In this document: piece by piece, positions 1 to 58,562 of the stretch
Layout: each line of letters starts with the position of its first letter
How positions within the stretch are numbered: position 1 is the first letter of the stretch
Program-made: the position numbers and the translations under genes
Source of the DNA: a virus
Lineage: Duplodnaviria; Caudoviricetes
IMG/VR virus record: IMGVR_UViG_3300002461_000269
Coordinates: 1 to 58,562 of that record
Length of the DNA stretch: 58,562 bases
Reading direction: 5' to 3' (one strand)
The notes under the pieces: generated by a model
Seen by the model: only the letters and a program-made list of their open reading frames with translations
What the model was told of the DNA's origin: nothing
Databases searched by the model: none

Positions 1-2
1 AC

Positions 3-185
3 CATGACGCCTACAAGGTCGGGTTCCGGCCCAACGTAGTGGGCAGCGCCATCGACGGTTATGTGGCCGACCCGCTGTGCGTTGACCTGACCGTCACCCC
101 CGAAGACTTCACCGTTTCCGATCCGACGCTGCGCGAATTGACGTTGCTCGGCGGCAACTGCCGATTGGAGATATTCACGACATGA
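3..185 (+). CDS. C-terminal fragment of upstream protein (possibly the tail-associated hydrolase that runs off the right end)
   Basis: Frame 3 is open from the window edge (HDAYKVGFRP...RLEIFTT*). Its stop overlaps the endolysin start (ATGA). Confidence 0.6.
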   Translation, partial: HDAYKVGFRPNVVGSAIDGYVADPLCVDLTVTPEDFTVSDPTLRELTLLGGNCRLEIFTT

Positions 186-844
186 CCGATCCACGTAAAC
201 CAATATTCGATGCCGTGCGCGCAGCTGCACCCACTGGCCTGTTCAGCGATGCCGGGAATATCCTCGCGCTCGACAACCTACTCGACGCCTGGAAGGTGCC
301 GCGCGCTGGGCAGGCGGCAAAGCCCGCTGCGACGAAGCCTGCGCCGGTCACCCCCTCGCCCACTGCGCCTATGCCGCGCTGGATGGTCGAGGCGCGCGCG
401 TGGATCGGCACCAAGGAAATCCCCGGCCCTTCGCACAACAGCCGCATCGTCAAGCTGCGCATGGCGCTGGGTGGGTTCGGCTACAAGGACGACGACATTC
501 CTTGGTGCGGCGATTTCACGGCGCACTGCATCAAGGCGGCCGGGCTCTCGATCCCCAAGATGTACCCGCGCGCAAAGGCCTGGGCGGATTGGGGGCAGTC
601 ATGCTCGGCCACCGTTGGCGCCGTTGTGGTGTTCGGCCGCCAGGGCGGCGGGCACGTTGGGTTCCTCGTCGGGGAAAGCGCCACCAATTACTATGTGCTG
701 GGCGGCAATCAGTCGAACATGGTGAACATCACCCCGATTGCCAAAAGCCGGATGATCGCAATCCGCTGGCCGATTGAGATTGGCAAGCCGCATCCCGGCC
801 TGCCGCAGATGACAGGGGGCACCGTTTCGGTGAATGAGGCATGA
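182..844 (+). CDS. Endolysin, TIGR02594-type (CHAP/NlpC-like peptidase)
   Basis: Motifs GTKEIPG, DDIPWCG, GGGHVGF and VLGGNQS. Precedes holin and spanins. Confidence 0.9.
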   Translation: MTDPRKPIFDAVRAAAPTGLFSDAGNILALDNLLDAWKVPRAGQAAKPAATKPAPVTPSPTAPMPRWMVEARAWIGTKEIPGPSHNSRIVKLRMALGGFGYKDDDIPWCGDFTAHCIKAAGLSIPKMYPRAKAWADWGQSCSATVGAVVVFGRQGGGHVGFLVGESATNYYVLGGNQSNMVNITPIAKSRMIAIRWPIEIGKPHPGLPQMTGGTVSVNEA

Positions 845-1098
845 TGAAAGCCATAATCGCCAAGCTCTCAATCCGCGAGTTTTGGATGTTCACGATCGCC
901 GGGCTGGGAATGCTGACGCTTGCCGCGATCGGCATTGGCGTGATGTTCAAGGGCGTGCCCGACGGTGCAGGCGAGATCCTCACAGCGATCATTACCATGA
1001 TCGGGCTGCGCATCGGGGACGTCATCAACGCAATTCGCGCTCTGTGGCGAGTGAGCCAAGAGCATATCGAAGCCGAGCCAGGGGAGAAGCTACCATGA
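841..1098 (+). CDS. Putative holin
   Basis: 85 aa with two hydrophobic helices and a charged C-terminus, located between endolysin and spanins. Confidence 0.65.
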   Translation: MMKAIIAKLSIREFWMFTIAGLGMLTLAAIGIGVMFKGVPDGAGEILTAIITMIGLRIGDVINAIRALWRVSQEHIEAEPGEKLP

Positions 1099-1478
1099 TG
1101 GGTTTTATCCGTGCGCTGACACCGCTTGGCAGGGGCGTGATTGGCGGCCTCCTGCTGGTGGCGATCCTGGCCCTGCTGTTCGCCGTGCAGTCATGCTCGA
1201 CCGCCCGCACCGCCAAGACACAGGCGCGACTGAATGAGAACCAGACCGAGGCGGCAACCGCGAGCGGCTCCGATGCGGTCAACACCGTGGGCCAGCAGGG
1301 CGGCCGCGAGGACGCAATCGACGCAATCACAAAGGACAATGCCAATGCCATACGCTCTACCGAAGGCGCGGGTGCGCCTGTGTCTGATGCTCTCGACGCT
1401 GTTGCTCGGGAGCGGCTGTGTCAGCGCGCCGTCTATCGTGTCCGTCCCGAGTGCTTGCAGTACCCTGCTGCCGACTGA
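1095..1478 (+). CDS. Rz-like inner membrane spanin
   Basis: N-terminal TM segment (GVIGGLLLVAILALLFAV), helical periplasmic part and C-terminal Cys. GGAG precedes the ATG. Confidence 0.75.
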   Translation: MMGFIRALTPLGRGVIGGLLLVAILALLFAVQSCSTARTAKTQARLNENQTEAATASGSDAVNTVGQQGGREDAIDAITKDNANAIRSTEGAGAPVSDALDAVARERLCQRAVYRVRPECLQYPAAD

Positions 1479-1680
1479 ATGGCGCGCGGGGGTGCAGGGC
1501 GCGGACTTGCCGGCCGGTTCCACCGCTGGCGAATGGATAGCGTTCGCAGACGCGCAGACCGGGCAGCTCGACAAGGCCAACGATCGTTATTCGGCCGCCG
1601 TCGGAATCGTTGAGCGCTGCGAGGCGCGCGACAGTGAGGCGGTCAAACGGGCGCGTCCCAAGTTTCTCGGCATCTTCTAG
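1339..1680 (+). CDS. Rz1-like outer membrane lipoprotein spanin
   Basis: Overlaps Rz in another frame. Has an AAGGA RBS and a signal peptide ending LLLGSG-C. Confidence 0.75.
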   Translation: MPMPYALPKARVRLCLMLSTLLLGSGCVSAPSIVSVPSACSTLLPTEWRAGVQGADLPAGSTAGEWIAFADAQTGQLDKANDRYSAAVGIVERCEARDSEAVKRARPKFLGIF

Positions 1681-1689
1681 GCCGGGCTC

Positions 1690-1719
1690 TTGTCGTAATC
1701 GGACGGGAACCAGTATTGT
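1690..1719 (+). promoter_or_regulatory. Candidate promoter for ejection-protein operon
   Basis: Intergenic TTGTCG-N18-TATTGT containing TAATCGGA, a motif shared with the region upstream of the terminase nuclease gene. Confidence 0.4.
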
Positions 1720-1752
1720 GCGCCGATACGACACCCGGGGGCTTGCACGGCG

Positions 1753-2415
1753 ATGATGTACACGGAGAACACCGGAAAGCCTGACTACGATGTGGCGAAG
1801 CGCATTGCGCAGATCACGTCGGAGAACACGCCCTTCATGCAGCAGGCCCGCACGCAGGGCTTGCAGCAGGCGAACCAGCGCGGGTTGAGCAATTCGTCGA
1901 TCGCCGTCGGTGCATCGCAGGCCGAGGCCTATCGGGTTGCCGCACCCATCGCCAGCCAAGAGGTCGAGTTCAATGTGCGCCGCGATGAGCAGGAGCGCAG
2001 CATTGCCGATTCCGCCCGCCAGCAGCAGATCAACGCGCTTGCTACGCTATCAGGCCAGCGCGACAACGCCATCGCGGCGGCGCTGCAAAACCCTGACCTT
2101 CCCGCAGCCGAGCGCGCGGCGGTAATTCGCAGCTTCCAAGATCGCTATGACCAGAACGTCGCGTACTTGCAGAACCTCTATGGCCCCGGGTTCCGGCAGG
2201 CGCCGCCGCCCGCGCCGGTTCCGAGCGGACCCCCAATAGCAGGCGGCGGCATTCCGCCCATCAACTACCCGGGTGGCTACACCCCGCCCACGACGCCGCC
2301 CTATTCCGGCCCGCCGATTGCCCCGGGCGGTGTGCGTTCTGAATATAGTCAGCCCGGCGGCGGTTTCAGTAATGGCGTGCGCAATATCGCCTTGCAGGGC
2401 TTGTCGCTGCGGTGA
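1753..2415 (+). CDS. Putative internal virion/ejection protein
   Basis: Gln/Ala-rich with RGLSNSSIA motif and a Pro-rich tail. First gene of the cluster before the giant virion protein. Confidence 0.6.
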   Translation: MMYTENTGKPDYDVAKRIAQITSENTPFMQQARTQGLQQANQRGLSNSSIAVGASQAEAYRVAAPIASQEVEFNVRRDEQERSIADSARQQQINALATLSGQRDNAIAAALQNPDLPAAERAAVIRSFQDRYDQNVAYLQNLYGPGFRQAPPPAPVPSGPPIAGGGIPPINYPGGYTPPTTPPYSGPPIAPGGVRSEYSQPGGGFSNGVRNIALQGLSLR

Positions 2416-2924
2416 TGAAGCTGCGCGCCGCCCGCTTTGCTGATGCGCCCGAGTTGGCGAAGATCCTTGCCGAGCGGCAGGAGGATTCGCGCTATGCCGG
2501 TGTGGTCGAGGTCGACCAGGCCTATGCGCGCAAGCTGATTGCCAACGCGATCGGGCGCCACGGCGGGACGACTGACGGCAGTTGCTTTGTGATGGTCGCG
2601 GCTGATGATGATGACTGCGCGCAAGCCTTTGTGCTGGGCACGCTGGGCCGCATCTACAACGTCGGCACTAAGCTGGGCGCATCCGATATGTTCCTGATCG
2701 GCCGCAAGCCGGTGAGCGCGTTCGTGCTCGATCAACTGTTCGACGCCTATTTCGCATGGGCCGACAATAACCCGCGCGTCTACGAAATTGGGGCCAGCTG
2801 GTCCGATGTGGTGCCGGGCTCCAAGCGGTTCGCCGCGTCCTTCCGTCGTCGTGGGTTTCAGAAGATTGTCGAGGTGTGGTCGAAGATCCGCCCGGCCGTA
2901 CAGCAACAGGATATTGCAGCATGA
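2412..2924 (+). CDS. GNAT-like acetyltransferase-fold protein
   Basis: MKLRAARFADAPEL start and FRRRGF end are GNAT-like. Such genes are common beside podovirus internal virion genes. Confidence 0.6.
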   Translation: MMKLRAARFADAPELAKILAERQEDSRYAGVVEVDQAYARKLIANAIGRHGGTTDGSCFVMVAADDDDCAQAFVLGTLGRIYNVGTKLGASDMFLIGRKPVSAFVLDQLFDAYFAWADNNPRVYEIGASWSDVVPGSKRFAASFRRRGFQKIVEVWSKIRPAVQQQDIAA

Positions 2925-3763
2925 GTAACCCGCTCAAGGCAGTCGGCAAGGTCTTCAAGAAGGTGGTGAAGGTCGTCAAGAAATACGCCCTGCCGATCAT
3001 TGCGATTGGCGCCGTCGTCCTGACCGGTGGCGCCGCGCTCGGCATCCTGCCCGCCCTGGGAGGTGCGGGCGGATTGCTTGCCGGCATCGGGATTAAGGGG
3101 GCGCTGGCAGGGGTGCTAGTCGGCGCGGCGAAGGCTGCGACGTTCGGCGCTATCGCGGCCGGTGTGACCGGCGGCAACATCATCAAGGGTGCTACGACTG
3201 GCCTCATCACCGGCGGCGCGCTGGGTGGCCTTAGTGCTGCGCTGGGCGGCGGTGCGGCGGCGGCGGGTGCGGGTGCGGGCGGTCAGGCGGCGAGCGCTGT
3301 TGCCAACACCGCAGCAAATGCGCCGGGCGCTGTCGCTGGCGCGGCGGGCAATGTCGCGCATAGTGCGATTCAATCTGTTGGTAGCGTTGCCAGCAATGCA
3401 GCATCGAGCGGCCTTAGCGCGGCATCGGGCATTGCAGGCTCGGCAGGTATCGTCGGCAGCGCTGCGCTTCCAGTTTCCTCCGCAGGCGGCATCGGCGGCT
3501 TTATCTCGCAGAACCCCACGCTTGTTGGTTCGGCCATTCAGGGGCTCGGTTCGGGCCTTGGCGCCAAGGCGCAATCGAAAGAGGACCGCCGCGCGCTCGA
3601 CCTTCGCCGTGCAAGCTACCTCGGGATCGGGGACGCTCTGTATTCGGCACAGCGGGAAGAAACCGATGGGCTGGGCCCGCTACTCGCACAGGGCCAGGCG
3701 CCAGTGAACGGCGGCAAGGTGCGTTACGATCGCGCCACCGGCCAGCTTGTCGCTGTCGGTTAA
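2921..3763 (+). CDS. Gly/Ala-rich ejection (pilot-like) protein
   Basis: Basic amphipathic N-terminus (KVFKKVVKVVKK) followed by long Gly/Ala hydrophobic segments. Confidence 0.65.
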   Translation: MSNPLKAVGKVFKKVVKVVKKYALPIIAIGAVVLTGGAALGILPALGGAGGLLAGIGIKGALAGVLVGAAKAATFGAIAAGVTGGNIIKGATTGLITGGALGGLSAALGGGAAAAGAGAGGQAASAVANTAANAPGAVAGAAGNVAHSAIQSVGSVASNAASSGLSAASGIAGSAGIVGSAALPVSSAGGIGGFISQNPTLVGSAIQGLGSGLGAKAQSKEDRRALDLRRASYLGIGDALYSAQREETDGLGPLLAQGQAPVNGGKVRYDRATGQLVAVG

Positions 3764-3775
3764 GGAGAACAGACA

Positions 3776-4402
3776 ATGCAAGGTCTAGGCGCCGCACTAC
3801 AGCCCGCCGCGCAGCCCGCACAGCCCGGCGCTGCGCCTGTTGCAGATCCGGCCGCGGCATCGCCCGGCCAGGAAGCAACGCCCGAGGAGCAGGCGCTCTA
3901 CGACGACTTCATCGGCCGCGCCGAGAGCATCCTTATGCCGGAGCGCGGCAAGGTATCGCCCGAGATAGTCGCCAACCTTCGCGGTGACTTTGACCCGCAG
4001 GCTGCACAGGTGTTCGCATCGGCCGAACCGCCGCTCGCACAATCACCGCAGGACGCGGTATCGGGCACGGCTGTTTTGCTCACGATGATGATCGAAGCCG
4101 GCGCGAAGCAGGAGGGCGTCGACTTCCCCGATGACGTGGTGATGCACGCCGGGACTGAGGTGGTCGAAATGCTGATTGCCGTGTCCGAGGCGGCGGGCAT
4201 CCATGAGTTCGACGAGGGCGAGGAAATGGAAGGCATCCTCTACCGCGCAATGGATCTGTACCGGGTGGTGAGCCCGCGCATCGACCAGGAAACCCTCAAG
4301 GCTGGCTTCGCGCAGCTGATGGAAGCGAACGACGCCGGCAAGCTCAACGAGGTGCTCCCCGGCCTGCCTGGCGGTGCACCGCTTGAGGGAGCGCCGGCAT
4401 GA
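3776..4402 (+). CDS. Hypothetical acidic protein, ejection cluster
   Basis: Strong RBS TAAGGAG and coupled to the next gene. Confidence 0.7.
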   Translation: MQGLGAALQPAAQPAQPGAAPVADPAAASPGQEATPEEQALYDDFIGRAESILMPERGKVSPEIVANLRGDFDPQAAQVFASAEPPLAQSPQDAVSGTAVLLTMMIEAGAKQEGVDFPDDVVMHAGTEVVEMLIAVSEAAGIHEFDEGEEMEGILYRAMDLYRVVSPRIDQETLKAGFAQLMEANDAGKLNEVLPGLPGGAPLEGAPA

Positions 4403-5124
4403 GCTTTGTTCTCGCTGGCCTGCTGCAAGGCGTTGGTCAGGGCATTCAGAAGCAGGGCGCCGAAAAGGCGGCGGCCGAGCAGGCACAACGCGATAACGAC
4501 TTTCAGGTCGCGCTGGAGAACCTGCGCTCTGCGAACGATCGCACCAATGCCGCCAACACGGCATCGCTGAACGACGAGAACACCCGCAAGGAATACGGCT
4601 ACAAGAACGACTTCGAGGAAAAGCAACTGCCCCGCCGAATTGCAGAAGCGCGGGCCGATGGCGAGATCCGCAAGGACGTCGACAACAACGCGACTGCAAA
4701 CAACATTCGCAGCGCACAGGTTCAAGGTGCAATCACGCGGCAGAACGATGCGGCATCGCAGAAGCTCGCCAAGGATCTTGAGAGCGGAGATATTGCCGAT
4801 ACCTTTCTCGACGAGAGCGGCGAGTATGTCGGTATCACACGCACCGGGAAGCAGGTTAGAACCGGCGTGCGCGCAAACGCGGTCGACACGACGATCAAGT
4901 CGGGCAGCAGCGGCGGTTCGTCCCTGTTCCCCGAGCTTGCCGAAACCCCGGCCGTGCAGGCAGCGGCCGCCCCGGCGCCGCGTGCGCCGGCCCCCAAACC
5001 AGCAGCACAAGGCGGCAAGATCATGACGCAAGCGGACATTGACGCCACAGCGAAGGCGAGGAACCTATCGAAGCCGGCGGCCAAGCTGCTCCTTGAGGAA
5101 TTAGGCTTTAGGTTGAAGTCCTGA
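4399..5124 (+). CDS. Putative ejection protein
   Basis: N-terminal LAGLLQGVGQG followed by coiled coil, typical of podovirus internal proteins. Confidence 0.6.
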   Translation: MSFVLAGLLQGVGQGIQKQGAEKAAAEQAQRDNDFQVALENLRSANDRTNAANTASLNDENTRKEYGYKNDFEEKQLPRRIAEARADGEIRKDVDNNATANNIRSAQVQGAITRQNDAASQKLAKDLESGDIADTFLDESGEYVGITRTGKQVRTGVRANAVDTTIKSGSSGGSSLFPELAETPAVQAAAAPAPRAPAPKPAAQGGKIMTQADIDATAKARNLSKPAAKLLLEELGFRLKS

Positions 5125-5125
5125 C

Positions 5126-8100
5126 ATGGCCGGCCGTGACCTCCTTGCGGGGATTCCGCGAGACGAGCTTCTGTCTGCCAGCGAACGCTTGCGCGCCAAA
5201 GCCCCCCAAGGCCGCGACCTTCTTGAAGGTGCGAGCGAGGGTGACTTGCGCGCGGCGGAAACACGCTTGCGCGAGCGCGCGGCACGCGACGAGGAAGCCA
5301 AAGCCAATCGGGAGAGCGCAGCCGAGGCAGCGCGCCGCCCCTCTGACCCCGGCGTAGGCTCGCTCCTTGGGCTTGGCAGCGCGCGCCGCCCTGCACCCGC
5401 AGCCGGGCCGAGCAGCTTCTTTGCCAGCGAGCGACCCGTTGCAGCAGAGCGCGAGCAATTCCTTGCCGAGAACCGCACCCGCGTTCCCACCGGCGAGATT
5501 AAGGCCGACAACTACATCGAGCAGCAGGCGGCCAAGATCGGTCAGGCTGGCCTTGGCCTTGCCGCCGGCGGTGCGCGCGCCGTCATCGCGCTGAGTGACA
5601 AGCTGCAACGCAATATCGGCGTCTTGCCCGGCGACCAGGCAGCGCGCGATGTGCTCACAACCTTTGCCGAAGACTCCGAGATCACCGCAGGCCGCCGCGT
5701 TGAAGGCACCACCTCGTTTGAGGACGTGAAGGAAAACCCGCTGCTGGCTGGCAAGTTCATCTTGGATGAAGGCCCGGCATCACTGGCGATCACGCCGCTG
5801 CTGCTTAATCCCTATGGGGCTGCGGCGGTTGGCCTTGGCACCGCAGGCGGCATCGCGCAGGAGCGCGCCGTCAATGATGGCCGCACCGAAGCCACGGCAG
5901 GCGACCTTGCCGTAGCAGCGCCGTTCGCAGCCGGGAGCCTGGCGCTCGACAAGTTCGGTTTCGATCGGTTGCTCAACCCCGGTTCGGGGGCGCTTATCAC
6001 CCGCATCCTGAAAGCGGGCGGCACCGAAGGCCTGACCGAAGGTACGCAGGGCGCGCTTGAAAACCTTGGCGGCTCGCTGGGTACAGAGCGCGGCGTTGAT
6101 TTGAACGAGCTGCGCGACAGCATCACCGCCAGCGCTCTTGTTGGCACCGGCGCAGGCGCAGGATTCCGCGGCGGCTCCGAAGCCGTTGACGCCACCGCGA
6201 AGGCAATCACTGCACGCCGCGCTGCACGCGCCACCATCACGCCCGACGACGAGGCAAGCCCGCTCGACACTGCCGACATTGAGGCAGGCCGCGCCGCACA
6301 GATCGAGGTCGAGCTAGGCAAGCAGCAGAGCAGCAACATCGAGCTTCCCGAGGTGGGCGGCCGCGTCAACGTGCTTGTGCCAGGCTCATCGACCCCGGTT
6401 GAGGGTACCTTTGCCGGTTCGTTCTCCGATGCGGATGGCGCCGGGATCGAGGTTATTCTCTCGGACGGCCAGACCATCCGCGAATACAACGACAACATTG
6501 AAGACGCCGGTTACAAGATTACCCCGATCCAGTCGGCCGCGAGTGGAAGCGCCGCCGCTGGCCCGGCCGCGCCTACTGCCAGCCCTTCGGTTCGCACCGG
6601 ACAGCAATCAGGCGCGGCCGGATTCGATATGGGCCGCTATCAGGCACAGAACAGCCAGATCGAAAGCGGCAACCGGCCCTACATCAAAGCTGACACGTCA
6701 TCGGCAAGTGGCCTGTTCCAGTTCGTCAAGAAGACATGGATTGCCGAGGGCGGCGCATGGGGCAATGACGATAGCCAGGCGTTCGGCGGCTTGAAGCCAT
6801 CGGCCGAGGAGCAGCGCGCCCGGTTCAAGTCTTTCACTGACAAGAACGTGGCAGGCATCAAGGCGATTGGCGCACCGGTCACCGACGGCAACGTCTACCT
6901 TGCGCACTTCCTCGGGATGGGCGGCGCGCGCTCGATCCTTGGCGCTGACCCGAACACGCCAGTGGCGCAGCTGCTCAAAGACGACCAGATCACCGCGAAC
7001 AAGAGCATCCTCAAAGGCAAGACCGCCGGCGACGTCATCGCCTGGGCCGCGCGCAAGATGGGCGGCGCGCTCCCCGCGCAGGCAGGCGGCGAGAGCTTTG
7101 CCGCGCCTGATACCGAGCGCGAACCCTTCGAGTTCAGCAACCGCGACGAGCCCGAGGCCGCAGCACCGGCCCTGATTGGCAAGCCTATCCCGCTGCGCGT
7201 CGAGGACCGTCAGGAAACCGCCGTGGTTCCCGCCACCTTGCAAGAGGTGCCGGTGCGCTATGCCGTGGCCGAGCTTGCGGATCTCGTCCCGTCCAACACC
7301 CCTGACGGCGCAGTGAACCCGGCATTCCCGGCCGAGCGTCAGCCCCGCGACCGTACCCGGGCCGCCAGTCAGAACCAGGTGCGCAACATCGCCACCAACC
7401 TTTACCCGCGCCTGCTTGGCCGCGACGTGAAGGCGAGCGACGGCGCCCCGATCATTTCCGCCGATGGTGTGGTCGATAGCGGCAACGGCCGCGTGATGGC
7501 GCTATCGCAGGCCTATGCGCAGGGAGGCCAGCAGGTCGACGCCTATCGGGCAATGCTCGAAGAAGAAGGCTTCGACGTAAGCGGCATGACGCAGCCTGTC
7601 ATGGTGCGCGTGCGCGATGAAATGCCGGCCGCCGATGTGGCGCGGTTCGTGCGTGACAGCAATGCGCGCTCCACCGCCAGCATGTCCGGCGTCGAGACGG
7701 CATCCACCGATGCAGCGAGCATGGGCTCCAACCTCCTCGGGCTTTACCGCGGCGGCGACCTCGACACGTTGAACAATTCCGATTTCGTGCGCGGCTTCAT
7801 GCAGGCATTCGTGCCGGCCAGCGAAGTTGGCGACATGGTAATGAAGGACGGCCGCCCATCGGCCAACCTCTTGCGCCGCATCGAGGCCGCGCTCCTGGTG
7901 CGCGCGCTGGGCCCGCAGAGCTTTGTCGAATGGCTGGTTGATTCCCGGTCGAGCAAGATCAAGTCGATTGGCAACGCGCTCATCGAGACGTCGGGCAAGC
8001 TGGCGCAGATGCGCGAGGCAGCAGCACAGGGCATCATTGACCCGTCGGTCGATATTTCCGCCAACGTGGCCGAGGCGGTGACGCTGGTTGACCGTGCACG

Positions 8101-11100
8101 GCGCGAAGACCGCGGCGTAGCCGAGTTCGTCAATCAGGTGGATGCGTTCTCCGGTACGCTCGACCCGATCACCGAGGCCGTTTTGCGGCTGATGTACAAA
8201 GACCCGGCGTTCAAGAAGGCGCGCTCGCAGAAGGATCTGACCAACGCGCTGACCTTCTACATCGAGCAGGCCATGGTGACGGTGCCGGGCGGCGGGCTGA
8301 TTGCCTCGACAAGCAACCCGGCCTCTGATATTCTGGCGCTCGCCAATGCAAGACAAGATGACCCCACAGCGCGACCCAGCGCCAAGCCCGCAGCAGCCGA
8401 CGGACAGATCGGCAGCCTGGTCGATCCTGTCGAAGACGTTCGACCGGCTGGCACAGACAGCGGAGAGCGAGCCGGAGAAGGCGTACAGCCGGGGGCTGGC
8501 ACAGAAGGCAGCGGCGAAAGCCAAGCCGATCTAACAGATAACCGTAGCGATGCGGTTCAGCGCGAAGGTGAGGCAGAGTCGGTAGATCCAACTGCCGGTG
8601 ATGACGCCTCACCTTCATACCGCCTCGAAGACACCACAAGCGGCAAGGGCATTGCCCTGTTCGATGCGACCCCGGCGCAGCTGGCGGCGATCGAAGCGGC
8701 TGGCATTGCCAAACCTGCGAAGCGCAGCGACGGCGCGATGGTGTTCAGCAAGAAGCGCGAGGCGGCTATTCGTGCTGCGCTGGAGCTTGTCGCTGAGGCA
8801 GATGGCCCAATTCTTGATCGTGCCGAGCGCCTGCGAATGGTGCGCGAAGCTGTCAACGGCAGCGCTGATACAAGCATAGAAGGCGACTTGATTGTAGGGC
8901 CGGGCCTGCGGCTGAACTTTCAGACGGCAAGCGAAAGCGAATTGCGAAGCGCCTTGGCCAGGGTGACAGAAACGGTCACCCCTGCGGAGGATGATACCGC
9001 CAAGGCGCGCGGCGCCGCTGCACCCACCACCGCAGGCAAAGGCCTTCTCGGCCGCAACCGTGACGGCAACGAGGTGTTCGAGGACGAGCGCGGCGTGCGC
9101 TCCTACGTCGAGAACGGTATTCGCCTGACCGAGAGCGTGCAGATGCGCCCGGTTCGTGGCGAGGGCATCCGCCTATCGGTCGACGTGGCGAACCGCTGGG
9201 AATCCTACAAGACCACCGAGGAGCTTGGGCAGGAGCAGGCGCAGGAAGAAACGCGCATCGGTCGAGAATACGATTCGATGCTCAGTGATATTCGCCGGGC
9301 ACAGCAACAGCTGGACTCTTTCGGGGGCGAGCAGGATGCGACGTTCAAGAGCGGCGGCGTCAAGAGCCGTGAGCGCGTGATCGTGAAGGCCACCAACGAG
9401 GATGGCTACAACAGCGTGCGCGACATTAAGGATCTCGCCCGCGGTGCGTTCATTGTCGACAGCATGGAGCAGGCCGAGGCGCTGGCGACAGCAATCGGTG
9501 AGCGCTTCACCGTTGTGCAGGACAAGGGCTGGCAGCGCCTTGATAGCGGCTATGCCGATCACAAGCTGATTGTCGAAAGCAGCGGCATCAAGGCCGAATT
9601 GCAGATCGTTCCGTCAGTGGTGTGGAATGCCAAGAAGGCCGGTGGCGCGAACAAGCTCTATGAGGAGCAGCGCGCGCCGGGCGTCTCGGAAGAACGCTAT
9701 GCCGAGCTTGAACGTCAGCAGCAGGAAATCTATTCGGCTGCGCTTGAGGCTACCGGCTTCGCCCAATTCGCCAGTGCGGCAAAGTCTGCATCGGGGAACT
9801 CGGCTTCGGCTTCTTCGCGCGAGAGCGAAACACCTTCCTTGGTCGCAAGCCCGGGCGCTTCGGCCCAGGTCGAGTCCTCGCGCCAGACCAATGCCAGCGG
9901 GGGTGCAATCGAAAACACGGCGGCAAGCCGGAACTCTACTTCTTTGAACGTGGGTGACACTTCAACCTCCGAGGACAATGTAGGAGCAAACTCTCAAGAA
10001 AGCAATAACGCAGAGGTTAATCGTTTCGCCAACAATACCCTGTTCACTGCCGACAAGGTAGAGGCTGCGCGCGCCCGCATGAAGGACCGCATGAAGCGGC
10101 TGAATGCCGGCGTCGATCCTGAAATGCTGATCGACGGCATGGTCATCGCTGGCGCCTACATCGAGGACGGCGTGCGCAACTTTGCCGACTTCGCCAAGCA
10201 GATGCGCGCCGACTTCGGTAACGGGATCACCCCGTACCTGCTGTCCTTTTGGGAAGGTGCCCGCAACTATCCCGGGCTGAACACCGAGGGCATGACCTCG
10301 CCTGACGTGTCGCGCGCGATCAGCGAAATGATTGCAGCCGATGCGGCGCCAACTGTTGAGCAATCCTCAACGGTTCAACCCGAACCGCAGGCCGACCTAC
10401 CCGAGCTTGCCCGCGTGTTCGTGGAAGCGCTGCGCACCCGCAGCTTTGCCAGCATCACCGAGGCCCGCGCCTTTGCCAAGGAGGCAACCGGCCAGGACTT
10501 CCGCCCCGGCACGCTCGAAGCCAAGAAGCTCGACGAGGCGATCGAGGCCGCCTTGGTGTTCAACGCCCGCGCGATCGTGGCCGAGGGCGCCGCACCGCTG
10601 GCAACCTATCGCCAGCTTGTCAGCCTCTACGGCCGTCAGCCCAACCTTGGCGTTCGCACCTCCACCAGCGTGCAGGAGCAGGCCTACTCGACCCCGGCAC
10701 CGCTCGCCTATCTGGCTGCACTGCGCGCCGGTATCAGCAACAGCACCACGGTGTACGAACCCAGCGCCGGCAACGGGATGCTGCTTATCACCGCCGACCC
10801 TGCCAAGGTGACCGCGAACGAGTTGAATGCTGACCGCGTGGCGCAACTGCGTGACCTCTACCCGCAGGCGACCATCACCCAGGGCGATGCGACCGCAGCC
10901 AATCCCGACGGGCCACAGCGCGACCGCATCATTGCCAACCCGCCGTTCGGCCCGGTCAAGGACGAGCAGGGCGACACTGTGATCTTCGACTTGGGCGACG
11001 GCTACGAGGCACGCGAAATCGACCACGCCATTTCGCTGCTTTCGCTCGACATGATGAAGAACGGCGGCAAGGCTGCGCTCATTGTTGGCTCTGTCGCCAA

Positions 11101-14100
11101 GCAAACCCGCAACCGCGAGGACGCCTACAACGGCAAGGCCAAGCGCGAGTTTTACTTCCGGCTCTATTCCGAGTACAATGTGACCGAGCACTTCACCGTG
11201 AACGGCGACCTGTACAAGAAGCAGGGCGCCGCTTGGCCGGTGGACGTGATCGTGATTGAGGGCCGCGGCAAGTCTGCCTTGCCGCTCCCCGCAGTCAAAG
11301 CCCCGCGGATCTACGATTCGTGGGATGCACTGGAGAACGCCCTTGTTGAGCCCGCTCAAGTATCTGGAGAAGCTGGAAGCGCGGACGCTGGAACTGCTGG
11401 AGCAGGACAGCGACCCGCAGGCGGCAATGGCGATGCTGGACGAGGCGGCAATCGAGGGCGGGCTGACACAGGCGACGTCACCGCAGAGCAGCCCGGCGAC
11501 GTTCGCGGCGAGCCTGCTGTCGGACAACCCGATGGCGTTGGACTGGATCAGCGCGAAGCGGGACGCGGAAGCGTGGACCCTGCACCCCGACCGGTTCGAG
11601 AGCCTGGACGAGATCGTCAGCGCAATGCGCCCCAGCCCCAACTAGCAGAAGGCGAAGCCGCGCCTGCACAGGTGCGCTACTCCCCGGCGAGCGGCAGCTA
11701 CTCGCTCGACACGCTTGTGCCCTACAACATGCAGACCGCCGCGCAGAACGCGCTGGCGCGCATCGAGGCCAAGCACGGCAGCATCGACGCCTATGTGGCC
11801 GACAAGCTCGGCTTCACCCGCGAGGAAATGGGCAAGCGCCTTTCCGCCGAGGCAACCGACGCGATCGGGCTGGCGCTCGACAACATGGACCGCGTTGACC
11901 CTGCCACTGGCAAGGGCGCCGCTTTCATCATTGGTGACCAGACCGGTATCGGTAAGGGCCGCGTCGTCGCATCGGTGCTGCGCTATGCCATGAAGGAAGG
12001 CCGCACTGCGATCTTCGTTACCGAGAAGCCCAACCTCTACGCTGACATTTACCGCGACATGATGGACGTCGGTGTGAAGGAAATGCTCGGACGTGAGCCT
12101 GTCCTAGTGATGACCAACGCCGGTGAAAGCATCCCGCTAGGCGGCGGCAAGGAGCTAAAGAGCGGCGGCAGCGCGGCGCACAGCAAGCGGCTGGAGCGTG
12201 TCGCGCGCGGCGAAGAACAGTTCGACCTGCTGATGACGACATACTCGCAGATGCAGACCGTCAAGGGGCAGGTGACCCAGCGCCAGCAGGTGCTTGAGAA
12301 GCTGGCCGAGGGCGCGATCATCGTGTTCGACGAAAGCCACAACGCCGGCGGTCAGGGGCCGAACGAGCGGCGCGACAAGAAGGCCGAGAAGGGCGAGGTT
12401 GCCCCGAACCGCGCCGAGTTCGCGCGGATGCTGGCGCGCAAGGCGCAAGGCGTGATGTTCTCCAGCGCCACCTATGCCAAGCGCCCCGAGGTGATGGACC
12501 TCTACGCCCGCACTGACATGGGCCTTGCCGTGGCCGACCCGAAGGATTTGGGCGAAGCGATTGCCAACGGCGGCGTGCCATTGCAGCAGGTGCTTGCCTC
12601 TGCGCTGGCCGATGCAGGCCAGTACGTGCGCCGCGAACGGACATGGGAAGGTGTCAATTACCGCACCCCGCGCGTGCCGGTGGACGAGGCCGTCTATGGC
12701 GACGTGACCGAGATCCTACGCAGCATCCGCGAGTTTGAGGACGCCTTCATCACAGAGGTGAAAGAGGCGATCGACAAGGACGCCCGCGCCGAAGCGAAAA
12801 GCCTTTCGGCTGACGGTTCGGTTGGCGGCGCCGGCGTAAGCTCGACCAACTTCACGTCGGTGATGCACAACATCATCGAGCAGATGCTCTTGTCCCTGAA
12901 AGCGGGCCCGGCCGCCGACCGCGCGCTTGAGGCACTGCGCGCCGGCCGCAAGCCTGTCATCACCGTGGCGAACACCATGGGTTCGTTCATTCAGGAATAC
13001 GCCGACGAACGGAACATCAAGACCGGCGGCGCGATCGACCTCGACTTTGGCGCGGTGTTCGAGCGCTACCTCGACCGCACCCGGCAGTACACCGTGCGCA
13101 AGCCGTTCTCGAAGGAGAAGGGCGAGAAGAAATACATCAGCGATAGCGAGCTTGGCCCCGAGGGGCTGGCTGCATTCCGCGCCATTCAGGCGAAGATCCG
13201 CGAAACCGCATTCGGCCCGCTCCCGATTTCCCCGATCGACTTCATCGCACAGCGCTTGAAGGACGAGGGCTACACCGTGGGCGAGATTACCGGCCGCTCG
13301 CACACCATTGACTATGCGGGCGGTGCACCGACCCTGCGGCTGCGCGGCGCCAAGGAAACCGGGATTGCCGGGCGCCTGGCTGCGGTGAACGGCTTCAACT
13401 CCGGCAAGATCAACGCCATGATCTTGAACCAGTCAGGCTCGACCGGCTTGTCGATCCATGCCAGCGACCAGTTCAAGGATCAGAGCCCGCGCACGATGAT
13501 TATCGCGCAGGCCGAGCGCAACGTCGACACGCACATGCAGATGCTTGGCCGTATCCACCGTACCGGACAGGTGGTGCTTCCCGAGTATGACCAGCTTGTA
13601 GCCGAGGTGCCGGCAGAAATGCGCCCCGCCGCTGTGCTGGCAAAGAAGATGGCGAGCCTCAACGCCAACACGACGGGCGCGCGCGGTTCGGCCGTGACGT
13701 CGGACGAGATCCCCGACTTTATGAACGACTTCGGGGACGAGGTGATTGCTCGCATCATGGAGGAAGACACCGACCTCTACCGCGTGCTGGGCAAGCCGCT
13801 GGGTGAGAGCAAGAACGGCGGCTATATCCGCGAAGGCGCGGCCCGCAAGGTGACCGGCCGCCTCATGCTCCTGCCGCTGGCCGAGCAACAGGATTTCTAC
13901 GACAACTTCCTTGGTCAGTACCAATCGTACCTGGCACAGAAGGAAGCGGCTGGCGAAGCTGGGCTCGAAGCCAAGACCCTGCCGCTCGATGCGCGGATCG
14001 TGGACGCCAGCAATGTTGTGGCTGCGACCCGCGCCGGCACCCCATTTGGTGAAGCGGTGGTAATGGAGACGCTCGACGTCAAGCGGCTGGGCAAGCCTAT

Positions 14101-17100
14101 GTCGTCAGCGCAAGTGCTGGAGCGCATCAGTGAGACGATTGGCGCCAGCGTGCCAGACGGCAGCCCGGCCAGCGCGCTCGACCAGCTGCGCCGCGATGGT
14201 GAAGGCTGGATCAGCGACACCGTATCGCAGCCTGCGCTGACCGAGTTCGAGACGTACCGCCAGCAGACCGTCGACAATGCCAGCGAGAAGGCGGCGCCGG
14301 AGATTGCCGACCGCCTCAATCAGAACCGACTGGCCTTCCGCCAGCTGCTCGACATTGCCTACCCCGGGCGCGGTGTCCTGCTCTACAACGAGAACGGCGA
14401 CCCCTTGGGCGGCGTGGTCATCAACGTGGACAAGCGCGGCAAGGCCAAGAACCCTATCGCCTTGAGCACATGGCACGTCACCATTGCGACGGCCGATTCC
14501 TCGCGCCAGATCACCATTCCGCTTTCGCAGCTGCGCACCCGCAACATGCCGGAGGATGCGGGCCGGTTGATCGAAGCGACGTCGCGGATCGAGGGCTACC
14601 CTGTGCTCGAAGCCTTCGACAGTATGCAGGCCGAGGCGCGCGAGAAGCGTGTGATCTTCACCGGCAATATCCTCGCTGCCTACAAGGAGACGAACGGCAA
14701 GGGCCAGGTGGTCAACTTCGTGGGCGAGGATGGCAGCGTGCGCCCCGGCATCATGATGCGCCGCGGCTACAACCATAGCGGTGTGGTGAAGAACCGCCCC
14801 GTCGACTTCCGTATGCCCAAACAGGTGATCGAGTGGATGCGCGGCGGGCGCGAAGCCTACGGCGCCGGCGTATCGGTGGCGCTGGATGGCGGCCAGATCA
14901 AGGTGACGACAGCCGCATCGAAGCGCGGCGGCGGGGACGTGTTCCTTAACCGCGATGTGATTGCGGCGCTGGGCACGGACTTTGTGAAGACGTCGGGCGG
15001 CATGGTCGCGCGCGCACCGGAGAGCAAGGCAACCGCAGTCGTGGCCGCGCTGATGCGGACGGGCGCCAAGCTGCAAGCCAAGACCGACCTTGCCGACGCG
15101 CGCCAGCTTGTTGCCGGCAGCCAGGATGCACTGGACAGCCGCCCCGACCTATTCGACGCCCCAGCACAGCCCGAACGCACCATGACGCAGGCGCAGCGCG
15201 CCGAGCTTGAGGCACGCCAGCAGCAGGGCAAGGCGCGGCGCGGCGGGCAGCAGGGGCTTGGCGACCAAGAGGGCGGGCTGTTCAGCAGCGAGCGCGACCA
15301 GGGCAGCCTGTTCCTGCGCACCGAGAGCGGCGAGCCTATCACCGGCCAACAGGCCAGTGAGCTTGAAGCGGATCTTCGCGCGCGCCTAGATGCAATGGGC
15401 CTGCAACGGGTGAACCTTCGCGTCGGCACGCGGGCGCAGCTGGCACGGCCGGGAGCAACGCGCGGGCCGGATGGCCAATACCTCCCGTCGCTCAAGCTGA
15501 TTGCGGTGGCGAGCGATGCGGTCAATGGCAGCACGTTCACGCTGGGCCATGAGGCCGTGCACGCGCTGCGCGACCTTGGCGCGATCAGCCAGAGCGATTG
15601 GAGCTTGCTTGAGGGCGCGGCGTGGACGCGCAATCCCGAAGCGCAAGCCAGCATCAAGCGCCGCTACCCCGACCTGCGCGAGAATGCACAGCGCGAGGAA
15701 GCCGTGGCCGATCTGTTCGGGCGCTTCCAGGTCAACAGCGAGGGAACGGTGGGCGCGATTGCGCGCATCATCCGCCGCACGCTGGGGATCTTCGAGGCTA
15801 TCCGCAATGCACTGCGCGGCAAGGGCTTCACCATGGACCGCCGCGCGTTTGACGTGCTGGAGGACATTCGCACCGGCCGCACAGCGCAGGACATTGGCCG
15901 GTTCGAGACGGGCAACGCGATCAACAAGCGGAGCAATCCCAATACCCCGACGGGCGGGCCTGACCAGTTCGCGGAGAGCGAAGGCTCGCTCGACAGCCGC
16001 GCCGCCGTCGTCAGCCTGGCCGGCAGCGACCCGACGTGGAAGGGCAAGACCGCCGTAGCCTTCGACAAGTTCCGCACCACGATGCAGGACCGCTACATGC
16101 CGATGCTGCGCACCCAGCGCACGATCGAGACAATGACCGGCGAGAGCCTGCCCAATTCCATGAACCCCTACTTGGGCGAGGAATTGATGACGGGCCGCAT
16201 CGGCTCGCGTCTGGAGAAGCTGCACGAAGACATGATTGGCCCGCTGTTCGACGACATGGCGCGCGCCAAGGTGAACGTCGACGAGCTTGAAACCTTCCTC
16301 TACGCCCGGCACGCGCCGGAGCGGAACGCCAAGATGCAGGAGATTAACCCTGACCTGGCACCGGGCGAAGGCTCCGGCATGACTGACATTGAGGCGATGG
16401 CGGTGATGAACCGTGTTCGCAAGGCCGGGAAGATGGAGGACATGGAGCGGCTGGCCGCCAAGGTCGACGCCCTGCGCGATAGCGCGCTCGACTTCCGCGT
16501 CGAATCCGGTTTGATGAGCCAGAAGGCGGCTGACGAATGGCGCTCGACCTATGAATACTACGTCCCTCTGCGCGGCTTCAAGGAGATTGAGGGCGAGCTT
16601 TCCGAGGAAACGGCCGAGCGTATCAACAAGTCAGGCGGCGGGATCAACGTGCGCGGGCCGGAGAGCAAGCGCGCATTCGGGCGCCGGTCAAAGGCCGATA
16701 GCCCACTGTCCTACCTGATCTTGCAGGCAGAGGAGGCCATCGTGCGCGGGGAAACCAACCGTGTCGCGCAGCGCTTCATCGAGCTTGCCCGCGCCAATCC
16801 TGACGAGGATTTCTGGCAGGTCAACAAGGTGTCGGTCAATCGCCGGATGAACCCCGAGAGCGGTCAGGTCGAGGAGGTGGTGAGCTACAACCTCGCCGCC
16901 AAGGACAAGGATTACACCGTCGTCGCCAAGATTGACGGCAAAGAGGTGCGCGTCACCATGAACCAGGCCAACCCGGCCGCGCGCCGGCTTGCCAATTCGA
17001 TGCGCAACATCACCCAGCACCAGCTGGATTGGGTGACCAAGTACCTCGGGACGGTCAACCGCTACCTTTCGACGGTCAACACCACCCTGAACCCCGAGTT

Positions 17101-18703
17101 CATCATCACCAACGCCTTCCGCGACATGCAGACGGCAGCGATCAACTTGCAAAGCATCGACGTCCCGGGCATCGGTAAGGCGGCGGCTGGGCACTACAAG
17201 GGCGCGCTGGCCGCATCGCTCAAGGGATCGTGGGGCAAGGGCTCCGGCGAATGGAAGCAGTATTACGACGAGTTCATGCTTGCCGGTGGCCGGGTGTATT
17301 TCAACAACGTCGAGAACGTGGAGCAGATCCGCGCGCGGGTTAAGAGTTCGTTCGACATGGCGAACCTCAAGGCGGGCAACGGGGGCGAGGCACGCCTTCA
17401 CGTCAAGCGCGGGTTTATCGCTGTGCGCGATGCGATCGAGAACACCAACCAGGGGGTTGAGAACGCGGTGCGCCTTGCCGCCTATCGTGCGGCGCGCGAG
17501 GCAGGCGTTGACCAGGACAAGGCCGCGTCGATTGCCAAGAACCTGACCGTCAACTTCAACCGCCGCGGCACGTTCGGCCCGGCGCTGAATGCGGCGTACC
17601 TGTTCTACAATGCGTCGGTGCAGGGCTCGGTCACGCTGTTCCTCGCAGCCAAGCATCGCAAGGTGCAGAAGGTGCTTGCCGGAATTGCGGTTGCGGGCGC
17701 GCTCAACGAGTTCCTCAACATGATGCTGTCCGACGACGACGACGACGGCGAGAGCTTCTACGACAAGATCCCGTCCTACGAGAAATCGCGCAACATGATC
17801 GTGATGACGAGCGGCTCGACCTACATCAAGATCCCGCTGGCCTACGGGTACGGCGCGATTTGGGAGGCAGGCCGTACAGCCAGCGAGATTTATCGCCGCG
17901 GTGGCGACAAGTGGCAGGAGAGCGCGGGCAACCTTGTGACCACCATCGTCGACAGCTTCAACCCGGTGGGCGGGACGGACAACATCATCAACTTCTTTGC
18001 GCCGACGATCCTCGATCCGTTGGTCGACATTGAGTTGAACAAAGACTTCTCCGGCAAGCCGATCCTGCCGAACCAAAGCCCTTACGACGTGGAGGAGCCC
18101 GACGCGCAGCGCTATTTCGGGAGCGTGGGAACGCACTGGCGCGAGGTCACGGACTTCCTGACGAACGCGACCGGGGGCAATGTGGTCGAGCCCGGCTGGG
18201 TGGACGTGAGCCCCGAGACGCTCGAATATATGTTCGGCTTTGTGACGGGCGCGGCCGGTGGCTTTGTCGACCGCAATGCCGCTCTGCCTGACAAGGTTAT
18301 CAGGGGCGAGGTCGAGGCCAACGACGTACCGTTCGTGCGCAAGCTCATCGGCGGCGAGCCCGGCTGGCAGGACACAAGCCGGTATTACGATCGCGTGGGC
18401 GAGGTCGAGCAGGCCTACGAATACACCAAGCGCTACATCGAGGCCGAGCAGATCCCCGAGGCGCGCGCCTATGCCGAGCGCAAGGAGAAGGTGCTGACGC
18501 TGGTGCCGGCGATGAAGGAAGCGCAGAAGCTCATGCGCGAGGTCCGCAAGGAAAAGCGTACGATCGACTTCGAGTATGAAATGGGCCGGCTGGACGACAC
18601 GCAATATGAGGCTCGCCGTGAGCGCGCGAAAGAGGTAGAAGGGCGGATTGTCTCGGCGTTCAACACGCGCTGGAATGCTACCCTCTACCCCAAGGAGGAA
18701 TGA
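5126..18703 (+). CDS. Giant 4525-aa DarB-like polyvalent virion protein (SLT, ddrB-like ParB, RelA/SpoT-like NTase, N6-adenine MTase, strawberry-notch SF2 helicase, zincin-like peptidase, LPD38-like)
   Basis: SLT: IESG..SSASGLFQF, YLAHFLG (~6630-7065). ParB-like: QPRDR, DGAPII, SGNGR (~7245-8340). RelA/SpoT-like: KSRERVIVK, DLAR, SGYADHK, ELQ (~9270-9740). MTase: YSTP, EPSAGNG, NPPF (~10650-11330). Helicase: GDQTGIGKGR, DESH, SAT, QMLGRIHRTGQ (~11690-13950). Peptidase: HEAVH...EEAVA (~15550-15710). LPD38-like: YIKIPLAYGYG near the C-terminus. Confidence 0.9.
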   Translation: MAGRDLLAGIPRDELLSASERLRAKAPQGRDLLEGASEGDLRAAETRLRERAARDEEAKANRESAAEAARRPSDPGVGSLLGLGSARRPAPAAGPSSFFASERPVAAEREQFLAENRTRVPTGEIKADNYIEQQAAKIGQAGLGLAAGGARAVIALSDKLQRNIGVLPGDQAARDVLTTFAEDSEITAGRRVEGTTSFEDVKENPLLAGKFILDEGPASLAITPLLLNPYGAAAVGLGTAGGIAQERAVNDGRTEATAGDLAVAAPFAAGSLALDKFGFDRLLNPGSGALITRILKAGGTEGLTEGTQGALENLGGSLGTERGVDLNELRDSITASALVGTGAGAGFRGGSEAVDATAKAITARRAARATITPDDEASPLDTADIEAGRAAQIEVELGKQQSSNIELPEVGGRVNVLVPGSSTPVEGTFAGSFSDADGAGIEVILSDGQTIREYNDNIEDAGYKITPIQSAASGSAAAGPAAPTASPSVRTGQQSGAAGFDMGRYQAQNSQIESGNRPYIKADTSSASGLFQFVKKTWIAEGGAWGNDDSQAFGGLKPSAEEQRARFKSFTDKNVAGIKAIGAPVTDGNVYLAHFLGMGGARSILGADPNTPVAQLLKDDQITANKSILKGKTAGDVIAWAARKMGGALPAQAGGESFAAPDTEREPFEFSNRDEPEAAAPALIGKPIPLRVEDRQETAVVPATLQEVPVRYAVAELADLVPSNTPDGAVNPAFPAERQPRDRTRAASQNQVRNIATNLYPRLLGRDVKASDGAPIISADGVVDSGNGRVMALSQAYAQGGQQVDAYRAMLEEEGFDVSGMTQPVMVRVRDEMPAADVARFVRDSNARSTASMSGVETASTDAASMGSNLLGLYRGGDLDTLNNSDFVRGFMQAFVPASEVGDMVMKDGRPSANLLRRIEAALLVRALGPQSFVEWLVDSRSSKIKSIGNALIETSGKLAQMREAAAQGIIDPSVDISANVAEAVTLVDRARREDRGVAEFVNQVDAFSGTLDPITEAVLRLMYKDPAFKKARSQKDLTNALTFYIEQAMVTVPGGGLIASTSNPASDILALANARQDDPTARPSAKPAAADGQIGSLVDPVEDVRPAGTDSGERAGEGVQPGAGTEGSGESQADLTDNRSDAVQREGEAESVDPTAGDDASPSYRLEDTTSGKGIALFDATPAQLAAIEAAGIAKPAKRSDGAMVFSKKREAAIRAALELVAEADGPILDRAERLRMVREAVNGSADTSIEGDLIVGPGLRLNFQTASESELRSALARVTETVTPAEDDTAKARGAAAPTTAGKGLLGRNRDGNEVFEDERGVRSYVENGIRLTESVQMRPVRGEGIRLSVDVANRWESYKTTEELGQEQAQEETRIGREYDSMLSDIRRAQQQLDSFGGEQDATFKSGGVKSRERVIVKATNEDGYNSVRDIKDLARGAFIVDSMEQAEALATAIGERFTVVQDKGWQRLDSGYADHKLIVESSGIKAELQIVPSVVWNAKKAGGANKLYEEQRAPGVSEERYAELERQQQEIYSAALEATGFAQFASAAKSASGNSASASSRESETPSLVASPGASAQVESSRQTNASGGAIENTAASRNSTSLNVGDTSTSEDNVGANSQESNNAEVNRFANNTLFTADKVEAARARMKDRMKRLNAGVDPEMLIDGMVIAGAYIEDGVRNFADFAKQMRADFGNGITPYLLSFWEGARNYPGLNTEGMTSPDVSRAISEMIAADAAPTVEQSSTVQPEPQADLPELARVFVEALRTRSFASITEARAFAKEATGQDFRPGTLEAKKLDEAIEAALVFNARAIVAEGAAPLATYRQLVSLYGRQPNLGVRTSTSVQEQAYSTPAPLAYLAALRAGISNSTTVYEPSAGNGMLLITADPAKVTANELNADRVAQLRDLYPQATITQGDATAANPDGPQRDRIIANPPFGPVKDEQGDTVIFDLGDGYEAREIDHAISLLSLDMMKNGGKAALIVGSVAKQTRNREDAYNGKAKREFYFRLYSEYNVTEHFTVNGDLYKKQGAAWPVDVIVIEGRGKSALPLPAVKAPRIYDSWDALENALVEPAQVSGEAGSADAGTAGAGQRPAGGNGDAGRGGNRGRADTGDVTAEQPGDVRGEPAVGQPDGVGLDQREAGRGSVDPAPRPVREPGRDRQRNAPQPQLAEGEAAPAQVRYSPASGSYSLDTLVPYNMQTAAQNALARIEAKHGSIDAYVADKLGFTREEMGKRLSAEATDAIGLALDNMDRVDPATGKGAAFIIGDQTGIGKGRVVASVLRYAMKEGRTAIFVTEKPNLYADIYRDMMDVGVKEMLGREPVLVMTNAGESIPLGGGKELKSGGSAAHSKRLERVARGEEQFDLLMTTYSQMQTVKGQVTQRQQVLEKLAEGAIIVFDESHNAGGQGPNERRDKKAEKGEVAPNRAEFARMLARKAQGVMFSSATYAKRPEVMDLYARTDMGLAVADPKDLGEAIANGGVPLQQVLASALADAGQYVRRERTWEGVNYRTPRVPVDEAVYGDVTEILRSIREFEDAFITEVKEAIDKDARAEAKSLSADGSVGGAGVSSTNFTSVMHNIIEQMLLSLKAGPAADRALEALRAGRKPVITVANTMGSFIQEYADERNIKTGGAIDLDFGAVFERYLDRTRQYTVRKPFSKEKGEKKYISDSELGPEGLAAFRAIQAKIRETAFGPLPISPIDFIAQRLKDEGYTVGEITGRSHTIDYAGGAPTLRLRGAKETGIAGRLAAVNGFNSGKINAMILNQSGSTGLSIHASDQFKDQSPRTMIIAQAERNVDTHMQMLGRIHRTGQVVLPEYDQLVAEVPAEMRPAAVLAKKMASLNANTTGARGSAVTSDEIPDFMNDFGDEVIARIMEEDTDLYRVLGKPLGESKNGGYIREGAARKVTGRLMLLPLAEQQDFYDNFLGQYQSYLAQKEAAGEAGLEAKTLPLDARIVDASNVVAATRAGTPFGEAVVMETLDVKRLGKPMSSAQVLERISETIGASVPDGSPASALDQLRRDGEGWISDTVSQPALTEFETYRQQTVDNASEKAAPEIADRLNQNRLAFRQLLDIAYPGRGVLLYNENGDPLGGVVINVDKRGKAKNPIALSTWHVTIATADSSRQITIPLSQLRTRNMPEDAGRLIEATSRIEGYPVLEAFDSMQAEAREKRVIFTGNILAAYKETNGKGQVVNFVGEDGSVRPGIMMRRGYNHSGVVKNRPVDFRMPKQVIEWMRGGREAYGAGVSVALDGGQIKVTTAASKRGGGDVFLNRDVIAALGTDFVKTSGGMVARAPESKATAVVAALMRTGAKLQAKTDLADARQLVAGSQDALDSRPDLFDAPAQPERTMTQAQRAELEARQQQGKARRGGQQGLGDQEGGLFSSERDQGSLFLRTESGEPITGQQASELEADLRARLDAMGLQRVNLRVGTRAQLARPGATRGPDGQYLPSLKLIAVASDAVNGSTFTLGHEAVHALRDLGAISQSDWSLLEGAAWTRNPEAQASIKRRYPDLRENAQREEAVADLFGRFQVNSEGTVGAIARIIRRTLGIFEAIRNALRGKGFTMDRRAFDVLEDIRTGRTAQDIGRFETGNAINKRSNPNTPTGGPDQFAESEGSLDSRAAVVSLAGSDPTWKGKTAVAFDKFRTTMQDRYMPMLRTQRTIETMTGESLPNSMNPYLGEELMTGRIGSRLEKLHEDMIGPLFDDMARAKVNVDELETFLYARHAPERNAKMQEINPDLAPGEGSGMTDIEAMAVMNRVRKAGKMEDMERLAAKVDALRDSALDFRVESGLMSQKAADEWRSTYEYYVPLRGFKEIEGELSEETAERINKSGGGINVRGPESKRAFGRRSKADSPLSYLILQAEEAIVRGETNRVAQRFIELARANPDEDFWQVNKVSVNRRMNPESGQVEEVVSYNLAAKDKDYTVVAKIDGKEVRVTMNQANPAARRLANSMRNITQHQLDWVTKYLGTVNRYLSTVNTTLNPEFIITNAFRDMQTAAINLQSIDVPGIGKAAAGHYKGALAASLKGSWGKGSGEWKQYYDEFMLAGGRVYFNNVENVEQIRARVKSSFDMANLKAGNGGEARLHVKRGFIAVRDAIENTNQGVENAVRLAAYRAAREAGVDQDKAASIAKNLTVNFNRRGTFGPALNAAYLFYNASVQGSVTLFLAAKHRKVQKVLAGIAVAGALNEFLNMMLSDDDDDGESFYDKIPSYEKSRNMIVMTSGSTYIKIPLAYGYGAIWEAGRTASEIYRRGGDKWQESAGNLVTTIVDSFNPVGGTDNIINFFAPTILDPLVDIELNKDFSGKPILPNQSPYDVEEPDAQRYFGSVGTHWREVTDFLTNATGGNVVEPGWVDVSPETLEYMFGFVTGAAGGFVDRNAALPDKVIRGEVEANDVPFVRKLIGGEPGWQDTSRYYDRVGEVEQAYEYTKRYIEAEQIPEARAYAERKEKVLTLVPAMKEAQKLMREVRKEKRTIDFEYEMGRLDDTQYEARRERAKEVEGRIVSAFNTRWNATLYPKEE
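8306..8334 (+). promoter_or_regulatory. Internal sigma70-type promoter for nested gene 1
   Basis: TCGACA (8306-8311), 17 bp spacer, TATTCT (8329-8334), with an extended -10 TG. Lies 11 bp before the ATG at 8346. Confidence 0.6.
8346..8534 (+). CDS. Nested gene 1 (+1 frame, 62 aa) in linker after ParB-like domain
   Basis: MQDKMTPQ...AAWSILSKTFDRLAQTAESEPEKAYSRGLAQKAAAKAKPI*. Codons are mostly G/C-ending in this frame while the host frame is a low-complexity linker. Has its own promoter. Confidence 0.6.
   Translation: MQDKMTPQRDPAPSPQQPTDRSAAWSILSKTFDRLAQTAESEPEKAYSRGLAQKAAAKAKPI
8564..8616 (+). other. Long stem-loop inside giant gene, just downstream of nested gene 1
   Basis: GAAGGTGAGGC...GCCTCACCTTC perfect 11-bp inverted repeat enclosing an inner stem CGGTAG/CTGCCG. 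Confidence 0.6.
9730..9960 (-). CDS. Nested gene 2 (antisense, 76 aa), candidate antitoxin of the RelA/SpoT-like domain
   Basis: GGAGG RBS (9966-9970) 5 nt before GTG. Acidic protein MSPTFKEVEFRLAAVFSIAPPLALVWREDSTWAEAPG.... The host frame here is a Ser-rich antisense shadow. Has its own promoter. Confidence 0.7.
   Translation of the reverse strand: MSPTFKEVEFRLAAVFSIAPPLALVWREDSTWAEAPGLATKEGVSLSREEAEAEFPDADFAALANWAKPVASSAAE
9977..10005 (-). promoter_or_regulatory. Antisense sigma70-type promoter for nested gene 2
   Basis: Minus strand TTGCTT, 17 bp spacer, TACATT, in an AT-rich patch 6 nt before the RBS. Confidence 0.65.
11343..11645 (+). CDS. Nested gene 3 (+1 frame, ~100 aa) between MTase and helicase domains
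   Basis: GGAGA RBS at 11332 then TTG. Helical acidic protein (LKYLEKLEARTLELLEQDSDPQAAMAMLDEAA...). About 9 of 100 codons end in A/T by hand count. The host frame is a G/R/D/P-rich shadow. Confidence 0.7.
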   Translation: MLSPLKYLEKLEARTLELLEQDSDPQAAMAMLDEAAIEGGLTQATSPQSSPATFAASLLSDNPMALDWISAKRDAEAWTLHPDRFESLDEIVSAMRPSPN

Positions 18704-18915
18704 TGCTTCTCTGGATCTATACCGTGGTGCTGGCCGCCGCGTTCGCGCTGCCCTTCTATGCGCTCTGGCGCACGCTGGGGACAGAGAAGGTGCCGAAGCG
18801 CTTGGCCCGGCGCTATGCGCTGGTGATCTTCGCGGGTGCGTTTCTTGTGATTGGGACCGCCAACATTGCGCACTACACTTCGCAGGGGAAGCCCAACTTT
18901 GGGCAGACTGGGTAG
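18700..18915 (+). CDS. Small two-TM membrane protein
   Basis: AAGGAGG RBS, coupled to the giant gene stop, with two hydrophobic helices. Confidence 0.7.
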   Translation: MMLLWIYTVVLAAAFALPFYALWRTLGTEKVPKRLARRYALVIFAGAFLVIGTANIAHYTSQGKPNFGQTG

Positions 18916-18981
18916 GATTTTTAACACGATCCCGCGACGTGTAAAAGGAATCGCGTTTCTTTAACATGAGGACCGAGCACC

Positions 18982-19095
18982 ATGTTCAGCCGAGCGATCT
19001 CAGCCTACCGGATCTGGCGCGGCAGGGGCGCGGCCAAGATGGACGCTGGCCTCTGGCTGCATTGGGTGGTGTTCGGGCGCTATCCGCGGCTTTAA
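18982..19095 (+). CDS. Possible 37-aa peptide
   Basis: GAGGA then ATG. MFSRAISAYRIWRGRGAAKMDAGLWLHWVVFGRYPRL*. Confidence 0.3.
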   Translation: MFSRAISAYRIWRGRGAAKMDAGLWLHWVVFGRYPRL

Positions 19096-19144
19096 GCATT
19101 TCCGCGAAATGTCCCTCGCAGGAAAGTAGTTCAGCCTCTTAAAG

Positions 19145-20425
19145 TCACCCCCTTCGAGCAAGCCCCAGCAGATCCGCCGCCGGCGCCATCCCTTCCATGA
19201 GCAGCGCGGCCCACTCCTCCGCAATCTCCCGGCGCTTCGCCATGTGCTCCGAACGGTTATAGGCCGCCTCGACCTTATCCTTGGGGACGTGGGCGAGCAT
19301 CGCGTCGATGACGTATCGGTCAGCCGGGCGGCGCTCATTCATCACGGTGGAGAATGCCGCGCGCCAACCGTGGGGAACGTGCCGGCTATGCCACCCGCAC
19401 CGATTGTAGAGGTAGCCGATTGCGTTCTCGCATAGCGGGCGGTGGGCGTGGCGCTGGCCGGGGAAGACGTAGGCACAATTGCCGGTCAACTGGTGCACGA
19501 CTTGCACTACTTCGAGCGCTTGGGCGGTGAGCGGAACGACATGATCGTATGCCTCCTCGCCCTTGCGCTCCTTCTCCAGTTTCATCTTCTCGGCCGGGAT
19601 GCGCCAAAGGGCCATGTCCCATTTTTCGTCGGCATTTGAGGCACCAAAATTAACACCCTCGAACTCGCTCCACTCGGCGCGGCGCAACGTGCCTGGTCGC
19701 ACGGCGGTCAACGCCAGCAGGCGCGATGCCAGCAGGGTGACGGGGTAAGCGCCCGACGCCTCGGTGACGGTGAGGATCTCGCGCAGCTGCGCCACGTCCA
19801 CGATCGCCGGCTGCTTCTTGGCGCGCGGCTTCCGCTTCAATGCCGCGATGACGTTGGCCGCGGGATTGTGTGTCACCAGGCCTTGCGACTCTGCCAGCGC
19901 GAACACTGCCTGAATACGTTGCCGCAGCCGGTGTGCAGTTTCGACCGCGCCGCGCTTCTCGACCGGGCGCAGGGCTTCGAGCACGATCGGGCTGTCTATG
20001 TCGACTAGGGCAAGGTTGCCGATGCGCGGGAAGACGTCGCGCTCCAAGCTGTTGATGACGTCGGCCCGGTGTATCTCGGTCCAGCGCGGCCCGTTGAGGT
20101 CGTGCCATTCCCGCGCCACCGTCTCAAAGGTCGATCGGCCGGAGGCCCGCCGGTCGCGTTCCTCTTTGCGCTTTTGCATGGAAGGATCGAACCCATCGCG
20201 CAGGATCTTGCGCGCCTGGTCGCGTGCCTCGCGCGCCTCGGACAAGGTGACGTCGGGATAGGCGCCGATTGCCATCTGCTTTTCCTTGCCCGCAAAACGG
20301 TAGCGCCACCGCCAGAGCTTCGATCCATTGGAGCGAATCAGCAGGGTGAGCCCTGCACCGTCGGCCATGCGATAGTCGCGCGGTGCGGGCTTTGCTTTGC
20401 GCGCGGCGAGGTCGGTCAGCTTCAT
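19145..20425 (-). CDS. int: Tyrosine integrase, P4-like with arm-binding domain
   Basis: N-terminal DGAGL..GSKLWRWRYRF. Catalytic R (VRPG), HGWR, LAH and AAY. GGAG RBS before the ATG at 20425. Confidence 0.95.
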   Translation of the reverse strand: MKLTDLAARKAKPAPRDYRMADGAGLTLLIRSNGSKLWRWRYRFAGKEKQMAIGAYPDVTLSEAREARDQARKILRDGFDPSMQKRKEERDRRASGRSTFETVAREWHDLNGPRWTEIHRADVINSLERDVFPRIGNLALVDIDSPIVLEALRPVEKRGAVETAHRLRQRIQAVFALAESQGLVTHNPAANVIAALKRKPRAKKQPAIVDVAQLREILTVTEASGAYPVTLLASRLLALTAVRPGTLRRAEWSEFEGVNFGASNADEKWDMALWRIPAEKMKLEKERKGEEAYDHVVPLTAQALEVVQVVHQLTGNCAYVFPGQRHAHRPLCENAIGYLYNRCGWHSRHVPHGWRAAFSTVMNERRPADRYVIDAMLAHVPKDKVEAAYNRSEHMAKRREIAEEWAALLMEGMAPAADLLGLARRG

Positions 20426-20440
20426 ATCAGTCTCCGCATT

Positions 20441-20703
20441 TGTGGGCATCGGTGCCCACATCGGGGCGCGGTGCCCACATTGGTGCCCGCACATTGGTGA
20501 GAGCGCTTGTCGCAATGTGATACAATATGGGACAAGCTCTAGCATCGCCTGCCGTCATTGTCTTGTCTGTATGGGACGGGATGCACGGCTATGATATTAA
20601 TCGGGTACGGAGCGGGTGCCCGTCGAAACCCCATAGAGAAACGGCAGAATTGCGCCATTTATTGAGGGTGCGCGCCGCGCGATGCCCACACCGATGCCCA
20701 CAC
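20441..20703. other. Probable attP site
   Basis: Arm-type repeats TGCCCACA flank both sides (20441-20494 and 20681-20703). Central imperfect inverted repeat CGGGTAC-N7-GTGCCCG at 20602-20622. Confidence 0.7.
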
Positions 20704-20729
20704 AAGTGCACCGGTTGCGCGCGCCGGGC

Positions 20730-20756
20730 AAAAAAAGACCCCGCCGAAGCGAGGTC
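20730..20756 (-). terminator. Rho-independent terminator of leftward early operon
   Basis: Minus strand GACCTCGC-TTCG-GCGGGGTC-TTTTTTT. Confidence 0.85.
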
Positions 20757-20793
20757 AGTAAGCCATCGGGCGGGAGAGGGTTGCCCGATGGGA

Positions 20794-21682
20794 TTAGGTC
20801 GGATCGCGCACCGCCTCGATGCGCTCTCCGATGAAGGTCATCACGTTCACCGCCATGCTATTCCCGAACGCCTTGTATTGCGGCCCATCGGGGCAATCCT
20901 CAGCCGCCTTGCCGCGCCAAGGGATGCGCGCCCAGTCGTCGGGGAAGCCTTGCAATCTGGCTGCCTCAGTGGGGGTTAAGCGTCGAACTCCCCAGCTCGC
21001 TTGGCCCTCATGTAGTGCTTGCCGCAGAGGCCCTTGCTGTGCGCTGGTTCGCCGCAGATTGAGCACGCCTTCCTGATCGGAGTTTTGACTGCCATCGGAT
21101 CGCCGTGCTTCTTCAAGCGTGTAGGCGGCCCCATCATCGCGCCAGCCCTTGCCATCGGGGCCAGCGTCTGGGTTCTCGCTCACGGCGCGCTCTTGGATGG
21201 CGATGGCGTGAGGCTGGCCCGTGGTCAGAGAATACATGGTGCCATCGTCAGCGATGCCCATGCCAGCGTTCCGCTTGCGCACCACGCCCGCCGCATCCGC
21301 TCCGGCTGTCTTGCTGATACCGTCGCGCCCGATCGCGTCGGAGTGGATGGCCACCGGCACAATCGGCGTCCCGCGCCCGGTGCCGTCCTCGCTGGCATCA
21401 AAGCCCTCGCCGCGCAGGGCATGGGCGACCGAAATGAGCGGCAAGCCATCGCCATCGCCATCGCTGGACGGGCCTTTGCTGTCCCTCGCCTTCATCGCCG
21501 GTGAGATTGTCGGGCCGTGCTGGCGCGCGATCAGTTGTCCTCGCTCTGCTGCTGGTGCGCCACGCTTGCCAGAGCCCGCATCAATAGTGCCGGCAACTCC
21601 TTGCCCCGCTTCACGGCGCGGCGCAGGATTCCCGGCTGGCCGCCTCAATTCCCGAGCAAACACTGAGATAGCGGAAGGTCAC
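20794..21682 (-). pseudogene. C5-cytosine DNA methyltransferase with internal deletion/frameshift
   Basis: GTG at 21682 gives motif I (MTFRYLSVCSGIEAAS). It joins out of frame to the variable region and motifs IX-X (RRLTPTEAARLQGFPD, KAFGNS). Catalytic PC and ENV motifs are missing. Confidence 0.8.
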
Positions 21683-21912
21683 GCCTCACCTCCCAGCACA
21701 TAGGCCAGCCGCACGCCCTTGCGCGGCCCCTGCTTGCTGATGTGGAGCGGCGAGACGATCGCGCAGCCCTTGCGGCGCATCTTGCAGATCATCACCTTAG
21801 CGCTGTTCTTTGTGGTGCCGCACTGCTCGGCCACCTCCTCCAAGGTGAAGCCGTTGCGGCGCGTTGCCAGCAGGTCGAGGATTGCCGCCTCGCCGGGGGT
21901 GAGGTCAGTCAT
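21679..21912 (-). CDS. Winged HTH DNA-binding protein
   Basis: FTLEEVAEQCGTTKNSAKVMICKMRRKG. GGAGG RBS. Confidence 0.7.
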   Translation of the reverse strand: MTDLTPGEAAILDLLATRRNGFTLEEVAEQCGTTKNSAKVMICKMRRKGCAIVSPLHISKQGPRKGVRLAYVLGGEA

Positions 21913-22642
21913 TGGAGCCTCCGATTTGGTCGATGTTGCCGTGCCGCACGTCGAAGGTGACAGCGTAGATCCACGGGTTGTCTTCCCAGCGCGTGCCGGG
22001 GGCGGAGTGCAGGGAGTTCCAGAGCAGGCGGTAGCTCTTAATCGGACAGACAAAGGCTGCGGTCGGCCCGTCGCTGTAGTTCTTCCAAAGCGGTTCCCCG
22101 CCATGGCGCCCTACCTGCTCGATCCCTTCGGCAATGCAATCCGCCTCGCTAATATCCTGCAACCGCTGCACCCGAACATCGGTGACAAGCAGCGTTAGGC
22201 GAGAGGCCCAGCGCGGCATGTGCATTGCTTGGCGGTGGCGGCCGACAACATCGCCGTCAGCCTCGGCCCAATTGAAGGTCACACCATCCGCCAAATAGAA
22301 CAGCGGTTCCTCGCCGCCCATGTCGCGCGGGGCGAGATCGTCATAGGCGGGCGTCGTCTTCCAATGCTCGCGCACATAGAGCCTGTCGCCGGGGGCATCA
22401 GGCACACGAATCCAGTCTGGTCCCTGCCGATCGTATTCATCCCACCAGCACCAGAACGGGCCTTTGTGGTAGCGATCAAAGTAGGGCTTATCGTGCTTCT
22501 TGACGTTACCGGTAGCAGGAGGATTGCTTGCGCATTGGTAATCTGACGGCTGCGGATTCAACAACCGCCGCGTCTGCGTCTTCCGTCCCTCAAGCAGCGC
22601 CCGCACCATCGGAGCGCTAAAGGTTTTGCCACGGTCGGTCAT
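21905..22642 (-). CDS. ASCH/PUA-like phage protein
   Basis: FSAPMVRALLEGRKTQTRR, GDRLYVRE, HMPRWASR, RLQDISEAD..AEG and WEDNPW. Confidence 0.8.
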   Translation of the reverse strand: MTDRGKTFSAPMVRALLEGRKTQTRRLLNPQPSDYQCASNPPATGNVKKHDKPYFDRYHKGPFWCWWDEYDRQGPDWIRVPDAPGDRLYVREHWKTTPAYDDLAPRDMGGEEPLFYLADGVTFNWAEADGDVVGRHRQAMHMPRWASRLTLLVTDVRVQRLQDISEADCIAEGIEQVGRHGGEPLWKNYSDGPTAAFVCPIKSYRLLWNSLHSAPGTRWEDNPWIYAVTFDVRHGNIDQIGGSND

Positions 22643-22857
22643 TGCAGCCACCCCATTTCCCGCAGCTGTTCGGAAAACCGACCGAACACCTCAAGCGCCA
22701 TCTCGCGGTTCAAGAACGCAGCAATATCGCGCCCCTTCGGATTGGTGAGGGCAATGACGAAAATGACTCCACCGTTTGCATCGCCCATGCTTATGCCCGT
22801 CGCCTCATCGGCAATGGCCTCCACGTCGCAGTTAGAGATAAAAGGATTGCCGCTCAT
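22639..22857 (-). CDS. Hypothetical protein
   Basis: Coupled start/stop overlaps at both ends. Confidence 0.6.
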   Translation of the reverse strand: MSGNPFISNCDVEAIADEATGISMGDANGGVIFVIALTNPKGRDIAAFLNREMALEVFGRFSEQLREMGWLQ

Positions 22858-23045
22858 GCCACCTTCCCCCATCCGGTCGGATCTTTCATCCACTCCTCAA
22901 CCTCGGACTGGCGCCAAGCCACCGAAGCCTGACCGAGCTTGACCTGCTTCGGAAACTTGCCGTCCTTGATCCAGCGATAGAGCGTGGTGCGCGTCATGCC
23001 GGTACGCTCCACCACCTCCTTGAGCCGTAGGAACCGATCGTTCAC
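22854..23045 (-). CDS. AlpA-family excisionase/regulator
   Basis: FLRLKEVVERTGMTRTTLYRWIKDGKFPKQVKLG..SVAW. Confidence 0.9.
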   Translation of the reverse strand: MNDRFLRLKEVVERTGMTRTTLYRWIKDGKFPKQVKLGQASVAWRQSEVEEWMKDPTGWGKVA

Positions 23046-24106
23046 TTGCCACCTCTTGCGGCGACTTCGCCCACACGTTGAGCCTTGCGGTAGATCACCT
23101 CGTCCATGCTCTTGACGACGGACTCGGGGAAGGTGACCTTGTGCTTCTGCCATTCGGCATCGGCGGCGCGAATGTCGGCAACGATTTCCGCCTTGGCGAT
23201 GCGGCGCTCAATCTCGACAAGGATTGCCTTCTGCGCGTCGTTCATGCCGGCGGGCTGCGCTTCCTCCTCCTCGGGCTCGCTATCGTCCTGCGTCTCGTCG
23301 TCAACCGGCCCGTCAAGATCCTGATAGGTCTGCGCTGCATCGAGCGCGCGGGCTTCGTCCTCGGACAACTCGGTCATGCCGGTTTGCTCGTCGCGCGCGG
23401 GCTCGTCGTCCTGCACCTCGCCGGTGTCGGGATCGTGGTCGATGGTCTGCGCGCGCGTGTCGAGCTCGTCGTTGCTGGGCAAGCGCTGCGGGGTGACGTC
23501 GCGGTATTCCGCCATGTCAGCCTCATCGCCTTCAACGCCGCCCGATACACCCAAGCCGATACGAACCGTATGGCAAAGGCAACGCACGTCGAGCATGTGG
23601 TTCGGGCGCGACTTCCAGTTAGGATTGCTTTCGATTTTGAACTCGTCGAGATAGACAATCTTCTTGGTCGGGCGGGTGCGATCCTTGCGGTAAAGGATGC
23701 CTTCGACCGCCGTAACCTTGCCCTTTTCGTCAACGATGTGATCGAACTCAAGCGCGTCAAACTGCGGGTGCTCGTTCATGATGCGTATCCAGCCATCATA
23801 GCCAATCATCGGCACCACGCCGCCACCCTTGGCGGGGAAGGCGTAGATTTCCTTGCGCAGCGGATCGAGGTTGTATTGGTTCGCCACCACGATCAGGGCG
23901 ATGAACTCGGCGTCGTTGCGGCATTCCTTGAACACGGTCTTCATCAGCGTGTCTTTCAGCCCGGCGGTGCTGACTTGCAGCCGCATCGCCATGGCTTCGA
24001 GCGCGTTCTTGGGGCGCTCCTGTTCCTCGCGCGCCGCGATGGCGCGCTGGACGCTGGCGTCCTGGTCTTCGTTCATTCGAGCAACGGCTTGGGTACGTGC
24101 GTTCAT
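23042..24106 (-). CDS. bet: Red-beta/Bet-like single-strand annealing protein
   Basis: VANQYNLDPLRKEIYAFP, GYDGWIRIMNEHPQFD, acidic C-terminus. Confidence 0.9.
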   Translation of the reverse strand: MNARTQAVARMNEDQDASVQRAIAAREEQERPKNALEAMAMRLQVSTAGLKDTLMKTVFKECRNDAEFIALIVVANQYNLDPLRKEIYAFPAKGGGVVPMIGYDGWIRIMNEHPQFDALEFDHIVDEKGKVTAVEGILYRKDRTRPTKKIVYLDEFKIESNPNWKSRPNHMLDVRCLCHTVRIGLGVSGGVEGDEADMAEYRDVTPQRLPSNDELDTRAQTIDHDPDTGEVQDDEPARDEQTGMTELSEDEARALDAAQTYQDLDGPVDDETQDDSEPEEEEAQPAGMNDAQKAILVEIERRIAKAEIVADIRAADAEWQKHKVTFPESVVKSMDEVIYRKAQRVGEVAARGGK

Positions 24107-24120
24107 GGAGTGGGTTCCTT

Positions 24121-24405
24121 TCAGAAAATGATTTCGTCGTCGTCGATCTCGATGTGGGAGAGCTTCTCCCACTTTGCCCGCAGCGCTTCTTCATGCTCGC
24201 GCTGGGTGCGGGCTCCGATGCTGTGCAATTCTGCGTCGATCAGAGCTTGAACCGCCGACCGGTTGGGCTCGGTCAGAATGTAGGCCAGCGCCCACAGGCT
24301 CCGCAGCCGGAAGATGCGGAAGTTGCGCTGGGTCGCGGCCTCCTGCGCGGGGGTGCGCTTGGCGCGCTTCCGGCTGGGGTCGTATGGGCGGATGCGGAAG
24401 GTCAC
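24121..24405 (-). CDS. Hypothetical protein
   Basis: Coupled to the upstream gene (GTGA). Confidence 0.6.
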   Translation of the reverse strand: MTFRIRPYDPSRKRAKRTPAQEAATQRNFRIFRLRSLWALAYILTEPNRSAVQALIDAELHSIGARTQREHEEALRAKWEKLSHIEIDDDEIIF

Positions 24406-25181
24406 ACGCTGACAGCTTTGGCGGTGGAGTAGATCCGCACCCCTGCGATCTTGCGGGCGCCAGCTCGGACGCGGGCCTCAATTGCCTTCTGCACGGCAAC
24501 ACGCACCCGTTCGTCATCCTCGACCGCACCGAAGCACGCATTGAAGTCGGTGATTTCCGCGTGCCAGACGGTGTGGGCCGATACGGTGGTGCCGCCATCG
24601 CTGCGCGTCGGTTCCTTGAGCGCAACCGGCTCGACCTCGGGCACATAGACCGGTTCGGGTACCGGTGCCGGTGCCGGAGCATTGAGCGCGGCGGCCTTCT
24701 CGGCCAACCAACGGCGCTCCTCCTCGGCGGCGCGGGCCTTGGCCTCGGCTTCGCGGCGCTGCTGTTCGGCAAGGCGCAATGCCGCTTGGCGTTCAGCTTC
24801 GCGCTTGGCGACATAGGCGTTCATCGGCTTTTCAGCCTTGGCCTTGGCGGTGTTCAGCCGGGTGACGAGCGCATTCTTCTCCGCGTCGGCGGTGCGGCCG
24901 GCGGCGAGGTAAGGCGCCTTGACCGCGACGTGCGTGTCAGAGACGTGCTTCTCGGCGGCGCGGATCATCTTCACAAAGTCGCCAGCCTTACCCAACGTGT
25001 CCTCGTCGGTGACCGCCACGCGGTCAGCCGCCTCCTCGATGCTCTCGACGCGGGCGAGGAAGTCGGGCCGCTCGTCGAGAAGCGCCTCCTTGAACTGTGC
25101 GCGCACGTCGTCTTCGATCGGCGGCTTGTTGTGCCCGAGGCCTGCGGTTTCGGGTTCGGCTTCAAGTTGCTTAATTGGCAT
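24402..25181 (-). CDS. Coiled-coil phage protein of recombination cluster
   Basis: GHNKPP motif, long helix and C-terminal GARKIAGVRIY. AGGAG RBS. Confidence 0.7.
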   Translation of the reverse strand: MPIKQLEAEPETAGLGHNKPPIEDDVRAQFKEALLDERPDFLARVESIEEAADRVAVTDEDTLGKAGDFVKMIRAAEKHVSDTHVAVKAPYLAAGRTADAEKNALVTRLNTAKAKAEKPMNAYVAKREAERQAALRLAEQQRREAEAKARAAEEERRWLAEKAAALNAPAPAPVPEPVYVPEVEPVALKEPTRSDGGTTVSAHTVWHAEITDFNACFGAVEDDERVRVAVQKAIEARVRAGARKIAGVRIYSTAKAVSV

Positions 25182-25191
25182 GGGGGTGCTC

Positions 25192-25578
25192 CTAAAAAGG
25201 TAGTGGGGATGAAAGCAGGTCGAGCTTCTTGCGCGGATCTGCGTAGGCGGAATCGGGCGCGCTCTCTTGCGCCCATGCTTGGCGGGCGATGGCCCGCTGG
25301 TAATGTTGCTCGTCGGTGGGATCGCCAGCGCAGCCCGGCCAGGCGCGCTCGACGGGGATTGCCTCGCCATTGAAAAAGGCCATCCACCTCCAGCTGCGAT
25401 CAAGCTCCTCGCCAGTCACAGGATCGAGCGGCGGTCCATAGACGAGCTTGACCACACCGCGGACACCGCCGCTGCGCATCTTCATGCGGTAGTAGCCGGC
25501 GATGGGAACCGATGCGTCGAAGCCCTCGAAGGTCTTGGTGGCGCCAGCGCTGGCGTAGGGGGTGGCACTGCGGGTCAT
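25192..25578 (-). CDS. Hypothetical protein
   Basis: Coupled ORF containing GPPLDPVTGEELDRSWRW. Confidence 0.7.
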   Translation of the reverse strand: MTRSATPYASAGATKTFEGFDASVPIAGYYRMKMRSGGVRGVVKLVYGPPLDPVTGEELDRSWRWMAFFNGEAIPVERAWPGCAGDPTDEQHYQRAIARQAWAQESAPDSAYADPRKKLDLLSSPLPF

Positions 25579-25787
25579 GGCAGCACCTCAAGTTCCCATG
25601 TGGGGTGATAGGGCTGCGAGAAGCTGTCCCCATCCATGCGAATGCGCAGATGCGCGCCGTTAGTGGCAGTGATTGTACCAAGCCTGCCGCCAGCCTTGCG
25701 GGCAACATCATCGCCGGTGTAGCGAACGCGAGTTCCTCGCTTGACTGACAGGCCATACGTGCGGTTGATGTAATCGAAGCCGCTCAT
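25575..25787 (-). CDS. Small SH3-like hypothetical phage protein
   Basis: YINRTYGL..KRGTRVRY...YHPTWEL. Confidence 0.7.
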   Translation of the reverse strand: MSGFDYINRTYGLSVKRGTRVRYTGDDVARKAGGRLGTITATNGAHLRIRMDGDSFSQPYHPTWELEVLP

Positions 25788-26050
25788 TCCGCGCGCTCCG
25801 CTTCGATCGCATCAATCTCGGCGCAAAGCTCCGCGTAGGAGCCCGCCTGCGCGGACAGGCCGTTGCCAACCCAGCCTTCTTCATCGCCGCGCCAATCCGC
25901 GTCATAGTCGGGATGGGTGGCGCTCCAGTCGAACGAGCGGATCGGGATAGGCGGGGGATCGAAGCGCACCGCCCAACCGCGATAGGGCTCGGGGCCGATC
26001 GTGCCGTCTTGGCGCAGGACGCCCTGCCAGATTTTGTGGGCTGCGCTCAT
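25784..26050 (-). CDS. Hypothetical protein
   Basis: Coupled ORF. Confidence 0.65.
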   Translation of the reverse strand: MSAAHKIWQGVLRQDGTIGPEPYRGWAVRFDPPPIPIRSFDWSATHPDYDADWRGDEEGWVGNGLSAQAGSYAELCAEIDAIEAERAE

Positions 26051-26358
26051 TGGTCATCACCCATAAGCAGGCGGTCGCGGTATTCCTGATAGCGCCAGTC
26101 ATCCCGCGCAGCAGCTTCGGCGGCCATGTCATCGCCAGCGCGCTCTTGTGCCAGCGTGAGCAAAGCCTCCTCTTCGTCATCGCTAAGGGTGATCGGCTGA
26201 CCGCCGTGCTTGATCGAGACAATCTCGACCTCGCCGCCTTCGGCCGGCTGCCAGTAGGTCGCGGCGATGAAGGGGGAGACAGAATAGGTCACCCGCAATT
26301 CAAGCTCCTGCCGACCAACCATGTGCTCGACGGTGAATTGAAACCGGACGGCGCTCAT
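26047..26358 (-). CDS. Hypothetical protein
   Basis: Coupled ORF containing ATYWQPAEGGEVEI. Confidence 0.65.
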   Translation of the reverse strand: MSAVRFQFTVEHMVGRQELELRVTYSVSPFIAATYWQPAEGGEVEIVSIKHGGQPITLSDDEEEALLTLAQERAGDDMAAEAAARDDWRYQEYRDRLLMGDDQ

Positions 26359-26717
26359 GCCTGCCACCGCGCCGGGTTGGCAACCAGCCAAGCATTGCGC
26401 TCGATCATCCGATCGACGGCGCCGCAGAACCAGTCATAGGTGGGAGTGAAGTTGAACCGATCGTGGTCGAGCCACTCGCTCGGGCCGCCGCCTTCGGGCT
26501 TGGCGAAGTAGGCCTTGGTATAGAACCCGTCCCCGTCCCACTCGTCGCCCTCGACCATGACATAGCCGAGGTGGGAGAAAGCACGCCCTGCCGCTGCTTC
26601 ACAGGGGGCGCTATGGGGGGAAGCCGGATTGTTGCCCGCCAGCGGGGGTGCTGGCTGGCTGGCAACGGTCGCAGCAGCGACGGCATCGGAGCAGTTGATG
26701 AGGTCAGGAAAAGACAA
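26355..26717 (-). CDS. Hypothetical protein, first gene of leftward operon (start uncertain)
   Basis: TTG start after AAAGGGG. The C-terminal half is protein-like. Confidence 0.5.
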   Translation of the reverse strand: MSFPDLINCSDAVAAATVASQPAPPLAGNNPASPHSAPCEAAAGRAFSHLGYVMVEGDEWDGDGFYTKAYFAKPEGGGPSEWLDHDRFNFTPTYDWFCGAVDRMIERNAWLVANPARWQA

Positions 26718-26739
26718 GACGTGTCCCCTTTCGAGAACA

Positions 26740-26792
26740 CGTCTGTCACATTAGGAAATGCCTGTCAACACTCTATGCGTCTTTATGCGACA
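26740..26792 (-). promoter_or_regulatory. PL-like promoter with operator-like sites
   Basis: Perfect TTGACA (26768-26763) with a weak -10. TGTCnCA-led 17-mers at 26744-26760 and 26776-26792. Confidence 0.55.
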
Positions 26793-26804
26793 ACATACGA
26801 TAAC

Positions 26805-27401
26805 TTATCCCAGCGCTTGCCCCGTATAGGCCACGCGGCCAAGCACCGTGAACGGACGCGCCCCGATTGGTTCCGGTACCGAATCGGAGAACATCAAAGA
26901 TGGTGGTGAAGCGATGAACTGCGCGACCTGCATTTCACCGTCATTCAAGGCGAGCAAAAACCAGCCCTTGTCTTCAAGGGTCAGGCGTTTGGGATCAACC
27001 ACAGCGAAGCCTTCCGACATAAGGTAAGGCGCCCGCTCTGAATCAATCTCGACTGCGAATAATTCTGGCCCCGCTATCGACGCGGGTATTGCGACCACTT
27101 CCACGTTCCTGAACACTCCCTTGAGGTAATCGCCAATCTCCCCCCACCGGACGATTGGGACGTAGCGGGTGCGAGCTCCCCCACCTTCCAGCAAGATTTC
27201 GAGCGGGGACACACCCAGCACCCCGGCCAACTCCAGCAGATAATCCGCTGACAGCGCCATCGTGCTTTTCTCCAGCTTGGAAACTGTGCTCGCCGTCAAC
27301 TGCGACGGCATCGCCAGCCCCAAAGCCTCAAGCGACAAGCCGCGATCCAGGCGCAATTGCCTGATGCGATTGGCCGCATAGTTTCGTGTCTGAGTACCCA
27401 T
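26805..27401 (-). CDS. CI-like repressor (XRE HTH plus degenerate S24-like domain)
   Basis: NRIRQLRLDRGLSLEALG...STVSKLE. Divergent from cro. AGGAG RBS. Confidence 0.8.
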   Translation of the reverse strand: MGTQTRNYAANRIRQLRLDRGLSLEALGLAMPSQLTASTVSKLEKSTMALSADYLLELAGVLGVSPLEILLEGGGARTRYVPIVRWGEIGDYLKGVFRNVEVVAIPASIAGPELFAVEIDSERAPYLMSEGFAVVDPKRLTLEDKGWFLLALNDGEMQVAQFIASPPSLMFSDSVPEPIGARPFTVLGRVAYTGQALG

Positions 27402-27459
27402 CTCGATCTCCTGCCGAAAAGAGACGCTACTCGCATTTGGAAAGCAACAAAAAAAGAAC

Positions 27460-27488
27460 TTGCGTATGTATCCGATTGGGACATATAT
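27460..27488 (+). promoter_or_regulatory. PR-like promoter/operator
   Basis: TTGCGT preceded by an A-tract. The spacer holds TGTATCCGATTGGGACA. Confidence 0.55.
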
Positions 27489-27495
27489 CGGGCCC

Positions 27496-27729
27496 ATGGA
27501 ACTAGCAGATTATCGGAATTGGAAAGGTTTGAGCTTGGCTGACGTCGCGGAAGCGATCGGCATGTCGAATGGTTCGGCCGTTCTCAAACATGAAACCGGG
27601 CAGACAATGCCCAAGGCCGCAGTCATCGAGCGATACCGCCAAGTGACCAACGGCGCAGTTACCGCGGAGGACTTCGTGCGCGTCGTTCTCCGTCATCAAT
27701 CGCAGCAGCAAACCAAAGAAGCTGCCTGA
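27496..27729 (+). CDS. Cro-like HTH regulator
   Basis: LSLADVAEAIG...KHETGQTMP...TNGAVTAEDF. Confidence 0.85.
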   Translation: MELADYRNWKGLSLADVAEAIGMSNGSAVLKHETGQTMPKAAVIERYRQVTNGAVTAEDFVRVVLRHQSQQQTKEAA

Positions 27730-27802
27730 CGCGCGGCCCGGCGGGGCAGGCGCCCCCCGGTATAGGGTCGACCATTCACGGCGCCATAGAAGGGGGCGAA
27801 CG

Positions 27803-28177
27803 ATGGCTAATGCCACGGACGACCGTTTGCGTCTGCTTATCGAAAGAGCCGAACGGCTTGAAGAAGAAAAGCAGGGTATCGCTGACGATATAAAGGATGT
27901 GTTCTTAGAGGCAAAAGCCGTCGGCTACTGCCCGAAGACCATGAAGCAGGTCATCAAGCTGCGGAAGATGAAGCCGCAGGACCGCAGCGAGCAGGAAATG
28001 CTGCTCGAAACCTACATGAACGCGCTCGGCATGGAAGGTACGCCGCTCGGCAATTGGGCTGCAACCGCTGCCAAGGCCGACGCGGAAGGCACCGGCATCA
28101 GCATGTCGATCAACGGCGGCGAACAGATCCCGCTCAACAAGACCGCCGCGCGCAAAATGGCCGAGGCCGAGGCATGA
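27803..28177 (+). CDS. gapR: GapR/DUF2312 nucleoid-associated protein homolog
   Basis: DDRLRLLIERAERLEEEK..IADDIKDVFLEAKAVGY...LRKM...LETYMNALGM. Confidence 0.9.
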   Translation: MANATDDRLRLLIERAERLEEEKQGIADDIKDVFLEAKAVGYCPKTMKQVIKLRKMKPQDRSEQEMLLETYMNALGMEGTPLGNWAATAAKADAEGTGISMSINGGEQIPLNKTAARKMAEAEA

Positions 28178-28575
28178 TCGGGCGCTTCCTGCGCTGGCTC
28201 GCTGCCGATGAAAGCGGGGAGGTGCCAGCATTGGCGCCTCCTCCGCCGATCGACGACGCACCGCTTATGGTGGAAACGCAGGGCTGGGGCGCTGGCGACC
28301 TTGCCATCAGCATCACCGGCGATTGGCTAGGCACGCCGCCGCCGCAGGGCTTCCCGCGCGCCGACACCCTGTACCGCGTGCTTGGCACGTCGGTTCTCTT
28401 GTCGCCCATGGTCGGCCGCCCCCTGCTCATGCTGGTGCTCGAAGACATGCCCGGCATCTACGCCGCGGCCGGATTCGAGAAGGTGACGCTCGTTACCCAG
28501 CCCGCCGCGCCCGATTTCACCCGCGACCTTCAACGCATCAGTGACCGCGTGAAAGCGCGCCAGGGGGAAACATGA
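28174..28575 (+). CDS. Hypothetical protein
   Basis: Coupled ORF. Confidence 0.6.
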   Translation: MIGRFLRWLAADESGEVPALAPPPPIDDAPLMVETQGWGAGDLAISITGDWLGTPPPQGFPRADTLYRVLGTSVLLSPMVGRPLLMLVLEDMPGIYAAAGFEKVTLVTQPAAPDFTRDLQRISDRVKARQGET

Positions 28576-28883
28576 TGGCGAGCCTGTTCGATTATGCCGA
28601 GCGCTATCCGCAGGCACCAGGCCACCAAGGCGGCGACACGTCTCAGGACGCGGCCGTTAGCATTGCATCGCGTGCGGGGGATCTGCGCGACAAGGTTTTG
28701 GTTGCGCTTTTCAATCATGGATTGCTGGCGACGTTCGAGCTTCCTGCGTTGACCGGCGCGACCTACCGGGCAATTCAGCCGCGCACGTCCGAGCTTCGCG
28801 CTGCCGGCCTGATTGAGGATAGCGGCGAGCGCCGCACTGACCCCGAGACAGGACGCAAAGCGATCGTCTGGCGGTTACGGTGA
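28572..28883 (+). CDS. Winged-helix phage protein
   Basis: DTSQDAA, IQPRTSEL..GLIEDSGERR, GRKAIVW. Confidence 0.75.
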   Translation: MMASLFDYAERYPQAPGHQGGDTSQDAAVSIASRAGDLRDKVLVALFNHGLLATFELPALTGATYRAIQPRTSELRAAGLIEDSGERRTDPETGRKAIVWRLR

Positions 28884-29458
28884 CGGCACCAACCCCCTTC
28901 GATGGCCTGCGCATGTTCGGCTACAACATCATCTATGCCGACCCGGCTTGGCCCTTCGACAATTACAGCGCGAAGGGCGAGAGCCGCAATCCGAACCGGC
29001 ATTACGACACGCTCTCGATTGAGCAGATCCAAGCGCTCCCCGTCGGCCATCTGGCGTCAGGTGACTGCGCGCTGTTCCTTTGGGTGACAGATCCGCTCCT
29101 CGACGTCGGCATCGAGACGATGAAGGCATGGGGATTTCAGTACAAGACCGTCGCCTTTACGTGGGCGAAGCGCAGCAAGCTCGACACCAGCTGGCATATC
29201 GGTACCGGGTACACCACGCGATCCAATCCCGAAATGTGCCTGCTTGGCTTCAATGGATCTTTGCCGCGCCAGTCAGCCAGCGTGCGCCAGCTCGTCGTCG
29301 AGCCGATCCGCGAGCACAGCCGCAAGCCCGACCGCATCCCTGACGATATTGTGCGCCTCTACGGCGACCTTCCGAGGGTGGAGCTATTCGCCCGCACGGC
29401 ACGCCCCGGCTGGGAAGCATGGGGCAATCAGACAGACAGGTTTGAGGTGGCCGCATGA
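28880..29458 (+). CDS. MT-A70 family adenine methyltransferase
   Basis: IYADPAW, LFLWVT, WGFQYKT, EHSRKP and VELFAR. Confidence 0.92.
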   Translation: MTAPTPFDGLRMFGYNIIYADPAWPFDNYSAKGESRNPNRHYDTLSIEQIQALPVGHLASGDCALFLWVTDPLLDVGIETMKAWGFQYKTVAFTWAKRSKLDTSWHIGTGYTTRSNPEMCLLGFNGSLPRQSASVRQLVVEPIREHSRKPDRIPDDIVRLYGDLPRVELFARTARPGWEAWGNQTDRFEVAA

Positions 29459-29655
29459 GATACGACGAAGGCCCGCCGCGCGCTGCGCCCAACCGCTTCC
29501 CGTTCCGCGACCACGGCACGCTGGCCGACGTGTGGGGCATCACGCCTGCGCCCGTCGCGCCGCCGCCGCCCAAGCCGCGCTATGTGCCGGTGGAGCGCGA
29601 CCTCGACCAAATGAGCGCCGAGTGCGCTTTCGAGCGGTTCATGCGGGGCCAATAA
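29455..29655 (+). CDS. Hypothetical protein
   Basis: GAGG RBS and coupled ORF. Confidence 0.55.
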   Translation: MRYDEGPPRAAPNRFPFRDHGTLADVWGITPAPVAPPPPKPRYVPVERDLDQMSAECAFERFMRGQ

Positions 29656-29665
29656 CAAGGAAACA

Positions 29666-30217
29666 ATGATGGCCAAGAAAGAAAACTACGAAAGCAGGAT
29701 TGCCGCTTTCATCAAAGACGGCGCCGAACATGCGGCGCTTGTCCATGAGGAGGATTGCTGCCGCGTCTTAGATCAGTGTGAAAGCCCCATAGAGAAGCTG
29801 CTTCTCGCTGCGCTTTACAACGGCCAAGACGGTCGAGAGTTTTTCGCCGTCGAGTTTATGGGAAAGTCGAACTCACCTTTTCGATTCCTCAAGGATGAGA
29901 CGCTCTACATCTATCAGCAGTCGCAAGTTGGGCGCTATCGCGTCGACTTCCTCATTCACGATTGCTCCTTTCCTCTCGAAATCCGAGATCCTCGCTGGAT
30001 GATTGTCGAGTGCGATGGGCACGAGTTCCATGAAAAGACCAAGGAACAAGCTCGGCACGACAAGCAACGCGACCGCTATTTTCAGTCTCTAGGATTCAAG
30101 GTTCTGCACTTTACGGGCAGCGAAATATGGGCAGATCCGGAGAAGTGTGCCGAGGAAGTCTTTGCGCACGCGGCCACTAACGACGATTGGCGGAACCGGG
30201 ACGATCTCAATGGCTGA
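29666..30217 (+). CDS. DUF559/Vsr-like endonuclease domain protein
   Basis: ESPIE, YRVDF, VECDGHEFH, DKQRDR, GFKVLHFTGSEI. Confidence 0.85.
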   Translation: MMAKKENYESRIAAFIKDGAEHAALVHEEDCCRVLDQCESPIEKLLLAALYNGQDGREFFAVEFMGKSNSPFRFLKDETLYIYQQSQVGRYRVDFLIHDCSFPLEIRDPRWMIVECDGHEFHEKTKEQARHDKQRDRYFQSLGFKVLHFTGSEIWADPEKCAEEVFAHAATNDDWRNRDDLNG

Positions 30218-30953
30218 GTTCCCCGCCATGCCACTGTGGACGGACGCCTATCTTGGCGACACCACCCACCTCACCACGATCGAGCACGGTGCGTACCTGC
30301 TGCTGCTGATGGTTGCCTGGCGCAGCCGCGATAATCGGCTGGCGGATGATGACCGCCTACTGGCTCGCTACGCCAAGATGACCCCCGCGCAATGGCGCCG
30401 GGCCAAGCCAATCCTGAGCGAGTTTTTTACGGTCAAAGATGGGTTTTGGACGCAGCGCCGTCTGACGGACGAGGCCGCCGCTGTCAAACAGTACCGAGAA
30501 AAACAGCGCGCCGCTGGGCAAGCTAGTGCCATGAAAAGAAAGGGAAGGCATTCAACCGCGGTTGAATCTGGTTGCAACCAAAATCAACCTCCCACTCCCA
30601 CTCCCATTCCCAACGAAGAACCTAAAGGTTCTTCTCCCCCTGTAGTCCCCATCGCCAAAGCGAAATCGAAACGCGCAGGCGCTTTGCCGCAGGACTTCGA
30701 GCCAGACCTTTCGGAGCGAGCCCAAGCGATCGTTGATGGCTGGCCACCCGGCAAGTTTGACGCCGAGTTTCGCAAGTTCCGAGATCATGCCTGCGACAAG
30801 AACCGCGTCTCTCACGACTGGCAGGCTGCTTTCCGCACTTGGATCAATAACGCTGACGAATGGATGAAGAAAGATGAACGCTCAAACAAACCTGCCCGCG
30901 ATACCCGCGACGGATACCTCCGCGCCGTCGATCGAGAACTCGGCATTGGATAG
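30210..30953 (+). CDS. DUF1376 (YdaU-like) replication initiator
   Basis: MPLWTDAYLGDTTHLTTIEHGAYLLLL and C-terminal DWQAAFRTW. Confidence 0.88.
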   Translation: MAEFPAMPLWTDAYLGDTTHLTTIEHGAYLLLLMVAWRSRDNRLADDDRLLARYAKMTPAQWRRAKPILSEFFTVKDGFWTQRRLTDEAAAVKQYREKQRAAGQASAMKRKGRHSTAVESGCNQNQPPTPTPIPNEEPKGSSPPVVPIAKAKSKRAGALPQDFEPDLSERAQAIVDGWPPGKFDAEFRKFRDHACDKNRVSHDWQAAFRTWINNADEWMKKDERSNKPARDTRDGYLRAVDRELGIG

Positions 30954-31524
30954 GGTTCGGGCGCTTCCCGCCCGGCTCGACGATGACAAGCTCGCATCGG
31001 TAGCGCGCTGGGCTGCAACACCATCTCCGGCGCTGGTGTTGGCCGATCGTGAATGCGTCCTGCAATTTGCTCGCTTGCTGGCTGACATGCCGAAGCGTGG
31101 GGACGATGACGCCACCGGTGAGATCCGCATGGCGAACATGATCGAGCACTTCACCGGCAAGCCGAGGGCAATGCTGACGTGGCTGCAACGCGAGGCACAT
31201 GCCCGCCTGACGTTCTACCCGACGATCAAGCAGCTGCTCGACATTGCGGCCGAGTGGGAGCGCGACGACGATGCGACCCGCGCCCGCGCTTTGGCCCGCG
31301 CCAAGGTCGAGCAGGAATTGCAGGCCAGGCTGCGCGAGGCCCGTCAGAAGCTCAAGTACGAGCGCTGCGATCAGGCCATGATCGACGCCATGCCGGAAAC
31401 GCAGCGTGTCGTACTGGAGGCCGAGCGCTTGCTTCGCCGCTGTCCTGAATGCGGGACGTACACGCAGGGCCGCGGCTGGCATGATTACCAGCAGTTCATC
31501 GCGCAGCAGGCAGAAGCAGCATGA
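30874..31524 (+). CDS. Replication-associated protein (possible helicase loader)
   Basis: Overlaps the initiator by 80 nt. The TFYPTIKQL motif is typical of genes in this position. Confidence 0.55.
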   Translation: MNAQTNLPAIPATDTSAPSIENSALDRVRALPARLDDDKLASVARWAATPSPALVLADRECVLQFARLLADMPKRGDDDATGEIRMANMIEHFTGKPRAMLTWLQREAHARLTFYPTIKQLLDIAAEWERDDDATRARALARAKVEQELQARLREARQKLKYERCDQAMIDAMPETQRVVLEAERLLRRCPECGTYTQGRGWHDYQQFIAQQAEAA

Positions 31525-31886
31525 GCGGCGAGCAGGACTGCCAGTGGCCGATCCACCGCTTCGCCATGCAGATGCTTCGCCGCCGCTACTACGAGGCGCA
31601 GAACGGGCATTGCGGGATCTGCGGCAACCGGATGAAGCGCAGTTTCACCACCAATAAGCTGACGTTCGATCACGTCTGGCCGAAAGCCTGGTCAGCCGCG
31701 CACCCCGAGGGCAAGTTCCTCGGGAATCTGCTGCTGACGCATGAGCGCTGCAACACCGGGAAGGCGGATGGGCTGCCATCGCCGGAGCAGGTTGAACTGC
31801 TGCACAGCGTAAACCGGAGCATCGGCTTTCATGCTGGCGAGACAGCATTTTGGGACGCGCCTGCCGCGCGGGAGCGCGCAGCATGA
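31521..31886 (+). CDS. HNH endonuclease
   Basis: QNGHCGICG, TFDHVWPK, NLLLTHERCN..K. Confidence 0.88.
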   Translation: MSGEQDCQWPIHRFAMQMLRRRYYEAQNGHCGICGNRMKRSFTTNKLTFDHVWPKAWSAAHPEGKFLGNLLLTHERCNTGKADGLPSPEQVELLHSVNRSIGFHAGETAFWDAPAARERAA

Positions 31887-32212
31887 GCGCGGCGCAGATC
31901 GTCGCCATGTGGACGAGCGGCCGATACGGTGGGGCAGACATAGCCCGCGCCGTCGGCGTTGCCCAATCCACGGTTCACAAGACGCTAGAACGCGAGGGCG
32001 CACTGCATCACCCGATAGCCCGCGAAGGTGTGCGCCGCCGCCGCGCCGATGCCGCCAAGGCAAGCGGCAACCTGGTCGGCGTCAAAAGCCCGGGCCGCCC
32101 GCCGGTGTGGGCTGATTGCCCACTTCATCTGCGTGACGACTATCGCCTGTTCCGCGCCAAGGGGTTCTCTCCCTCAGAGGCCCGCGCCATGCTGGAGCCT
32201 GTCACCGCATGA
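31883..32212 (+). CDS. HTH domain protein
   Basis: GADIARAVGVAQSTVHKTL. Confidence 0.7.
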   Translation: MSAAQIVAMWTSGRYGGADIARAVGVAQSTVHKTLEREGALHHPIAREGVRRRRADAAKASGNLVGVKSPGRPPVWADCPLHLRDDYRLFRAKGFSPSEARAMLEPVTA

Positions 32213-32604
32213 AACCCCCCTCCAGCCTGACCCCGATGCTGCGCGACCGGCTGGAGCGCATCAGCGCCGCGGTGACCCTCAACACCACAAGGGACCAGTG
32301 CCGCGTCCTAATGGGACTGACAGACTCGCAAATGGCGAGCACGATGTTCCGCTTGTTCAGCGCCTCAACCTGGCCGCCGGTGATCGACCAAAGACTATGG
32401 ACACTGCCGATCGAGGACGTGGCACCGCCCACCAATGGCGGCCGCCGCAAGGTCGAGAAGGCCAAGGACGAGGGCGAGATAGCCGAGCGTGTCGCCGCCG
32501 ATCAGGCGCGCATCCGCAACAACCGTGAGCGATGGCTCGACATTGAGCAGAAGAAATACGGGCTCAAGCGCCGGGGCCGCAACATCGACGATATGATTGC
32601 ATGA
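32209..32604 (+). CDS. Hypothetical protein
   Basis: Coupled ORF ending the replication operon. Confidence 0.6.
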   Translation: MKPPSSLTPMLRDRLERISAAVTLNTTRDQCRVLMGLTDSQMASTMFRLFSASTWPPVIDQRLWTLPIEDVAPPTNGGRRKVEKAKDEGEIAERVAADQARIRNNRERWLDIEQKKYGLKRRGRNIDDMIA

Positions 32605-32610
32605 AGCCTA

Positions 32611-32638
32611 TTGACTATTACGACAGGCGCGCTAATGT
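32611..32638 (+). promoter_or_regulatory. Promoter for accessory small-gene cluster
   Basis: TTGACT-N16-TAATGT, followed by an AAGGAG RBS before the ATG at 32685. Confidence 0.55.
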
Positions 32639-34697
32639 CCCGTTCGGACACAGGGGATAGACCCCGCTTCAAGGAGAAAAGTCCATGAGCTACCTCGACA
32701 GCCGCGACAAGCCTTTCAGCGACGACGAGTTCGCCGCGATCCCGCGCAACTCGGACGGCGATATTATCGACCTTTACGATGCCTACGCCTTCATCACCGA
32801 CGAGCAGCGCAAGCAGCTCAGCGGCGACGATGAATCGCGGATGGAGGATTATGACGAGGAAATGCGCGTCATGGTTGCGATGGCGATGGGAGGGCTCGGA
32901 GCATGAGCGCGCTCGCCAAGATCGTCGCGGACTATGCCGCGCAAAACTACGCCCGCAAGGGCGCCCGCTTCGACGTGATCGTCGAGTGCTACGAGCTTGC
33001 CGACATTGAGAAGGAACTCAAATGCGCCGGCGTCACTGACGAGGCAGGCGCAAAGCGCTGGGCCGATCAGGCGGCAGGCCTCGCCCATGAGCAGGAACTC
33101 AACCAAGCATGGGACGGTCCCGAGAGCGTCAAAAGCAGCGAGCGCTACGATCCCAAGTATGACCCGGCTGGACCTCCCGAGTGCACCTGCTCGGAATACC
33201 AGCTTTACCAAGTCGGCTGCGACTGTGGTTACGAGGAGGCCTTGGCATGACCCCCCAGCAAGAGTTCGGCCACCGCGGCCAGAGCAAGCCCCTGCGCTAC
33301 GAGGTGACCAACCGCATCACCGGCAAGACGCTCACCTTCAAGACCGGGCCCGCAGCCTCGCGCGCGATGGACCGCATCGACAACGCCTACGGCGCATACA
33401 TCTGCACCAGGCGCGCGATCTGGAGGGAAGAAGCATGACCGCCATCTTCGCGCTCAACTTGGCGTGCGCTATTCTGATTGTGTGCTGGCCGTCCAAGACT
33501 TGGGATGCGCGCGGCATGATCGGGGGCGGGGAATGACTGTTTACGAAACGCCACAGGCCAACACCATTGCAACCATCGTTGCTGATCGCTGCCAAGGCAA
33601 TCGCAGGCCCGGCCGAGCGCCGGAGCGATACGCCATAATCTGGCAGGCGGCGCGTCTTGGCGCAATTGAAGCCGGGGCAGCCACCGCCGACCTACAGGCC
33701 CGGTTGGACACTAGCGGCAGTTTGCTGCGGCAATGCCTGAAATGGCTCCCTTTGCTCGATAGCCATGAGGCGGGCAGCACAACCGATTTGCTGTGTGACA
33801 GCATCAGCGAACACCTCGCCACCGCCCGCAATACGGAAGGGAATGAAGCATGAGCGAAGTGAGGCCTACGCAGATCACAGAAGCCGATTTCCGGGGGCTG
33901 ATGGCGGTTTTCGATGCGCCTGATTGGCACGTCAATGAAGCGCTAGAGAAGTTCCGCGAGCGCGGCCTGATTGCGCCGGAGCCTGTGGATGCGTTGCTGA
34001 TCGAGGCGCGGGAGATTTGCAGCGCAGCCTACAGGGCAGCCTCATACACCGCCTACGCCGAAGAAATGGCGCAAGGGGGGCAGGATCACTTTCCTGCGAT
34101 GCAAAGCACCCTCGCCGCCCTCAAGCGCGGCATGGAACTGGCACAACCAGCGTTGACGCGGGAGATGGTGCGGGAGGCGGTGATTAAGGCCGACCCGCTC
34201 GAAGTTTATAAGGGCGACTTCGAACGGGATAGCGCCTTTCTAGCGCAAGCCGAGGGTTTCATCGACCGCCTCCACGCCGCCCTAACCGGACGCCAGCCAT
34301 GACCGCCCCCTCACAACAGGCGCGCGCTATGGCACTCGTGGCGAATGAGATCGACGCATACATGCGCCGCCCTTGCAGCCCTGCACCTGCCCACGGGCTT
34401 ACCCCCATGCAGTGCATCACGCCGCTATCGAAGGCGCTGGCAAATGCGGAATGGAAGGCAATGGACGCGCGCGGGAACCTGCCCGCTGATTGGCCCGAAC
34501 GCAAAGCCGCATTGATCGAACAGCTAACGGGCAAGCCCGCGACGGTGACGGTGTGACCCGCCGCGAACGCAACCAATGGCTTGCCGCAGGTCTAGCGGTG
34601 TTCGCTCTGTCTGTGCTGATCGGGCTGGACGCTGCGGGCATTGATGTTTGCGTGTGGCAGTTTTTCAACGCGGCTTGACCGCTTTTGTGAGGTGAGA

Positions 34698-35111
34698 ATG
34701 ATGGGCCGATCTGGATACACTGAGGATTGCGATTTTGACAATTGGGCTAACATCAGGTGGCGCGGCGTTGTCGCAAGTTCAATCCGTGGCAAGCGCGGGC
34801 AAGCGTTCCTACGTGACTTGATCGCGGCACTTGATGCCCTGCCAGAGCCGAAGCTTTACCCTAACGAACTGCAATGCCGCGACGGTGTTTGCGCGATGGG
34901 GAGTGTTGGGTTGCAGCGCGGCGTAGATTTGTCGAAGATTGACCCCGAAGATTCAGAGAGGATTGCAAGGATTTTCGATATTGCGGAACCGCTTGTTCGA
35001 GAAATTGAATGGGAAAACGATGAAGGCGGGATTTTGCAAGAAACGCCGGAACGCCGCTGGACAAGGATGCGCGCCTGGGCCGTCCGCAACTTGAAGGAAC
35101 CCGCCCAATGA
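34698..35111 (+). CDS. Conserved phage hypothetical protein
   Basis: GAGGTG RBS. RSGY..D...RWRG.VAS.IRGKRGQAFLRDL, ENDE and ETPERRW. Confidence 0.75.
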   Translation: MMGRSGYTEDCDFDNWANIRWRGVVASSIRGKRGQAFLRDLIAALDALPEPKLYPNELQCRDGVCAMGSVGLQRGVDLSKIDPEDSERIARIFDIAEPLVREIEWENDEGGILQETPERRWTRMRAWAVRNLKEPAQ

Positions 35112-35701
35112 ACCGCCACAAACGCACCGCCCGCCTTTTGGCGGCAGCAGAGGCCCGCATTAACGAAGCGATGTGGGGCGTCGATGACGAGTTCGATGAT
35201 GCCGACGCCTACGGCTACAGGCTCAACAGCCCCGTAGAGGTGATCGACGAAGCGCGCAGGCAGTGGGATTGCATCCCGACCGATCCGGCAGCGATTGCCA
35301 TTTGGATGCGCGACGAACCTATCAATGGAGTGAAGCCATGACCCGCGAAGAACTCAAGGCACTGGCGGAGCGTGTAATGGCGCTTTCGGGGCTTTCCAAC
35401 GAGACAGACATTTTGGTTGAATGTGCGCTTGAGGAGTGCCGCCCCAACGCTGCCGGGACAAAGGTGATCTATACCGAAGGCGAGCGCGAGAAAACCTATT
35501 GGGCGCGCGACTGGACGATCAGCAAGGTTCAACGTGAGCGAACAGCCGCCGCTCTTCTCGCACTGGCGGAGCAACAGCCATGACCCGCGCTGTATTCTGG
35601 CGCATCGCTTTGACCGGGTTGGCGCTGTTCTGGCTGGTCGTTGGGGCAGGCGTTGCCTCGCTTGGCGGCGGCGTTTGGGATTTTTCTTGGAGTGTTTTCT
35701 G

Positions 35702-36373
35702 ATGCCAGCTTATCGCAGCGAGGCAGAGGCGGAAGTCCGTGAAGCCGTAGTGTCGCGGCTCCGTGCTTTGCGGCCCGATGCGCGCATTATGCACGAGGTC
35801 AACGCGTGCTCGTTCGGTAATAGGATCGACGTTTTGGCCGTCTCTCCCGCCGAGATCATCGCGGTTGAGATCAAGTCAGCCAAGGACAAACTTGGTCGGT
35901 TGCCGGATCAAATGAAGGCCATGAAGCGGTGCAGCCATGTCGCGCTTGCCGTTTTACATGAGAAGTTCCTGCAAGAGCGGGAAGCGTCTTATACCTCCAA
36001 TGCCGACTTTGAGCGAGACGGCAAGTTCTTTGCTTGGGTGTCACCCGCAGATCATCGTGACGTGCCGTGCCAAAGCCTTTGGATTTATCCCGAGGCCCGC
36101 CGTGGGCGATACAATATCGGGCAATGGATTGAACCCCAGCAGGCCGTGTGCCAGCCCCTACCACCAACAGCGATTGACATTCTTTGGCGCGCTGAATTGG
36201 CCGTTATGGCGGCGCGTCACGGGCTGGCGGGCATGAAGTCCGCGACCATGGAAAAGCTGGTCAATGCCCTGCGCTGGAACCTTACCGGGGCCGAGCTGAC
36301 CAAAGGCATTTGCGCCGCGCTCCGCGCACGTGCCGTGATTGAAGGCGATGCGGCCTTTGCTGTGGACGCATGA
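35702..36373 (+). CDS. PD-(D/E)xK nuclease-like protein (sce7726/MmcB-like)
   Basis: IMHE...RIDVLAV...AVEIKS.KD.L.RLPDQ. Confidence 0.75.
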   Translation: MPAYRSEAEAEVREAVVSRLRALRPDARIMHEVNACSFGNRIDVLAVSPAEIIAVEIKSAKDKLGRLPDQMKAMKRCSHVALAVLHEKFLQEREASYTSNADFERDGKFFAWVSPADHRDVPCQSLWIYPEARRGRYNIGQWIEPQQAVCQPLPPTAIDILWRAELAVMAARHGLAGMKSATMEKLVNALRWNLTGAELTKGICAALRARAVIEGDAAFAVDA

Positions 36374-36457
36374 TGCGCCTCGCGTTGACCCTGACCACCG
36401 CCTTCACAGGCATGACATTTTTACTGGCGCTCGGTGCGCTGATTGGGAGAATTTGAG

Positions 36458-37204
36458 ATGGAACAGACGATTGAGAAATATGAAGTCCGCAGCCGCTGGT
36501 CTGGTGTGGTGCAGTTCACGGCTGAAATCTCGGTAACGCCCGATATGCTGCCGAGCGTCAAGATGGGATTGGCCGTAAAGTGGGCGAGCAAAAACGATGC
36601 CGACCTGAGCGGTGCCTACCTGAGCGGTGCCGACCTGAGCGGTGCCGACCTGCGCGGTGCCGACCTGAGCGGTGCCTACCTGAGCGGTGCCTACCTGAGC
36701 GGTGCCAACCTGAGCGGTGCCTACCTGAGCGGTGCCAACCTGAGCGGTGCCTACCTGCGCGGTGCCTACCTGAGCGGTGCCGACCTGAGTGGTGCCTACC
36801 TGAGCGGTGCCTACCTGCGCGGTGCCGACCTGAGCGATGCCGACCTGAGCGGTGCCTACCTGAGCGGTGCCGACCTGCGCTTCATTAAGTCCGATTTTTT
36901 CATGATCCTTGCAATGGGCCACGGCGAAGTTCTGCATTTGATTAACGCGCTGCGCGATGGCCGCGTGGACGGTTCAACCTATGAAGGCGAATGCGCCTGC
37001 CTTGTCGGCACGCTGGAAAATGGCGGCGCTACCGGCATTCCACATCAAGCATCTTCGCCCGCTGAGCGATGGTTTGTGCCGATCCGCAAGGGCATCAAGC
37101 CGGGTGACGATAACGAGGGTGGCTTTCGTTCCGGGAAGGCTCTCGAATGGGCGCTGGAATATGTGCGTCTGACGGGGATCGAATTGAAGGAACCCACCCA
37201 ATGA
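36458..37204 (+). CDS. Pentapeptide repeat protein
   Basis: 19 A(D/Y/N)L(S/R)G-type repeats and a C-terminal domain with [18 protein letters not shown]. Confidence 0.92.
36599..36883 (+). repeat. 15-bp tandem repeat x19
   Basis: Unit GCC(G/T/A)ACCTG(A/C)GCGGT, near-identical copies. Confidence 0.95.
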
Positions 37205-38754
37205 CCCGCCCCGAACTCGCCGCGCTGAAAGCCCGCGAAGTCGGCTACGTGCAAGCGATGGATGCAATGGGGGAAGAGCTCGCCGCGAGCAAAGAACGTG
37301 AGCGCGAAACGCTAGCAGTGCTGCAAACAGCGCATGAAAGCGAGGCTGCGCTGGTTAGGCAAAAGAACGCGCTCATTCATGTGGTTAGGTGGATTTCTGC
37401 AAATTACGAAAACGGCGAGATTAACCACAAGGATTTTCGTGTGCGCGCCAAGAATTTGGCTGACGACGCACTTCTAGGAGACCCCGTATGACCCAACAAT
37501 GGACGAAAGCCGAACTTGAAGATTGGTGCCGTGGCTGGTGCCGCACGCCGATCACAACGCTCAAGGCGTTTATTGACGCGGGCTTTTGTAGCGATGAAGC
37601 GCCGCTCCGCGAAGAAATGCGCCTGTTGCGCCAGCCTACGCCTAGCACGGTCGATGCGACAAAACCTGTCATGTCTTATGATGTGCTTAGGGCAATCCGC
37701 CATCTGTTGAAATACAGCAACCCGATTGGCGTAATCGGCGACATGTGGCGCGATCATGCGCTGAAATTATTGCAGCGCCCCGAAGCCCCCACTGATGGAC
37801 GGTGCGTTTGGTATAGGGGCTGGGAATGCTGTCCCGATGGACATGGCATGGCTGGGCAGATTGGCGGGTGGCACGCTTGCCTTGGTGGCGCTGATGCCGA
37901 CTGCATCAGTGTTGATGCGCTCACTTGGGGTGAGTTGCTTGACGAGATTGACGAACACGACATGACGGAAGCCGCCCGCGCAGCCCTCACGGAGCCGACC
38001 GATGGGTGAGGGGGATATTGCCGAACTGGCAGCGGGCCTGCTTCCGGGCCAGCGCCTCGCCCTCACGCGAGCGTATCAGGATGATGGCGATACGTGGTGG
38101 ATCATTAGCGGCACAGGGCGAGGGCTGATGAACATGGGCATCACTGCGCGCTCAATTTATGGCGCTTACCTCACGCCTTTTGGCGAACAAGTCCGCCGCC
38201 ACCTGCTCGAAGGAGCCGACAATGCCGAAGGATGAACTGATCGCCGCTCTTGAGGCTGCGACGGGGCCGGATCGGGAGTTGGATGCGGCTATCTTTGCAG
38301 CAGTGTATCCTGACAAGGTGCCAAGCCCGATTGTTGAAAGCGGCTATGGCTGGCGGTTTGCTGGTGATGGATGGTGGCTGGCAACAGGCGAGGACACACG
38401 AGTAGCGCCAAAGACAGTTACGCCGCCCCGCTTCACCGCCAGCATCGACGCCGCGCTGACGCTGGTAGAGCCGGGTCTTGGCTTCAAACTAGACCGCTAT
38501 TGGATTGGGTTCGTCGATCATGCGGTTTGGTCTGCGCACATTACGCGGGGCGGCTTGCCTGACAGGCCGTTCAAGTCTTGGGAAGCATGGGACGCCACGA
38601 CCCCCGCGCTCGCAATCTGCATCGCCGCCCTAAAGGCCCGCCCATGACGCGCCGGGTATTGCTGCCAGATGCGGAGGGTGGGCGGTGACCCGCTGGCCAA
38701 GGATGATGAAGCGCAAGACTGGCGATTTAATCGGTTTTAACGGATAACTCTGAC

Positions 38755-38937
38755 ATGACACCGCACCAATTCCGCTCTGCGCTCAAGACCCTCGGGCTGA
38801 CCCAGCACACCGCCGCTGCCGCCCTTGGCATGGGCAAGTGGGGCTTCCAGTCCGTCGGCAAGTGGGTGCGCGGCGAACACACCATCCCGGCGCCAATCGT
38901 CGACAAGATCAACGCCATGCTGGAGCAACAGGGCTGA
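38755..38937 (+). CDS. Small XRE-like HTH protein
   Basis: MTPHQFRSALKTLGLTQHTAAAALG...SVGKWVRGE..IP. Confidence 0.8.
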   Translation: MTPHQFRSALKTLGLTQHTAAAALGMGKWGFQSVGKWVRGEHTIPAPIVDKINAMLEQQG

Positions 38938-39533
38938 TGGCACGGAAGCCCGCCCCTCGAACACCGGCCAAGCGCAAGCCCAAGGAGCAGCCCGAGCCGC
39001 ATGGCCCGAAGCTGACCGACGACATGCGCGCCTTCATCGTGGTGCAGCTGGCTTGCTATCGCTCGCTCACCACGGTGCAGAAGCAGATCAAGGACCGCTA
39101 CGACATTGAGGTCAGCCTGCCAGCGATTTGCCACTATGATCCCGCGACCCGTTCACAGGCCGCGCTCAAGTGGGCGCCGCTCTACGACGACACGCGCGCC
39201 AGGTTCATCGAGGAATTGCAGCGCCGCCCGCTGTTCCACCAGGCCTACCGCCTAGACGAATTGCAGCAGACCATCGACGCTTCGAAAGAAATCATGCTGA
39301 CCGGCACCGAGGGCAAGCTCGATGCGGCCGAGCAGATCCGCAAGGCAGTCGAGACAGCAGCCAAAGAGGTTGGCGGCGTCTTCACCAACGTGAAGAAGGG
39401 CTCGCTCGAATTGACGGGCTCGATCGCTGTGTCGACCGACGAGAAGCGCAACGTGCTCGAAGACAAGCTCAAGGATATTATCGAGGGCCGCTTCACCGAC
39501 ATGAAGCCCGCCAAGCGCATCGAGAAGGGCTGA
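38937..39533 (+). CDS. terS: Terminase small subunit (DUF2280-like)
   Basis: FIVVQLACY...YDP, TRARF, YRLDEL, AAKEVGGVFTN. Directly upstream of TerL. Confidence 0.82.
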   Translation: MARKPAPRTPAKRKPKEQPEPHGPKLTDDMRAFIVVQLACYRSLTTVQKQIKDRYDIEVSLPAICHYDPATRSQAALKWAPLYDDTRARFIEELQRRPLFHQAYRLDELQQTIDASKEIMLTGTEGKLDAAEQIRKAVETAAKEVGGVFTNVKKGSLELTGSIAVSTDEKRNVLEDKLKDIIEGRFTDMKPAKRIEKG

Positions 39534-39534
39534 C

Positions 39535-40374
39535 GTGGGTTACCGCGACGAGCTATTCGCAGTGCTGGAGCGCGGCGCAGCTGCGCAAGGCCTCGACCTG
39601 CGCGAGCTTGACGTTGGGCAATTCCTCGCCGGCATGGACGACGCCACGATCGAGGCGCTGCTGGCACCGATCCAGCAGGAGGAGCAATTCCTCCGGTTCA
39701 ACAAGTTCAAGCTGTTCTTCCCCGACGAGACGGTCGAGAAAGGCGGGCAGACTTTCCACAGCCGGCACCAGTACCCCAAGCACATGGAGTTCTTCGCCGA
39801 TGGTGCCGAGTTTCGGGAGCGCCTGTTCATGGCGGCCAACCGTGTTGGGAAGACGATCGCCGGCGCCTACGAGGTCAGCGCGCACCTGACCGGGCAATAT
39901 CCCCACTGGTGGCCGGGGCATCGGTTCAAGAAAGAGATACGCGCCTGGGCGGCCGGCGACACCAACGAAACCACGCGCGACATTATCCAGCTAGAGTTGC
40001 TGGGCAACGTCATCGGCGGGCTCGACGGGCGCAAGGGCGTGGACGGCTCCGGCATGATTCCGCGCGAGTGCATCGGCCCGATCAAGTGGAAGCAGGGCGT
40101 GCAGGATCTTGTCGATACCGTGGGCATCAAGCACAAGGGCGGGCGCCTGTCCTGGCTGGCGTTCAAGTCCTACGATCAGGGCCGCCGCTCCTTCCAAGGC
40201 ACCGCCAAAGAGGTGATCTGGCTGGACGAGGAATGCCCGGTCGACGTCTACGGCGAGTGCCTCATTCGTGTGGCGACGACGCGCGGGCTGCTGCTGACCA
40301 CCTTCACCCCCCTGACAGGCCTCACCGAGTTGGTCCTGTCGTTTCTCAATGATAGCGAAAGGCCAATGGCATGA
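39535..40374 (+). CDS. terL: Terminase large subunit, ATPase half
   Basis: Walker A AANRVGKT, Walker B IWLDEE, coupling motif TFTP. Stops after LVLSFLNDSERPMA. Confidence 0.92.
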   Translation: MGYRDELFAVLERGAAAQGLDLRELDVGQFLAGMDDATIEALLAPIQQEEQFLRFNKFKLFFPDETVEKGGQTFHSRHQYPKHMEFFADGAEFRERLFMAANRVGKTIAGAYEVSAHLTGQYPHWWPGHRFKKEIRAWAAGDTNETTRDIIQLELLGNVIGGLDGRKGVDGSGMIPRECIGPIKWKQGVQDLVDTVGIKHKGGRLSWLAFKSYDQGRRSFQGTAKEVIWLDEECPVDVYGECLIRVATTRGLLLTTFTPLTGLTELVLSFLNDSERPMA

Positions 40375-40454
40375 GCAAACACCCCTTCGACGAGCTGAAA
40401 GCAGCCATCCACGCCGACCCCGAGGACTTCTACGCCAAGCCGGAGGACGAATGA
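40371..40454 (+). CDS. 27-aa acidic peptide in terL insert
   Basis: MSKHPFDELKAAIHADPEDFYAKPEDE*, ATGA-coupled at both ends. Confidence 0.5.
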   Translation: MSKHPFDELKAAIHADPEDFYAKPEDE

Positions 40455-40669
40455 TGCGCAACCCAATCCGCACATTTCTGCTCCGTCGCCGCCTGCGCGA
40501 GCTCATGCCCCGGCGGCGGGACACGCTGTTCCGCTTCCACCTGAAAGCGCGCCGCATGATGATGCTCCGATCCTTTGGCGAGGTGCGCCCGATCCCTGCG
40601 CCCACTGGTGAGACGATCAAGTTCAGGCGCTCGCCGTCGTTCAGGGTGGAGGGCGCGGGCGATGAGTGA
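40451..40669 (+). CDS. 72-aa basic protein with capsid-like segment
   Basis: GGAGG RBS. LRSFGEVRPIPAPTGETIKFRR aligns without gaps to the major capsid protein. Confidence 0.6.
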   Translation: MMRNPIRTFLLRRRLRELMPRRRDTLFRFHLKARRMMMLRSFGEVRPIPAPTGETIKFRRSPSFRVEGAGDE

Positions 40670-40778
40670 GGCACTGCGCCATCTGCGCGCGTTTCTATTC
40701 CCGCCCTCGATCCATCGGCAGAAGGTCGATGTGTCGAACCGTATCCGCGCGCTCCACGGACTCCCTCCCCTGCGCTAG
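40662..40778 (+). CDS. 38-aa peptide in terL insert
   Basis: GGAGG upstream. MSEALRHLRAFLFPPSIHRQKVDVSNRIRALHGLPPLR*. Confidence 0.4.
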   Translation: MSEALRHLRAFLFPPSIHRQKVDVSNRIRALHGLPPLR

Positions 40779-40866
40779 TCCCCATAGGACGTAATTCACA
40801 GCCGCCCCTTCCCCTAATCGGAAGACGTATCGTATACCGACAACCCACCGCTTCGGAGGGTAATGG

Positions 40867-41616
40867 GTGGCGCGCGTCACAGACAGCAAGGCAATGGTGC
40901 AGGCAGGGTGGGACGACGTTCCGCACCTCGACCCCGCGACCAAGGCGGAAATGCTCGAAAGCATTCCGCCGCACCTGCGTGACGCCCGCACCAAAGGCAC
41001 GCCGTCATTCGGCTCCGGTGCCATCTACCCCGTCGTTCAATCCGAAATCATCGTCCCGCCGTTCCAGATCCCGAAATGGTGGGCCAAGGGCTACGGGCTC
41101 GATGTAGGCTGGAACAAGACCGCAGCCATCTTCGGCGCGCACGACCGCGATTCCGATGTGGTCTATCTCTACTCCGAGCACTACCGCGGGCAGGCCGAGC
41201 TATCCGTCCATGCCGAGGCCATCAAGGCGCGCGGTGCATGGCTGCGCGGCGGTATCGACCCGGCCGCCGCAGGCTCCGGCCAGCGCGACGGGCAACAGAT
41301 CCTCTCCAACTACCGCGACCTCGGGCTTGACGTCATCCCCGCCGACAATGCCGTCGAAGCCGGGCTGCAAGTCGTGTGGCAGATGCTCTCCACCGGAAAG
41401 CTCAAGGTCTTCTCCACCCTTCACAACTGGCTGGGCGAACACCGCCTCTACCGCCGCGACGAGCGCGGCCGCATCGTCAAGGAACGCGATCACCTCATGG
41501 ATGCCACCCGTTACCTCTGCATGATGCTGGGCCAGGTCATGCAGGCGCCGCCGGTTGCCAAGTTCGGCAATGACGAAACCACCTTCAACATTGCCAGCAA
41601 GATCGGGGGCTACTGA
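40867..41616 (+). CDS. terL: Terminase large subunit, nuclease half
   Basis: AGWDDVPHL, GSGAIYP, GLDVGW, IDPA and DHLMDATRY. Has its own GGAGG RBS. Confidence 0.9.
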   Translation: MARVTDSKAMVQAGWDDVPHLDPATKAEMLESIPPHLRDARTKGTPSFGSGAIYPVVQSEIIVPPFQIPKWWAKGYGLDVGWNKTAAIFGAHDRDSDVVYLYSEHYRGQAELSVHAEAIKARGAWLRGGIDPAAAGSGQRDGQQILSNYRDLGLDVIPADNAVEAGLQVVWQMLSTGKLKVFSTLHNWLGEHRLYRRDERGRIVKERDHLMDATRYLCMMLGQVMQAPPVAKFGNDETTFNIASKIGGY

Positions 41617-41617
41617 C

Positions 41618-44074
41618 GTGGACGATAACGGCACCATCATGGCCTATGACGATCCCGATATGCCCGACGATATGGGCAATCAGCGCAAGGAAACGCCGCA
41701 GGAGCGCAAGGCCCGGCAGCGCTGGCAGAAGGTGCAGGACGCCGCCGAACCGATCATTCGCAAGCTGGCCGCCCAAGCACGCGAGCAGATGAGCCTGCGC
41801 GGTTCGATCGAGCAGCGCTGGCTTGAGGATCTTCGGCAGTTCCATGGCGTCTACGACAAGGAAACCGATACCGAGCTAAAGAACGACGACAGCCGTTCGC
41901 GCACGTTCATCAACATCACCCGGCCCAAGACGAACAGCTGGGCCGCGCGCCTGGGCGACATGCTCTTGCCCAACGACGAGCGCAATTGGGGGATCGATCC
42001 CACACCCATCCCCGAGTTGAACAGTGAGGCGCGCGAGATTGCGCGCATGGCCGAGGAGGCCGCGCAACAAGCCGAGCAGGCGACCGAGCAGCACAACGCC
42101 AATGTCGACGAGGGCGGCAATCCCAACGCCACCATGCCAGAGGTGCAGGCCAAGGCCACCGCGGCAAAGGAAATGATGGACCGCGCCAAGCAGCAGCAGC
42201 GCGAGATTGAGGAAGCCACCAAGCGTTGCAAGGCCATGGAGCGGTTGATCGACGATCAACTGACCGAGAGCCGCTTCCCGGCCCGGTGCCGCGATGCCAT
42301 TGCCGATATGTGCAAGCTGGGCGTCGGCATCATCAAAGGCCCGATGGTCAGCGGCAAGCAGCCCCAGCGCTGGCAGGTCGACGGGCAGGGCAATGCCGTG
42401 TTGCAGCCGATCACCGATCAGAAGGTGCCGACCTATCGCCGCGTCAATCCCTGGCACTTCTTCCCCGACATGAACGCCGGCGAGATTGAAGACGCCGAGT
42501 TCACCTATGAGCGCCACCTCCTCAACGCCAAGCAGCTGCGCAAGATGGCGAAGGATATGGACTTCAACAAAGGCACGACGCGCAAGCTCTTGGCCGATGG
42601 CGGCGCGCAGCACGGTGCCGAGAACGTCACCGACCTGTCCTATCTGTCCGAGCTTCGCAACATGGAGCACCACGGCAGCGAGAGCGCGCTATCACCGCTC
42701 AAGGACCGCTACGTCATTTGGGAGTTCCACGGCGCGCTGGAAATCCATGAGATTGCCAAGCTGGTGCGAGCCATGGGACAAGAGGACGAGGCCAACGAGT
42801 ACCTCAAGACCGCCGACCCGCTCGACGTTCGCATGGTCACGGTGTTCTTCTGCAATTCCAAGCTCCTCAAGATCAACGCCGAATACATGCTGGATTCCGG
42901 CGCTTCGCTGTACTCGATCGCCAGTTTCGAGAAGGCCGAGGCCACCATCCTTGGCGCCGTCGGTGTGCCGCGCCTGATGCGCCACGAACAGGCGATGCTC
43001 AACTCGGCCGTCCGCATGGTGATGGACAACGCCGCGCTATCGGTATCGCCGCAGGTGGTGGTCGATCAGAAGGGCGTCGAGCCGGTCGACGGAAGCTGGA
43101 AGCTCAAGGCCCGCAAGATTTGGCGCAAGATCAGCGGCGGGCACGCCAACCCCAATTCGCCGCCGTTCGAGCTATTCAATATCCCGCTCAATCAGAACCA
43201 GCTGGCGCAGATCATCGAGCTTGCCATGCGGTTTGTCGATGAAGCCGTGTCGATGCCGCTCATCGCGCAGGGCGAGCAGGGCGCACACATCACGCAGACC
43301 GCCAGCGGCATGACCATGCTGATGAACAGCGCCAACGTCGTGTTCCGCCGCGTGGTCAAGAATTACGACGACGACATGATCGGGCTGATAATCCGAACCT
43401 ACGACTTCAACATGCAGTTCTCGAACCGGCCCGAGGTCAAGGGCGACATGAAGGTCGAGGCGCGCGGCACATCGGTGCTGCTGGTGCGCGAAATCCAGGC
43501 ACAGCAATTGCAGATGATCCTGCGCGAATGGAGCGTGCACCCGATCATGGGCGTGGGCTTCCGCGCGTACCAGGCAATGAAGCTCGTCTTGCAGGCCATG
43601 TCGATCAACCCCGATGATCTTCTGATTACCGAGGAAGATTACATGAAGAAGCTCGCGCAGATGGCGCAGCCGCAGGACGGCGAGGAGCAGCAGGAAAGCG
43701 CCGATCAGATCCGCGCGCAGACGCAGCTGCAAATTGCCAACATCGAGGCCGCCAACCGCGAGAAGGACGGCCAGGTGCAGTTGCAGATTGCCGAGATCCG
43801 CCGCGAAACCGAGTTCGCCAAGCTCGGGCTGCAAGAGAACCTCACCTTGCAGCAGATCCAAGCCATGTTTGCGACCAAGGAAATGGACGGCGCGGTCAAG
43901 GTCGAGAGCACCCGCATCAAGTCGCAATCCGACGAACGCAAGCTCGCTGCCGAGATTGGCATGGAGCGCGAAGCCGCACGCGAAGCCCGCGCCCGGGGGG
44001 AAATGCCCACCGGTTCGGGCGGCGCCGTGTCGATGGGTGGCCGCAAGGCGCCCGCTAACACCAACCCCCAATGA
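41618..44074 (+). CDS. Portal protein (P22-like with C-terminal helical barrel)
   Basis: ~820 aa after terminase. FINITRPKT, PWHFFPD, QTASGMTML and a Gln-rich coiled-coil C-terminus. Confidence 0.88.
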   Translation: MDDNGTIMAYDDPDMPDDMGNQRKETPQERKARQRWQKVQDAAEPIIRKLAAQAREQMSLRGSIEQRWLEDLRQFHGVYDKETDTELKNDDSRSRTFINITRPKTNSWAARLGDMLLPNDERNWGIDPTPIPELNSEAREIARMAEEAAQQAEQATEQHNANVDEGGNPNATMPEVQAKATAAKEMMDRAKQQQREIEEATKRCKAMERLIDDQLTESRFPARCRDAIADMCKLGVGIIKGPMVSGKQPQRWQVDGQGNAVLQPITDQKVPTYRRVNPWHFFPDMNAGEIEDAEFTYERHLLNAKQLRKMAKDMDFNKGTTRKLLADGGAQHGAENVTDLSYLSELRNMEHHGSESALSPLKDRYVIWEFHGALEIHEIAKLVRAMGQEDEANEYLKTADPLDVRMVTVFFCNSKLLKINAEYMLDSGASLYSIASFEKAEATILGAVGVPRLMRHEQAMLNSAVRMVMDNAALSVSPQVVVDQKGVEPVDGSWKLKARKIWRKISGGHANPNSPPFELFNIPLNQNQLAQIIELAMRFVDEAVSMPLIAQGEQGAHITQTASGMTMLMNSANVVFRRVVKNYDDDMIGLIIRTYDFNMQFSNRPEVKGDMKVEARGTSVLLVREIQAQQLQMILREWSVHPIMGVGFRAYQAMKLVLQAMSINPDDLLITEEDYMKKLAQMAQPQDGEEQQESADQIRAQTQLQIANIEAANREKDGQVQLQIAEIRRETEFAKLGLQENLTLQQIQAMFATKEMDGAVKVESTRIKSQSDERKLAAEIGMEREAAREARARGEMPTGSGGAVSMGGRKAPANTNPQ

Positions 44075-45057
44075 CGGAGAGCACCCCCATGCCCAAAGCC
44101 ATCCGATGGTCCGACGATGACCGATACTTTGGCCCCCTGACGTTCGCGCGCAACGGCCGCTACCGCAATCTCTCCATCATGCTCGGCTCGGGCGACGGCG
44201 ACGATTATCCAGGCTGCCGGCTGCGCATAAGTCTGATCGCGTTCACGATTATCATTGCGCTGCCTGCCATCTTGAAACCGTGGCGGCGCTGGGTGGAAAT
44301 CCGCACCGAGCCGACCCGCTCGCAAATGATCGAGCGAGGGCGTGAGCCCGGCTATTGGGACAGCCACGAGCGCGAATACGGCTTCTCCGCTGCCGAGGGA
44401 GCACTGCACGTCCACTACGGCCCGCAGACCCACGACAGCGAAACGACCAAGAGCAAGTGCTTCTTCTACCCTTGGCGCGAACACCGCATGATACGGCACA
44501 GCCTCTACGACCTGGAGGGCGAGCACTTTGCTGACCTGCCGCAGTCAAAGGGCTGGTCCAACAATCGCTGGAATGTCGAGCGCGCAATCGTGGACGCCTG
44601 CCCCGTTGCTAAGTTTGAGTTCAAAGACTTCGACGGCGAGCTCATCACGGCGACCGCGCGCATGGAGGAGCGCGAATGGAAGCGCGGCAAGGGTATCTTC
44701 CGCGTGTTCTATCTCGGACGCAACCGCGTCAGCCGCTCGCTTGATCTGCGTTTCTCCTCTGAGGTGGGCAAGCGCAAGGGAAGCTGGAAGGGCGGCACCG
44801 TCGGGCACTCGATCGACATGAAGCCCCGCGAGACGCACGAAGAAGCCTTTCGCCGCTACTGCCAGCAGGAGGGGCTGACCTTTGTGGGGCCACTGGCCGC
44901 CGTGCCTGACGCCGACAAGTGGGAGGCGCGCGGGCAAATACATCTGCGCTGGATCGATCACGGCATCAAGGACGACAATATCTCCGGCACCATGCTGAAC
45001 CTTGCTGTTGGATTGCCCGCTGATGCGCAAATCCCCGTCGAACGGTTCGCCATATGA
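44071..45057 (+). CDS. Hypothetical Trp/Arg-rich protein inserted in head module
   Basis: 328-aa coupled ORF containing FSSEVGKRKGSWKGGTVG. Confidence 0.7.
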   Translation: MTESTPMPKAIRWSDDDRYFGPLTFARNGRYRNLSIMLGSGDGDDYPGCRLRISLIAFTIIIALPAILKPWRRWVEIRTEPTRSQMIERGREPGYWDSHEREYGFSAAEGALHVHYGPQTHDSETTKSKCFFYPWREHRMIRHSLYDLEGEHFADLPQSKGWSNNRWNVERAIVDACPVAKFEFKDFDGELITATARMEEREWKRGKGIFRVFYLGRNRVSRSLDLRFSSEVGKRKGSWKGGTVGHSIDMKPRETHEEAFRRYCQQEGLTFVGPLAAVPDADKWEARGQIHLRWIDHGIKDDNISGTMLNLAVGLPADAQIPVERFAI

Positions 45058-45215
45058 GCCCCGAGCTTCAAGCCATTCTCGACGCCGAGGCCGCCAAGCA
45101 ACAGGCGGCCTCGGACAGTCTCGCCCACGCCGCGCGCAATCACAACATGGCCTACCGCACCAGCAAGAGCGCGCTTGCTGCCACCACCACGTTCTACCGA
45201 CCGCGCCAACTCTAG
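45054..45215 (+). CDS. 53-aa hypothetical protein
   Basis: ATGA-coupled. MSPELQAILDAEAAK.... Confidence 0.5.
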   Translation: MSPELQAILDAEAAKQQAASDSLAHAARNHNMAYRTSKSALAATTTFYRPRQL

Positions 45216-45224
45216 GAGATCATC

Positions 45225-45503
45225 ATGGCGACCACCACGATTACGCAGTTTGCACGATCGGCACGCGATGCTGACGGCGAGACGATGCAGATGGGCAATA
45301 TCCGCGTTGGCGGGCAAACCCTCACCGGAGCCGGCGCTAGCGCAGCGATGAACGAGGCCGCGCGCTTTGTCCGCATCGCCACTGACACTGCCTACACCAC
45401 CAACATTTACGGCGCTGGCACGGCGACCTTGCACCCGGCCGGCTCGGTCGAGTTCTTCCCGGTCGAGCCCGGCCAGGTCATCACCTTCACCGATGTGGTG
45501 TGA
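45225..45503 (+). CDS. Small beta-rich virion-associated protein
   Basis: AGGAG RBS. RFVRIATD and PAGSVEFF. Confidence 0.65.
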   Translation: MATTTITQFARSARDADGETMQMGNIRVGGQTLTGAGASAAMNEAARFVRIATDTAYTTNIYGAGTATLHPAGSVEFFPVEPGQVITFTDVV

Positions 45504-45724
45504 TGAGCAACGCGGCCAATATCCGGTGGGGCGACGTCTCCGTGCAGTTCAAGCGCGAGCTTGAGAACACCCGCGAGCGGCTCGAAACCGCCGCGCTTGC
45601 TGACGTCGCCGCCCTGCAAGGCCAGGTCGCGGCCATGAAGTCGATTATCCAGTGGTTCGAGCACGGCGCCTTTGCCGAGCGCGCGATCCTGTTCTCCCCC
45701 AACCCCCATGACACACAGGATTGA
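45503..45724 (+). CDS. Small head-module protein
   Basis: LQGQVAAMK helix typical of genes between portal and scaffold. Confidence 0.65.
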   Translation: MSNAANIRWGDVSVQFKRELENTRERLETAALADVAALQGQVAAMKSIIQWFEHGAFAERAILFSPNPHDTQD

Positions 45725-45726
45725 CT

Positions 45727-46710
45727 ATGAGCGTTGAAAATATGAAAGTGCCCGCAGGTCAGAGCCCTTCGCACGCGCAGGACGATGACGACGAGTTCGA
45801 CGCTGCCATGGCTGAGGCCACGGCTGATGAAGGCGCCCCGGCACACGCTGCGGCAGACCCCGATTCAGACGGCCCCGCCAGTGGAACCGACGAACCCCCT
45901 GTCCCGGCCGGATCGGCTGCGACACAAGCGACACCCGCGGCAGGCAATGCCCCGAGTGGAAACCCCGAACACAGCGATATTTGGGCCAATGCCCCGCCTG
46001 AATTGAAGGCCGCTTATGAGCAGGAGCGACGAGACGCCGAATTGCGTTTCAAGTCTGTTCAGGGCCGACAGTCAGCAGCAGACCGCGAGCTTGAGCGCCT
46101 TCGGGCAGAGCACGCAGAGTTGCAACGGCGGATGCAGTCTGAACCCAGCGCCAAGGAAGGCAAGCAGGGTGCGAGCGAAAGCCAAGCCCCGACTGCCAGA
46201 GACAAGGCGGTGGAGGATTACCCTGAGATCGCTGGGCCGCTGGTGGAAGACATCAAGAGGCTGGAAAGCCAATTGAGCCAGGTGCAGCAGGGGGTTGGCA
46301 CGTTCCAACAGGAGCGCGAGCAAACCTTCTACAAGCAGCAGCAGGATCTTCTCACCGAAAAGCAGCCCGATTGGTTGACCGTACTCGGAGACGAACGGTT
46401 CGGCGGATGGCTCCAAGAACAGCCAAAAGCCGTGCAGGAAACCTTCGAGCGCAACAGTCAGGCAATCGTCGACGGGAACGAAGCCGCATGGCTGGTCGGT
46501 CAGTTCAAGACCGCGCTGGGAATCGGGGCGCAGCCTCAACAGCAGCAACAGCCATCGCCGGAAGCCAATCGCCGCGCGAAGCAATTGGCAGCAGGACGGG
46601 ATTTCAGCGGTGGTTCGGGTGCTCCGGTTGCCGACGGGATTCCAGACGATTTCGATGCCGCGCTCAACATTCTTGCCGATGAGGAAGATGCGAAAGTGCG
46701 GCGACGGTAA
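45727..46710 (+). CDS. Capsid scaffolding protein
   Basis: Acidic disordered N-terminus and coiled coils, directly upstream of the capsid gene. Confidence 0.75.
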   Translation: MSVENMKVPAGQSPSHAQDDDDEFDAAMAEATADEGAPAHAAADPDSDGPASGTDEPPVPAGSAATQATPAAGNAPSGNPEHSDIWANAPPELKAAYEQERRDAELRFKSVQGRQSAADRELERLRAEHAELQRRMQSEPSAKEGKQGASESQAPTARDKAVEDYPEIAGPLVEDIKRLESQLSQVQQGVGTFQQEREQTFYKQQQDLLTEKQPDWLTVLGDERFGGWLQEQPKAVQETFERNSQAIVDGNEAAWLVGQFKTALGIGAQPQQQQQPSPEANRRAKQLAAGRDFSGGSGAPVADGIPDDFDAALNILADEEDAKVRRR

Positions 46711-46768
46711 CACTCCGGCTTGAGGTAGCGGGCGCGTCCCATCCTCCTGCCGATAGGGGGTAAAGACG

Positions 46769-47788
46769 ATGGCAATTTCCACTTATGGCGACATTGGTTC
46801 GCGTACCGCTGCCTACGCAGCAAAAGAGTTCCTCAAGCACGTTATGCCTACCCTGGTGCTGTCCAAGTTCGGCCAGACCAAGCCACTGCCGCGCAACAAG
46901 ACGCAGACGATCAAGTTCCGTCGCGCTGTCCCGTACCCCGCCGCGCTGGTGCCGCTGCAAGAGGGCGTAACCCCCTCGGTCAGCGGAACCTCGTTCGAGG
47001 ACGTGACGGTGCAGCTGCTCCAGTGGGGCGACGTGCACGGTCTGACCGACGTGATTGCAGACACCCACGAAGATCCTGTGTTGCAGGAAATGATGATGCT
47101 GTCGGGCGAACAGGCCGGCCGCACGATCGAGCAGGTGATCTACAACGTCGTCAAGGGCGGCACCTCGGTGTTCTATGCCAACGGTGCATCGCGCGCCGCG
47201 GTGAACACCACGATCAGCCTCAACAAGCAGCGCGCGGTCACCCGCTTCCTCAAGGCTCAAAAGGCCAAGAAGCTGACCAAGATGCTGTCGGGCTCGGTCA
47301 ACATCGGCACCACGCCGATCGAGGCTTGCTATGTGGCGATCACCCACACCGACCTTGAACCGGACATTCGCAACCTGGCCGGCTTTGTGCCTGTGTCCAA
47401 GTACGGCACCATGTCCCCCCTGTGCCCCGAAGAAGTCGGGACCGTCGAGGAGGTGCGCTACATCACCTCGCCGGATCTTGAGCCCTTCGAGAACGCAGGC
47501 GGTGCGCCGGGTTCGACCGTGCTCTCGACTGGTGGCAGCAATGCCGACGTCTATCCGGTGCTCTACTTTGGCGCCGAGGCTTATGGCCTCACGCCGCTGG
47601 GCAACTCGAAGGACAGCATGGGCGCATCGAACCAGCCTGTGAAGCCGACGGTCATCAACCCGAACACCCCGAGCGCGAGCGATGTGCTCGGCCAGCGCGG
47701 CTACGTCGGTTGGAAGACCTACTTCAACGCCGTGCGTCTCAACGAGACGTGGATGTGCCGCCTCGAAGTGGCCGCTTCCGCACTGTGA
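46769..47788 (+). CDS. Major capsid protein, N4-gp56 family
   Basis: TYGDI, FGQTKPLP..TIKFRR, LQEGVTP, DVYP, DVLGQRGYVGWK. Confidence 0.93.
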   Translation: MAISTYGDIGSRTAAYAAKEFLKHVMPTLVLSKFGQTKPLPRNKTQTIKFRRAVPYPAALVPLQEGVTPSVSGTSFEDVTVQLLQWGDVHGLTDVIADTHEDPVLQEMMMLSGEQAGRTIEQVIYNVVKGGTSVFYANGASRAAVNTTISLNKQRAVTRFLKAQKAKKLTKMLSGSVNIGTTPIEACYVAITHTDLEPDIRNLAGFVPVSKYGTMSPLCPEEVGTVEEVRYITSPDLEPFENAGGAPGSTVLSTGGSNADVYPVLYFGAEAYGLTPLGNSKDSMGASNQPVKPTVINPNTPSASDVLGQRGYVGWKTYFNAVRLNETWMCRLEVAASAL

Positions 47789-47795
47789 TGAGCGA

Positions 47796-47821
47796 GGGGG
47801 GCGGGCTTCGGCCCGCCTCCT
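47796..47821 (+). terminator. GC-rich UUCG hairpin after capsid gene (attenuator or stabiliser, no U-tract)
   Basis: GGGGGGCGGGC-TTCG-GCCCGCCTCCT. Confidence 0.55.
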
Positions 47822-47854
47822 GACCTTGCACGCCAGCAACAAGGACATTGAGCA

Positions 47855-48169
47855 ATGGCAAAAGAGATCATGATTGGCAGTTACGCCGGCACTGGCGCAG
47901 CGGTCACCGTCGACCTGGGTTTCATCCCTGATTACATTCTCGTCGAGAACGCCACCGATGGCGACGCCAACTGGAAGTGGTTTGCCGGCATGGCTGACGC
48001 CTCGGCGCTCCAGCAGGTTGCCGCAGGCACCAAGACCCTGATTACCTCGAACGGCATTACGCCCGATCGCGGCAGTCAGTCGAGCCCGCTCGGCATTACG
48101 CTCGGCTCGGCATTGTCGGAATCCGGCAAGACCTTCCGCTACGTCGCCATGCGCAACGCGGAATACTGA
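47855..48169 (+). CDS. Putative capsid decoration protein
   Basis: GSYAGTG...DLGFIPDYI; follows the capsid gene. Confidence 0.65.
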   Translation: MAKEIMIGSYAGTGAAVTVDLGFIPDYILVENATDGDANWKWFAGMADASALQQVAAGTKTLITSNGITPDRGSQSSPLGITLGSALSESGKTFRYVAMRNAEY

Positions 48170-48258
48170 GCAACCTCGTTCGGCGGGTGGATCTCCTCGA
48201 TCCCCTCTCTGCTGTCCACCCGCCGGGCACCCTTCCCCTTCGAGACTGGAGTACCCTC

Positions 48259-48714
48259 ATGCCCAAGATCATCGTGCACGTCGCTGACACCACCGGCCGC
48301 GAATGCGCGACACCTGCCTTCATCAATGGCAAGAAGGTGGTCTACCCCATCAACACACCTTTCGAAGCAAGCGACGATCTGCTGGCTCTTCTCACGGACA
48401 GCAGCATGACAGTCGAAGTGCTCCCCGAAGGGGGCTCGCCGTCGGCTCCGGTCGATGACGAGGGCGCCGCCGAGGATCATGGGGGTGCCGGCGGCGCCAT
48501 AACCATCGAAGACGAGCCGGAGGCGGAGCCCGAAGCCGCAGAGAGCATCACCCAAAACCCGCAGGAAACTGCGGAAAATGGCGCATCTGAGCCCGCAGAG
48601 AGCACCACCCCCGAACCGCACCCGCTCGACCATGACGGCGACGGCAAGCCGGGCGGTTCGCTCCCCGGCCCCAAGGCCACACGCACCCGCAAGAAGGCCG
48701 CCCCCAAGGCCTGA
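48259..48714 (+). CDS. Hypothetical protein
   Basis: GGAG RBS. Acidic, with HPLDHDGDGKPGGS motif. Confidence 0.7.
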   Translation: MPKIIVHVADTTGRECATPAFINGKKVVYPINTPFEASDDLLALLTDSSMTVEVLPEGGSPSAPVDDEGAAEDHGGAGGAITIEDEPEAEPEAAESITQNPQETAENGASEPAESTTPEPHPLDHDGDGKPGGSLPGPKATRTRKKAAPKA

Positions 48715-48739
48715 ACCCCTCAGATAAGGAGAACCCCCC

Positions 48740-49354
48740 ATGTCGACCACGATCAAGATCGAAGACGCTGACCTCAAGGTGCTGCGCGACCATGCCGAAA
48801 TGCTGGGCCTTGAAACCAAGCCCGCCATGAACCGCACGACGCTGATTGCCTTGCTCAAGCGCTCTGACCCCGACCTTACCGAGATCCCCTTCACGGCAGA
48901 AGCGCCGGCGCCGGTGGTCAATCTGGCAGCACCAAGCGCAGCCGCGCCGATCATTCCGCCCGCGCCTGACGTTGAGGTCATCGCAGGCGGTAACTCCGAC
49001 GGGCTGATGCCGCACTACAGCACTGACCCCAAGGTCGAGCTGATGATTGCCAAGACCACGGAAACGACCCGCTCGAAGGACGTGACCGTGGCCGTCAATG
49101 GCGACGTGTTCCGTATGCAGCGCGGCCAGCGTGTCTCTGTGCCCTACCGCGTCTATCTCGCGTTGGAGATAGCGATCGAGAACCAGGCCATTGATACCGG
49201 CGAAGAGCGCAACGGCTTCCCGGTGCGTGACTGGCAGGCGGTCAATTCCTACCCGTACACTGCCTTCAAAATGCCGAGCGACGAGGAAATCGCAGCCTTC
49301 CACGCCCGTACCGATAGCGCCAGCGCGAGCATGTCGCGCGCGCGCGCCGCATAG
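48740..49354 (+). CDS. Hypothetical virion-associated protein
   Basis: TAAGGAG RBS. DVTVAVNG...RGQRVSVP. Confidence 0.7.
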   Translation: MSTTIKIEDADLKVLRDHAEMLGLETKPAMNRTTLIALLKRSDPDLTEIPFTAEAPAPVVNLAAPSAAAPIIPPAPDVEVIAGGNSDGLMPHYSTDPKVELMIAKTTETTRSKDVTVAVNGDVFRMQRGQRVSVPYRVYLALEIAIENQAIDTGEERNGFPVRDWQAVNSYPYTAFKMPSDEEIAAFHARTDSASASMSRARAA

Positions 49355-49366
49355 GACTGACGCCCG

Positions 49367-50047
49367 GTGGCAACCTTCCTACAGCTGGTCAACGACGTGG
49401 AGCGGGAGAGCGGGACTATCTCGCAATCCCAGCGCTTGACCACTGTGGTGAACCCCATCGGGCGGCAGGAGAAGATTGTAGCCTGGACGCGCCAGGCTTG
49501 GGAAATGATCCAGCGCGATCGTTCGGATTGGACGTTTAAGCGCAAGCAGTTCACCGGCGATATGGTCATCGGCCAGACCGCCTACACCGCGACCGCGCTG
49601 GGCATTACCGACTTCGGCGGCTGGGAGACAAGCAACCCCCACTTCATGCCGTTCACGATCTATGAGGATGCGCTGGGCCGGGCTGATGAAACCCGCCTGC
49701 GCGTGATCGGCTTCGATCAATGGTTCGATTCCTACGGCATTGGCCTACCCACAAGCCTGCGCCCCAACGTCATTGCGCTGGGCTGGGATCGAGGCCTGCA
49801 CATCGGGCCGCCGCCAGACAAGGCGTACAAGCTGCGCGGCTGGTACAAGCGCAGCATCCAATCCCTGACCGCTGACAGCGATGTTCCGTTCATCAACGAG
49901 GACTTTCATCAGGCGATTGTCTGGCGCGCGCTCATGCTGCTGGCCGAGGACGATGAAGCGCAGTTCGAGATTGCGACCTCGGGCCGCGTCTACGAGTCCC
50001 TCTATTCCCGCATGGTCGCGGAATACACCTCGACGCTGGAGGCCTGA
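49367..50047 (+). CDS. Head-tail adaptor protein
   Basis: TFLQLVN start, GPPPDKAY and FHQAIVWRA; position before the nozzle gene. Confidence 0.75.
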   Translation: MATFLQLVNDVERESGTISQSQRLTTVVNPIGRQEKIVAWTRQAWEMIQRDRSDWTFKRKQFTGDMVIGQTAYTATALGITDFGGWETSNPHFMPFTIYEDALGRADETRLRVIGFDQWFDSYGIGLPTSLRPNVIALGWDRGLHIGPPPDKAYKLRGWYKRSIQSLTADSDVPFINEDFHQAIVWRALMLLAEDDEAQFEIATSGRVYESLYSRMVAEYTSTLEA

Positions 50048-50049
50048 CC

Positions 50050-52155
50050 ATGCCCCAGCAAACACAGACCTACGCATTCGCCGGCGGGCTCGATACCAAC
50101 AGCGCCGCACTGGCGACGGGGCCGGGCTACGTCATTGCTTCCATGAATTACGAGCCGCTGGCCGAGGGCTATGGCCGTGTCGAAGGCTTCGAGCGCTTCG
50201 ACGGTCGCCCGGCACCTAGCACCGTATCGTGGTGGCTCTTGAGCTTTGACGCTGGCGAACAGGTCATTGCGCAAGGCGACGTCATCACAGGGGGCACAAG
50301 CGGCGCCACGGCAACCGTGATCGAGCCGCCCATTGGCTTTACCGGAACGTGGCCGGGCGGAACCGCAGCGGGCACCCTGCTGCTCATTGGCTTGACCGGC
50401 ACGTTCATCAACAACGAGGTGCTGCTCGTCGGTGCGACCCCCTCGGCGCTGGTCAATGGCATTGCGGCCGAGAACAGCGCCGACACCGAGGCGCTGATTA
50501 CGCTCTACACCGAGCTTGCACAGACGTGGCAGCGCTTGACGATCGAGGACGTGCCCGGCGAGGGGCCGGTTCGCGGCGTCGTGCTGCATAACGAGACGAT
50601 CTACGCCTGGCGGGACGCGATAGGCGGCGCGGCTGGCCTCATGTGGCGCTCGACGTCGGCAGGCTGGGTGGCATGTCCTCCGGTCTGGCGCATTCCCTTC
50701 ACCGTCGGCACAAGCCAGATCAACGAAGGCGATACCGTCACCGGCGCCACAAGCGGCGCAACGGGCGTCGTCCTGCGCCTGCGCCTCGACCTTGGCACCT
50801 GGGCGGGCGGCGATGCGCAGGGCGCGCTATGGCTGACCGGCGTAACCGGCACCTTTGCCCCGGCCGAGATCCTGCGCGTGAGCGGCGTCAACCGGGCAAC
50901 CGGCGGCACGATTGCAGCGCAGCCCTTCCCAGCGGGCGGCCGCTACCGCTTCATCCGTCACAACTTCTTTGGTGCGGCGAACCTTGAGCGCATCTACGGC
51001 GTCAATGGCGTGGGCAAGGCGTTCGAGATCAAGGACAATGCCCCGGTATTCATCGACACCGGCATGGTGATCGACGCGCCAACGCGGATCTTCGAGATTG
51101 GCAATCACCTCGGGCTGGTGTTCCCCGGTGGCTCTCTGCAATTCTCCGGCACAGCTGACCCGCTGGCATGGACCGTTGTGCTAGGCGCCGGCGAAATCGG
51201 CTTTGGCACCGAGGTCACCGACGTGGTGCAGGCCAACGAGACTGCCGTTGCCATCTTTGGCGAGAAGAAGATCGGCACCCTGACCGGCACCGACGTCAAC
51301 AACTTCCTGCTGGATATTCTGACCGAGGAAGCCGGCGCTGACCCTGATAGCGCACAGCGCATCGCCCGCACGGTCTACGTCGACAAGCGCGGCCTGCGCG
51401 ACCTTAGCGCGACACAGGCGTTCGGCAACTTCAAGACCGGGGCGCTATCGGGCAAGTTCGAGCGCTACTTCCGCGTCAAGCGCAAGGCACGCGCCTCGAT
51501 CGTGGGTTCGTTCCTGTCGCGCACCAAGAGTCAGTACCGCATGGTGTGGGACGATGGCACCGGGCTATCGGTCTACATGGGCGCGCGCGAGCCGTCGGCC
51601 ATGACGTTCGAGCTTAACGGGATGCAGCCCTATTGCTTCGGCCAGGGCGAGCTTGCCGACGGCGAAGGGATCTTTGTCGGCGCCGAGGATGGCTACGTCT
51701 ACCGCATGGACAGCGGAACCAACTTTGACGGCGACCGCATCCGCGGCTTTGTGATGATGCCCTTCAACCACTTCGGCAACACGATGTTGGAGGAGCGGTT
51801 TCATTGGGTGGCGCTGGAGCTTGACGCACCGGCGCGCGCCAGCATCGGGATCACCGCACAGTTCGACTATGCCGAGGGCCATCAGCCGATCGCAGGCGAG
51901 CGCGACTTTGACGTTATCGGTTCGGCCGGCAACAGCGCGTTCCTTGTGCAGGGCGGCGGCGGCAATTGGGACAGCGCGGCGTGGAACCAGTTCTATTGGT
52001 CCGCGCCGGTTGAGGGCACCGCGACGACGACGATTGATGGCGTCGGCCGCAATGCCAGCTTTGTGTTTGCCACCTATGCCGGGCTGACCGAGGAGCCGCA
52101 CGTCTTGCAGGCTTATACCGTGTCCCGCTCTCCCAGGAAGGTGCGCCGGATATGA
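50050..52155 (+). CDS. Tail nozzle/stabilisation protein
   Basis: FAGGLD start, beta-propeller-like composition, GAEDGYVY and WDSAAWNQFYW. Confidence 0.75.
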   Translation: MPQQTQTYAFAGGLDTNSAALATGPGYVIASMNYEPLAEGYGRVEGFERFDGRPAPSTVSWWLLSFDAGEQVIAQGDVITGGTSGATATVIEPPIGFTGTWPGGTAAGTLLLIGLTGTFINNEVLLVGATPSALVNGIAAENSADTEALITLYTELAQTWQRLTIEDVPGEGPVRGVVLHNETIYAWRDAIGGAAGLMWRSTSAGWVACPPVWRIPFTVGTSQINEGDTVTGATSGATGVVLRLRLDLGTWAGGDAQGALWLTGVTGTFAPAEILRVSGVNRATGGTIAAQPFPAGGRYRFIRHNFFGAANLERIYGVNGVGKAFEIKDNAPVFIDTGMVIDAPTRIFEIGNHLGLVFPGGSLQFSGTADPLAWTVVLGAGEIGFGTEVTDVVQANETAVAIFGEKKIGTLTGTDVNNFLLDILTEEAGADPDSAQRIARTVYVDKRGLRDLSATQAFGNFKTGALSGKFERYFRVKRKARASIVGSFLSRTKSQYRMVWDDGTGLSVYMGAREPSAMTFELNGMQPYCFGQGELADGEGIFVGAEDGYVYRMDSGTNFDGDRIRGFVMMPFNHFGNTMLEERFHWVALELDAPARASIGITAQFDYAEGHQPIAGERDFDVIGSAGNSAFLVQGGGGNWDSAAWNQFYWSAPVEGTATTTIDGVGRNASFVFATYAGLTEEPHVLQAYTVSRSPRKVRRI

Positions 52156-54365
52156 CGAGCCCTTGGTACAACCCCACCTTCTTGAGCCGGAACACGCGCG
52201 CGCTGGCCGAAAGCCTGAATGCCGAGTTCGAGAAGATCCGCACCGCGTTTGATCAACTGCCGGCTCCCGGCAGCGTGGGCACCGGGACGAGCGTGGTTTA
52301 TACCCACTTCGCCTATGCGGACAGCATGGACGGGACGGTCAACTTTACCACCGGCTCGCCGGCTGCGCGTGCGTTCATCGGCATTCAGCCCAACTCGGCC
52401 ACTCCGACACCAAGCCCGTTCCCGGTCGATTACCAGTGGAGCCGCATCGGGGCGCCGCAGCAAGACGATCTGGTGCCGGAGCTTAACGCGGTGCAGATGG
52501 AAGCGGCGCAAGCGCTGCTCGATGCTGCGACGGCAATCAGCAATGCAGCCACGGCACAGGCGACCGCAGACGGCAAGGTCACCACGTTCTTCCAAGACAA
52601 CCCGCCGCTGGCCGAGGGCATCGGTGATCTTTGGATCGACACCAACGACGGCAATCAGCTGTACCGCTGGAACGGCACGGCTTGGTCACTGGTGCGCGAT
52701 GCAGGGATTGGCGAGGCCATCACCGATGCGGCGACCGCGCAGGCGACCGCCGACGGCAAGATCGTCACCTTCTATCAGGCTTCGGCTCCGACGGCGGTTG
52801 CGGTGGGCGATTTGTGGATTGATACCGACGACGCCAACAAGCTCTATCGTTGGTCTGGTTCGGCATGGGTGGCTGCGCGTGATGTAGGCAATGCGCTGGG
52901 CAATGTTAACAGGATGCCATTCTCGCGCTTTGAAGGCGGACGTGGTTGGATAGCCACTGGCAGCTTTTCGCCCACCGTCGAAGCCATCCCATTTGAGGGT
53001 CTAATTTTCATTGGCGCCAACTGGACGAACACCGCAGCCGATCAGAACGTCTTTTTACTCAACAACGCATTTCCGGTTAGTCCCGGCGAGCGGCTTTCCG
53101 TTTCGACACAGGTTGAAGGTTTCGCTACGGCAGGCGGCCCTAACCCGAATTTCTGGCAAATATACTTTGAATATTTGGACGGACTTGGGACGCTGGTTCC
53201 GGGAAACACCTTGATTGCGCAAGGGGTGGGCCCGGTTTACGGCGATGTTCGCCACGCGGCCTTTTCAAACGTCCCCGCAACCGCTCGTTTTGCACGGCTG
53301 GTTTTCCGCAGCGAAAGCGCTGGCGCGGGCGCGATGAAGTCAACGATCCTACAGCCGATGGTTGCAAACGCTTCTGCCGATCAGGTGGTGCACCCCCCCT
53401 ACTCCCCCGGTCCGAATGCGGTCGACGGCGCGCTACCAAATGACCTCATCACGGTTGACGGTGGCGGGCTTCTGCAAGGCATCGGCACCGGAGCGGGTAC
53501 GCCGGTAAGCAACATTGGCGTTGTGCTTTCTGGCGTGCTTGCTGCTCGGCCTGCTTCGGGTGCCTTCCTTGGTCAAACCTATGTGTCGACCGATACGCGG
53601 GAGTTTTTCCGCTGGAATGGCAGCGCGTGGGTCACGGCATCAGACGTAACCGCGACCGCACAGCGCAGCATCGAGCCGCAGTTCCCGTCGATCGAGATCA
53701 AGCAGGGCGAGGCAGGCCACACCGGCAACCGCACGGTTACCCAAAGCGCCCTGCGGGGCACCACCGCGCTGACCGGCGGGACGTGGACATTGCCCGCCGA
53801 GAACCTTGGCGCCGGCGATGCGACGATCAACAGCAGCACAGGCACGGTCACGCTCTCGGGCATTGTGCAATCGGGCAGCTACACCGCTCGCTACACGCAC
53901 ACCGACGGCACGCCGACAGACAGGACCGTCCCTGTCATCTATGTGCCGACAGCGCCGGGCGGCGTGGTCAGCGCCAAGACCGGGCGTGCATCGACCACAG
54001 GTGGCACCGCAGGTGGCGGCGGTTGGGAAACCATCCTGACGCTTGTGCTCACAGGCGCACCAGCTGGCCGTGTCAGCTTAGGCGGGGCTGAGGCGCTTTC
54101 GTTCCTGTTCCTGAACAGCGCTAGTGGCACGGCCGACTATGAGGCGCGGCTTCAAGTGAACGGCGCCACCCTCACCAGTGTGGGCACGCAGAACGTCGTC
54201 AGCGGCGGCGTGCTTAACTTCACCAGCTGGGCAGACCTGTTTGCCGGCTCTTACGCGGTTACCGCGGGCACCCTGACCTTCACGGTTCAAATGCGCCTCA
54301 CCTCGGGCGCGGGGACCATCGACACCACCAACACGGCCCTTGAGGCCACAGTGATTGCGAGTTGA
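52152..54365 (+). CDS. Tail fibre / receptor-binding protein
   Basis: LNAEFEKI anchor, two GDLWIDT...LYRW repeats and beta-rich C-terminal domains. Confidence 0.8.
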   Translation: MTSPWYNPTFLSRNTRALAESLNAEFEKIRTAFDQLPAPGSVGTGTSVVYTHFAYADSMDGTVNFTTGSPAARAFIGIQPNSATPTPSPFPVDYQWSRIGAPQQDDLVPELNAVQMEAAQALLDAATAISNAATAQATADGKVTTFFQDNPPLAEGIGDLWIDTNDGNQLYRWNGTAWSLVRDAGIGEAITDAATAQATADGKIVTFYQASAPTAVAVGDLWIDTDDANKLYRWSGSAWVAARDVGNALGNVNRMPFSRFEGGRGWIATGSFSPTVEAIPFEGLIFIGANWTNTAADQNVFLLNNAFPVSPGERLSVSTQVEGFATAGGPNPNFWQIYFEYLDGLGTLVPGNTLIAQGVGPVYGDVRHAAFSNVPATARFARLVFRSESAGAGAMKSTILQPMVANASADQVVHPPYSPGPNAVDGALPNDLITVDGGGLLQGIGTGAGTPVSNIGVVLSGVLAARPASGAFLGQTYVSTDTREFFRWNGSAWVTASDVTATAQRSIEPQFPSIEIKQGEAGHTGNRTVTQSALRGTTALTGGTWTLPAENLGAGDATINSSTGTVTLSGIVQSGSYTARYTHTDGTPTDRTVPVIYVPTAPGGVVSAKTGRASTTGGTAGGGGWETILTLVLTGAPAGRVSLGGAEALSFLFLNSASGTADYEARLQVNGATLTSVGTQNVVSGGVLNFTSWADLFAGSYAVTAGTLTFTVQMRLTSGAGTIDTTNTALEATVIAS

Positions 54366-54370
54366 TCGCC

Positions 54371-54499
54371 ATGACAAGAGCAGAGGCAGTCATCGAAATG
54401 GAAGCCGGCGGCTTCGACGGAGCGCAGCGCCACACCGAACACGGTCAATGGGTGGTCTGGTGGGAAGGCGAGATTGTGATGAGCAGGGATCTGACATGA
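54371..54499 (+). CDS. 42-aa hypothetical protein
   Basis: MTRAEAVIEMEAGGFDG...; fills the gap after the tail fibre. Confidence 0.45.
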   Translation: MTRAEAVIEMEAGGFDGAQRHTEHGQWVVWWEGEIVMSRDLT

Positions 54500-54510
54500 A
54501 GGGAACGACC

Positions 54511-54636
54511 ATGAAGAAAGCACTCTTGATTGCCGCCGTAGCCTGGTTGGCTGCTTGCACGCCTGACGCACCAGGCGGCGAACCGCCGTGCACCGAGCAG
54601 GATTGCCAATCCCAGCCCGATCCGGCGCTGGATTGA
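54511..54636 (+). CDS. Small lipoprotein (41 aa)
   Basis: MKKALLIAAVAWLAA-C, a canonical lipobox. Confidence 0.7.
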   Translation: MKKALLIAAVAWLAACTPDAPGGEPPCTEQDCQSQPDPALD

Positions 54637-54644
54637 CACAGCAG

Positions 54645-55022
54645 GTGCCTGACGTGCCCGCCCCCCTTGACCATTCCGGCAGCACCGAACGGCGGCTTGA
54701 TCGCGTCGAGACGGACGTTGCCGCGCTGTCGTCGGCTATGTCAGGCGTTCAGCATGAGGTTCGCGGCTTTGGGCAGTCGCTAGCTACGATCATCGAAACG
54801 CTAAAGACCCGAGATCAAGACGCCCGAGCGGCCAAGGTCAATCCCTTGGCGCTCGCATCCGTCCTGGTGACCATCATCCTCGCCCTGATTACTGGCGCAT
54901 GGGCGACCGGATCTCAATACGCGCGCCTCGATGAGCGCGACATTCAACGGGACAGACAGGTGGCACAGATGCAGCGCGAGATCGAGAAGCAAGACCGCCG
55001 CCAATGGGAGATGGCACAGTGA
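54645..55022 (+). CDS. Coiled-coil single-TM membrane protein
   Basis: RLDRVETDV coiled coil and TM segment LALASVLVTIILALITGAW. Confidence 0.65.
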   Translation: MPDVPAPLDHSGSTERRLDRVETDVAALSSAMSGVQHEVRGFGQSLATIIETLKTRDQDARAAKVNPLALASVLVTIILALITGAWATGSQYARLDERDIQRDRQVAQMQREIEKQDRRQWEMAQ

Positions 55023-56194
55023 GCTACGCTTATCGCTATGGATATGGGGCGCTCATGGGGACTAGCGCCATGTCATCGGGGGGGGGCACCGTCACAATTA
55101 CCAGCAGCGACGGCGACCCGGCCAGCCTGACAGACAATGGCGATGGCACCTTCGACGTAGTCATTGACGGCGTTACGGTGGGCACGATCACGCAAACGCA
55201 GATCAATGCTGGCGGCTTCATCACGGTTGTTTCGCCTGTCACCGGCATGAGCGGCAACAATGTCGTCCTGACCACGACCGGCTACGTCATTCACGTTGGC
55301 AGCACGCCGATCGAGACTGATGTTGAGGTGTTTGCCGATGGCGTGTTGGTCGGCACTGCGTTGCCCTATGACGCGACCGCCTATCCCGATGCGGCGCTGA
55401 CTGTGCGGTTCTCCTATTCTGTTGGCGTTGATGATCTGGTGATTGACACCACAGCCCGCCTTGCACCTCTTAAGATCATTCAGTTCCGTGACGGTTTTGT
55501 TGGGATTACAACAAGGCCATCAGGCGGGACAGACTTCGCGTGGCCTGCTGCGGCGCGCGGGCGGAAAATGACTGTTGTGATGCGAGTTTCCGGCACGGTT
55601 GGGGCAACGGACGGCCCACCGAACATGGGGACGCTTATCAATGGCCTGAGCGACGGGATTGGATTGACGCAACTCGGCTCTGGCTCGTCAGCGCGTTATC
55701 GCCTGCAAATGGGGGGGATTACGGCCAACCGCTTTAATGTCATTCCCGATGGTGCGCGCACCGTCTCAGTCATGGCCGCTGCGGATTTAGACGGCGGGCT
55801 TCCCAGCGGGGAAACATTTGTTGCCTGGATGAGTATCGACGGCGGGACTTGGACTCGTATTTTTGGGGCCACCGGCACAAGCGCCGCGACGGCCCTTGCC
55901 GTGAGTTCACTTTTCAACACCAACGTCAATGGGAACAATGTCGGCGGTAACGTCGATCTTTACAATCATATTTGGTTTTCAAATGAAGCCATCAACCCCG
56001 CGACAAATTGGCCGAACTTCTTCAACGCAGACGGCTCCGTCAAAGACCTCGGCACCACTGGCGTAATCGGCGGGGTTACCCCTGTTGTCTATGCGGTCGG
56101 TAATGACTTTGTGACCCTCACGAACAGGGGTAGCGGCGGCGGCGCGCTTGGTCGGAACAATTCCCGCGCAGTCCCAACGGTGATAAACGCATGA
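55019..56194 (+). CDS. Tail-associated protein with lectin-like C-terminal domain
   Basis: Thr/Gly/Val beta-rich protein with N-terminal YAYRYGYG. Confidence 0.6.
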   Translation: MSYAYRYGYGALMGTSAMSSGGGTVTITSSDGDPASLTDNGDGTFDVVIDGVTVGTITQTQINAGGFITVVSPVTGMSGNNVVLTTTGYVIHVGSTPIETDVEVFADGVLVGTALPYDATAYPDAALTVRFSYSVGVDDLVIDTTARLAPLKIIQFRDGFVGITTRPSGGTDFAWPAAARGRKMTVVMRVSGTVGATDGPPNMGTLINGLSDGIGLTQLGSGSSARYRLQMGGITANRFNVIPDGARTVSVMAAADLDGGLPSGETFVAWMSIDGGTWTRIFGATGTSAATALAVSSLFNTNVNGNNVGGNVDLYNHIWFSNEAINPATNWPNFFNADGSVKDLGTTGVIGGVTPVVYAVGNDFVTLTNRGSGGGALGRNNSRAVPTVINA

Positions 56195-58562
56195 CCGCTC
56201 TTCAGGTAGCAAAGTCGCGTTCCACGGCGCGCACCGAAGCCCACGTTGCCTTTCGCGGCTCTGTTGCCAACCCTGAATGGGAGGGTATGGCTGTCACGGT
56301 TGCCAATGGCGACGGCAATGGTGGCGACTGGGGGGACGTAGGCCAGCCTGTGCCTTACGTATTCACCGCGCAGGCGCTTGGTGGGAGCACCACATCTGCG
56401 ACAATTTTGGGCGGGATCGCAACCGACTCAACCATTTGGGCTGGTGGTGTTTTCCCCGGCGGTAAGCTGCGTGTTTACAGGCCAGTCAGCGGTGTGATCG
56501 AGTTAATCCGCGAGGCAACGGTTACTGCGCAGGCGATGGATTATTTTGCGGTTCCATTTGGCACTACTGCGAACATTATCACCGGCACCAGCTTCGAACT
56601 GCGGATGGACAACATAACCGCGCGCGACACTTACACCTTTGGCGTTGCTCGCATTGTCGGAAGCCAAGTCGGGCCGATAGCCACCGTTTCAATTGCCGTG
56701 ACCGACGCTGGCTATACAACGCTCACGCCTGCCACACCCACGACCGGAGCGGCGCGGCCTGCTATCACAGGGCGTAATCCTGCGCTTGCCGCCGTTACCG
56801 GACTTAGCGCAGTAATCCGGGCCAGCACCACCCACAACGTGCAACTATCTTGGACGGGCGGTGCGCCGGACACTTATGTTGTGTTCATCAATTGGGATGG
56901 CACCAGCGACCGGCTTGAAACGGAATGCGCGCTTTCCTTTGCCAGCGGCCCTGCTGTGCAGGCCGGTGATATGCTCATATTCGAGGGCGCGCCGATCCTT
57001 TCGATTGACAATAGCTGGATCAGTCGCCGGGTGCGCGGTGCGCAGCTTACGCAAAACTACGGGCCGAATAATGTCACCTTCGGCTATAACAACAACGTGC
57101 CCGGTGGCCGGATTTGGCAGTATGTTGCGTATAGCGGCGGCGACCCTAAGCCCGACATAACGTATCCCGAGCATTTCCTGCGGTTGAACGGCACGGCGTC
57201 ACTGCCAGCCCGCGCAGAGCGTGCTTTTCATTCTGGCACAGATCAGGCCGATGCGTTTTATGATACCCTTGTGCCGGGTCGCACCTACCGGGCGCGCTTC
57301 CGCGTGCGCGCTGCATCGGCAATGATCGCAACCTTCGCCGTTGCCAGCGCGACCCTTTCCGGGTCTGGCACGGTGGCGCTCACGACTGCTTGGCAAGAGT
57401 TCGATTTTGACTTTTCCCGCGCCACCATCCTCAAGACCGGGGCGGCTCAAACGTGGTCGCTTACGGGCGCAACGAACAACGTCAGCATTGATCTTGCGCT
57501 GGTGCAGGTTTGGGATACGACGCGTCCCTATAATGCGCTGATGAGCGACCTGCCCGAAGGCATTGACGTTCGGGATCATAATCTCATCAAGGAGTTTCCA
57601 CCGCCGACGCTTGATGCAATCACATCGCGTCCCGGCTTTGGCCCGCGTGGGTGGTCATTGGTTTCCCTGCTGGCGATCTGCGCGTCGGATAGCTGCAACC
57701 CGCACTTCCAGATTGAATGGCTCTATGGCGATCAGTTCTATTACGATCTGGTGACCTTCCTCTACGCTCCCGCTGCTTCAAACGAACCGCTTGCGCTGAA
57801 GCGTGAGGCGCTGGGTTATGGCCCTGTCAACGTTGAGTTCGCTCGCCATCTTTACGAAGACGGCAACGAGCGTTGGAACAGCATTATGTGGGACATGTTC
57901 GCCAGCGCCACGGATAGCGTAACCGCTGAAGTGTATTCGCAGGGTGATCTTGCCGCCCTGTTTGCCAAGCGCCGCCGCGCGATCATGGAGAGCAACCCCT
58001 ACTTCCCCACGATCAACCCGCCCGTCGAATTTGTGGGCGGATGGCTGCGCAACACCGGCTTCACCGTGGACTCTGCGGCAGGATTTCCAGAAGCCGCTTA
58101 CACTTCGGTGGCTAACTATACATCGGGAACTGACGTTAACGGCGTTAACGTTTCCGACGCCGCCAATCGTTTTTCCGAAGTGCTGGCGGCGGGACAGGTG
58201 GATCATAGGCCCGCTCTAGAAAGCATCAAGGCGGCGGCTCCTTCGGGCTTGAAGTTGGCGATTTATGAAGCGGGGCCGGGCTACCAATTAAGCGGCCTGA
58301 ATGGCGCGGTCGTCACCACTGCTGAAAGGGTGGTGCAAGAGGTGTTTTGTAAATCCGTCGCTGGCACCACGGCACTAATGTCCAGCGTCGGCATTGGCGC
58401 GACTATCGGTTATGGCCCCTACAACTTCTTCACATGGGGCGAAGGCCCGCTTTGGCAGGCTGCGCGCAGACCCTCGGAGGCGGACGGGCATACTGGCGGC
58501 GCGCTTTACCGGGTCGCGTCGTTCCTCAAGCAGACCTATGAATTGCTGGGCAAGTGCCGCAT
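56191..58562 (+). CDS. Tail-associated glycoside hydrolase (CBM-like plus clan GH-A-like), truncated by window end
   Basis: Missing from the ORF track because it has no stop; frame 1 is open for ~790 codons. LVPGRTYRARF...LTTAWQEFDFDF is CBM4/9-like; YEDGNERWN and LAIYEAGPGY are the catalytic-type motifs. Confidence 0.72.
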   Translation, partial: MTALQVAKSRSTARTEAHVAFRGSVANPEWEGMAVTVANGDGNGGDWGDVGQPVPYVFTAQALGGSTTSATILGGIATDSTIWAGGVFPGGKLRVYRPVSGVIELIREATVTAQAMDYFAVPFGTTANIITGTSFELRMDNITARDTYTFGVARIVGSQVGPIATVSIAVTDAGYTTLTPATPTTGAARPAITGRNPALAAVTGLSAVIRASTTHNVQLSWTGGAPDTYVVFINWDGTSDRLETECALSFASGPAVQAGDMLIFEGAPILSIDNSWISRRVRGAQLTQNYGPNNVTFGYNNNVPGGRIWQYVAYSGGDPKPDITYPEHFLRLNGTASLPARAERAFHSGTDQADAFYDTLVPGRTYRARFRVRAASAMIATFAVASATLSGSGTVALTTAWQEFDFDFSRATILKTGAAQTWSLTGATNNVSIDLALVQVWDTTRPYNALMSDLPEGIDVRDHNLIKEFPPPTLDAITSRPGFGPRGWSLVSLLAICASDSCNPHFQIEWLYGDQFYYDLVTFLYAPAASNEPLALKREALGYGPVNVEFARHLYEDGNERWNSIMWDMFASATDSVTAEVYSQGDLAALFAKRRRAIMESNPYFPTINPPVEFVGGWLRNTGFTVDSAAGFPEAAYTSVANYTSGTDVNGVNVSDAANRFSEVLAAGQVDHRPALESIKAAAPSGLKLAIYEAGPGYQLSGLNGAVVTTAERVVQEVFCKSVAGTTALMSSVGIGATIGYGPYNFFTWGEGPLWQAARRPSEADGHTGGALYRVASFLKQTYELLGKCR

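Follow-up and report, generated by a model that had tools for sequence, protein, structure and literature searches.

The small lysis proteins Rz and Rz1 of phage lambda are both produced and bind each other, and in polymorphic toxin systems the immunity genes are separate, lie downstream of the toxin and covary with the toxin domain. The Rz/Rz1 arrangement is described in bioRxiv 10.64898/2025.12.20.695498, which also presents the Synechocystis genes slr0489, slr1079 and slr1082 as cases of intragenic out-of-frame genes where both frames are translated and the products interact. Giant virion-associated 'polyvalent proteins', such as DarB of phage P1, combine methyltransferase (MTase), helicase and LPD domains (Iyer et al. 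2017, PMC5512222). The words overlap, frameshift and linker occur 0 times in the main text of that paper, and the polyvalent-protein architecture that it lays out includes no nested gene.

A giant gene of the same kind as DarB was identified in a window of phage DNA (58,562 nucleotides, the whole stretch that was analysed), and a small nested gene, labelled L3, was located in it, along with two further candidates labelled L1 and L2 (Table 1). As with Rz/Rz1, L3 is a complete +1 gene that another phage gene encloses entirely and that has a start of its own; unlike that pair, its host encodes a 4525-aa multi-enzyme protein, the overlap falls in a disordered inter-domain linker, and the predicted product is cytoplasmic-looking, acidic and helical. 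The Synechocystis genes are similar in that a long out-of-frame gene sits in a host gene, with a partner relation that for L3 we infer. They differ in belonging to an unrelated family on a bacterial chromosome and in having experimental proof, whereas the evidence for L3 is comparative. The likeness to polymorphic toxin-immunity cassettes lies in a small gene placed directly after an enzymatic module, within a modular, cassette-swapping locus, but L3 is overprinted and the L2 ORF is retained where its supposed domain is missing. No description of the family A nested gene (the family of L3) was found in the literature searched, which included the main text of PMC5512222, and this is consistent with an earlier, sequence-only reading of the window, which had taken the architecture to be undescribed. 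Note that standard annotation does not report genes nested out of frame inside larger ones.

Table 1. Positions in the window of the giant gene, its domains, the nested candidates and associated features.
Feature	Position	Strand	Evidence or remark
Giant polyvalent (DarB-like) protein gene, 4525 aa	5126..18703	+	Host frame of all nested candidates
ddrB-like ParB domain, aa 706-830	7241..7615	+	Pfam PF18763, E 1.4e-34
L1, candidate nested ORF, 62 aa from ATG 8346	8346..8534	+ (+1 frame)	Codon scan
L2, candidate antisense ORF, 76 aa from GTG 9960, GGAGG 5 nt upstream	9730..9960	-	Codon scan
N6-adenine DNA methyltransferase domain, aa 1775-2070	10448..11335	+	Pfam N6_Mtase and PHROG DNA methyltransferase
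Stretch absent from natural in-frame deletion variant, 1014 nt	10707..11720	.	Joint 10706->11721
Shine-Dalgarno-like GGAG, 7 nt before TTG 11343, in last MTase-domain codons	11332..11335	+	
Host-frame linker, aa 2071-2181, low-complexity, G/A/D/E/P/R-rich 'passenger'	11336..11668	+	
L3, nested gene, 100 aa (P0005), 'family A'	11343..11645	+ (+1 frame)	Conservation, substitutions, start signals, predicted fold
Sno/SNF2-like helicase module, aa 2182-2880	11669..13765	+	Pfam AAA_34, Helicase_C_4; alignments A5, A8
LPD38 domain, aa 4212-4404	17759..18337	+	Pfam PF18857, E 6.6e-35

The product of the giant ORF was searched against domain collections, which returned the Pfam domains LPD38, ddrB-ParB, AAA_34 and Helicase_C_4 and a PHROG match to DarB-like antirestriction proteins (E 8.8e-72); no near match to the gene was present among GenBank phages. 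The surrounding genes encode an integrase, a terminase, a portal/adaptor protein and a major head protein. The ParB-like domain assigned by the sequence-only reading proved to be a ddrB-ParB domain in Pfam, and its N6-MTase was confirmed, with N6_Mtase scoring 22.5 bits against a Pfam cut-off of 20.4 and the NPPF motif present in the sequence (the MTase-domain alignment, A7, holds 43 sequences). The assignment of a 'RelA/SpoT-like' domain fared less well: a weak PDB sequence match was found (chain named SaSAS, E 0.015), but none in Pfam or NCBIfam. Judged by its domains, the host gene is polyvalent/DarB-like, with conflict-related domains, an LPD domain and an MTase-helicase core, and its product has a putative virion location.

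The sequence-only reading had placed a nested ORF in each of three linkers of the giant ORF and held that the usual G/C-ending codons are lost there. The coordinates of the giant ORF and of all three nested ORFs agreed with those obtained here, where the open frames were located at 8301-8534 (+), 9730-9978 (-) and 11256-11645 (+). The loss of G/C-ending codons was also evident, and L2 showed it only mildly compared with the strong loss in L1 and L3: host-frame GC by codon position was.80/.61/.53 in L1,.91/.64/.46 in L3 and.53/.67/.65 in L2, compared with.66/.47/.79 for the whole giant ORF. Codon usage was then scanned across the giant ORF by six-frame log-likelihood in 150-nt scan windows (n=448). 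The main frame was not the best in 18 of these, and 18/18 were confined to 8336-8575 (+1), 9746-9985 (antisense) and 11276-11695 (+1). A model trained on all codons gave 15/448 losing scan windows, in unchanged places.

ORF length and promoters were both rejected as evidence for nested genes. The open-frame lengths of L1, L2 and L3 were not beyond chance under synonymous shuffles (P = 0.21-0.98), because stops in the +1 frame require T at host codon position 2, which is rare in hydrophobic-poor linkers. Both of the 17-bp-spaced promoter sequences reported earlier are present, and the one at 8306-8334 (TCGACA-17-TATTCT with TG) passed a promoter scan, but the antisense TTGCTT-17-TACATT, with 7/12 consensus matches, failed it. 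The site at 8306-8334 is one of 4 promoter-like sites in the giant ORF, a number near chance, with 1.6 +/- 1.2 expected. The two ribosome-binding sites (RBSs) reported earlier were found, GGAG-7-TTG 11343 for L3 and GGAGG-5-GTG 9960 for L2. None of the three nested peptides matched Pfam, PHROG or NCBIfam.

L3 lies between the N6-MTase and Sno/SNF2-like helicase domains of the giant ORF, and its translation could also begin at an ATG at 11325. In a tblastn search, the L3 peptide matched the linker of a related locus, L006, in the +1 frame (E 3e-8, with 34% identity across 102 aa), although the domains flanking it in L006 are only ~44% identical to those of the window. The same L3 DNA was then compared in both frames. 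Between the window and L006 it scored 37.9 bits in +1 versus 9.0 bits in the host frame, between L024 and L025 it scored 24.7 bits in +1 versus no host-frame match, and between L001 and L002 it scored 189.9 bits in +1 versus ~138 bits in the host frame. The +1 frame was conserved above the host frame in 3/3 L3 pairs compared.

An exhaustive profile search with L3 returned 40 representatives at E<=1e-3, of which 15 reached E<=1e-10; most are of ~100 aa. An IMG/VR scan reported 375 relatives of the MTase-helicase junction, 80 of which were kept. The profile was then run for five rounds on a set of 8725 six-frame ORFs drawn from 110 sources; it matched exactly one ORF per locus in 73 loci and nothing elsewhere, and 34 of the loci had already been found in round 1. 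An iterative profile could gain from the composition common to +1 readings of G/A/E-rich linkers, a worry that is countered by the absence of matches in any other linker or frame and by the construction of round 1 from database proteins only. Family A is present at 73 of the 92 MTase-helicase junction loci, where the MTase and the helicase are both always present; each of the 73 members is +1 relative to the helicase and lies inside an open host frame, and in most loci the ORF stops 6-51 nt before the helicase. Collapsing identical duplicates left 63 distinct ORFs. Alignment A6 omits 7 of 62 loci (L095, L085, L050, L057, L075, L060 and L051).

The sequence-only reading had proposed tBLASTn of all nested peptides as a test of co-occurrence with their upstream domains. 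L3 recurs at MTase-helicase junctions. The L1 and L2 peptides had no relatives beyond one locus, L019, in searches that included a word search over near lengths and shared words. Among GenBank phages there was no near match to the L3 peptide or to P0006, and among plasmids none to P0013. Searches for related loci with the ParB piece and with A4 returned none, and the search with P0009 returned only a short motif common with the host frame. Two GenBank phage giant genes were inspected, and each is a single CDS across the junction with no family A member.

Substitutions in L3 were counted by codon position in pairs of loci. Nineteen pairs qualified (70-97% nucleotide identity, full frame-consistent cover), and 9 disjoint ones among them were used. 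Differences at positions 1, 2 and 3 of the +1 frame numbered 111, 87 and 177 of 799 each (.139/.109/.222), and position 3 was the most variable in 9/9 pairs (chi-square p=1e-9). The adjacent helicase, used as a control in the same 9 pairs, showed host-frame rates of.118/.077/.360. On this pairwise evidence, it is the +1 frame and not that of the host which sets the pattern of substitutions in L3. L3 as a 'recent frameshift relic' was rejected, being kept across ~44%-identical relatives and still under +1-frame selection.

A Shine-Dalgarno (SD)-like motif was present ahead of the start codon in 62/63 distinct family A copies (51 ATG), a count inflated by a start choice that favoured SD-bearing candidates among ~3 per ORF. 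The motif was of at least 5 bases in 41 distinct copies; the background of such motifs is 9-12% for any motif and ~1% for 5-mers. In family A loci, AGGAG-7-ATG often supplies the first codon after an upstream +1 stop. The SD of L3 in the window itself is a 4-mer only.

The L3 protein is acidic (pI 4.2), as are 70 of 78 family A members, the median pI of which is 4.6. AlphaFold2 modelling of L3 with 78 sequences predicted a five-helix fold (pLDDT 91.6, pTM.82). The model had no match in the PDB at E<=1e-3 (Foldseek) and none in BFVD, and a wide VIA-align search gave a best Z of 4.1, with no clear structural relative; such missing relatives do not show that the fold is new. At the level of comparison and structure prediction, the conservation, the substitutions, the start signals and the fold together show L3 to be a real nested gene, under purifying selection and with start signals of its own. 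It is highly probable that L3 is both real and separately translated, with L1 and L2 as unproven candidates and a partner function that we infer.

The relationship of L1 to its host frame was studied using L019, the sole relative, in which the +1 frame is open and 76% identical. Amino-acid changes numbered 15/59 in the host frame and 18/76 in the +1 frame, so that neither is the better conserved, and differences by host codon position were 10/7/11 of 59. Host-frame third-position differences amounted to 11/59 inside L1 and 100/270 in the flank (p=.006). No SD was present ahead of ATG 8346, and AlphaFold2 modelling from 2 sequences gave an uninformative model (pLDDT 71.5, pTM.35). Coming from one relative, this evidence is suggestive, and L1 can tentatively be entertained as a second gene of the kind of L3.

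In the case of L2, the antisense frame is also open in L019, the closest relative, which keeps the L2 linker and the antisense ORF without the RelA/SpoT-like domain. The comparison with L019 gave 53.9 bits for the antisense frame versus 50.1 for the host frame, with 32-46 for the other frames, and the third positions of the antisense and host frames coincide. In sequencing run X8, 19/20 variants between 9709 and 9859 fall on the third position common to the two frames. L2 is most likely a shadow ORF, a by-product of the Ser/Thr/Ala-rich linker, and is unlikely to be a real gene. The general proposal of separately expressible nested genes in the giant ORF thus stands for L3 on its conservation, substitutions, starts and fold, but not for L1, with one relative and no RBS, nor for L2, which is inseparable from a shadow ORF.

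The junctions themselves vary. Nineteen of the 92 are without a family A match; another +1 family is present at 9 of these and singletons at 3, and at least two unrelated +1 families (A and C) are found at one MTase-helicase junction. The family A profile had no match in Bacteroides phage BS-TP4, Acinetobacter phage MD-2021a or 18 other junction loci, except in L098 at E.003. A natural deletion variant of the giant gene was detected in sequencing runs X7 and X3, and the deletion takes the MTase core, the whole of L3 and the N-terminal ~17 aa of the helicase module. In run X3, the depths were 14.1 for the deleted form and 20.1 for the full form, versus 34.3 in the flanks. The joint loss of the MTase core and L3 is a hint that the two are coupled.

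The interpretation favoured here is that the DNA of the giant gene is dual-coding at the MTase-helicase junction. The +1 frame would be an old, independently translated gene, running from TTG 11343 behind GGAG to a stop at 11645, and its product would be a 100-aa acidic five-helix protein of the undescribed family A. The host frame over L3 would be a low-complexity spacer with the main task of staying open, which would keep the MTase and the helicase in one polypeptide. The absorption of a small gene into a fusion fits, since the nested frame has genome-like codon usage and the host frame is a low-complexity passenger. The L3 protein would be made from the late mRNA of the giant gene alongside the giant protein, and may bind the MTase-helicase module to regulate it, inhibit it or help its assembly; a role specifically in inhibition or immunity is doubtful.

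The sequence-only reading had gone further and taken L1, L2 and L3 all to be expressed inhibitors of the domains upstream of them, absorbed as effector-immunity cassettes. The coding signal does switch frame at exactly three linkers, and L3, which is real, begins exactly where the MTase domain ends, is lost together with the MTase core in the natural variant and has a small, acidic product, like many inhibitors and DNA mimics. The suppressed third-position change in the host frame of L1 and the GGAGG-5-GTG of L2, together with its open frame in L019, point the same way. The pairing of each nested gene with its upstream domain nevertheless breaks down at L2, where the linker and the ORF persist in L019 without the RelA/SpoT-like domain and the antisense and host frames are equally conserved. 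Neither L1 nor L2 has peptide relatives beyond L019, no RBS precedes L1, promoter-like sites are about as many as chance would give, and the unrelated +1 families A and C occupy one MTase-helicase junction. The full model is considered quite improbable.

It could also be that L3 is the exit of a +1 (or -2) ribosomal frameshift, which would yield a shorter giant protein ending in a 100-aa domain. In favour of this, the +1 ORF fills the interval from the MTase end to a point just short of the helicase, and one database protein, P0039, reads from the MTase C-terminus straight into the family A domain, on a 920-nt contig. However, an SD-like motif and a start are kept in 62/63 copies, where a frameshift product would need none, and many loci have a +1 stop close ahead of the nested ATG. 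A frameshift is very improbable. Three other database proteins, P0011-P0013, are of 164-263 aa and carry the family A domain at the C-terminus; with P0039, they may represent free-standing or in-frame versions of family A.

That L1-L3 are all compositional artefacts, from GNN-rich linkers that are open in +1 and in which G at the +1 third position mimics coding, is scarcely credible. In its favour, ORF lengths are not beyond chance, +1 stops depend on T at host codon position 2 and host-frame GC1 is.8-.97 in L1 and L3; the explanation would still serve for L2 and, with less force, for L1. For L3, an artefact is refuted by substitution periodicity in +1, the conserved SD and start and a confident fold from co-variation, and is opposed by +1 protein homology across hosts of different GC content.

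With L3 read as a nested gene, at least 73 loci carry an unannotated, selected and well-folded protein at one fixed junction. Studies of giant antirestriction proteins need to allow for this, since knock-outs or truncations of the 'linker' would also damage a second gene. L3 is a clean natural example of dual coding, with the long host frame in the role of passenger, and its product is a concrete candidate for a regulator or partner of the MTase-helicase module, testable by ordinary phage genetics. A wider and rather speculative extension, which we consider unlikely as a whole, is that the disordered linkers of giant polyvalent proteins in phages and plasmids are a general hiding place of independently translated small genes from several unrelated families (A here, TnpV-like B together with C and D at other junctions), each product being a dedicated partner bound to the neighbouring enzyme module, with family A as an acidic, DNA-mimic-like regulator and L1 as a further member. 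If true, the family A regulator would act in the producing cell, where it would keep the MTase-helicase silent or competent for assembly. Family B is a second +1 nested family in related giant genes and is absent from this window. The L3 protein has no match to Pfam TnpV (PF14198), and family B matches it weakly, at 18.8-20.7 bits with a cut-off of 27.

The giant gene of the window encodes a protein of the polyvalent type described in PMC5512222, and its PHROG match is 'DarB-like antirestriction'. Its Pfam domains are listed in the table; in addition, an N6_Mtase match barely exceeds the Pfam cut-off, and the 'RelA/SpoT-like' label corresponds only to a weak PDB sequence match (SaSAS, E 0.015), with no match for that domain in Pfam or NCBIfam. 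The window has a G+C content of about 63% and carries integrase, terminase, portal/adaptor and major head protein genes. The phage is probably temperate, because the integrase gene adjoins the giant gene directly on its 3' side.

Features of the giant gene, its surroundings and the related loci
Feature	Position	Strand or frame	Remark
Giant gene	5126-18703	+	4525 aa
L1, nested ORF	8346-8534	+1	
L2, nested ORF	9730-9960	antisense	
L3, nested ORF	11343-11645	+1	MTase-helicase junction
Antisense open frame, 759 aa	16688-18967	-	inside giant ORF
Antisense open frame, 414 aa	10397-11641	-	inside giant ORF
Integrase gene	19145-20545	-	
ddrB-ParB	aa 706-830 of giant protein		Pfam
AAA_34 + Helicase_C_4	aa 2237-2880 of giant protein		Pfam
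LPD38	aa 4212-4404 of giant protein		Pfam
Family B loci L003, L004, L007-L010, L012-L015, L018, L110	e.g. L007 6896-7324, L010 6702-7034	+1	
Family C loci L024, L025, L042, L055, L069, L078, L101, L104	just upstream of helicase start	+1	

Over the whole giant ORF the GC content at codon positions 1/2/3 was.66/.47/.79, and at the host codon positions of the three nested ORFs it was.80/.61/.53 (L1),.53/.67/.65 (L2) and.91/.64/.46 (L3). Six-frame scoring in 150-nt segments (n=448) with a codon model of the giant ORF found the main frame outscored in 18 of them, all within 8336-8575 (+1), 9746-9985 (antisense) and 11276-11695 (+1); a model trained on all codons gave 15/448 in the same places. These are exactly the three anomalous linkers named in the sequence-only reading, which had therefore placed them correctly. 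Two further supports offered there carried little weight, as synonymous shuffles gave equally long open frames (P.21-.98) and four promoter-like sites were found against 1.6 +/- 1.2 expected. Alternative-frame ORFs are plentiful, with 103 of at least 50 aa overlapping 4000-20000. The proposed RBS-like motifs were present (GGAG-7-TTG at 11343 and GGAGG-5-GTG at 9960). The 759-aa and 414-aa antisense frames were rejected as genes, being never preferred by the codon scan, and count as the usual shadow ORFs of GC-rich coding sequence.

The L3 anomaly recurred in two related loci, L001 and L002, which have the MTase-helicase module alone in common with the window (about 44% identity). Their homologous linker showed GC values of about.9/.6/.3 with the +1 frame best, and contained in both a 105-codon +1 ORF with an identical stop. 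Between the two loci, host positions 1/2/3 differed by.16/.14/.04 in the linker and by about.06/.04/.35 elsewhere, an inverted pattern. Among further related loci drawn from IMG/VR, metagenomes and genomes, the L3 peptide matched the +1 frame of L006 (34% identity, 102 aa, E 3e-8), with agreement at the hydrophobic positions. On identical bases, the +1 frame scored 37.9 bits versus 9.0 for the host frame (window-L006) and 189.9 versus about 138 (L001-L002), while for the pair L024-L025 it scored 24.7 bits and the host frame gave no match.

A profile built from the L3 peptide and its L006 counterpart was searched against 1.84 billion representatives. It matched 40 proteins with E<=1e-3, 15 of them with E<=1e-10, mostly of about 100 aa and matched end to end, including the window's own 100-aa product starting at TTG 11343 (P0005). 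The ten that were looked up were all unnamed or 'hypothetical', and half were on contigs <1 kb. An alignment of the helicase N terminus gave 375 IMG/VR relatives, of which 80 were kept. The profile of family A, to which the L3 product belongs, was built in its first round from database proteins only and searched against 8725 six-frame ORFs, matching 34 loci; after five rounds it found one ORF per locus in 73 loci and nothing else among the 8725. Family A was present in 73 of the 92 MTase-helicase junction loci, a set that includes a few duplicates of one contig, and each of the 73 ORFs read +1 with respect to the helicase, inside an open host frame. Among database proteins P0007, P0008-P0013 and P0039, the family A domain is in some joined in frame to other sequence: an MTase C terminus in P0039 (192 aa, 920-nt contig), the host-frame motif FANN..FTADKV in P0008 and P0009, and another N-terminal sequence, possibly HrpA-like, in P0007 (175 aa, 752-nt contig). 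Such fusions could reflect chimeric contigs or contigs with frameshifts, or could be genuine in-frame forms.

Selection on the overlap was assessed in nine disjoint pairs of 72-95% nucleotide identity. The +1-frame positions 1/2/3 carried 111/87/177 differences at 799 sites each (p=1e-9), with position 3 the most changed in 9/9 pairs, whereas in these pairs the neighbouring helicase had the ordinary host-frame pattern (.118/.077/.360). A start codon (51 ATG, 6 GTG, 5 TTG) stood 4-12 nt after an SD-like motif in 62 of 63 distinct family A copies, compared with 9-12% for start codons taken at random from these loci, an excess that is somewhat inflated, though still large, because the start was chosen among about three candidates per ORF with SD-bearing ones favoured. 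By our own count from the start list the motif had at least five bases in 41 copies (5-mers preceded about 1% of random starts), and a frequent arrangement was AGGAG-7-ATG, with the ATG as first codon past the upstream +1 stop. An AlphaFold2 model from 78 family A sequences was compact, with five helices (pLDDT 91.6, pTM.82), and structural searches with it gave no clear relative. Acidity is a family trait (median pI 4.6; pI <6 in 70/78), shared by the L3 product (pI 4.23, net charge -10).

L3 is a real nested gene, then, and the junction DNA is dual-coding, with genome-like codon usage and purifying selection belonging to the small gene's frame. The host frame over it is G/A/D/E/P/R-rich low complexity, and since it is open in 73/73 loci the MTase and helicase remain fused. 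Ribosomes might instead reach the family A frame by a frameshift exit from the host frame, but this is far less likely than independent translation starts on the mRNA of the giant gene, because the SD and start are conserved. The nested protein would act on or with the MTase-helicase module, as suggested by the fixed position of its gene, and could be an inhibitor, activator, chaperone or packaged component. A partnership is also hinted at by a natural in-frame deletion of 1014 nt (window 10707-11720; 4-nt microhomology) on contigs of sequencing runs X7 and X3, which takes out the MTase core and nested gene together, with the start of the helicase module. In X3 the deleted and full forms coexist at depths of 14.1 and 20.1, adding up to the flanks (34.3).

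The sequence-only reading had proposed nested genes in all three linkers, each inhibiting the enzymatic domain upstream, and of the three ORFs L3 alone is established as a gene. Starting at ATG 8346, the L1 ORF has an open counterpart of 76% identity in the one close relative, locus L019. Host-frame third-position change is suppressed there (11/59 inside vs 100/270 in the flank, p=.006), and changes are about equal in the two frames (host 15/59, +1 18/76). The suppression would fit dual coding, but also lower local divergence combined with relaxed constraint. The ATG has no SD, a word search gave no homologue and fold prediction was uninformative. L1 is a tentative candidate for a nested gene.

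L2 is the more doubtful as a gene. Substitution tests do not separate its antisense frame from the host frame because the two have common third positions, where 19 of 20 listed variants of sequencing run X8 in 9709-9859 fall (own count). Against L019 the antisense frame scored 53.9 bits, the host 50.1 and other frames 32-46, and the GGAGG-GTG is the complement of host-linker Thr/Ser codons. L019 has a rearranged architecture from which the RelA/SpoT-like domain is absent, yet it keeps the linker and antisense ORF, which breaks the pairing proposed for L2. The effector-immunity model is thus contradicted for L2 and unproven overall. Positions 1-700 of L019 hold the end of a giant gene, then ~550 nt without a long ORF, then an ORF entering mid ParB-like module.

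The same frame scan of 104 related loci found another frame best in 61 stretches, 31 on family A ORFs and 30 elsewhere, the latter including three further groups (families B, C and D). Family C is a second +1 family at the MTase-helicase junction, where it replaces family A in eight loci; its products frequently start M..VAWTP. Family B, absent from the window, occupies in 12 loci the linker between the MTase and a domain like window aa 1620-1750, and matched Pfam TnpV weakly (18.8-20.7 bits, under the cut-off of 27). Family D is a pair of loci, L011 and L112. Nesting within the host frame holds for family B in 12/12 loci and for family C in 8/8, and +1-frame periodicity was seen in two pairs of family B (p=.008). 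Giant genes of this kind thus seem repeatedly to hold +1 genes in their linkers.

Nested out-of-frame genes are already known from lambda Rz/Rz1 and Synechocystis slr0489 (bioRxiv 10.64898/2025.12.20.695498). The present case differs in that the small gene lies within the gene of a giant polyvalent protein, with the overlap in an inter-domain linker, the passenger is the host frame, and the arrangement is kept at one junction in 73/92 loci. A literature search, including a term search of PMC5512222, returned no description of a nested gene in a giant polyvalent linker within the text accessible. Directly 3' of the nested gene, L001 (11195-11420) and L002 (11180-11400) carry unrelated host-frame inserts of ~90 aa, around which their giant genes are otherwise ~90% identical; this looks like a cassette swap within the linker.

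Follow-up and report, generated by a model that had tools for sequence, protein, structure and literature searches.

The window (the whole stretch of 58,562 nucleotides analysed here) belongs to a phage of 63% GC, which also carries a GapR-like gene. The gene under study is a single giant ORF situated after the portal, capsid and tail genes and before an integrase gene, being the last gene of the late/structural operon. The tyrosine integrase encoded on the opposite strand indicates that the phage is temperate, and the late operon ends there. The main features of the locus are as follows, with residues numbered along the giant protein:

5126..18703, plus strand: giant phage-type polyvalent protein gene, a single ORF of 4525 aa, hosting the RelA/SpoT-homologue (RSH) domain
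6653..7075, plus strand: lytic transglycosylase domain, residues ~510-650 (phmmer against PDB, and PHROGs)
7241..7615, plus strand: DdrB-like ParB domain, residues 706-830 (PF18763, E 1.4e-34)
9203..9787, plus strand: RSH (Tas1-like) synthetase domain, residues ~1360-1554 (AF2 fold, Foldseek, family profile, motifs)
9752..10045, plus strand: Ser/Thr-rich tail, predicted to be disordered (tail HMM; pLDDT <55)
10673..11089, plus strand: N6-adenine DNA methyltransferase-like region (Pfam and PHROGs), with NPPFG at 10937-10951
11834..13765, plus strand: Strawberry-notch (Sno)-type helicase, AAA_34 plus Helicase_C_4 (PF13872, 6.8e-24; PF13871, 6.2e-21)
15548..15562, plus strand: HEAVH (HExxH) motif, residues 3475-3479, a single occurrence, possibly of a zincin processing peptidase
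17759..18337, plus strand: LPD38 domain (PF18857, E 6.6e-35)
18700..18915, plus strand: 71-aa hydrophobic protein (from translation; GC3 0.82), its start overlapping the stop of the giant gene
19145..20545, minus strand: tyrosine integrase (Pfam Phage_int_M, Arm-DNA-bind_3 and Phage_integrase; phrog_1)

The giant ORF has a codon-position GC of 0.66/0.47/0.79. Its product matched ddrB-ParB, AAA_34, Helicase_C_4 and LPD38 in Pfam, and transglycosylase (phrog_4067, 1.3e-16), DarB-like antirestriction and DNA methyltransferase families in PHROGs. When searched against PDB with phmmer, the transglycosylase region hit the phiKZ endolysin gp144/lytic transglycosylase 3bkh (E 5e-6), while the methyltransferase-like region matched Pfam N6_Mtase at E 6e-4, slightly under the cut-off, and several PHROGs methyltransferase families. 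The piece of the protein bearing HEAVH matched no Pfam or PHROGs family; by analogy with proteins treated in PMC5512222, this motif may mark a zincin-like processing peptidase (MPTase). In that paper, RelA/SpoT, DdrB-ParB, LPD38 and lysozyme are named among the domains peculiar to polyvalent proteins of the phage type, and here DdrB-ParB, LPD38 and a lysozyme/transglycosylase occur together in one polypeptide, which places it in this class. Nine relatives of 2999-5616 aa all share PF18763 and PF18857, the other modules being variable. Neither a PAAR nor a MuF delivery domain was found in Pfam scans of the whole giant protein and of six pieces of it, and megablast of the giant gene against plasmid and phage collections gave no match. 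The 71-aa hydrophobic protein had weak, membrane-type Pfam matches only and seems unlike a soluble immunity protein. No hit came from Rfam (at gathering thresholds) or from a search of the window for tRNAs.

A RelA/SpoT-like domain with synthetase-like motifs had been predicted inside this ORF from the letters alone, and it was borne out by the fold, by a profile match to Tas1 and by the conserved catalytic columns. Four plus-strand motifs, each present once, all lie in the frame of ORF 5126-18703:

9362-9388, plus strand: KSRERVIVK, residues 1413-1421
9422-9442, plus strand: DIKDLAR
9545-9565, plus strand: SGYADHK
9593-9604, plus strand: AELQ

Such motifs are not a product of chance: they occupy columns that are invariant or nearly so across a large family, which both profile and fold searches identify as RSH synthetases. 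The AF2 model of the domain has a pLDDT above 94 over its residues 1-190. Searched against PDB with Foldseek, it gave 68 matches at E <=1e-3, and all 27 of the displayed ones were RSH synthetases (SaEAS, Tas1, SAS1, RelP, Rel, CapRel, SpoT and RelA), with SaEAS (8vx3) at the top with 3.9e-7, Tas1 (6ox6) at 5e-7 and CapRel at rank 18. The top matches in a viral structure library carried the names DdrB-like, ART-PolyVal-like, RelA/SpoT and Tas1.

At the sequence level, phmmer with the domain retrieved 478 cluster representatives at E <=1e-3 (138 at <=1e-10), the clusters being defined at 50% identity. Direct searches with the single domain gave little: Pfam returned nothing, its RelA_SpoT model (PF04607) failing to match the domain at E <=10 or any of the six frames of the window at E <=1, and PDB yielded only a weak C-terminal match to 8vx3 (E 0.004). 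A family profile was needed. Built from 25 sequences (A1), of which the RelA_SpoT model matches only two at E <=1 (best 2.7e-5), this profile found Tas1 (6ox6) with E 1.5e-21 and 80.6 bits, SaEAS (8vx3) with 2.6e-7 and 33.8 bits, and the RelQ-type 3l9d with 0.008 and 19 bits, CapRel being unmatched at E <=1; even a four-sequence profile of the domain's closest relatives found Tas1, at 7e-6. By sequence profile, the closest relative with a solved structure is thus Tas1, not a (p)ppGpp SAS or a tRNA-targeting toxSAS. An Atlas search returned only unnamed Pseudomonadota clusters and one cluster with RelA_SpoT on 17% of its members.

The key residues of the domain are K1413, K1421, D1436, R1439, G1475-Y1476, D1478, K1480, E1491, Q1493 and Y1512. 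In an alignment of 155 family rows, K1413 and K1421 are each conserved in 153, D1436 and R1439 each in 154, Y1476 in 150, E1491 in 155 and Q1493 in 152; the catalytic-motif columns as a whole are conserved in 144-155 rows, and all invariant residues are kept in the window. The motifs align to VKPIESIKEK, QDIAG, SGYRSYH and AEIQI of 3l9d, and roles have been assigned to the conserved residues in a donor-phosphate helix, a Mg2+ aspartate, a G-loop tyrosine and ExQ (PMC11782079). One could imagine a degenerate, inactive fold retained for structural reasons, for which the lack of a Pfam RelA_SpoT match and the Asn that replaces the syn5 His of the family (present in 97 of the 155 rows) might speak. 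However, every strongly conserved catalytic-motif residue is kept and purifying selection on the family is clearly evident in the 478 clusters, so we regard such a loss of function as very improbable. Overall, sequence and model support the conclusion that residues ~1360-1554 form an RSH-type synthetase domain that is akin to the toxic Tas1/Apk1 and whose active site appears intact.

What this enzyme would make is a more delicate matter. At syn3, the acceptor site, GxN is the mark of adenosine 3'-pyrophosphokinases and SxH that of (p)ppGpp synthetases (PMC12226406, section 16). The family form is GYxD[RH]K, with D in 154 of the 155 rows, R or H in 143 and K in 146, and the window has GYADHK; after Gly-Tyr-x, it thus reads D-H-K where Tas1 reads G-V-N, and the Apk-type GxN signature is missing. 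Being neither GxN nor SxH, the motif suggests that the product may differ from that of Tas1, and it is tempting to suppose an active RSH-fold pyrophosphokinase with another acceptor: the tRNA 3'-CCA end, used by CapRel, FaRel2 and PhRel2, GTP/GDP with (p)ppGpp as the product, or another nucleotide, giving, for instance, a defence signalling molecule. Such a view draws on the unusual motif, on the presence of CapRel among the fold matches at rank 18, on SaEAS, the second-best PDB relative, for which PMC12691689 reports both (p)ppApp and (p)ppGpp, and on motif-swap experiments according to which specificity cannot be read from motifs (PMC12226406). Yet Tas1 is by far the closest solved relative in bit score, and CapRel is not found by the profile at all at the threshold given above, so that we treat another acceptor as a tentative possibility.

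Delivery of the giant protein with the virion is plausible, to judge from the position of its gene and its domain content. Six of the eight scanned relatives of 1100-1400 aa likewise carry SLT, GH108, phage tail lysozyme, DdrB-ParB or Mu portal domains. Taken with the fold, the family and the active site, this leads us, with moderate confidence, to the reading that the window encodes a catalytically intact RSH pyrophosphokinase from a large family carried by phages, to which Tas1/Apk1 is the nearest relative so far characterised, the domain being set in a late, virion-delivered polyvalent protein and likely producing (p)ppApp, with the antisense ORF discussed below being an artefact. Beyond the observed fold, family, conserved residues and architecture, we might picture the following scenario. 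The giant protein would be made late, loaded into the virion and, perhaps once cleaved by a protease, ejected into the next host alongside the DNA. With ATP as the donor, the domain would there place pyrophosphate on the 3'-OH of an acceptor, most probably ATP or ADP. The resulting (p)ppApp would lower ATP as well as purine synthesis and so hold back the host, or its ATP-dependent defences, during the first minutes. Meanwhile, the methyltransferase, helicase and ParB modules would protect the DNA.

Instead of aiding infection, the domain might be a toxin that the lysogen or released particles direct against competitors in the style of polymorphic toxins. This is one role discussed for the MuF-Apk2 toxins of temperate phages (PMC10083569), and Tas1 itself is interbacterial. 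However, the methyltransferase, helicase, DarB-like and ParB modules of the giant protein point to protecting incoming DNA, and no immunity gene was recognised, all of which makes a weapon against competitors improbable in our opinion. The known phage Apk2 toxins are accompanied by Tis1-like and, in many cases, Aph1 immunity genes (PMC10083569). Here, the HD_4 hydrolase is absent from all six frames of the whole record, and no hydrolase or immunity family was found among the proteins and pieces scanned with Pfam or PHROGs, a set covering all but ~20 small ORFs. The lack of a recognised immunity gene would fit a less toxic or a differently regulated enzyme, and it appears more likely that the producer cell is protected by late timing, by inactivity within the unprocessed polyprotein or by sequestration in the capsid. 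An ATP drain of the Tas1 grade would also harm the phage's own replication.

A different safeguard had been put forward in the original prediction, namely a convergent antisense gene for an antitoxin, expressed from its own promoter and neutralising the domain in lysogens. The two elements concerned are:

9730..9960, minus strand: antisense ORF of 76 codons, judged a shadow ORF and no gene (base rates, relatives, homology searches)
9966..10005, minus strand: TTGCTT-17-TACATT, resembling a promoter, and GGAGG, taken to be a chance match (3/6 and 4/6 of the consensus)

The letters described are all present: TTGCTT at 10005-10000, a 17-nt spacer, TACATT at 9982-9977, GGAGG at 9970-9966, a GTG at 9960-9958 and a TAG stop at 9732-9730, enclosing 76 codons of an acidic product (D+E 13 versus K+R 6). 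Nevertheless, they amount to no more than what chance gives. The two hexamers agree with the consensus at three and four of six positions and are absent from the list of the promoter scan, and the window has 110 sites at least as good on its minus strand and 123 on its plus strand, of which 21 lie antisense to the giant gene. Within that gene, 31 antisense ORFs reach 76 aa or more, 15 sharing the candidate's frame, and near the candidate all three antisense frames are open (61, 115 and 87 codons). The full combination of a weak promoter, an SD, a start and an ORF of at least 60 aa occurs nine times in the window, eight times on the plus strand and once on the minus strand; the sole minus-strand case is the candidate, which may be counted in its favour. 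It lies in the antisense frame that shares its third positions with the sense codons, a frame that stays open in GC-rich genes, and its acidity results from Ser and Ala codons read backwards; the sense stretch beneath it has one Tyr in 86 residues.

Comparison with relatives leads in the same direction. Independent related loci were two, L002 (on a contig shared with L003) and L004, so that the test of antisense conservation amounts to one close and one distant relative; a search of viral contigs with a single protein found none, and one with alignment A2 gave 50 pattern matches in genome contigs and 85 in metagenome contigs, none of them confirmed. In L002, the same antisense frame is open over 134 aa, which could be read as support for an antitoxin, but from a different start, the GTG and the GGAGG being lost; nor is the promoter-like stretch at 9966-10005 conserved there. 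Synonymous-codon identity to L002 is 0.57 in the tail and 0.59 in the domain, indicating no extra constraint on the tail. In L004, the antisense frames are open for hundreds of codons and hence uninformative. As the third positions coincide, conservation cannot separate the strands for this pair of frames, and our judgement relied on base rates, on the loss of the start and SD and on conservation of the sense tail at protein level, the overlapped segment being shared by 37 of 150 family proteins. Searches with the antisense ORF gave no Pfam match and, among proteins of 41-133 aa, no homologue. The toxSAS antitoxins and immunity genes known so far lie beside the toxin gene in the same orientation and do not overlap it in antisense (PMC10083569; PMC11782079), and the conserved pairing of a small antitoxin gene with its toxin that characterises toxSAS systems is not seen for this ORF. 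Eleven sequencing runs contain the stretch or part of it, none of them listed as RNA. Keeping in mind that a late gene is repressed in the lysogen, no antitoxin would be needed there. Overall, an antisense antitoxin is barely credible; judging from the sequence, the ORF arises incidentally from GC-rich codon usage where the sense sequence is poor in Tyr and rich in Ser.

The sense tail itself, of the form SASGNS...PS...SPGA..Q...SRQT...R.STS.N, was found by its HMM in the same 37 of 150 family proteins, always directly behind the domain, and its identity to L002 is 79% versus 59% for the domain. Docking of the tail on the domain was considered and set aside; AF2 leaves the tail disordered, which is evidence neither for nor against it. 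One might speculate that the 478 clusters form a large, unnamed clade of virion-delivered RSH pyrophosphokinases, with the present domain as its type example, with their own motif GYxD[RH]K and a product other than the (p)ppApp of Tas1, in which the Ser-rich tail serves as a switch, such as a site of processing or autoinhibition, silencing the enzyme in the producer and releasing it after ejection. We consider this extended scenario unlikely; if true, the tail switch would take the place of the separate immunity protein that every toxic synthetase known so far possesses.

Tas1/Apk1 is a type VI secretion (p)ppApp-synthetase toxin of Pseudomonas aeruginosa, delivered by PAAR/T6SS and encoded next to its immunity protein Tis1. 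Phage (p)ppApp synthetases were reportedly described in 2023 and polyvalent RelA/SpoT proteins in 2017, so that the kind of domain found here is already known and this member of it is new. The likeness to Tas1 lies in the fold and in syn1 and syn2, which are nearly identical (IKSRERAMQK and IKDLAR in Tas1), whereas syn3 is GYSGVN in Tas1 and GYADHK here. In place of PAAR/T6SS delivery and an adjoining Tis1, the domain is internal to a phage protein of 4525 aa and has no recognised immunity gene. Common to it and Apk2 are the phage-encoded RSH toxin domain and the fusion to a protein that would be expected inside the capsid; for Apk2, the authors also propose co-injection with DNA (PMC10083569). 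However, Apk2 has a MuF minor-capsid carrier followed by tis1-like and often aph1 genes (PMC10083569; PMC12226406), while the carrier here is polyvalent (transglycosylase, ParB, methyltransferase, helicase, LPD38) and comes with neither MuF nor HD_4.

RelA/SpoT domains in phage-type polyvalent proteins were reported by Iyer, Burroughs, Anand, de Souza and Aravind in 2017 (PMC5512222), who predict that an alarmone-like response is set off by phages as they enter the cell. The concept and the companion domains DdrB-ParB, LPD38 and lysozyme are common to those proteins and ours; the present case differs in its phage, which is 63% GC and has a GapR-like gene, and in having a domain of the Tas1-like clade, although this clade may already be included in the 2017 set. 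The DarB and DdrB proteins of phage P1 are likewise large, virion-packaged and endowed with methyltransferase, helicase and ParB-like modules, and parts of our protein are DarB-like in PHROGs, but the P1 proteins are not known to carry an RSH domain. SaEAS of Streptomyces albidoflavus (8vx3) is the top fold match, and its C-terminal helices align directly, but PMC12691689 describes it as a Sec-exported single-domain enzyme making (p)ppApp and (p)ppGpp.

For annotation, our results imply that antisense ORFs with promoter-like and SD-like motifs in GC-rich genes need a base-rate check. As for the family itself, it is large, missed by the Pfam RelA_SpoT model, fused to proteins with clear virion and anti-restriction traits and accompanied by no recognised immunity gene. 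All this would make it a clean system in which to ask whether a nucleotide-signalling enzyme is injected at entry and how it is kept harmless during assembly.

The RelA/SpoT-homologue (RSH) synthetase-type domain is embedded in a giant protein, whose gene we consider a genuine part of the window genome in light of its GC by codon position (0.66/0.47/0.79; GC across the window is 59-67%). The features discussed herein are as follows.

Features of the window
5126-18703, plus strand: single ORF of 4525 codons, the giant gene, enclosing the reported feature
9203-9787, plus strand: RSH domain, residues ~1360-1554
9752-10045, plus strand: Ser/Thr-rich segment directly after the RSH domain (the tail)
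9730-9960, minus strand: 76-codon antisense ORF
18700-18915, plus strand: ORF for a 71-aa hydrophobic protein, its start overlapping the giant-gene stop codon

The four synthetase-like motifs named in the original prediction each occur once and in frame, at residues 1413-1421, 1433-1439, 1474-1480 and 1490-1493. Used as a single sequence, the domain had no Pfam match even at E 10, and in the PDB just its C-terminal helices aligned, weakly, with 8vx3 (E 0.004). When 1.84 billion cluster representatives were searched exhaustively with phmmer, 478 proteins were recovered at E <=1e-3, 138 at <=1e-10 and 10 at <=1e-30; many were of 1000-5500 aa and some were stand-alone proteins of 175-350 aa. A profile of the window domain and 24 short homologues, taken from 150 listed, retrieved RSH synthetases from the PDB.

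PDB matches of the 25-sequence profile
6ox6, Tas1: E 1.5e-21, 80.6 bits
8vx3, SaEAS, an exported alarmone synthetase: E 2.6e-7, 33.8 bits
3l9d, RelQ-type enzyme: E 0.008, 19 bits
2be3, RelQ-type enzyme: E 0.06

Tas1 was again the top match (E 7e-6) of a narrower, four-sequence profile built from the window domain and the three relatives nearest to it, and two of the 25 aligned members matched Pfam RelA_SpoT (best 2.7e-5). An AlphaFold2 model of window 9203-10000, computed from a 55-sequence alignment, had pLDDT >94 over residues 1-190. Foldseek with the domain model gave 68 PDB matches at E <=1e-3, and those displayed were RSH synthetases throughout: SaEAS (3.9e-7), Tas1 (5e-7), B. subtilis SAS1, RelP, Rel, CapRel, SpoT and RelA. 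The top matches in a viral structure library were phage proteins named DdrB-like, ART-PolyVal-like, RelA/SpoT (including that of Sinorhizobium phage phiN3) and Tas1. Since profile, fold and viral structures all agree, the RelA/SpoT-like domain was correctly recognized.

The residues of the five synthetase motifs (syn1-syn5) are near-invariant across 155 aligned family rows.

Motif conservation in the family (rows of 155)
syn1: K 153 ... K 153
syn2: D 154, xx, R 154
syn3: G 144, Y 150, x, D 154, R 129 or H 14, K 146
syn4: E 155, x, Q 152
syn5: Y 151 ... R 145

The window domain retains every residue in this list, its sole departure being Asn at a less conserved syn5 His (97/155 rows). Passages of PMC11782079 assign to such motifs a donor-phosphate helix, a Mg2+ aspartate, a base-stacking G-loop tyrosine and the catalytic ExQ. 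The RSH domain is real and probably active. Syn3 is particular to this family: GYxD[RH]K, in the window GYADHK (9545-9565, plus strand), differs both from GxN of adenosine 3'-pyrophosphokinases and from SxH of (p)ppGpp synthetases, signatures described in sections of PMC12226406, where swaps of these motifs failed to convert specificity. The product is thus uncertain; kinship with Tas1 makes (p)ppApp our best guess.

The other recognizable modules of the giant protein are given below.

Modules of the giant protein
residues ~510-650: phiKZ-gp144-like lytic transglycosylase (E 5e-6; phrog_4067)
residues 706-830: DdrB-ParB
residues ~1628-1747: DarB-like segment (phrog_10089, 5.8e-51)
region containing NPPFG: N6-methyltransferase-like
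residues 2237-2880: Strawberry-notch-type helicase
residues 3475-3479 (window 15548-15562, plus strand): the only HEAVH motif
residues 4212-4404: LPD38

The HEAVH motif, in a stretch of ~600 residues that matched no family, may belong to a processing peptidase of the zincin type, as is usual in polyvalent proteins. An internal in-frame start at 16187 (plus strand), with a promoter-like site of low quality and an SD-like motif ahead of it, leaves 838 codons to the end; it is probably due to chance, although it could yield a separate C-terminal product. Nine relatives of 2999-5616 aa have DdrB-ParB and LPD38 in common and vary in Zeta toxin, ART-PolyVal, LPD3, Eco57I, SNF2 and M23 modules; none of the nine had a precomputed RelA_SpoT match. 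In six of the eight relatives of 1100-1400 aa that were scanned, the RSH domain is preceded by SLT, GH108, phage tail lysozyme, DdrB-ParB or a Mu portal. Shorter relatives (locus L004, 3001-3900, and proteins P0016, P0044, P0096 and P0135) have a C-terminal piece of ~100 residues after domain and tail, with a conserved end (…A…C-L), that the window protein lacks.

The convergent antitoxin gene proposed on the minus strand fared differently. Its elements are present letter for letter, but each is weak or common. The promoter hexamers score 3/6 and 4/6 and are absent from the promoter-scan list; the minus strand of the window has 110 sites of equal or better quality, and the plus strand 123. The antisense ORF shares its third codon positions with the sense gene, and in such a frame stops arise only opposite a Tyr codon of the sense gene, or where His/Gln follows NNT; beneath the ORF, Tyr occurs once in 86 sense residues versus an expected 1.85 per 77. 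The giant gene alone holds 31 antisense ORFs of at least 76 aa, 15 of them in the candidate's frame, and all three antisense frames are open at this site (61-115 codons). The acidity (13 D+E versus 6 K+R) is there, but is explained by Ser and Ala codons read backwards. In the close relative L002 (64% identity), GTG and GGAGG are replaced, the promoter region has diverged (34% sense identity beyond 9961), and this frame, open there too, gives a 134-aa ORF that starts elsewhere. Codon identity among conserved residues (tail 0.57, domain 0.59) shows no extra constraint on synonymous sites. Neither a Pfam match nor a homologue among proteins of 41-133 aa was found. With a weak promoter, common shadow ORFs, start and SD lost in L002 and no homologue, we judge the antisense antitoxin to be an artefact, and a real gene here is highly improbable.

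The sense sequence beneath this ORF, SASGNS...PS...SPGA..Q...SRQT...R.STS.N, is more than a loose linker and is conserved as protein. A tail HMM built from 8 seed sequences matches 37 of 150 family proteins, with non-seed matches down to 6e-20, and identity to L002 is 79% in the tail versus 59% in the RSH domain. The AlphaFold2 model predicts disorder here; that the tail is a site of processing, or has a regulatory role, would be a guess.

As for immunity, parts of PMC10083569 describe Apk1/Apk2 toxins adjoined by Tis1-like genes and often also by HD-type Aph1 genes; here HD_4 is absent from all six frames of the window. The 71-aa protein (GC3 0.82) seemingly has two membrane spans and belongs to no family. 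No hydrolase or immunity family emerged among the proteins scanned: in Pfam, 30 ORFs together with the 71-aa ORF and six pieces of the giant protein, and in PHROGs, 20 ORFs and six pieces.

The window, a whole IMG/VR record of 58,562 bases, is rated 99% complete. An integrase lies mid-record (19145-20545) and the last ORF (56191-58560) continues past the record end, into apparent tail genes. We take this to mean that the record is probably a circular or excised form assembled in permuted order, not a prophage cut at attachment sites. In six runs from two studies, labelled as metagenomes of activated carbon and of drinking water, window 8500-11500 is present in full (all sampled words); since every one of these runs is flagged as a possible source of the window DNA, they are weak independent evidence. 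GapR is a typical protein of Alphaproteobacteria and of the phages infecting them, so a GapR-like DNA-binding protein (27803-28177, plus strand; E 1e-31) adjoining a cI-like repressor hints at the host. A pentapeptide-repeat protein of the early/middle region (36443-37204, plus strand; Pfam E 5.6e-56) could be a DNA mimic or anti-defence protein. ORF 39535-40374 (plus strand; 279 aa) matches only the terminase large subunit's N-terminal domain; the remainder may be encoded by an adjacent ORF, or else the gene may be interrupted.

Descriptions of RelA/SpoT domains in polyvalent proteins of phages date from 2017 (sections of PMC5512222), and those of (p)ppApp synthetases encoded by phages from 2023-2025; our literature search found no paper joining 'polyvalent protein' with 'ppApp', and a 2025 survey of Apk1 homologues, according to excerpts of PMC12691689, halted iterations to avoid large multidomain proteins. 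Two features stand out in this family: its syn3 motif and its Ser/Thr-rich tail. The giant gene closes a block of terminase, portal-like, major head and tail proteins, then lysozyme-like and acetyltransferase-like proteins; the tyrosine integrase adjoins it on the opposite strand, followed farther along by the cI-like HTH repressor, RecT, methyltransferases and the GapR-like protein, and synteny with L002 covers four genes upstream. The architecture is that of phage-type polyvalent proteins (Iyer et al. 2017), for which the relevant passages of PMC5512222 name RelA/SpoT, DdrB-ParB, LPD38 and lysozyme as type-specific and propose delivery with DNA. We infer that the giant protein would be packaged and ejected, and delivery of its RSH domain by the virion is plausible.

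What the first reader, a model, noticed from the sequence alone, without database searches (positions are those of the whole stretch)
11312..11645. Nested gene 3 between methylase and helicase domains
Seen: GGAGA RBS, TTG start and ~100 codons of which only about 9 end in A/T. The product is helical and acidic. A TACGAT -10 lies at 11312 but there is no good -35. Inference: a modulator (possibly a DNA mimic) of the MTase-helicase. Alternatively a +1 frameshift exit would give a shorter giant protein with a different C-terminus.
Basis: partly seen in the sequence, partly recalled or inferred. Interest (0 to 1): 0.7.

Follow-up and report, generated by a model that had tools for sequence, protein, structure and literature searches.

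The report
Real gene hidden inside giant phage gene
A small, well-folded acidic protein is encoded in a second reading frame inside the linker between the DNA-methylase and helicase parts of a giant phage protein, and the same hidden gene recurs in dozens of related phages and some plasmids, where annotation almost always misses it.

Summary
TTG 11343/11346 to TAG 11645 is a 99-100-codon +1-frame ORF inside the 4525-aa ORF 5126-18703. Nine of 99 codons end in A/T. Its GC1/2/3 (.65/.47/.91) matches the giant gene's average, while the main frame there drops to GC3 .33-.63 and reads as a G/A/R/P/D linker.

It is not chance:
- The product has about 19 small (93-192 aa) relatives among 1.84 billion representatives.
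- It folds confidently (pLDDT 90.6).
- A homologous +1-frame ORF sits at the same methylase/helicase junction in 79 of 82 related viral loci (GC 0.40-0.71).
- Starts are mostly ATG with an AAGGAG Shine-Dalgarno, often directly after a +1-frame stop.
- In 19 of 19 independent pairs, substitutions peak at the nested third position. In 56 of 56 pairs the nested protein is better conserved than the linker.
- The main frame stays open in all 69 distinct cases, against a median 0.21 expected.

This is a genuine dual-coding region. A frameshift exit is disfavoured. Function was not tested. My best guess is a partner or regulator of the methylase-helicase dyad. No known family or fold matches.

The parts
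5126..18703 (+). Giant polyvalent-protein ORF (4525 aa), the host gene of the nested ORF
   Evidence: ORF list and translation. Pfam hits: ddrB-ParB 706-830, AAA_34 2237-2521, Helicase_C_4 2717-2880, LPD38 4212-4404.
10358..11344 (+). Methylase-like region of the giant protein, approximate bounds; NPPFG motif at 10937-10951
   Evidence: NPPFG is nearly invariant in the 67-row alignment A5. tblastn hits lie under features annotated 'N-6 DNA Methylase'. Pfam itself reported no methylase family at E <= 0.01.
11332..11337 (+). Shine-Dalgarno-like GGAGAA for the nested gene; in the main frame it encodes part of ...ALENAL...
   Evidence: Sequence. The equivalent AAGGAG(A/G)A precedes the start in most relatives.
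11343..11645 (+). Nested +1-frame gene: TTG 11343 (100 aa) or TTG 11346 (99 aa) to TAG 11643-11645. The product is an acidic five-helix protein of an unnamed family.
   Evidence: The 99%-identical database protein P0003 starts at the first TTG.
11345..11647 (+). Main-frame linker (giant residues 2074-2174) read from the same bases: 81% G/A/P/R/D/E/Q, 2% hydrophobic, GC3 .33-.63
11834..13765 (+). Strawberry-notch-type helicase core of the giant protein (AAA_34 and Helicase_C_4)
   Evidence: Pfam.

Best explanation
Window 11343/11346-11645 is a real protein-coding gene embedded in the +1 frame of the giant polyvalent-protein gene, exactly in the spacer between its adenine-methylase-like and strawberry-notch-type helicase modules. 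Ribosomes most likely start it internally on the giant gene's own late mRNA, at its own Shine-Dalgarno (GGAGAA) and TTG. The product is a free, acidic, five-helix protein of about 100 aa. The same bases, read in the main frame, give only a low-complexity tether joining methylase to helicase.

Both frames are kept open by selection, but the amino-acid sequence is constrained mainly in the nested frame. The small gene therefore looks like the older, sequence-determining reading, and the linker like its shadow.

Shown here: the gene's existence, conservation, start signals, fold confidence and dual coding. Inferred: internal initiation on the late transcript. Also inferred, at roughly 40% odds, is that the protein works together with the methylase-helicase dyad it is locked inside, as a partner, chaperone or inhibitor. 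That would make this DarB-like module a two-protein system.
For: (1) Coding signature in the window.
- 9 of 99 codons end in A/T. GC1/2/3 is .65/.47/.91 against the giant gene's .665/.474/.791.
- Codon log-odds is +41.0 for the nested frame and -39.9 for the main frame.

(2) Protein family.
- phmmer against 1.84 billion representatives gave 37 hits at E <= 1e-3. Nineteen are proteins of 93-192 aa aligning over nearly the whole query at 28-63% identity, plus one at 99%.
- One relative is a free-standing gene in a bacterial MAG.

(3) Fold.
- AlphaFold2 gave pLDDT 90.6 and pTM .83 with 19 sequences.
- The 131-aa form from relatives gave pLDDT 89.7 and pTM .82.

(4) Conservation of place and frame.
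- Of 82 viral loci retrieved through the helicase, 30 hit the family HMM directly at E < 1e-3, and 79 did after iteration.
- Every hit was in the +1 frame. Candidates were 399 (+1), 221 (+2) and 82 (main) open stretches.
- Two of the three misses, L014 and L027 (GC .36), still carry a 104- and a 93-codon +1 stretch at the same spot.
- hhalign of the window's subfamily against the 131-aa cluster gave E 8.1e-5 and probability 61%.

(5) Start signals in the 69 distinct CDS.
- Start codons: ATG 58, TTG 8, GTG 3.
- AAGGAG/AGGAG/GGAGG precedes 50 of 69 starts, against 1.7% of all ATG triplets in the same loci.
- The start directly follows a +1-frame stop in 32 of 69.

(6) Selection.
- In 19 of 19 non-reused pairs, differences at nested position 3 exceed those at positions 1 and 2 (sign test p 3.8e-6).
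- The helicase control shows the usual main-frame position-3 excess.
- Nested amino-acid identity exceeds linker identity in 56 of 56 ungapped pairs.

(7) Dual coding.
- The main frame is open in all 69, although synonymous permutation of the nested codons keeps it open with a median probability of only .21, and below .05 in 12.
- In 37 of 40 loci with GC < .55, the junction +1 stretch is the longest same-strand alternative frame.

(8) Plasmids.
- The same +1 ORF occurs in fused methylase-helicase genes of the Chroococcidiopsis and Gloeobacter plasmids (HMM E 8e-15 and 8e-14).
- +1 stretches of 121-183 codons lie at the junction in four more plasmids and in Bacteroides phage BS-TP4.
- PGAP annotates the Gloeobacter one as a CDS.
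Against: - There is no direct evidence of translation. No RNA or proteome data were available, and none of the 20 listed sequencing-run holders is on record as RNA.
- For the window alone the main frame would stay open by composition (permutation P = 1.0), so dual-coding selection is shown by the family, not by this sequence.
- The window uses TTG with a weaker GGAG core, and its +1 frame is open for 30 codons upstream, so a frameshift entry cannot be excluded for this one genome.
- The link between the window's subfamily and the most numerous 131-aa cluster rests on iterated HMMs and a moderate hhalign score (probability 61%).
- One database protein, P0030 (192 aa, on a 920-base contig), carries the methylase C-end fused in frame to the domain.
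- The functional part is pure inference. No family, fold or defence-library match exists.
- One homolog stands alone in a bacterial genome with no methylase or helicase within 10 kb. This argues that the protein can act without the giant protein in cis.
Confidence: 0.8

Rival explanations
1. The nested gene is real, but it is an autonomous counter-defence or host-takeover protein, for example an acidic DNA mimic that blocks restriction enzymes. It merely rides inside the giant gene and does not touch the methylase-helicase.
For: - The family is acidic: pI 4.23 in the window, median 4.53.
- A free-standing homolog exists in a bacterial MAG with no methylase-helicase nearby.
- The host protein class is tied to anti-restriction (Iyer 2017, PMC5512222, section 14 read).
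Against: - No sequence or fold similarity to any solved structure or viral model, which would include known DNA mimics.
- The net charge of about -8 to -10 is modest.
- The fixed position inside the dyad in 79 of 82 loci suggests linkage to it.
- The gene sits at the far end of the structural and lysis strand. By inference this is late expression, which suits a producer-cell or packaged role better than an early one.
Confidence: 0.25
2. Programmed +1 ribosomal frameshifting: ribosomes translating the giant ORF slip into the +1 frame after the methylase. The product would be a truncated methylase protein ending in this 100-aa domain, not a free small protein.
For: - In the window the +1 frame is open from 11256, 30 codons before the TTG.
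- P0030 joins the methylase C-end in frame to the domain.
Against: - In 32 of 69 distinct relatives a +1-frame stop directly precedes the start codon, and in 49 of 69 it lies within 5 codons. This leaves no room to enter the frame.
- The start is ATG in 58 of 69, with strong Shine-Dalgarno cores in 50 of 69.
- None of the 37 representative hits is a long protein carrying the domain in frame. The 18 long hits are multi-stretch matches, and the three I examined are RTX or cadherin repeat proteins.
- P0030 comes from a 920-base contig and differs from the conserved methylase end in a way that suggests indel errors.
Confidence: 0.04
3. Relic or artefact: the segment was once an in-frame domain of the giant protein, or a separate gene, and is now read out of frame after compensating indels or sequencing errors. 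The +1 ORF is no longer expressed.
For: - The nested frame has the genome's normal codon usage while the main frame does not. A recent frame change would also give this pattern.
Against: - The arrangement is ancient and stable: the same frame in 79 of 82 loci spanning GC .40-.71 and 40-55% helicase identity.
- Ongoing purifying selection acts on the nested frame.
- Start signals are conserved.
- Independent DNA contigs from other samples reproduce the window's sequence. X3 and X7 show no differences where they cover it.
Confidence: 0.03
4. Chance ORF produced by high G+C and a G/A/P/R-rich linker; not a gene.
For: - At 63% G+C, long alternative frames are common in this window: 367 open frames of 80 codons or more.
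Against: - All the evidence listed for the best explanation applies. The strongest points are the small-protein homologs, the confident folds, and the fact that the ORF is the longest alternative frame in low-GC relatives, e.g. rank 1 of 546 at GC .36.
Confidence: 0.01

Closest known systems
Lambda Rz/Rz1 spanin genes (Rz1 wholly embedded in the +1 frame of Rz); recalled from general knowledge, not from any call
   Same: A complete small gene with its own start lies inside a larger phage gene in the +1 frame. Both frames are functional, and the two products work together.
   Different: There is no sequence relation. Here the host gene is a 4525-aa multi-enzyme protein, and the overlapped host segment is only a low-complexity tether between two enzymatic domains. 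Whether the products interact is untested.
Hepatitis B virus polymerase spacer overlapping preS; overprinting in viruses generally (recalled; the Pavesi review PMC8227390 was seen only as a search listing and the start of its abstract)
   Same: A disordered tether between two enzymatic domains of a large protein is encoded by the same bases as another protein in a different frame.
   Different: A different realm of viruses with no homology. Here the criteria usually applied point to the embedded small gene as the older frame and the tether as the derived one: genome-like codon usage, an ordered fold and free-standing homologs.
Phage P1 DarB, the archetypal methylase-helicase anti-restriction virion protein (Iyer et al. 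2017, PMC5512222, section 14 read)
   Same: An adenine-methylase module is fused to an SF2/SWI2-SNF2-type helicase within a large phage protein of the polyvalent class.
   Different: P1 darB has no counterpart of the nested gene. Its longest same-strand alternative stretches (177 and 128 codons) have no coding signature, no Shine-Dalgarno and no HMM hit. The window's helicase is of the strawberry-notch type.
P1 iddB, a gene annotated inside ddrB on the opposite strand (record AF234172)
   Same: An annotated gene lies inside a gene of the P1 dar (defence against restriction) set, so there is a precedent for hidden genes in this functional neighbourhood.
   Different: It is antisense rather than same-strand, in a different host gene, with no similarity tested. 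Its function is listed as unknown.
Ocr / ArdA-type DNA-mimic anti-restriction proteins (recalled)
   Same: Small, acidic, largely helical proteins of mobile elements.
   Different: Searches of solved structures by sequence profile and by fold found no match. The charge is much less extreme, and no functional test was done.

Membership tests
Embedded (fully overlapping) same-strand phage genes, Rz/Rz1-like architecture | The whole CDS lies inside a larger CDS, on the same strand, in another frame | tested here: met
   11343-11645 lies inside 5126-18703 at frame offset +1. The same offset holds in all 79 loci with a hit.
Embedded (fully overlapping) same-strand phage genes, Rz/Rz1-like architecture | Own translation start signals | tested here: met
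   GGAGAA plus TTG in the window. Among 69 distinct relatives: ATG 58, TTG 8, GTG 3, with strong SD cores in 50 against a 1.7% background.
Embedded (fully overlapping) same-strand phage genes, Rz/Rz1-like architecture | Both frames maintained by selection | tested here: met
   Nested frame: 19 of 19 pairs show a position-3 excess, and 56 of 56 pairs show higher amino-acid identity than the linker. Main frame: open in 69 of 69 against a median expectation of .21. For the window alone the main-frame test is uninformative (P = 1.0).
Embedded (fully overlapping) same-strand phage genes, Rz/Rz1-like architecture | Both products made in infected cells | not testable with these tools
   No RNA holder is listed and no proteomics is available.
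Programmed ribosomal frameshift product | The alternative frame is open upstream of the domain, with no independent start needed and a conserved shift site | tested here: not met
   A +1-frame stop directly precedes the start in 32 of 69 and lies within 5 codons in 49 of 69. No conserved slippery motif was looked for beyond inspecting the start contexts.
DNA-mimic anti-restriction proteins (Ocr, ArdA and similar) | Sequence or fold similarity to a known mimic | tested here: not met
   No PDB hit by profile at E <= 1 other than coiled-coil noise. No Foldseek hit at E <= 1e-3 in PDB or BFVD for either model.
DNA-mimic anti-restriction proteins (Ocr, ArdA and similar) | Strongly acidic surface imitating DNA; blocks restriction enzymes | tested here: inconclusive
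   pI 4.23, family median 4.53. The surface pattern was not analysed and activity is not testable here.
Named domain families of polyvalent proteins (Pfam LPD families and others) | Significant match to a curated model | tested here: not met
   Across 24 queries the nested product and its relatives gave no match at E <= 0.01, except LutB_C at E .0018 for the fused fragment P0030 and DUF3418 at E 1.2e-22 for the HrpA-like half of P0004, both outside the family domain. Pfam covered 13 of these relatives, PHROGs and NCBIfam 7 each, PADLOC 6. The weaker rows were phrog_21001 at E .018, LmuA at E .057 and Trigger_C at E .079.
The unnamed ~100-aa family found here (P0006, P0008, P0016, P0042 ...) | Full-length similarity with the shared motifs: N-terminal L..R...LL helix, DP..AM, A.E.GL, NP.A.D, FE.LDEI.SA.RP | tested here: met
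   phmmer E 6.7e-16 to 6e-4 over residues ~3-97 at 28-50% identity. Alignments A1 and A2.

The most novel reading that the evidence does not exclude
The methylase-helicase 'dyad' of this clade of polyvalent (DarB-like) proteins is really a three-part system. An older small gene was trapped when the methylase and helicase reading frames were joined by reading straight across it in another frame. Its acidic five-helix product would then be an obligatory partner of the giant protein, as a chaperone or packaging factor, or as an inhibitor that keeps the methylase-helicase silent in the producer cell. If so, a whole class of mobile-element anti-restriction proteins has had a hidden, unannotated subunit.
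Probability: 0.35. Interest if true: 0.85.

Novelty: new variant of a known kind. Interest (0 to 1): 0.75.

Why it matters
- **Missed by annotation.** Gene callers do not call a 100-130-codon gene that lies wholly inside a 2000-5000-codon ORF. The family is therefore nearly absent from protein databases: about 19 small hits among 1.84 billion representatives. Yet it is present in 79 of the 82 related viral loci I examined. Only 1 of the 7 annotated public records that carry a junction ORF lists it.
- **Bears on how these proteins work.** The gene sits in the middle of the most widespread enzymatic pairing of polyvalent, virion- or conjugation-delivered anti-restriction proteins. The survey that defined this protein class does not contain the words overlapping, alternative frame or frameshift in its main text (PMC5512222). 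A hidden third component would change how these proteins are studied, expressed and assayed.
- **A clean natural case of dual coding.** A folded protein dictates the sequence, and a large enzyme uses the shadow frame as a tether. It is testable with mutations that are synonymous in one frame only.

Tried and rejected
Searches that found nothing:
- Direct searches for the nested protein's relatives in viral contigs, genome contigs and metagenome contigs. Relatives were reached only through the helicase and through one named MAG protein.
- tblastn of nested proteins against GenBank phages and plasmids. The only hit was the query's own record.
- blastn of the junction against phages.
- Family and fold identification in Pfam, PHROGs, NCBIfam, PADLOC, a PDB sequence profile, Foldseek PDB (two models), Foldseek BFVD and the ESM Atlas. 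All were blank.
- A sample of 401 genomes of the class of the MAG that carries the free-standing homolog. Only that MAG itself matched: not found in those searched.

Tests without a result:
- Complex prediction of the nested protein against giant residues 1745-2640 gave no verdict (score 0.29, mark 0.32). This is no evidence either way.
- No RNA holder was listed among the 20 sequencing runs, so nothing can be said about expression.

Weak observation from laid contigs:
- X3 and X7 reproduce the window where they cover it.
- The low-depth variant contigs of X8 and X11 carry 16 single-base differences inside the nested CDS, by my count 5, 4 and 7 at nested positions 1, 2 and 3.
- Two three-base replacements, 11418-11420 and 11532-11534, coincide exactly with nested codons 25 and 63.
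- Depth is 3.5-5.7, so this is suggestive only and I do not lean on it.

Ideas tested and not supported:
- An internal promoter at 11312, and RNA structure around the start (z -0.93).
- The nested gene as a ramp for coupled re-initiation of a separate helicase. Only the Gloeobacter plasmid has an ATGA overlap. Fourteen of the 69 distinct loci have a main-frame start codon within about 47 nt after the nested stop, and none overlaps it.
- P1 darB as a carrier of the same gene.
- 'Linker length tracks presence of the nested gene'. This holds for Vogesella (33 codons, against 110-189 where the ORF exists), but the gapped alignments for Yersinia and Xanthomonas do not allow a clean figure, so I do not claim it generally.

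Rows and loci I set aside:
- The 18 long hits, dropped as repeat noise. Only 3 of the 18 were examined.
- L064, which has no upstream sequence, and L073, which is partial.
- L009, which is the same contig as L001. Identical CDS were collapsed from 79 to 69.

Selection rule: for each locus I took the first start codon with an SD-like core of 4 nt or more. 'Has an SD' is therefore true by construction; the strong-core count (50 of 69) is not.

Supplementary files of papers were closed. Those of PMC5512222 could list architectures relevant to this clade, and I did not see them.
Full report
**Setting.** The window is a 58.6-kb virus record. It carries an integrase, portal-like, major-head and lysis genes. 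ORF 5126-18703 encodes a 4525-aa polyvalent protein:
- Pfam finds ddrB-ParB, a strawberry-notch-type helicase (AAA_34, Helicase_C_4) and LPD38.
- An NPPFG adenine-methylase motif lies just upstream of the finding.
- tblastn hits to this part lie under features annotated as N-6 DNA methylase.

The finding sits in the spacer between the methylase-like part and the helicase.

**The observation.**
- GGAGAA lies at 11332-11337, tandem TTG codons at 11343 and 11346, and TAG at 11643-11645.
- From 11346 there are 99 codons, 9 ending in A/T. GC1/2/3 is .646/.475/.909, close to the giant gene's overall .665/.474/.791.
- Over the same bases the main frame has GC1 .87-.97 and GC3 .33-.63. The switch is sharp, at about 11330 and again at the nested stop.
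- The main frame there reads G21 A15 R12 P11 D9 of 101 residues, with 2% hydrophobic residues.
- With the giant gene's own codon usage, the nested frame scores +41.0 log2 units and the main frame -39.9. Ordinary main-frame windows average +50.2 (sd 17.4), and +1-frame windows average -109 (sd 35).
- A scan of all six frames along the giant ORF finds only three places where another frame beats the main one. This one is by far the strongest.
- TACGAT is present at 11312, but no promoter-like pair is found there.

**Is it a protein?**
- phmmer against 1.84 billion representatives returned 37 hits at E <= 1e-3.
- Nineteen of them are proteins of 93-192 aa that align across nearly the whole query. 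One is 99% identical and the rest are 28-63% identical. Shared motifs are visible in alignment A1.
- The other 18 are long proteins matched in many short stretches. The three I checked are RTX or cadherin repeat proteins, and I treat all 18 as noise.
- No curated family matches.
- AlphaFold2 with only 19 sequences gives a compact five-helix model, pLDDT 90.6 and pTM .83.
- The protein is acidic, pI 4.23.
- Foldseek finds nothing at E <= 1e-3 in the PDB or BFVD. A PDB sequence profile and the ESM Atlas are also blank.

- A single-protein search gave 2 loci. A three-sequence alignment found 203 relatives, of which the best 80 were returned. That makes 82 loci; L009 repeats the contig of L001.
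- The main frame runs open from the helicase back through the retrieved upstream flank in every locus, or to the giant ORF's start in four.
- An HMM of A1, searched against all plus-strand open stretches of 40 aa or more within 1.5 kb upstream of the helicase, hit 30 loci at E < 1e-3. After three rounds it hit 79.
- All hits were in the +1 frame. Candidates were 399 (+1), 221 (+2) and 82 (main).
- The misses are L064 (no upstream sequence) and L014 and L027. The latter two still have +1 stretches of 104 and 93 codons at the very same place. In L027 (GC .36) that stretch ranks first of 546 alternative stretches.
- Because iteration can drift, I compared the window's subfamily (A1) with the most numerous 131-aa cluster (A6) by hhalign. 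The result was E 8.1e-5 and probability 61% over 71 columns.
- The 131-aa form also folds confidently, pLDDT 89.7, with a matching run of core helices.

**Start signals, and the frameshift alternative.** Among 69 distinct nested CDS:
- The start is ATG in 58, TTG in 8 and GTG in 3.
- AAGGAG, AGGAG or GGAGG lies 4-18 nt upstream in 50, against 1.7% of all ATG triplets in the same loci.
- The start codon directly follows a +1-frame stop in 32, and lies within five codons of one in 49.

The Shine-Dalgarno is written in main-frame codons for a conserved ...LKEKL... at the end of the methylase. In the window this is ...ALENAL..., with the weaker GGAGAA. This pattern fits independent internal initiation and leaves no room for a frameshift entry in most relatives. 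In the window itself the +1 frame is open for 30 codons upstream, so that genome alone cannot exclude a frameshift.

**Selection.**
- In 19 of 19 pairs that reuse no sequence (60-95% nucleotide identity), differences at nested position 3 (main-frame position 1) outnumber those at nested positions 1 and 2 (sign test p 3.8e-6).
- In the adjacent helicase, the same loci show the ordinary excess at main-frame position 3.
- In 56 of 56 ungapped pairs the nested protein is more conserved than the main-frame linker, for example 86% against 70% for L001/L002.
- The main frame is open across the nested gene in all 69. Permuting synonymous nested codons keeps it open with a median probability of .21, and below .05 in 12 loci.
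- In 37 of 40 loci with GC < .55, the junction +1 stretch is the longest same-strand alternative frame of the whole ~7-kb locus.

Both frames are therefore maintained, with the amino-acid sequence constrained chiefly in the nested frame. For the window alone the main-frame test is uninformative (P = 1.0), because its nested codons almost never end in T.

**Beyond phages.** tblastn with the junction protein found 3 phage records and 272 plasmid records. I looked at 11 annotated records:
- The Chroococcidiopsis and Gloeobacter plasmids carry a +1 ORF that hits the HMM (E 8e-15 and 8e-14).
- The Acaryochloris, Synechococcus NIES-970, Leptolyngbya and Thalassospira plasmids and Bacteroides phage BS-TP4 have +1 stretches of 121-183 codons at the junction. 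Each is the longest alternative frame of its locus, but the HMM hit is weak or absent.
- In Persicobacter the methylase and helicase are separate genes with no small gene.
- The Vogesella, Yersinia and Xanthomonas plasmids (27-35% identity) show no junction ORF.
- Only the Gloeobacter record annotates the nested ORF, as a hypothetical protein. It starts the helicase CDS at an ATGA overlap although the main frame is open.
- P1 darB, the archetype, has no counterpart.
- One homolog (P0042) is a free-standing gene in an Altererythrobacter MAG with no methylase or helicase within 10 kb. Among 401 sampled genomes of that class, only this MAG matched.

**Interpretation.** The existence of an independently started, selected, foldable gene in the +1 frame is well supported. 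I put it at about 0.9 for the family and somewhat lower for expression in this particular phage.

The nested frame has genome-like codon usage, an ordered fold and a free-standing relative. The main frame is a low-complexity shadow. By the criteria usually applied to overprinting, the small gene would be the older frame, and the methylase-helicase fusion would read across it. That ordering is an inference. It needs a rooted survey.

How the protein acts is not shown. Its locked position inside the dyad suggests a partner of the giant protein, such as a chaperone, packaging aid or inhibitor. So does its place at the end of the structural-lysis strand (late expression is inferred). The analogy with embedded partner genes such as Rz1 (recalled) points the same way. 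I give this about 0.4. An autonomous acidic counter-defence protein is the main functional rival, at about 0.25. The complex prediction gave no verdict and counts for nothing.

**Literature.**
- Full-text searches for polyvalent protein + overlapping gene, strawberry notch + methyltransferase + phage + overlapping, and DarB + overlapping + nested gene + phage found nothing describing this gene.
- The defining survey of polyvalent proteins (PMC5512222) has no occurrence of overlapping, alternative frame or frameshift in its main text. Its section on the methylase-helicase dyad, which I read in full, treats the pair as a direct fusion.
- Subscription journals and supplements were not searchable.

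**Earlier notes of this scan.** These include the idea of three overprinted partner genes. My frame scan agrees on the three places. I tested only the third in depth.

Noticed in passing
window 8366-8640 (+1 frame) and the GC3 dip at 8276-8876: This is the second place where a non-main frame beats the main frame in codon log-odds (-0.0 against -19.5). Main-frame GC3 falls to .56-.65.
   Followed up: partly
window 9806-9986, antisense: This is the third such place: an antisense frame scores +5.5 against -10.9 for the main frame. P1 annotates an antisense gene, iddB, inside ddrB.
   Followed up: partly
L084 (Gloeobacter morelensis plasmid pGMOR1) 1120-5103: RefSeq annotates the nested ORF (2135-2584) as a hypothetical protein and starts the helicase CDS at 2581 (ATGA overlap). 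Yet the main frame is open from 1120, and the methylase part has no listed CDS. The fused gene seems to have been split by the annotation.
   Followed up: partly
L003 9730-10282 (Altererythrobacter MAG): The free-standing homolog of the nested protein overlaps the end of a 72-aa ORF. It lies beside an IS-like transposase ORF and ordinary chromosomal genes (my reading of the translations, not tested against any library). No methylase-helicase lies within 10 kb.
   Followed up: partly
protein P0004 (175 aa, 752-base contig): The N-terminal half matches the HrpA-associated DUF3418 (E 1.2e-22). The C-terminal half is 63% identical to the nested protein. The join falls at a shared KYLEK, so this is probably a chimeric assembly.
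   Followed up: no
protein P0030 (192 aa, 920-base contig): The methylase C-end is joined in frame to the nested-family domain. The methylase part deviates from the conserved sequence in a way that suggests indel errors, but it is the one record that would fit an in-frame or frameshift fusion.
   Followed up: no
related loci, end of the nested gene (e.g. L067 2950-2965): Many nested proteins end in ...S-L-D or H-L-E directly before the stop. The same bases encode a conserved main-frame S-G-L-T-D-R-R-G leading into the helicase. Which frame imposes this motif is unknown.
   Followed up: no
window 11386-11389 in contigs of run X8: A variant contig (depth 3.5) has one base inserted behind 11386 and one deleted at 11389. 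This compensated shift restores both frames within three bases. Depth is low, so it may be an error.
   Followed up: no
window 11151-11179: The only sigma-70-like site in 10900-11900 is TTTACT-17-TACAAT, 9 of 12 matches, about 165 nt upstream of the nested start. It is a consensus match only.
   Followed up: no
window 19145-20545 (-): An integrase (phrog_1, E 6.5e-52) lies just downstream of the giant gene on the other strand, so the phage is probably temperate.
   Followed up: no

What the first reader, a model, noticed from the sequence alone, without database searches (positions are those of the whole stretch)
40451..40669. Capsid-mimic mini-protein inside the terminase insert
Seen: LRSFGEVRPIPAPTGETIKFRR aligns without gaps to capsid LSKFGQTKPLPRNKTQTIKFRR (11/22 identical). 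The 14-mer AGACGATCAAGTTC is shared (40611-40624 and 46905-46918). The rest is Arg-rich and unrelated, and the RBS is strong. Known: some defences detect capsid proteins (CapRel, Lit), and satellites interfere with capsid assembly. Inference: a decoy for capsid sensors, an assembly inhibitor of competing phages, or a packaging adaptor. Family-typical residues are kept while others diverge, hinting at selection.
Basis: partly seen in the sequence, partly recalled or inferred. Interest (0 to 1): 0.75.

Follow-up and report, generated by a model that had tools for sequence, protein, structure and literature searches.

The report
Small phage protein copied from capsid
A 72-residue phage gene lying between the two halves of the DNA-packaging enzyme belongs to a rare, undescribed family of small proteins whose tail was copied from the start of the phage's shell protein; this may let it imitate that protein, but what it does is untested.

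Summary
orfB (40451-40669) shares 11 of 22 residues, ungapped, with capsid residues 31-52, and the 14-mer is exact. The 14-mer alone is at chance level. The protein similarity is not. A profile of 119 other capsids' N-termini finds orfB as the only non-capsid hit in the six-frame window (E 7.7e-6). A profile of the orfB family hits only capsid gene starts in 1.03 Mb of related loci.

orfB is not a lone scar. An exhaustive profile search found three further 68-72-aa relatives besides P0002. Starts, ends and an Arg-rich N-terminal motif are conserved. Four of five members match the capsid profile. Codon usage is gene-like.

The gene is accessory. It lies in a 321-nt orfB-orfC stretch that a contig about 97% identical in the flank skips or replaces. 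The slot is the gap of a two-gene terminase, where relatives carry Tad2-like and other cargo.

Decoy, assembly-inhibitor and adaptor roles are all untested. The genomic context of the other four members could not be fetched. This scan has noted cargo in split terminases before, on other DNA.

The parts
39535..40374 (+). TerL N-terminal (ATPase) gene, 279 aa; its stop overlaps the orfA start (ATGA)
   Evidence: PF03237 Terminase_6N E 1.8e-16, profile 1-153/215; sequence
40371..40454 (+). orfA, 27 aa, acidic, translationally coupled. Only its last 42 nt (40415-40456) are shared with a near-identical relative's contig, which has 679 other letters in place of 40377-40414
   Evidence: codon score 0.97, above 135 of 135 spurious ORFs; no family hit
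40442..40447 (+). GGAGGA Shine-Dalgarno, 3 and 6 nt before the two ATGs of orfB
   Evidence: read
40451..40669 (+). orfB, the 72-aa mini-protein of the finding; member of a rare 68-72-aa family (P0001, P0002, P0126, P0127, P0128)
40451..40543 (+). Arg-rich N-terminal half of orfB (LLRRRL..L.P.RR...FR....AR). It holds 14 of the 17 family-invariant columns and is predicted as two helices
   Evidence: alignment A4; AlphaFold2 model helices 4-17 and 24-41, mean pLDDT 63.7, pTM 0.26
40544..40669 (+). capsid-like C-terminal half of orfB, homologous to capsid profile positions 24-57(-64): end of the N-arm helix, linker and first beta-strand
   Evidence: capsid model helix 11-28 and strand 47-53
40611..40624 (+). 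14-mer shared with the capsid gene (46905-46918), encoding part of T-I-K-F
   Evidence: not beyond chance on its own
40662..40778 (+). orfC, 38 aa. Its start overlaps the orfB stop (ATGAGTGA), with GGAGGG 9 nt upstream. Coding status is ambiguous
   Evidence: codon score 0.08 (8 of 135 spurious ORFs score as high); no capsid homology; no family hit
40457..40777 (+). 321-nt variable stretch (orfB from codon 3 to the orfC stop), skipped or replaced in a contig of run X7 that is about 97% identical in the TerL-N flank
   Evidence: joint 40456->40778 in record 9 of X7; whether other letters lie between is not known
40778..40866 (+). untranslated leader of the TerL C half, with GGAGGG 6 nt before GTG 40867. 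Its first 31-38 nt are shared with X7 contigs
   Evidence: RNA fold z-score -2.35
40867..41616 (+). TerL C-terminal (nuclease) gene, 249 aa
   Evidence: PF17289 Terminase_6C E 1.1e-11
46769..47788 (+). major capsid protein, N4-gp56 family. Residues about 24-57 (46838-46939) are the stretch that orfB resembles
   Evidence: TIGR04387 330 bits; PF25209

Best explanation
orfB is a real but dispensable small gene of a rare, undescribed phage family of 68-72 aa.

SHOWN:
- The protein has two parts. The N-terminal half is Arg-rich, conserved and predicted as two helices. The C-terminal tail of about 33-40 residues is homologous to residues about 24-57 of N4-gp56-type major capsid proteins, meaning the end of the N-arm helix, the linker and the first beta-strand.
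- It lies in the cargo slot between the two genes of a naturally split large terminase. It is coupled to the upstream ORFs by overlapping start and stop codons and has its own Shine-Dalgarno.

INFERRED:
- It is made late, together with capsid, scaffold and terminase.
- It acts as a micro-protein. The capsid-derived tail occupies a site that normally receives the capsid N-arm and first strand. That site could be on a neighbouring capsid subunit, on the acidic scaffold protein, or on a host protein that recognises capsid. The Arg-rich helices would hold an acidic partner or nucleic acid.
- Because the stretch is missing or replaced in a near-identical relative, the role is accessory (competition or counter-defence) and not a core step of assembly.

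My odds: capsid-derived origin and gene status about 0.85; the mimicry mechanism about 0.4. The confidence given for this explanation is that of the whole statement, mechanism included.
For: Homology, tested in both directions:
- Capsid N-terminal HMM to orfB: E 7.7e-6, the only non-capsid hit among 1422 six-frame segments.
- orfB-family HMM against 18262 six-frame segments of 159 loci (1.03 Mb): all 18 hits with E <= 0.0025, and the next (0.064), are capsid gene starts.
- TIGR04387 E 0.0091 and phrog_1357 E 0.036.

A family, not a scar:
- P0002 is 75% identical.
- The exhaustive hmmsearch of 1.84 billion representatives gave P0126 (68 aa, E 3.5e-16), P0127 (71 aa, 2.5e-9) and P0128 (72 aa, 9.1e-5).
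- There are 17 invariant columns. Starts align, and all five end 2-10 residues after the conserved aromatic residue.
- P0126 and P0128 match the capsid HMM on their own (23.6 and 20.7 bits). They keep capsid-invariant residues that orfB has lost: N43 in both, and H24 and P27 in P0128.

Coding signal:
- GC at codon positions 1/2/3 is 0.62/0.51/0.84, against about 0.54 in the leader.
- The codon score of 0.26 exceeds 135 of 135 spurious ORFs, but only 9 of 112 real-gene chunks score as low or lower.

Module behaviour:
- Similarity breakpoints fall at ORF borders: 40456/40457 and 40777/40778.
- P0002's homology begins at its Met37, after a segment related to a 36-aa ORF of Synechococcus phages.

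Slot context:
- 50 of 76 relatives with both halves have a split TerL; 24 of them have more than 60 nt between the halves.
- Cargo there includes Tad2-like domains (L007, L014), N4 Gp49/Sf6 gp66 family (L023), a beta-helix protein (L023), a tail-fibre-like protein (L070) and an HNH remnant (L001).

Principle: fragments of a protein can inhibit it through native-like binding (PMC10769210, abstract read).
Against: - No binding, expression or phenotype data exist.
- The family is very rare. It has five lineages, each on 1-6 contigs. None was found in IMG/VR, the metagenome set, GTDB genomes or GenBank phages by the scans I could run.
- The genomic context of the other four members is unknown to me.
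- The capsid-like tail is the less conserved half: 3 of 17 invariant columns. P0127 has lost the capsid signal (E 23).
- orfB has lost several capsid-invariant residues. It is no closer to its own capsid than to others (rank 51 of 140).
- The tail is predicted disordered on its own: pLDDT 41-54; ESM Atlas model pTM 0.24.
- The hits come from a protein database, so decayed copies would be invisible (ascertainment bias).
- Reading through the orfB stop adds 2.5 bits of capsid similarity (25.1 against 22.6), as a decaying fragment also would.
Confidence: 0.4

Rival explanations
1. The functional unit is the Arg-rich helical half. It would be a small nucleic-acid-binding or acidic-protein-binding regulator expressed with the packaging genes. 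The capsid-like tail would be an inherited appendage with little or no mimic role.
For: 14 of 17 family-invariant columns lie in residues 9-33. P0127 keeps this half but has lost the capsid signal. There are 17 Arg in 72 residues. The helices are the better-predicted part, with pLDDT 70-78.
Against: Four of five members keep a recognisable capsid-like tail at 47-75% overall identity, and all end just after it. This would be unexpected for a neutral appendage. No known RNA- or DNA-binding family matches.
Confidence: 0.25
2. Recombination relic. A 5' piece of a capsid gene was captured in a fast-turnover spacer and is read as an ORF by chance or by coupling, and the product does nothing. A variant of this: only the act of translation matters, keeping ribosomes on the 490-nt spacer so that the TerL C half is not subject to polarity.
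For: The insert is a patchwork. A relative about 97% identical in the flank has 679 other letters in place of 40377-40414, and it skips or replaces 40457-40777. No relative's insert resembles it. Open frames are cheap at 63% GC: 133 ORFs of 40 aa or more lie in 13 kb. Read-through of the stop adds 2.5 bits. Distribution is very narrow. Three ORFs are chained by overlapping stops and starts.
Against: Besides P0002, three further homologs of the same length at 47-54% identity have aligned starts and ends and no frame breaks. Different members keep different capsid-invariant residues, which points to an older common ancestor maintained as a protein. The codon score is above all 135 spurious ORFs. 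No near-identical donor capsid exists among the candidates of the 'longer' search or in pattern scans.
Confidence: 0.25
3. Chance resemblance of a short Arg/Lys-rich stretch, with no common origin with the capsid.
For: The match is short, 22-49 residues. The 14-mer is at chance level. No Pfam hit.
Against: Profile searches in both directions are specific: E 7.7e-6, and the best capsid hit at 1.9e-8, with only capsid starts hit in 1.03 Mb. Two curated capsid models are the only hits in libraries of 18950 and 38880 families. Independent matches come from P0126 and P0128.
Confidence: 0.03

Closest known systems
N4-gp56 family major capsid protein (TIGR04387 / PF25209), N-terminal arm
   Same: orfB residues about 32-64 are homologous to capsid positions about 24-57: the L..FG..(K/R)P.P.....T(I/V)KFRR..(F/Y) stretch.
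   Different: orfB has 72 aa against about 339. It lacks the E-loop, spine helix, and P and A domains. It scores 15.3 bits against a cut-off of 60 and gives no Pfam hit. Its N-terminal 30 residues are unrelated to the capsid. It is a derivative of the capsid, not a capsid protein.
MicroProteins and inhibitory protein fragments: small proteins or peptides related to an interaction region of a larger protein, which bind in a native-like way and block or divert it (PMC10769210, abstract read; the eukaryotic microProtein concept is recalled from my own knowledge)
   Same: A small protein that carries only an interaction segment of a larger oligomerising protein encoded in the same genome.
   Different: No binding is shown here. 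The known cases are engineered fragments or eukaryotic regulators. I know of no natural phage example built from a capsid N-arm. My two literature searches on capsid decoys and fragments listed none.
Capsid proteins as triggers of bacterial immunity: CapRel-SJ46 binds the major capsid protein directly (PMC9712102, abstract and passages read); staphylococcal Thoeris and other systems sense major head proteins (PMC13728456, passages read); T4 Gol peptide and Lit (recalled)
   Same: These show that parts of capsid proteins are recognised by host sensors, which is the premise of the decoy reading. Relatives carry Tad2-like anti-Thoeris domains in the same slot.
   Different: In the known cases the capsid or peptide activates the defence. 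No phage-encoded capsid look-alike that blocks a sensor appeared in what I read. Which capsid region would be sensed in this host is unknown.
Accessory ('moron'-type) cassettes in phage hot spots, and two-gene terminases with cargo between the halves
   Same: Variable presence among close relatives, breakpoints at gene borders, its own ribosome-binding site, and location in a slot with changing cargo.
   Different: No promoter or terminator of its own was found; it is read within the late operon. The cargo here is three tiny ORFs, not a full-sized gene.
Satellite proteins that redirect helper capsid assembly (P4 Sid, SaPI CpmB, PLE TcaP; recalled)
   Same: Small accessory proteins that act on capsid assembly.
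   Different: No sequence relation was detected: no PHROG or Pfam hit other than the capsid itself. Those proteins are scaffold-like or form external cages and are not copies of the capsid N-arm. orfB lies in a complete 58.6-kb phage, not in a satellite.

Membership tests
N4-gp56 family major capsid protein (TIGR04387, PF25209) | Scores above the curated whole-protein cut-off over a profile of about 324 positions | tested here: not met
   orfB scores 15.3 bits against a cut-off of 60 and matches only profile 22-55. No Pfam hit. The window's true capsid scores 330 bits.
N4-gp56 family major capsid protein (TIGR04387, PF25209) | Sequence homology to the N-terminal arm region | tested here: met
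   Own HMM E 7.7e-6. The reverse profile hits only capsid starts, with the best at E 1.9e-8.
orfB-like small proteins (undescribed; defined here) | 68-72 aa with the N-terminal LLRRRL..L.P.RR...FR....AR motif | tested here: met
   17 invariant columns in A4. Members are P0001, P0002 (from Met37), P0126, P0127 and P0128. P0129 (282 aa, tandem repeats, E 9e-4) was dropped as spurious.
orfB-like small proteins (undescribed; defined here) | C-terminal capsid-like tail, with the stop 2-10 residues after the conserved aromatic residue | tested here: met
   4 of 5 members match the capsid HMM at E <= 3e-5; P0127 does not (E 23). Ends are aligned in A4.
orfB-like small proteins (undescribed; defined here) | Conserved genomic position (terminase gap) in all members | not testable with these tools
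The members were not found in the collections I could scan.
Self-splicing intron or homing-endonuclease insertion in TerL | Ribozyme structure or an endonuclease ORF in the insert | tested here: not met
   No Rfam match at E <= 1 in 39000-42000. No endonuclease domain in orfA, orfB or orfC. An HNH/AP2-like remnant exists only in relative L001.
Known anti-defence proteins (e.g. Tad2-like PF11195) | Match to the family profile | tested here: not met
   orfB, orfA and orfC give no Pfam, NCBIfam or PADLOC hit of that kind. Tad2-like domains occur in the same slot of L007 and L014.
MicroProtein / dominant-negative fragment (functional class) | Small protein homologous to an interaction region of a larger protein | tested here: met
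MicroProtein / dominant-negative fragment (functional class) | Binds the larger protein or its partner and alters its function | not testable with these tools
   This needs biochemistry or genetics. The one complex prediction gave no verdict (see Tried and rejected).

The most novel reading that the evidence does not exclude
A phage-encoded micro-protein built from the capsid's own N-arm, carried as swappable cargo between the two terminase genes. It would use capsid mimicry in one of two ways: to blunt a host sensor that recognises newly made capsid protein, or to poison capsid assembly of co-infecting relatives. The second option fits the fact that orfB resembles other capsids of the family more than its own. 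Either would be the first natural capsid-derived mimic of this kind in a phage.
Probability: 0.2. Interest if true: 0.8.

Novelty: new variant of a known kind. Interest (0 to 1): 0.55.

Why it matters
Capsid proteins are now known to be common triggers of bacterial immunity, and fragments of oligomerising proteins can act as inhibitors. A natural small phage protein that carries just the N-arm and first-strand segment of the capsid, kept in several diverged lineages, gives a concrete candidate to test. It sits in a slot where relatives hold anti-defence genes. The question is whether phages use self-mimicry to manage capsid sensing or capsid assembly. Even if the answer is no, it documents how a piece of an essential structural gene was turned into a new small gene. 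It also shows that the gap of a two-gene terminase serves as a cargo slot in this phage group.

Tried and rejected
1. Intron or ribozyme in the insert: no Rfam match at E <= 1.

2. Recent self-duplication of the scaffold/capsid junction. My idea was that orfA resembles the scaffold C-terminus. DNA comparison gave only the 18/20-nt stretch, and orfA had no tblastn hit at E < 1 in 82 loci. Dropped.

3. Capsid homology continuing in the orfC frame after a frameshift (the 'DV..HGL' idea): no hit in any other frame of the insert even at E <= 1000. Dropped.

4. Capsid-like pieces in other relatives' inserts: none in 26 inserts totalling 22,209 nt. No orfB-family member in 159 loci. No DNA similarity of the insert to 82 loci.

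5. Near-identical donor capsid: the 'longer' homolog search had 77 candidates and none at E <= 10. The degenerate pattern for FGEVRP(I/L)PA gave 1 viral and 75 metagenome loci, all chance matches by tblastn, with nothing beyond the 9-mer and no capsid.

6. Complex prediction of orfB with the capsid: no verdict, score 0.00 against a mark of 0.32. This is evidence neither way.

7. Expression: no RNA holder was listed among 14 runs. This is evidence neither way.

8. Structure look-alikes: the ESM Atlas model is poor (pTM 0.24) and gave no usable feature hit. The AlphaFold2 model of orfB has pTM 0.26. Solved capsid structures match only residues 69-333 of the capsid, so they say nothing on the N-arm.

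9. Promoter and terminator scan: 0 promoters; 2 terminator-like sites against 2.9 expected.

10. Terminal repeats around the 321-nt stretch: none convincing.

11. Which capsid belongs to P0002's phage: not resolvable from contig lengths. So I could not calibrate orfB divergence against capsid or TerL divergence, nor compute dN/dS.

12. P0129 (282 aa, tandem repeats, E 9e-4) was dropped from the family as a low-complexity match.

13. Supplementary files of papers were not opened.

Full report
WHAT IS THERE. The window is a whole virus record of 58,562 bp, rated 99% complete. Its large terminase is encoded as two genes. The ATPase half is at 39535-40374 (Terminase_6N, profile 1-153 of 215). The nuclease half is at 40867-41616 (Terminase_6C). 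Three small ORFs lie between them, chained by overlapping stops and starts:
- orfA, 40371-40454, 27 aa.
- orfB, 40451-40669, 72 aa. This is the finding.
- orfC, 40662-40778, 38 aa.
An 88-nt leader follows. orfB has GGAGGA 3 to 6 nt before its two ATGs. No Rfam family matches the region.

THE OBSERVATION. The ungapped 11 of 22 match to capsid residues 31-52 is correct. BLASTP gives 11/25 identities and E 5e-7 for the pair alone. The 14-mer is exact, but 14-mers repeated elsewhere occur in 536 of 1167 windows of the same size. Identical codons for T-I-K-F have a probability near 0.15. The DNA match therefore adds nothing beyond the protein match. The phage's own scaffold/capsid junction shares only 18/20 nt with the insert. 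This rules out a recent self-duplication.

IS THE PROTEIN MATCH REAL? Yes.
- Searching the six-frame genome with orfB returns only itself and the capsid (E 3.1e-4).
- I built an HMM from the first 100 residues of 119 other capsids, leaving out the window's own. Among 1422 six-frame segments it found the capsid (5e-50) and the orfB frame (7.7e-6). Nothing else scored below 0.038.
- TIGR04387, the N4-gp56 capsid model, is the only NCBIfam hit of orfB (E 0.0091; residues 33-66 to profile 22-55). phrog_1357, a major head protein family, is its only PHROG hit (E 0.036).
- In reverse, a profile of the orfB family was run against 18,262 six-frame segments of 159 loci (1.03 Mb). All 18 hits at E <= 0.0025, and the next at 0.064, were capsid gene starts. 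The best had E 1.9e-8.
- The homologous stretch is capsid positions about 24-57. In my capsid model (mean pLDDT 76.7) this is the end of the N-arm helix (11-28), a linker, and the first strand (47-53).

SCAR OR GENE? At first the evidence pointed to a scar.
- Only one homolog, P0002, turned up in the word-indexed search.
- Scans of IMG/VR, the metagenome set and GTDB genomes found nothing.
- A contig of run X7, about 97% identical to the end of the TerL N half, has 679 other letters in place of 40377-40414. It shares 40415-40456 and then joins to 40778, skipping 321 nt. Whether other letters lie between is not known.
- Reading through the orfB stop adds a little capsid similarity: 25.1 against 22.6 bits.

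The exhaustive profile search of 1.84 billion representatives changed this. It returned three more small proteins: P0126 (68 aa), P0127 (71 aa) and P0128 (72 aa). They are 54%, 48% and 47% identical to orfB.
- Their starts align, there are 17 invariant columns, and all end 2 to 10 residues after the conserved aromatic residue of the tail.
- P0126 and P0128 match the capsid HMM on their own, at 23.6 and 20.7 bits. They keep capsid-invariant residues that orfB has lost: N43 in both, and H24 and P27 in P0128. P0127 has lost the signal.
- Different members keeping different capsid residues implies an older, more capsid-like ancestor that has been maintained as an open frame of fixed length.

Codon usage agrees with a gene. 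GC at codon positions is 0.62/0.51/0.84, against about 0.54 in the leader. The codon score is above all 135 spurious ORFs of the genome, although it sits in the low tail of real genes: 9 of 112 chunks score as low or lower. One caveat applies. Only intact ORFs enter a protein database, so decayed copies cannot be counted.

MODULE AND SLOT. The breakpoints against the X7 contig fall two codons into orfB and inside the orfC stop codon. In P0002 the similarity starts at its Met37. The 36 residues before that resemble a 36-aa ORF of two Synechococcus phages: 63% over 30 residues, E 1e-3. So the orfB unit occurs behind different neighbours.

The slot itself is a family trait. I examined 82 related loci, 80 from IMG/VR and 2 from GenBank:
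- 5 hold one half only, and 1 is in odd order.
- 26 have a fused TerL.
- 26 are split with at most 60 nt between the halves.
- 5 are split with 61-300 nt between.
- 19 are split with more than 300 nt, up to about 3 kb.
Cargo in the larger gaps includes Tad2-like domains (L007, L014), an N4 Gp49/Sf6 gp66 family protein and a beta-helix protein (L023), a tail-fibre-like protein (L070), and an HNH endonuclease remnant (L001). None of 26 inserts holds a capsid-like piece.

HOW IT MOST LIKELY WORKS. The following are shown: the origin of the tail, the family, the coupling signals and the accessory status. The following are inferred.
- orfB is translated late, with the packaging and head genes.
- Its capsid-derived tail binds where the capsid N-arm and first strand normally bind. 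The target could be a neighbouring capsid subunit, the acidic scaffold, or a host protein that recognises capsid.
- The Arg-rich helices bind an acidic partner or nucleic acid.
I put the mimicry mechanism at about 0.4.

Three points count against it. The Arg-rich half is the better conserved half (14 of 17 invariant columns). The tail is predicted disordered alone. orfB is nearer to other capsids (up to 15/26) than to its own (11/26, rank 51 of 140). The last point would fit action on rival phages, but it equally fits simple inheritance from a consensus-like ancestor.

Rivals:
- The Arg-rich half is the working part (0.25).
- A relic, or a translation-only filler (0.25).
- Chance (0.03).

COMPARISON WITH WHAT IS KNOWN.
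- orfB is not a capsid protein. It scores 15.3 bits against a cut-off of 60, and the HK97-type core is absent.
- It resembles in kind the microProteins and inhibitory fragments that bind through a native-like interface (PMC10769210, abstract read).
- Capsid proteins are direct triggers of CapRel (PMC9712102, abstract and passages read) and of other systems (PMC13728456, passages read). Nothing I read describes a phage-encoded capsid look-alike.
- My searches for capsid decoys and fragments listed none. A search for 'split terminase' found no paper. Listings for interrupted terminase genes show intron and endonuclease cases only; I saw the search listing only.
- This scan has noted two-gene terminases with cargo before, on other DNA.

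VERDICT. I rate this a new variant of a known kind: an accessory small phage protein that here is built from a capsid segment. Interest is 0.55. The missing piece is the DNA and context of the other four members, which I could not fetch.

Noticed in passing
window 39535-41616; loci L001-L085: The two-gene large terminase is a trait of this phage group. Of 76 relatives with both halves, 26 are fused and 50 are split. Of the split ones, 24 carry more than 60 nt (up to about 3 kb) of changing cargo in the gap, including Tad2-like anti-Thoeris domains, a Gp49/66 family protein, a beta-helix protein and tail-fibre-like proteins.
   Followed up: partly
L001 6609-6749 (MW202785.1): The 133-nt terminase gap of this GenBank podovirus holds a 46-aa ORF matching the HNH endonuclease family phrog_99 (E 4.7e-5). 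It overlaps both terminase halves by ATGA. This looks like a remnant of a homing-endonuclease gene and hints at how the split or the slot may have arisen.
   Followed up: partly
P0002 residues 1-36; L086 3001-3111 (PP438430.1): The N-terminal 36 residues of the orfB relative P0002 resemble a 36-aa hydrophobic ORF of Synechococcus phages Ssp-JY40 and Yong-M3-232 (63% over 30 aa). So P0002 is either a fusion of that ORF with orfB or a read-through of two adjacent small genes.
   Followed up: partly
window 40415-40456 and 40778-40815: Short stretches shared with contigs of run X7 flank stretches that differ. They may act as linker sequences for cassette exchange in the slot. The alternative cassettes could not be read.
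   Followed up: no
window about 40460-40680 (run X10): A low-depth contig (2.81) of a lake-water run was laid over orfB with four single-base deletions at 40557-40572. It could be a frameshifted relative, another phage's capsid gene or a poor alignment. It was not listed among the pieces, so this is unresolved.
   Followed up: no
window 36443-37204: A 253-aa ORF with a long run of pentapeptide-type repeats (A/D-L-S-G-A-Y/D...) lies upstream of the packaging genes. It was seen in the ORF list only.
   Followed up: no
window 40770-40880: The leader before the TerL C half folds more stably than shuffles (-38.2 kcal/mol, z -2.35, 4 of 200 shuffles as good). The Shine-Dalgarno lies inside a stem, so translation of the C half may be regulated.
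   Followed up: no
window 38838-39533: The gene before TerL carries DUF2280 (E 2.6e-17). By position it is the likely small terminase.
   Followed up: no
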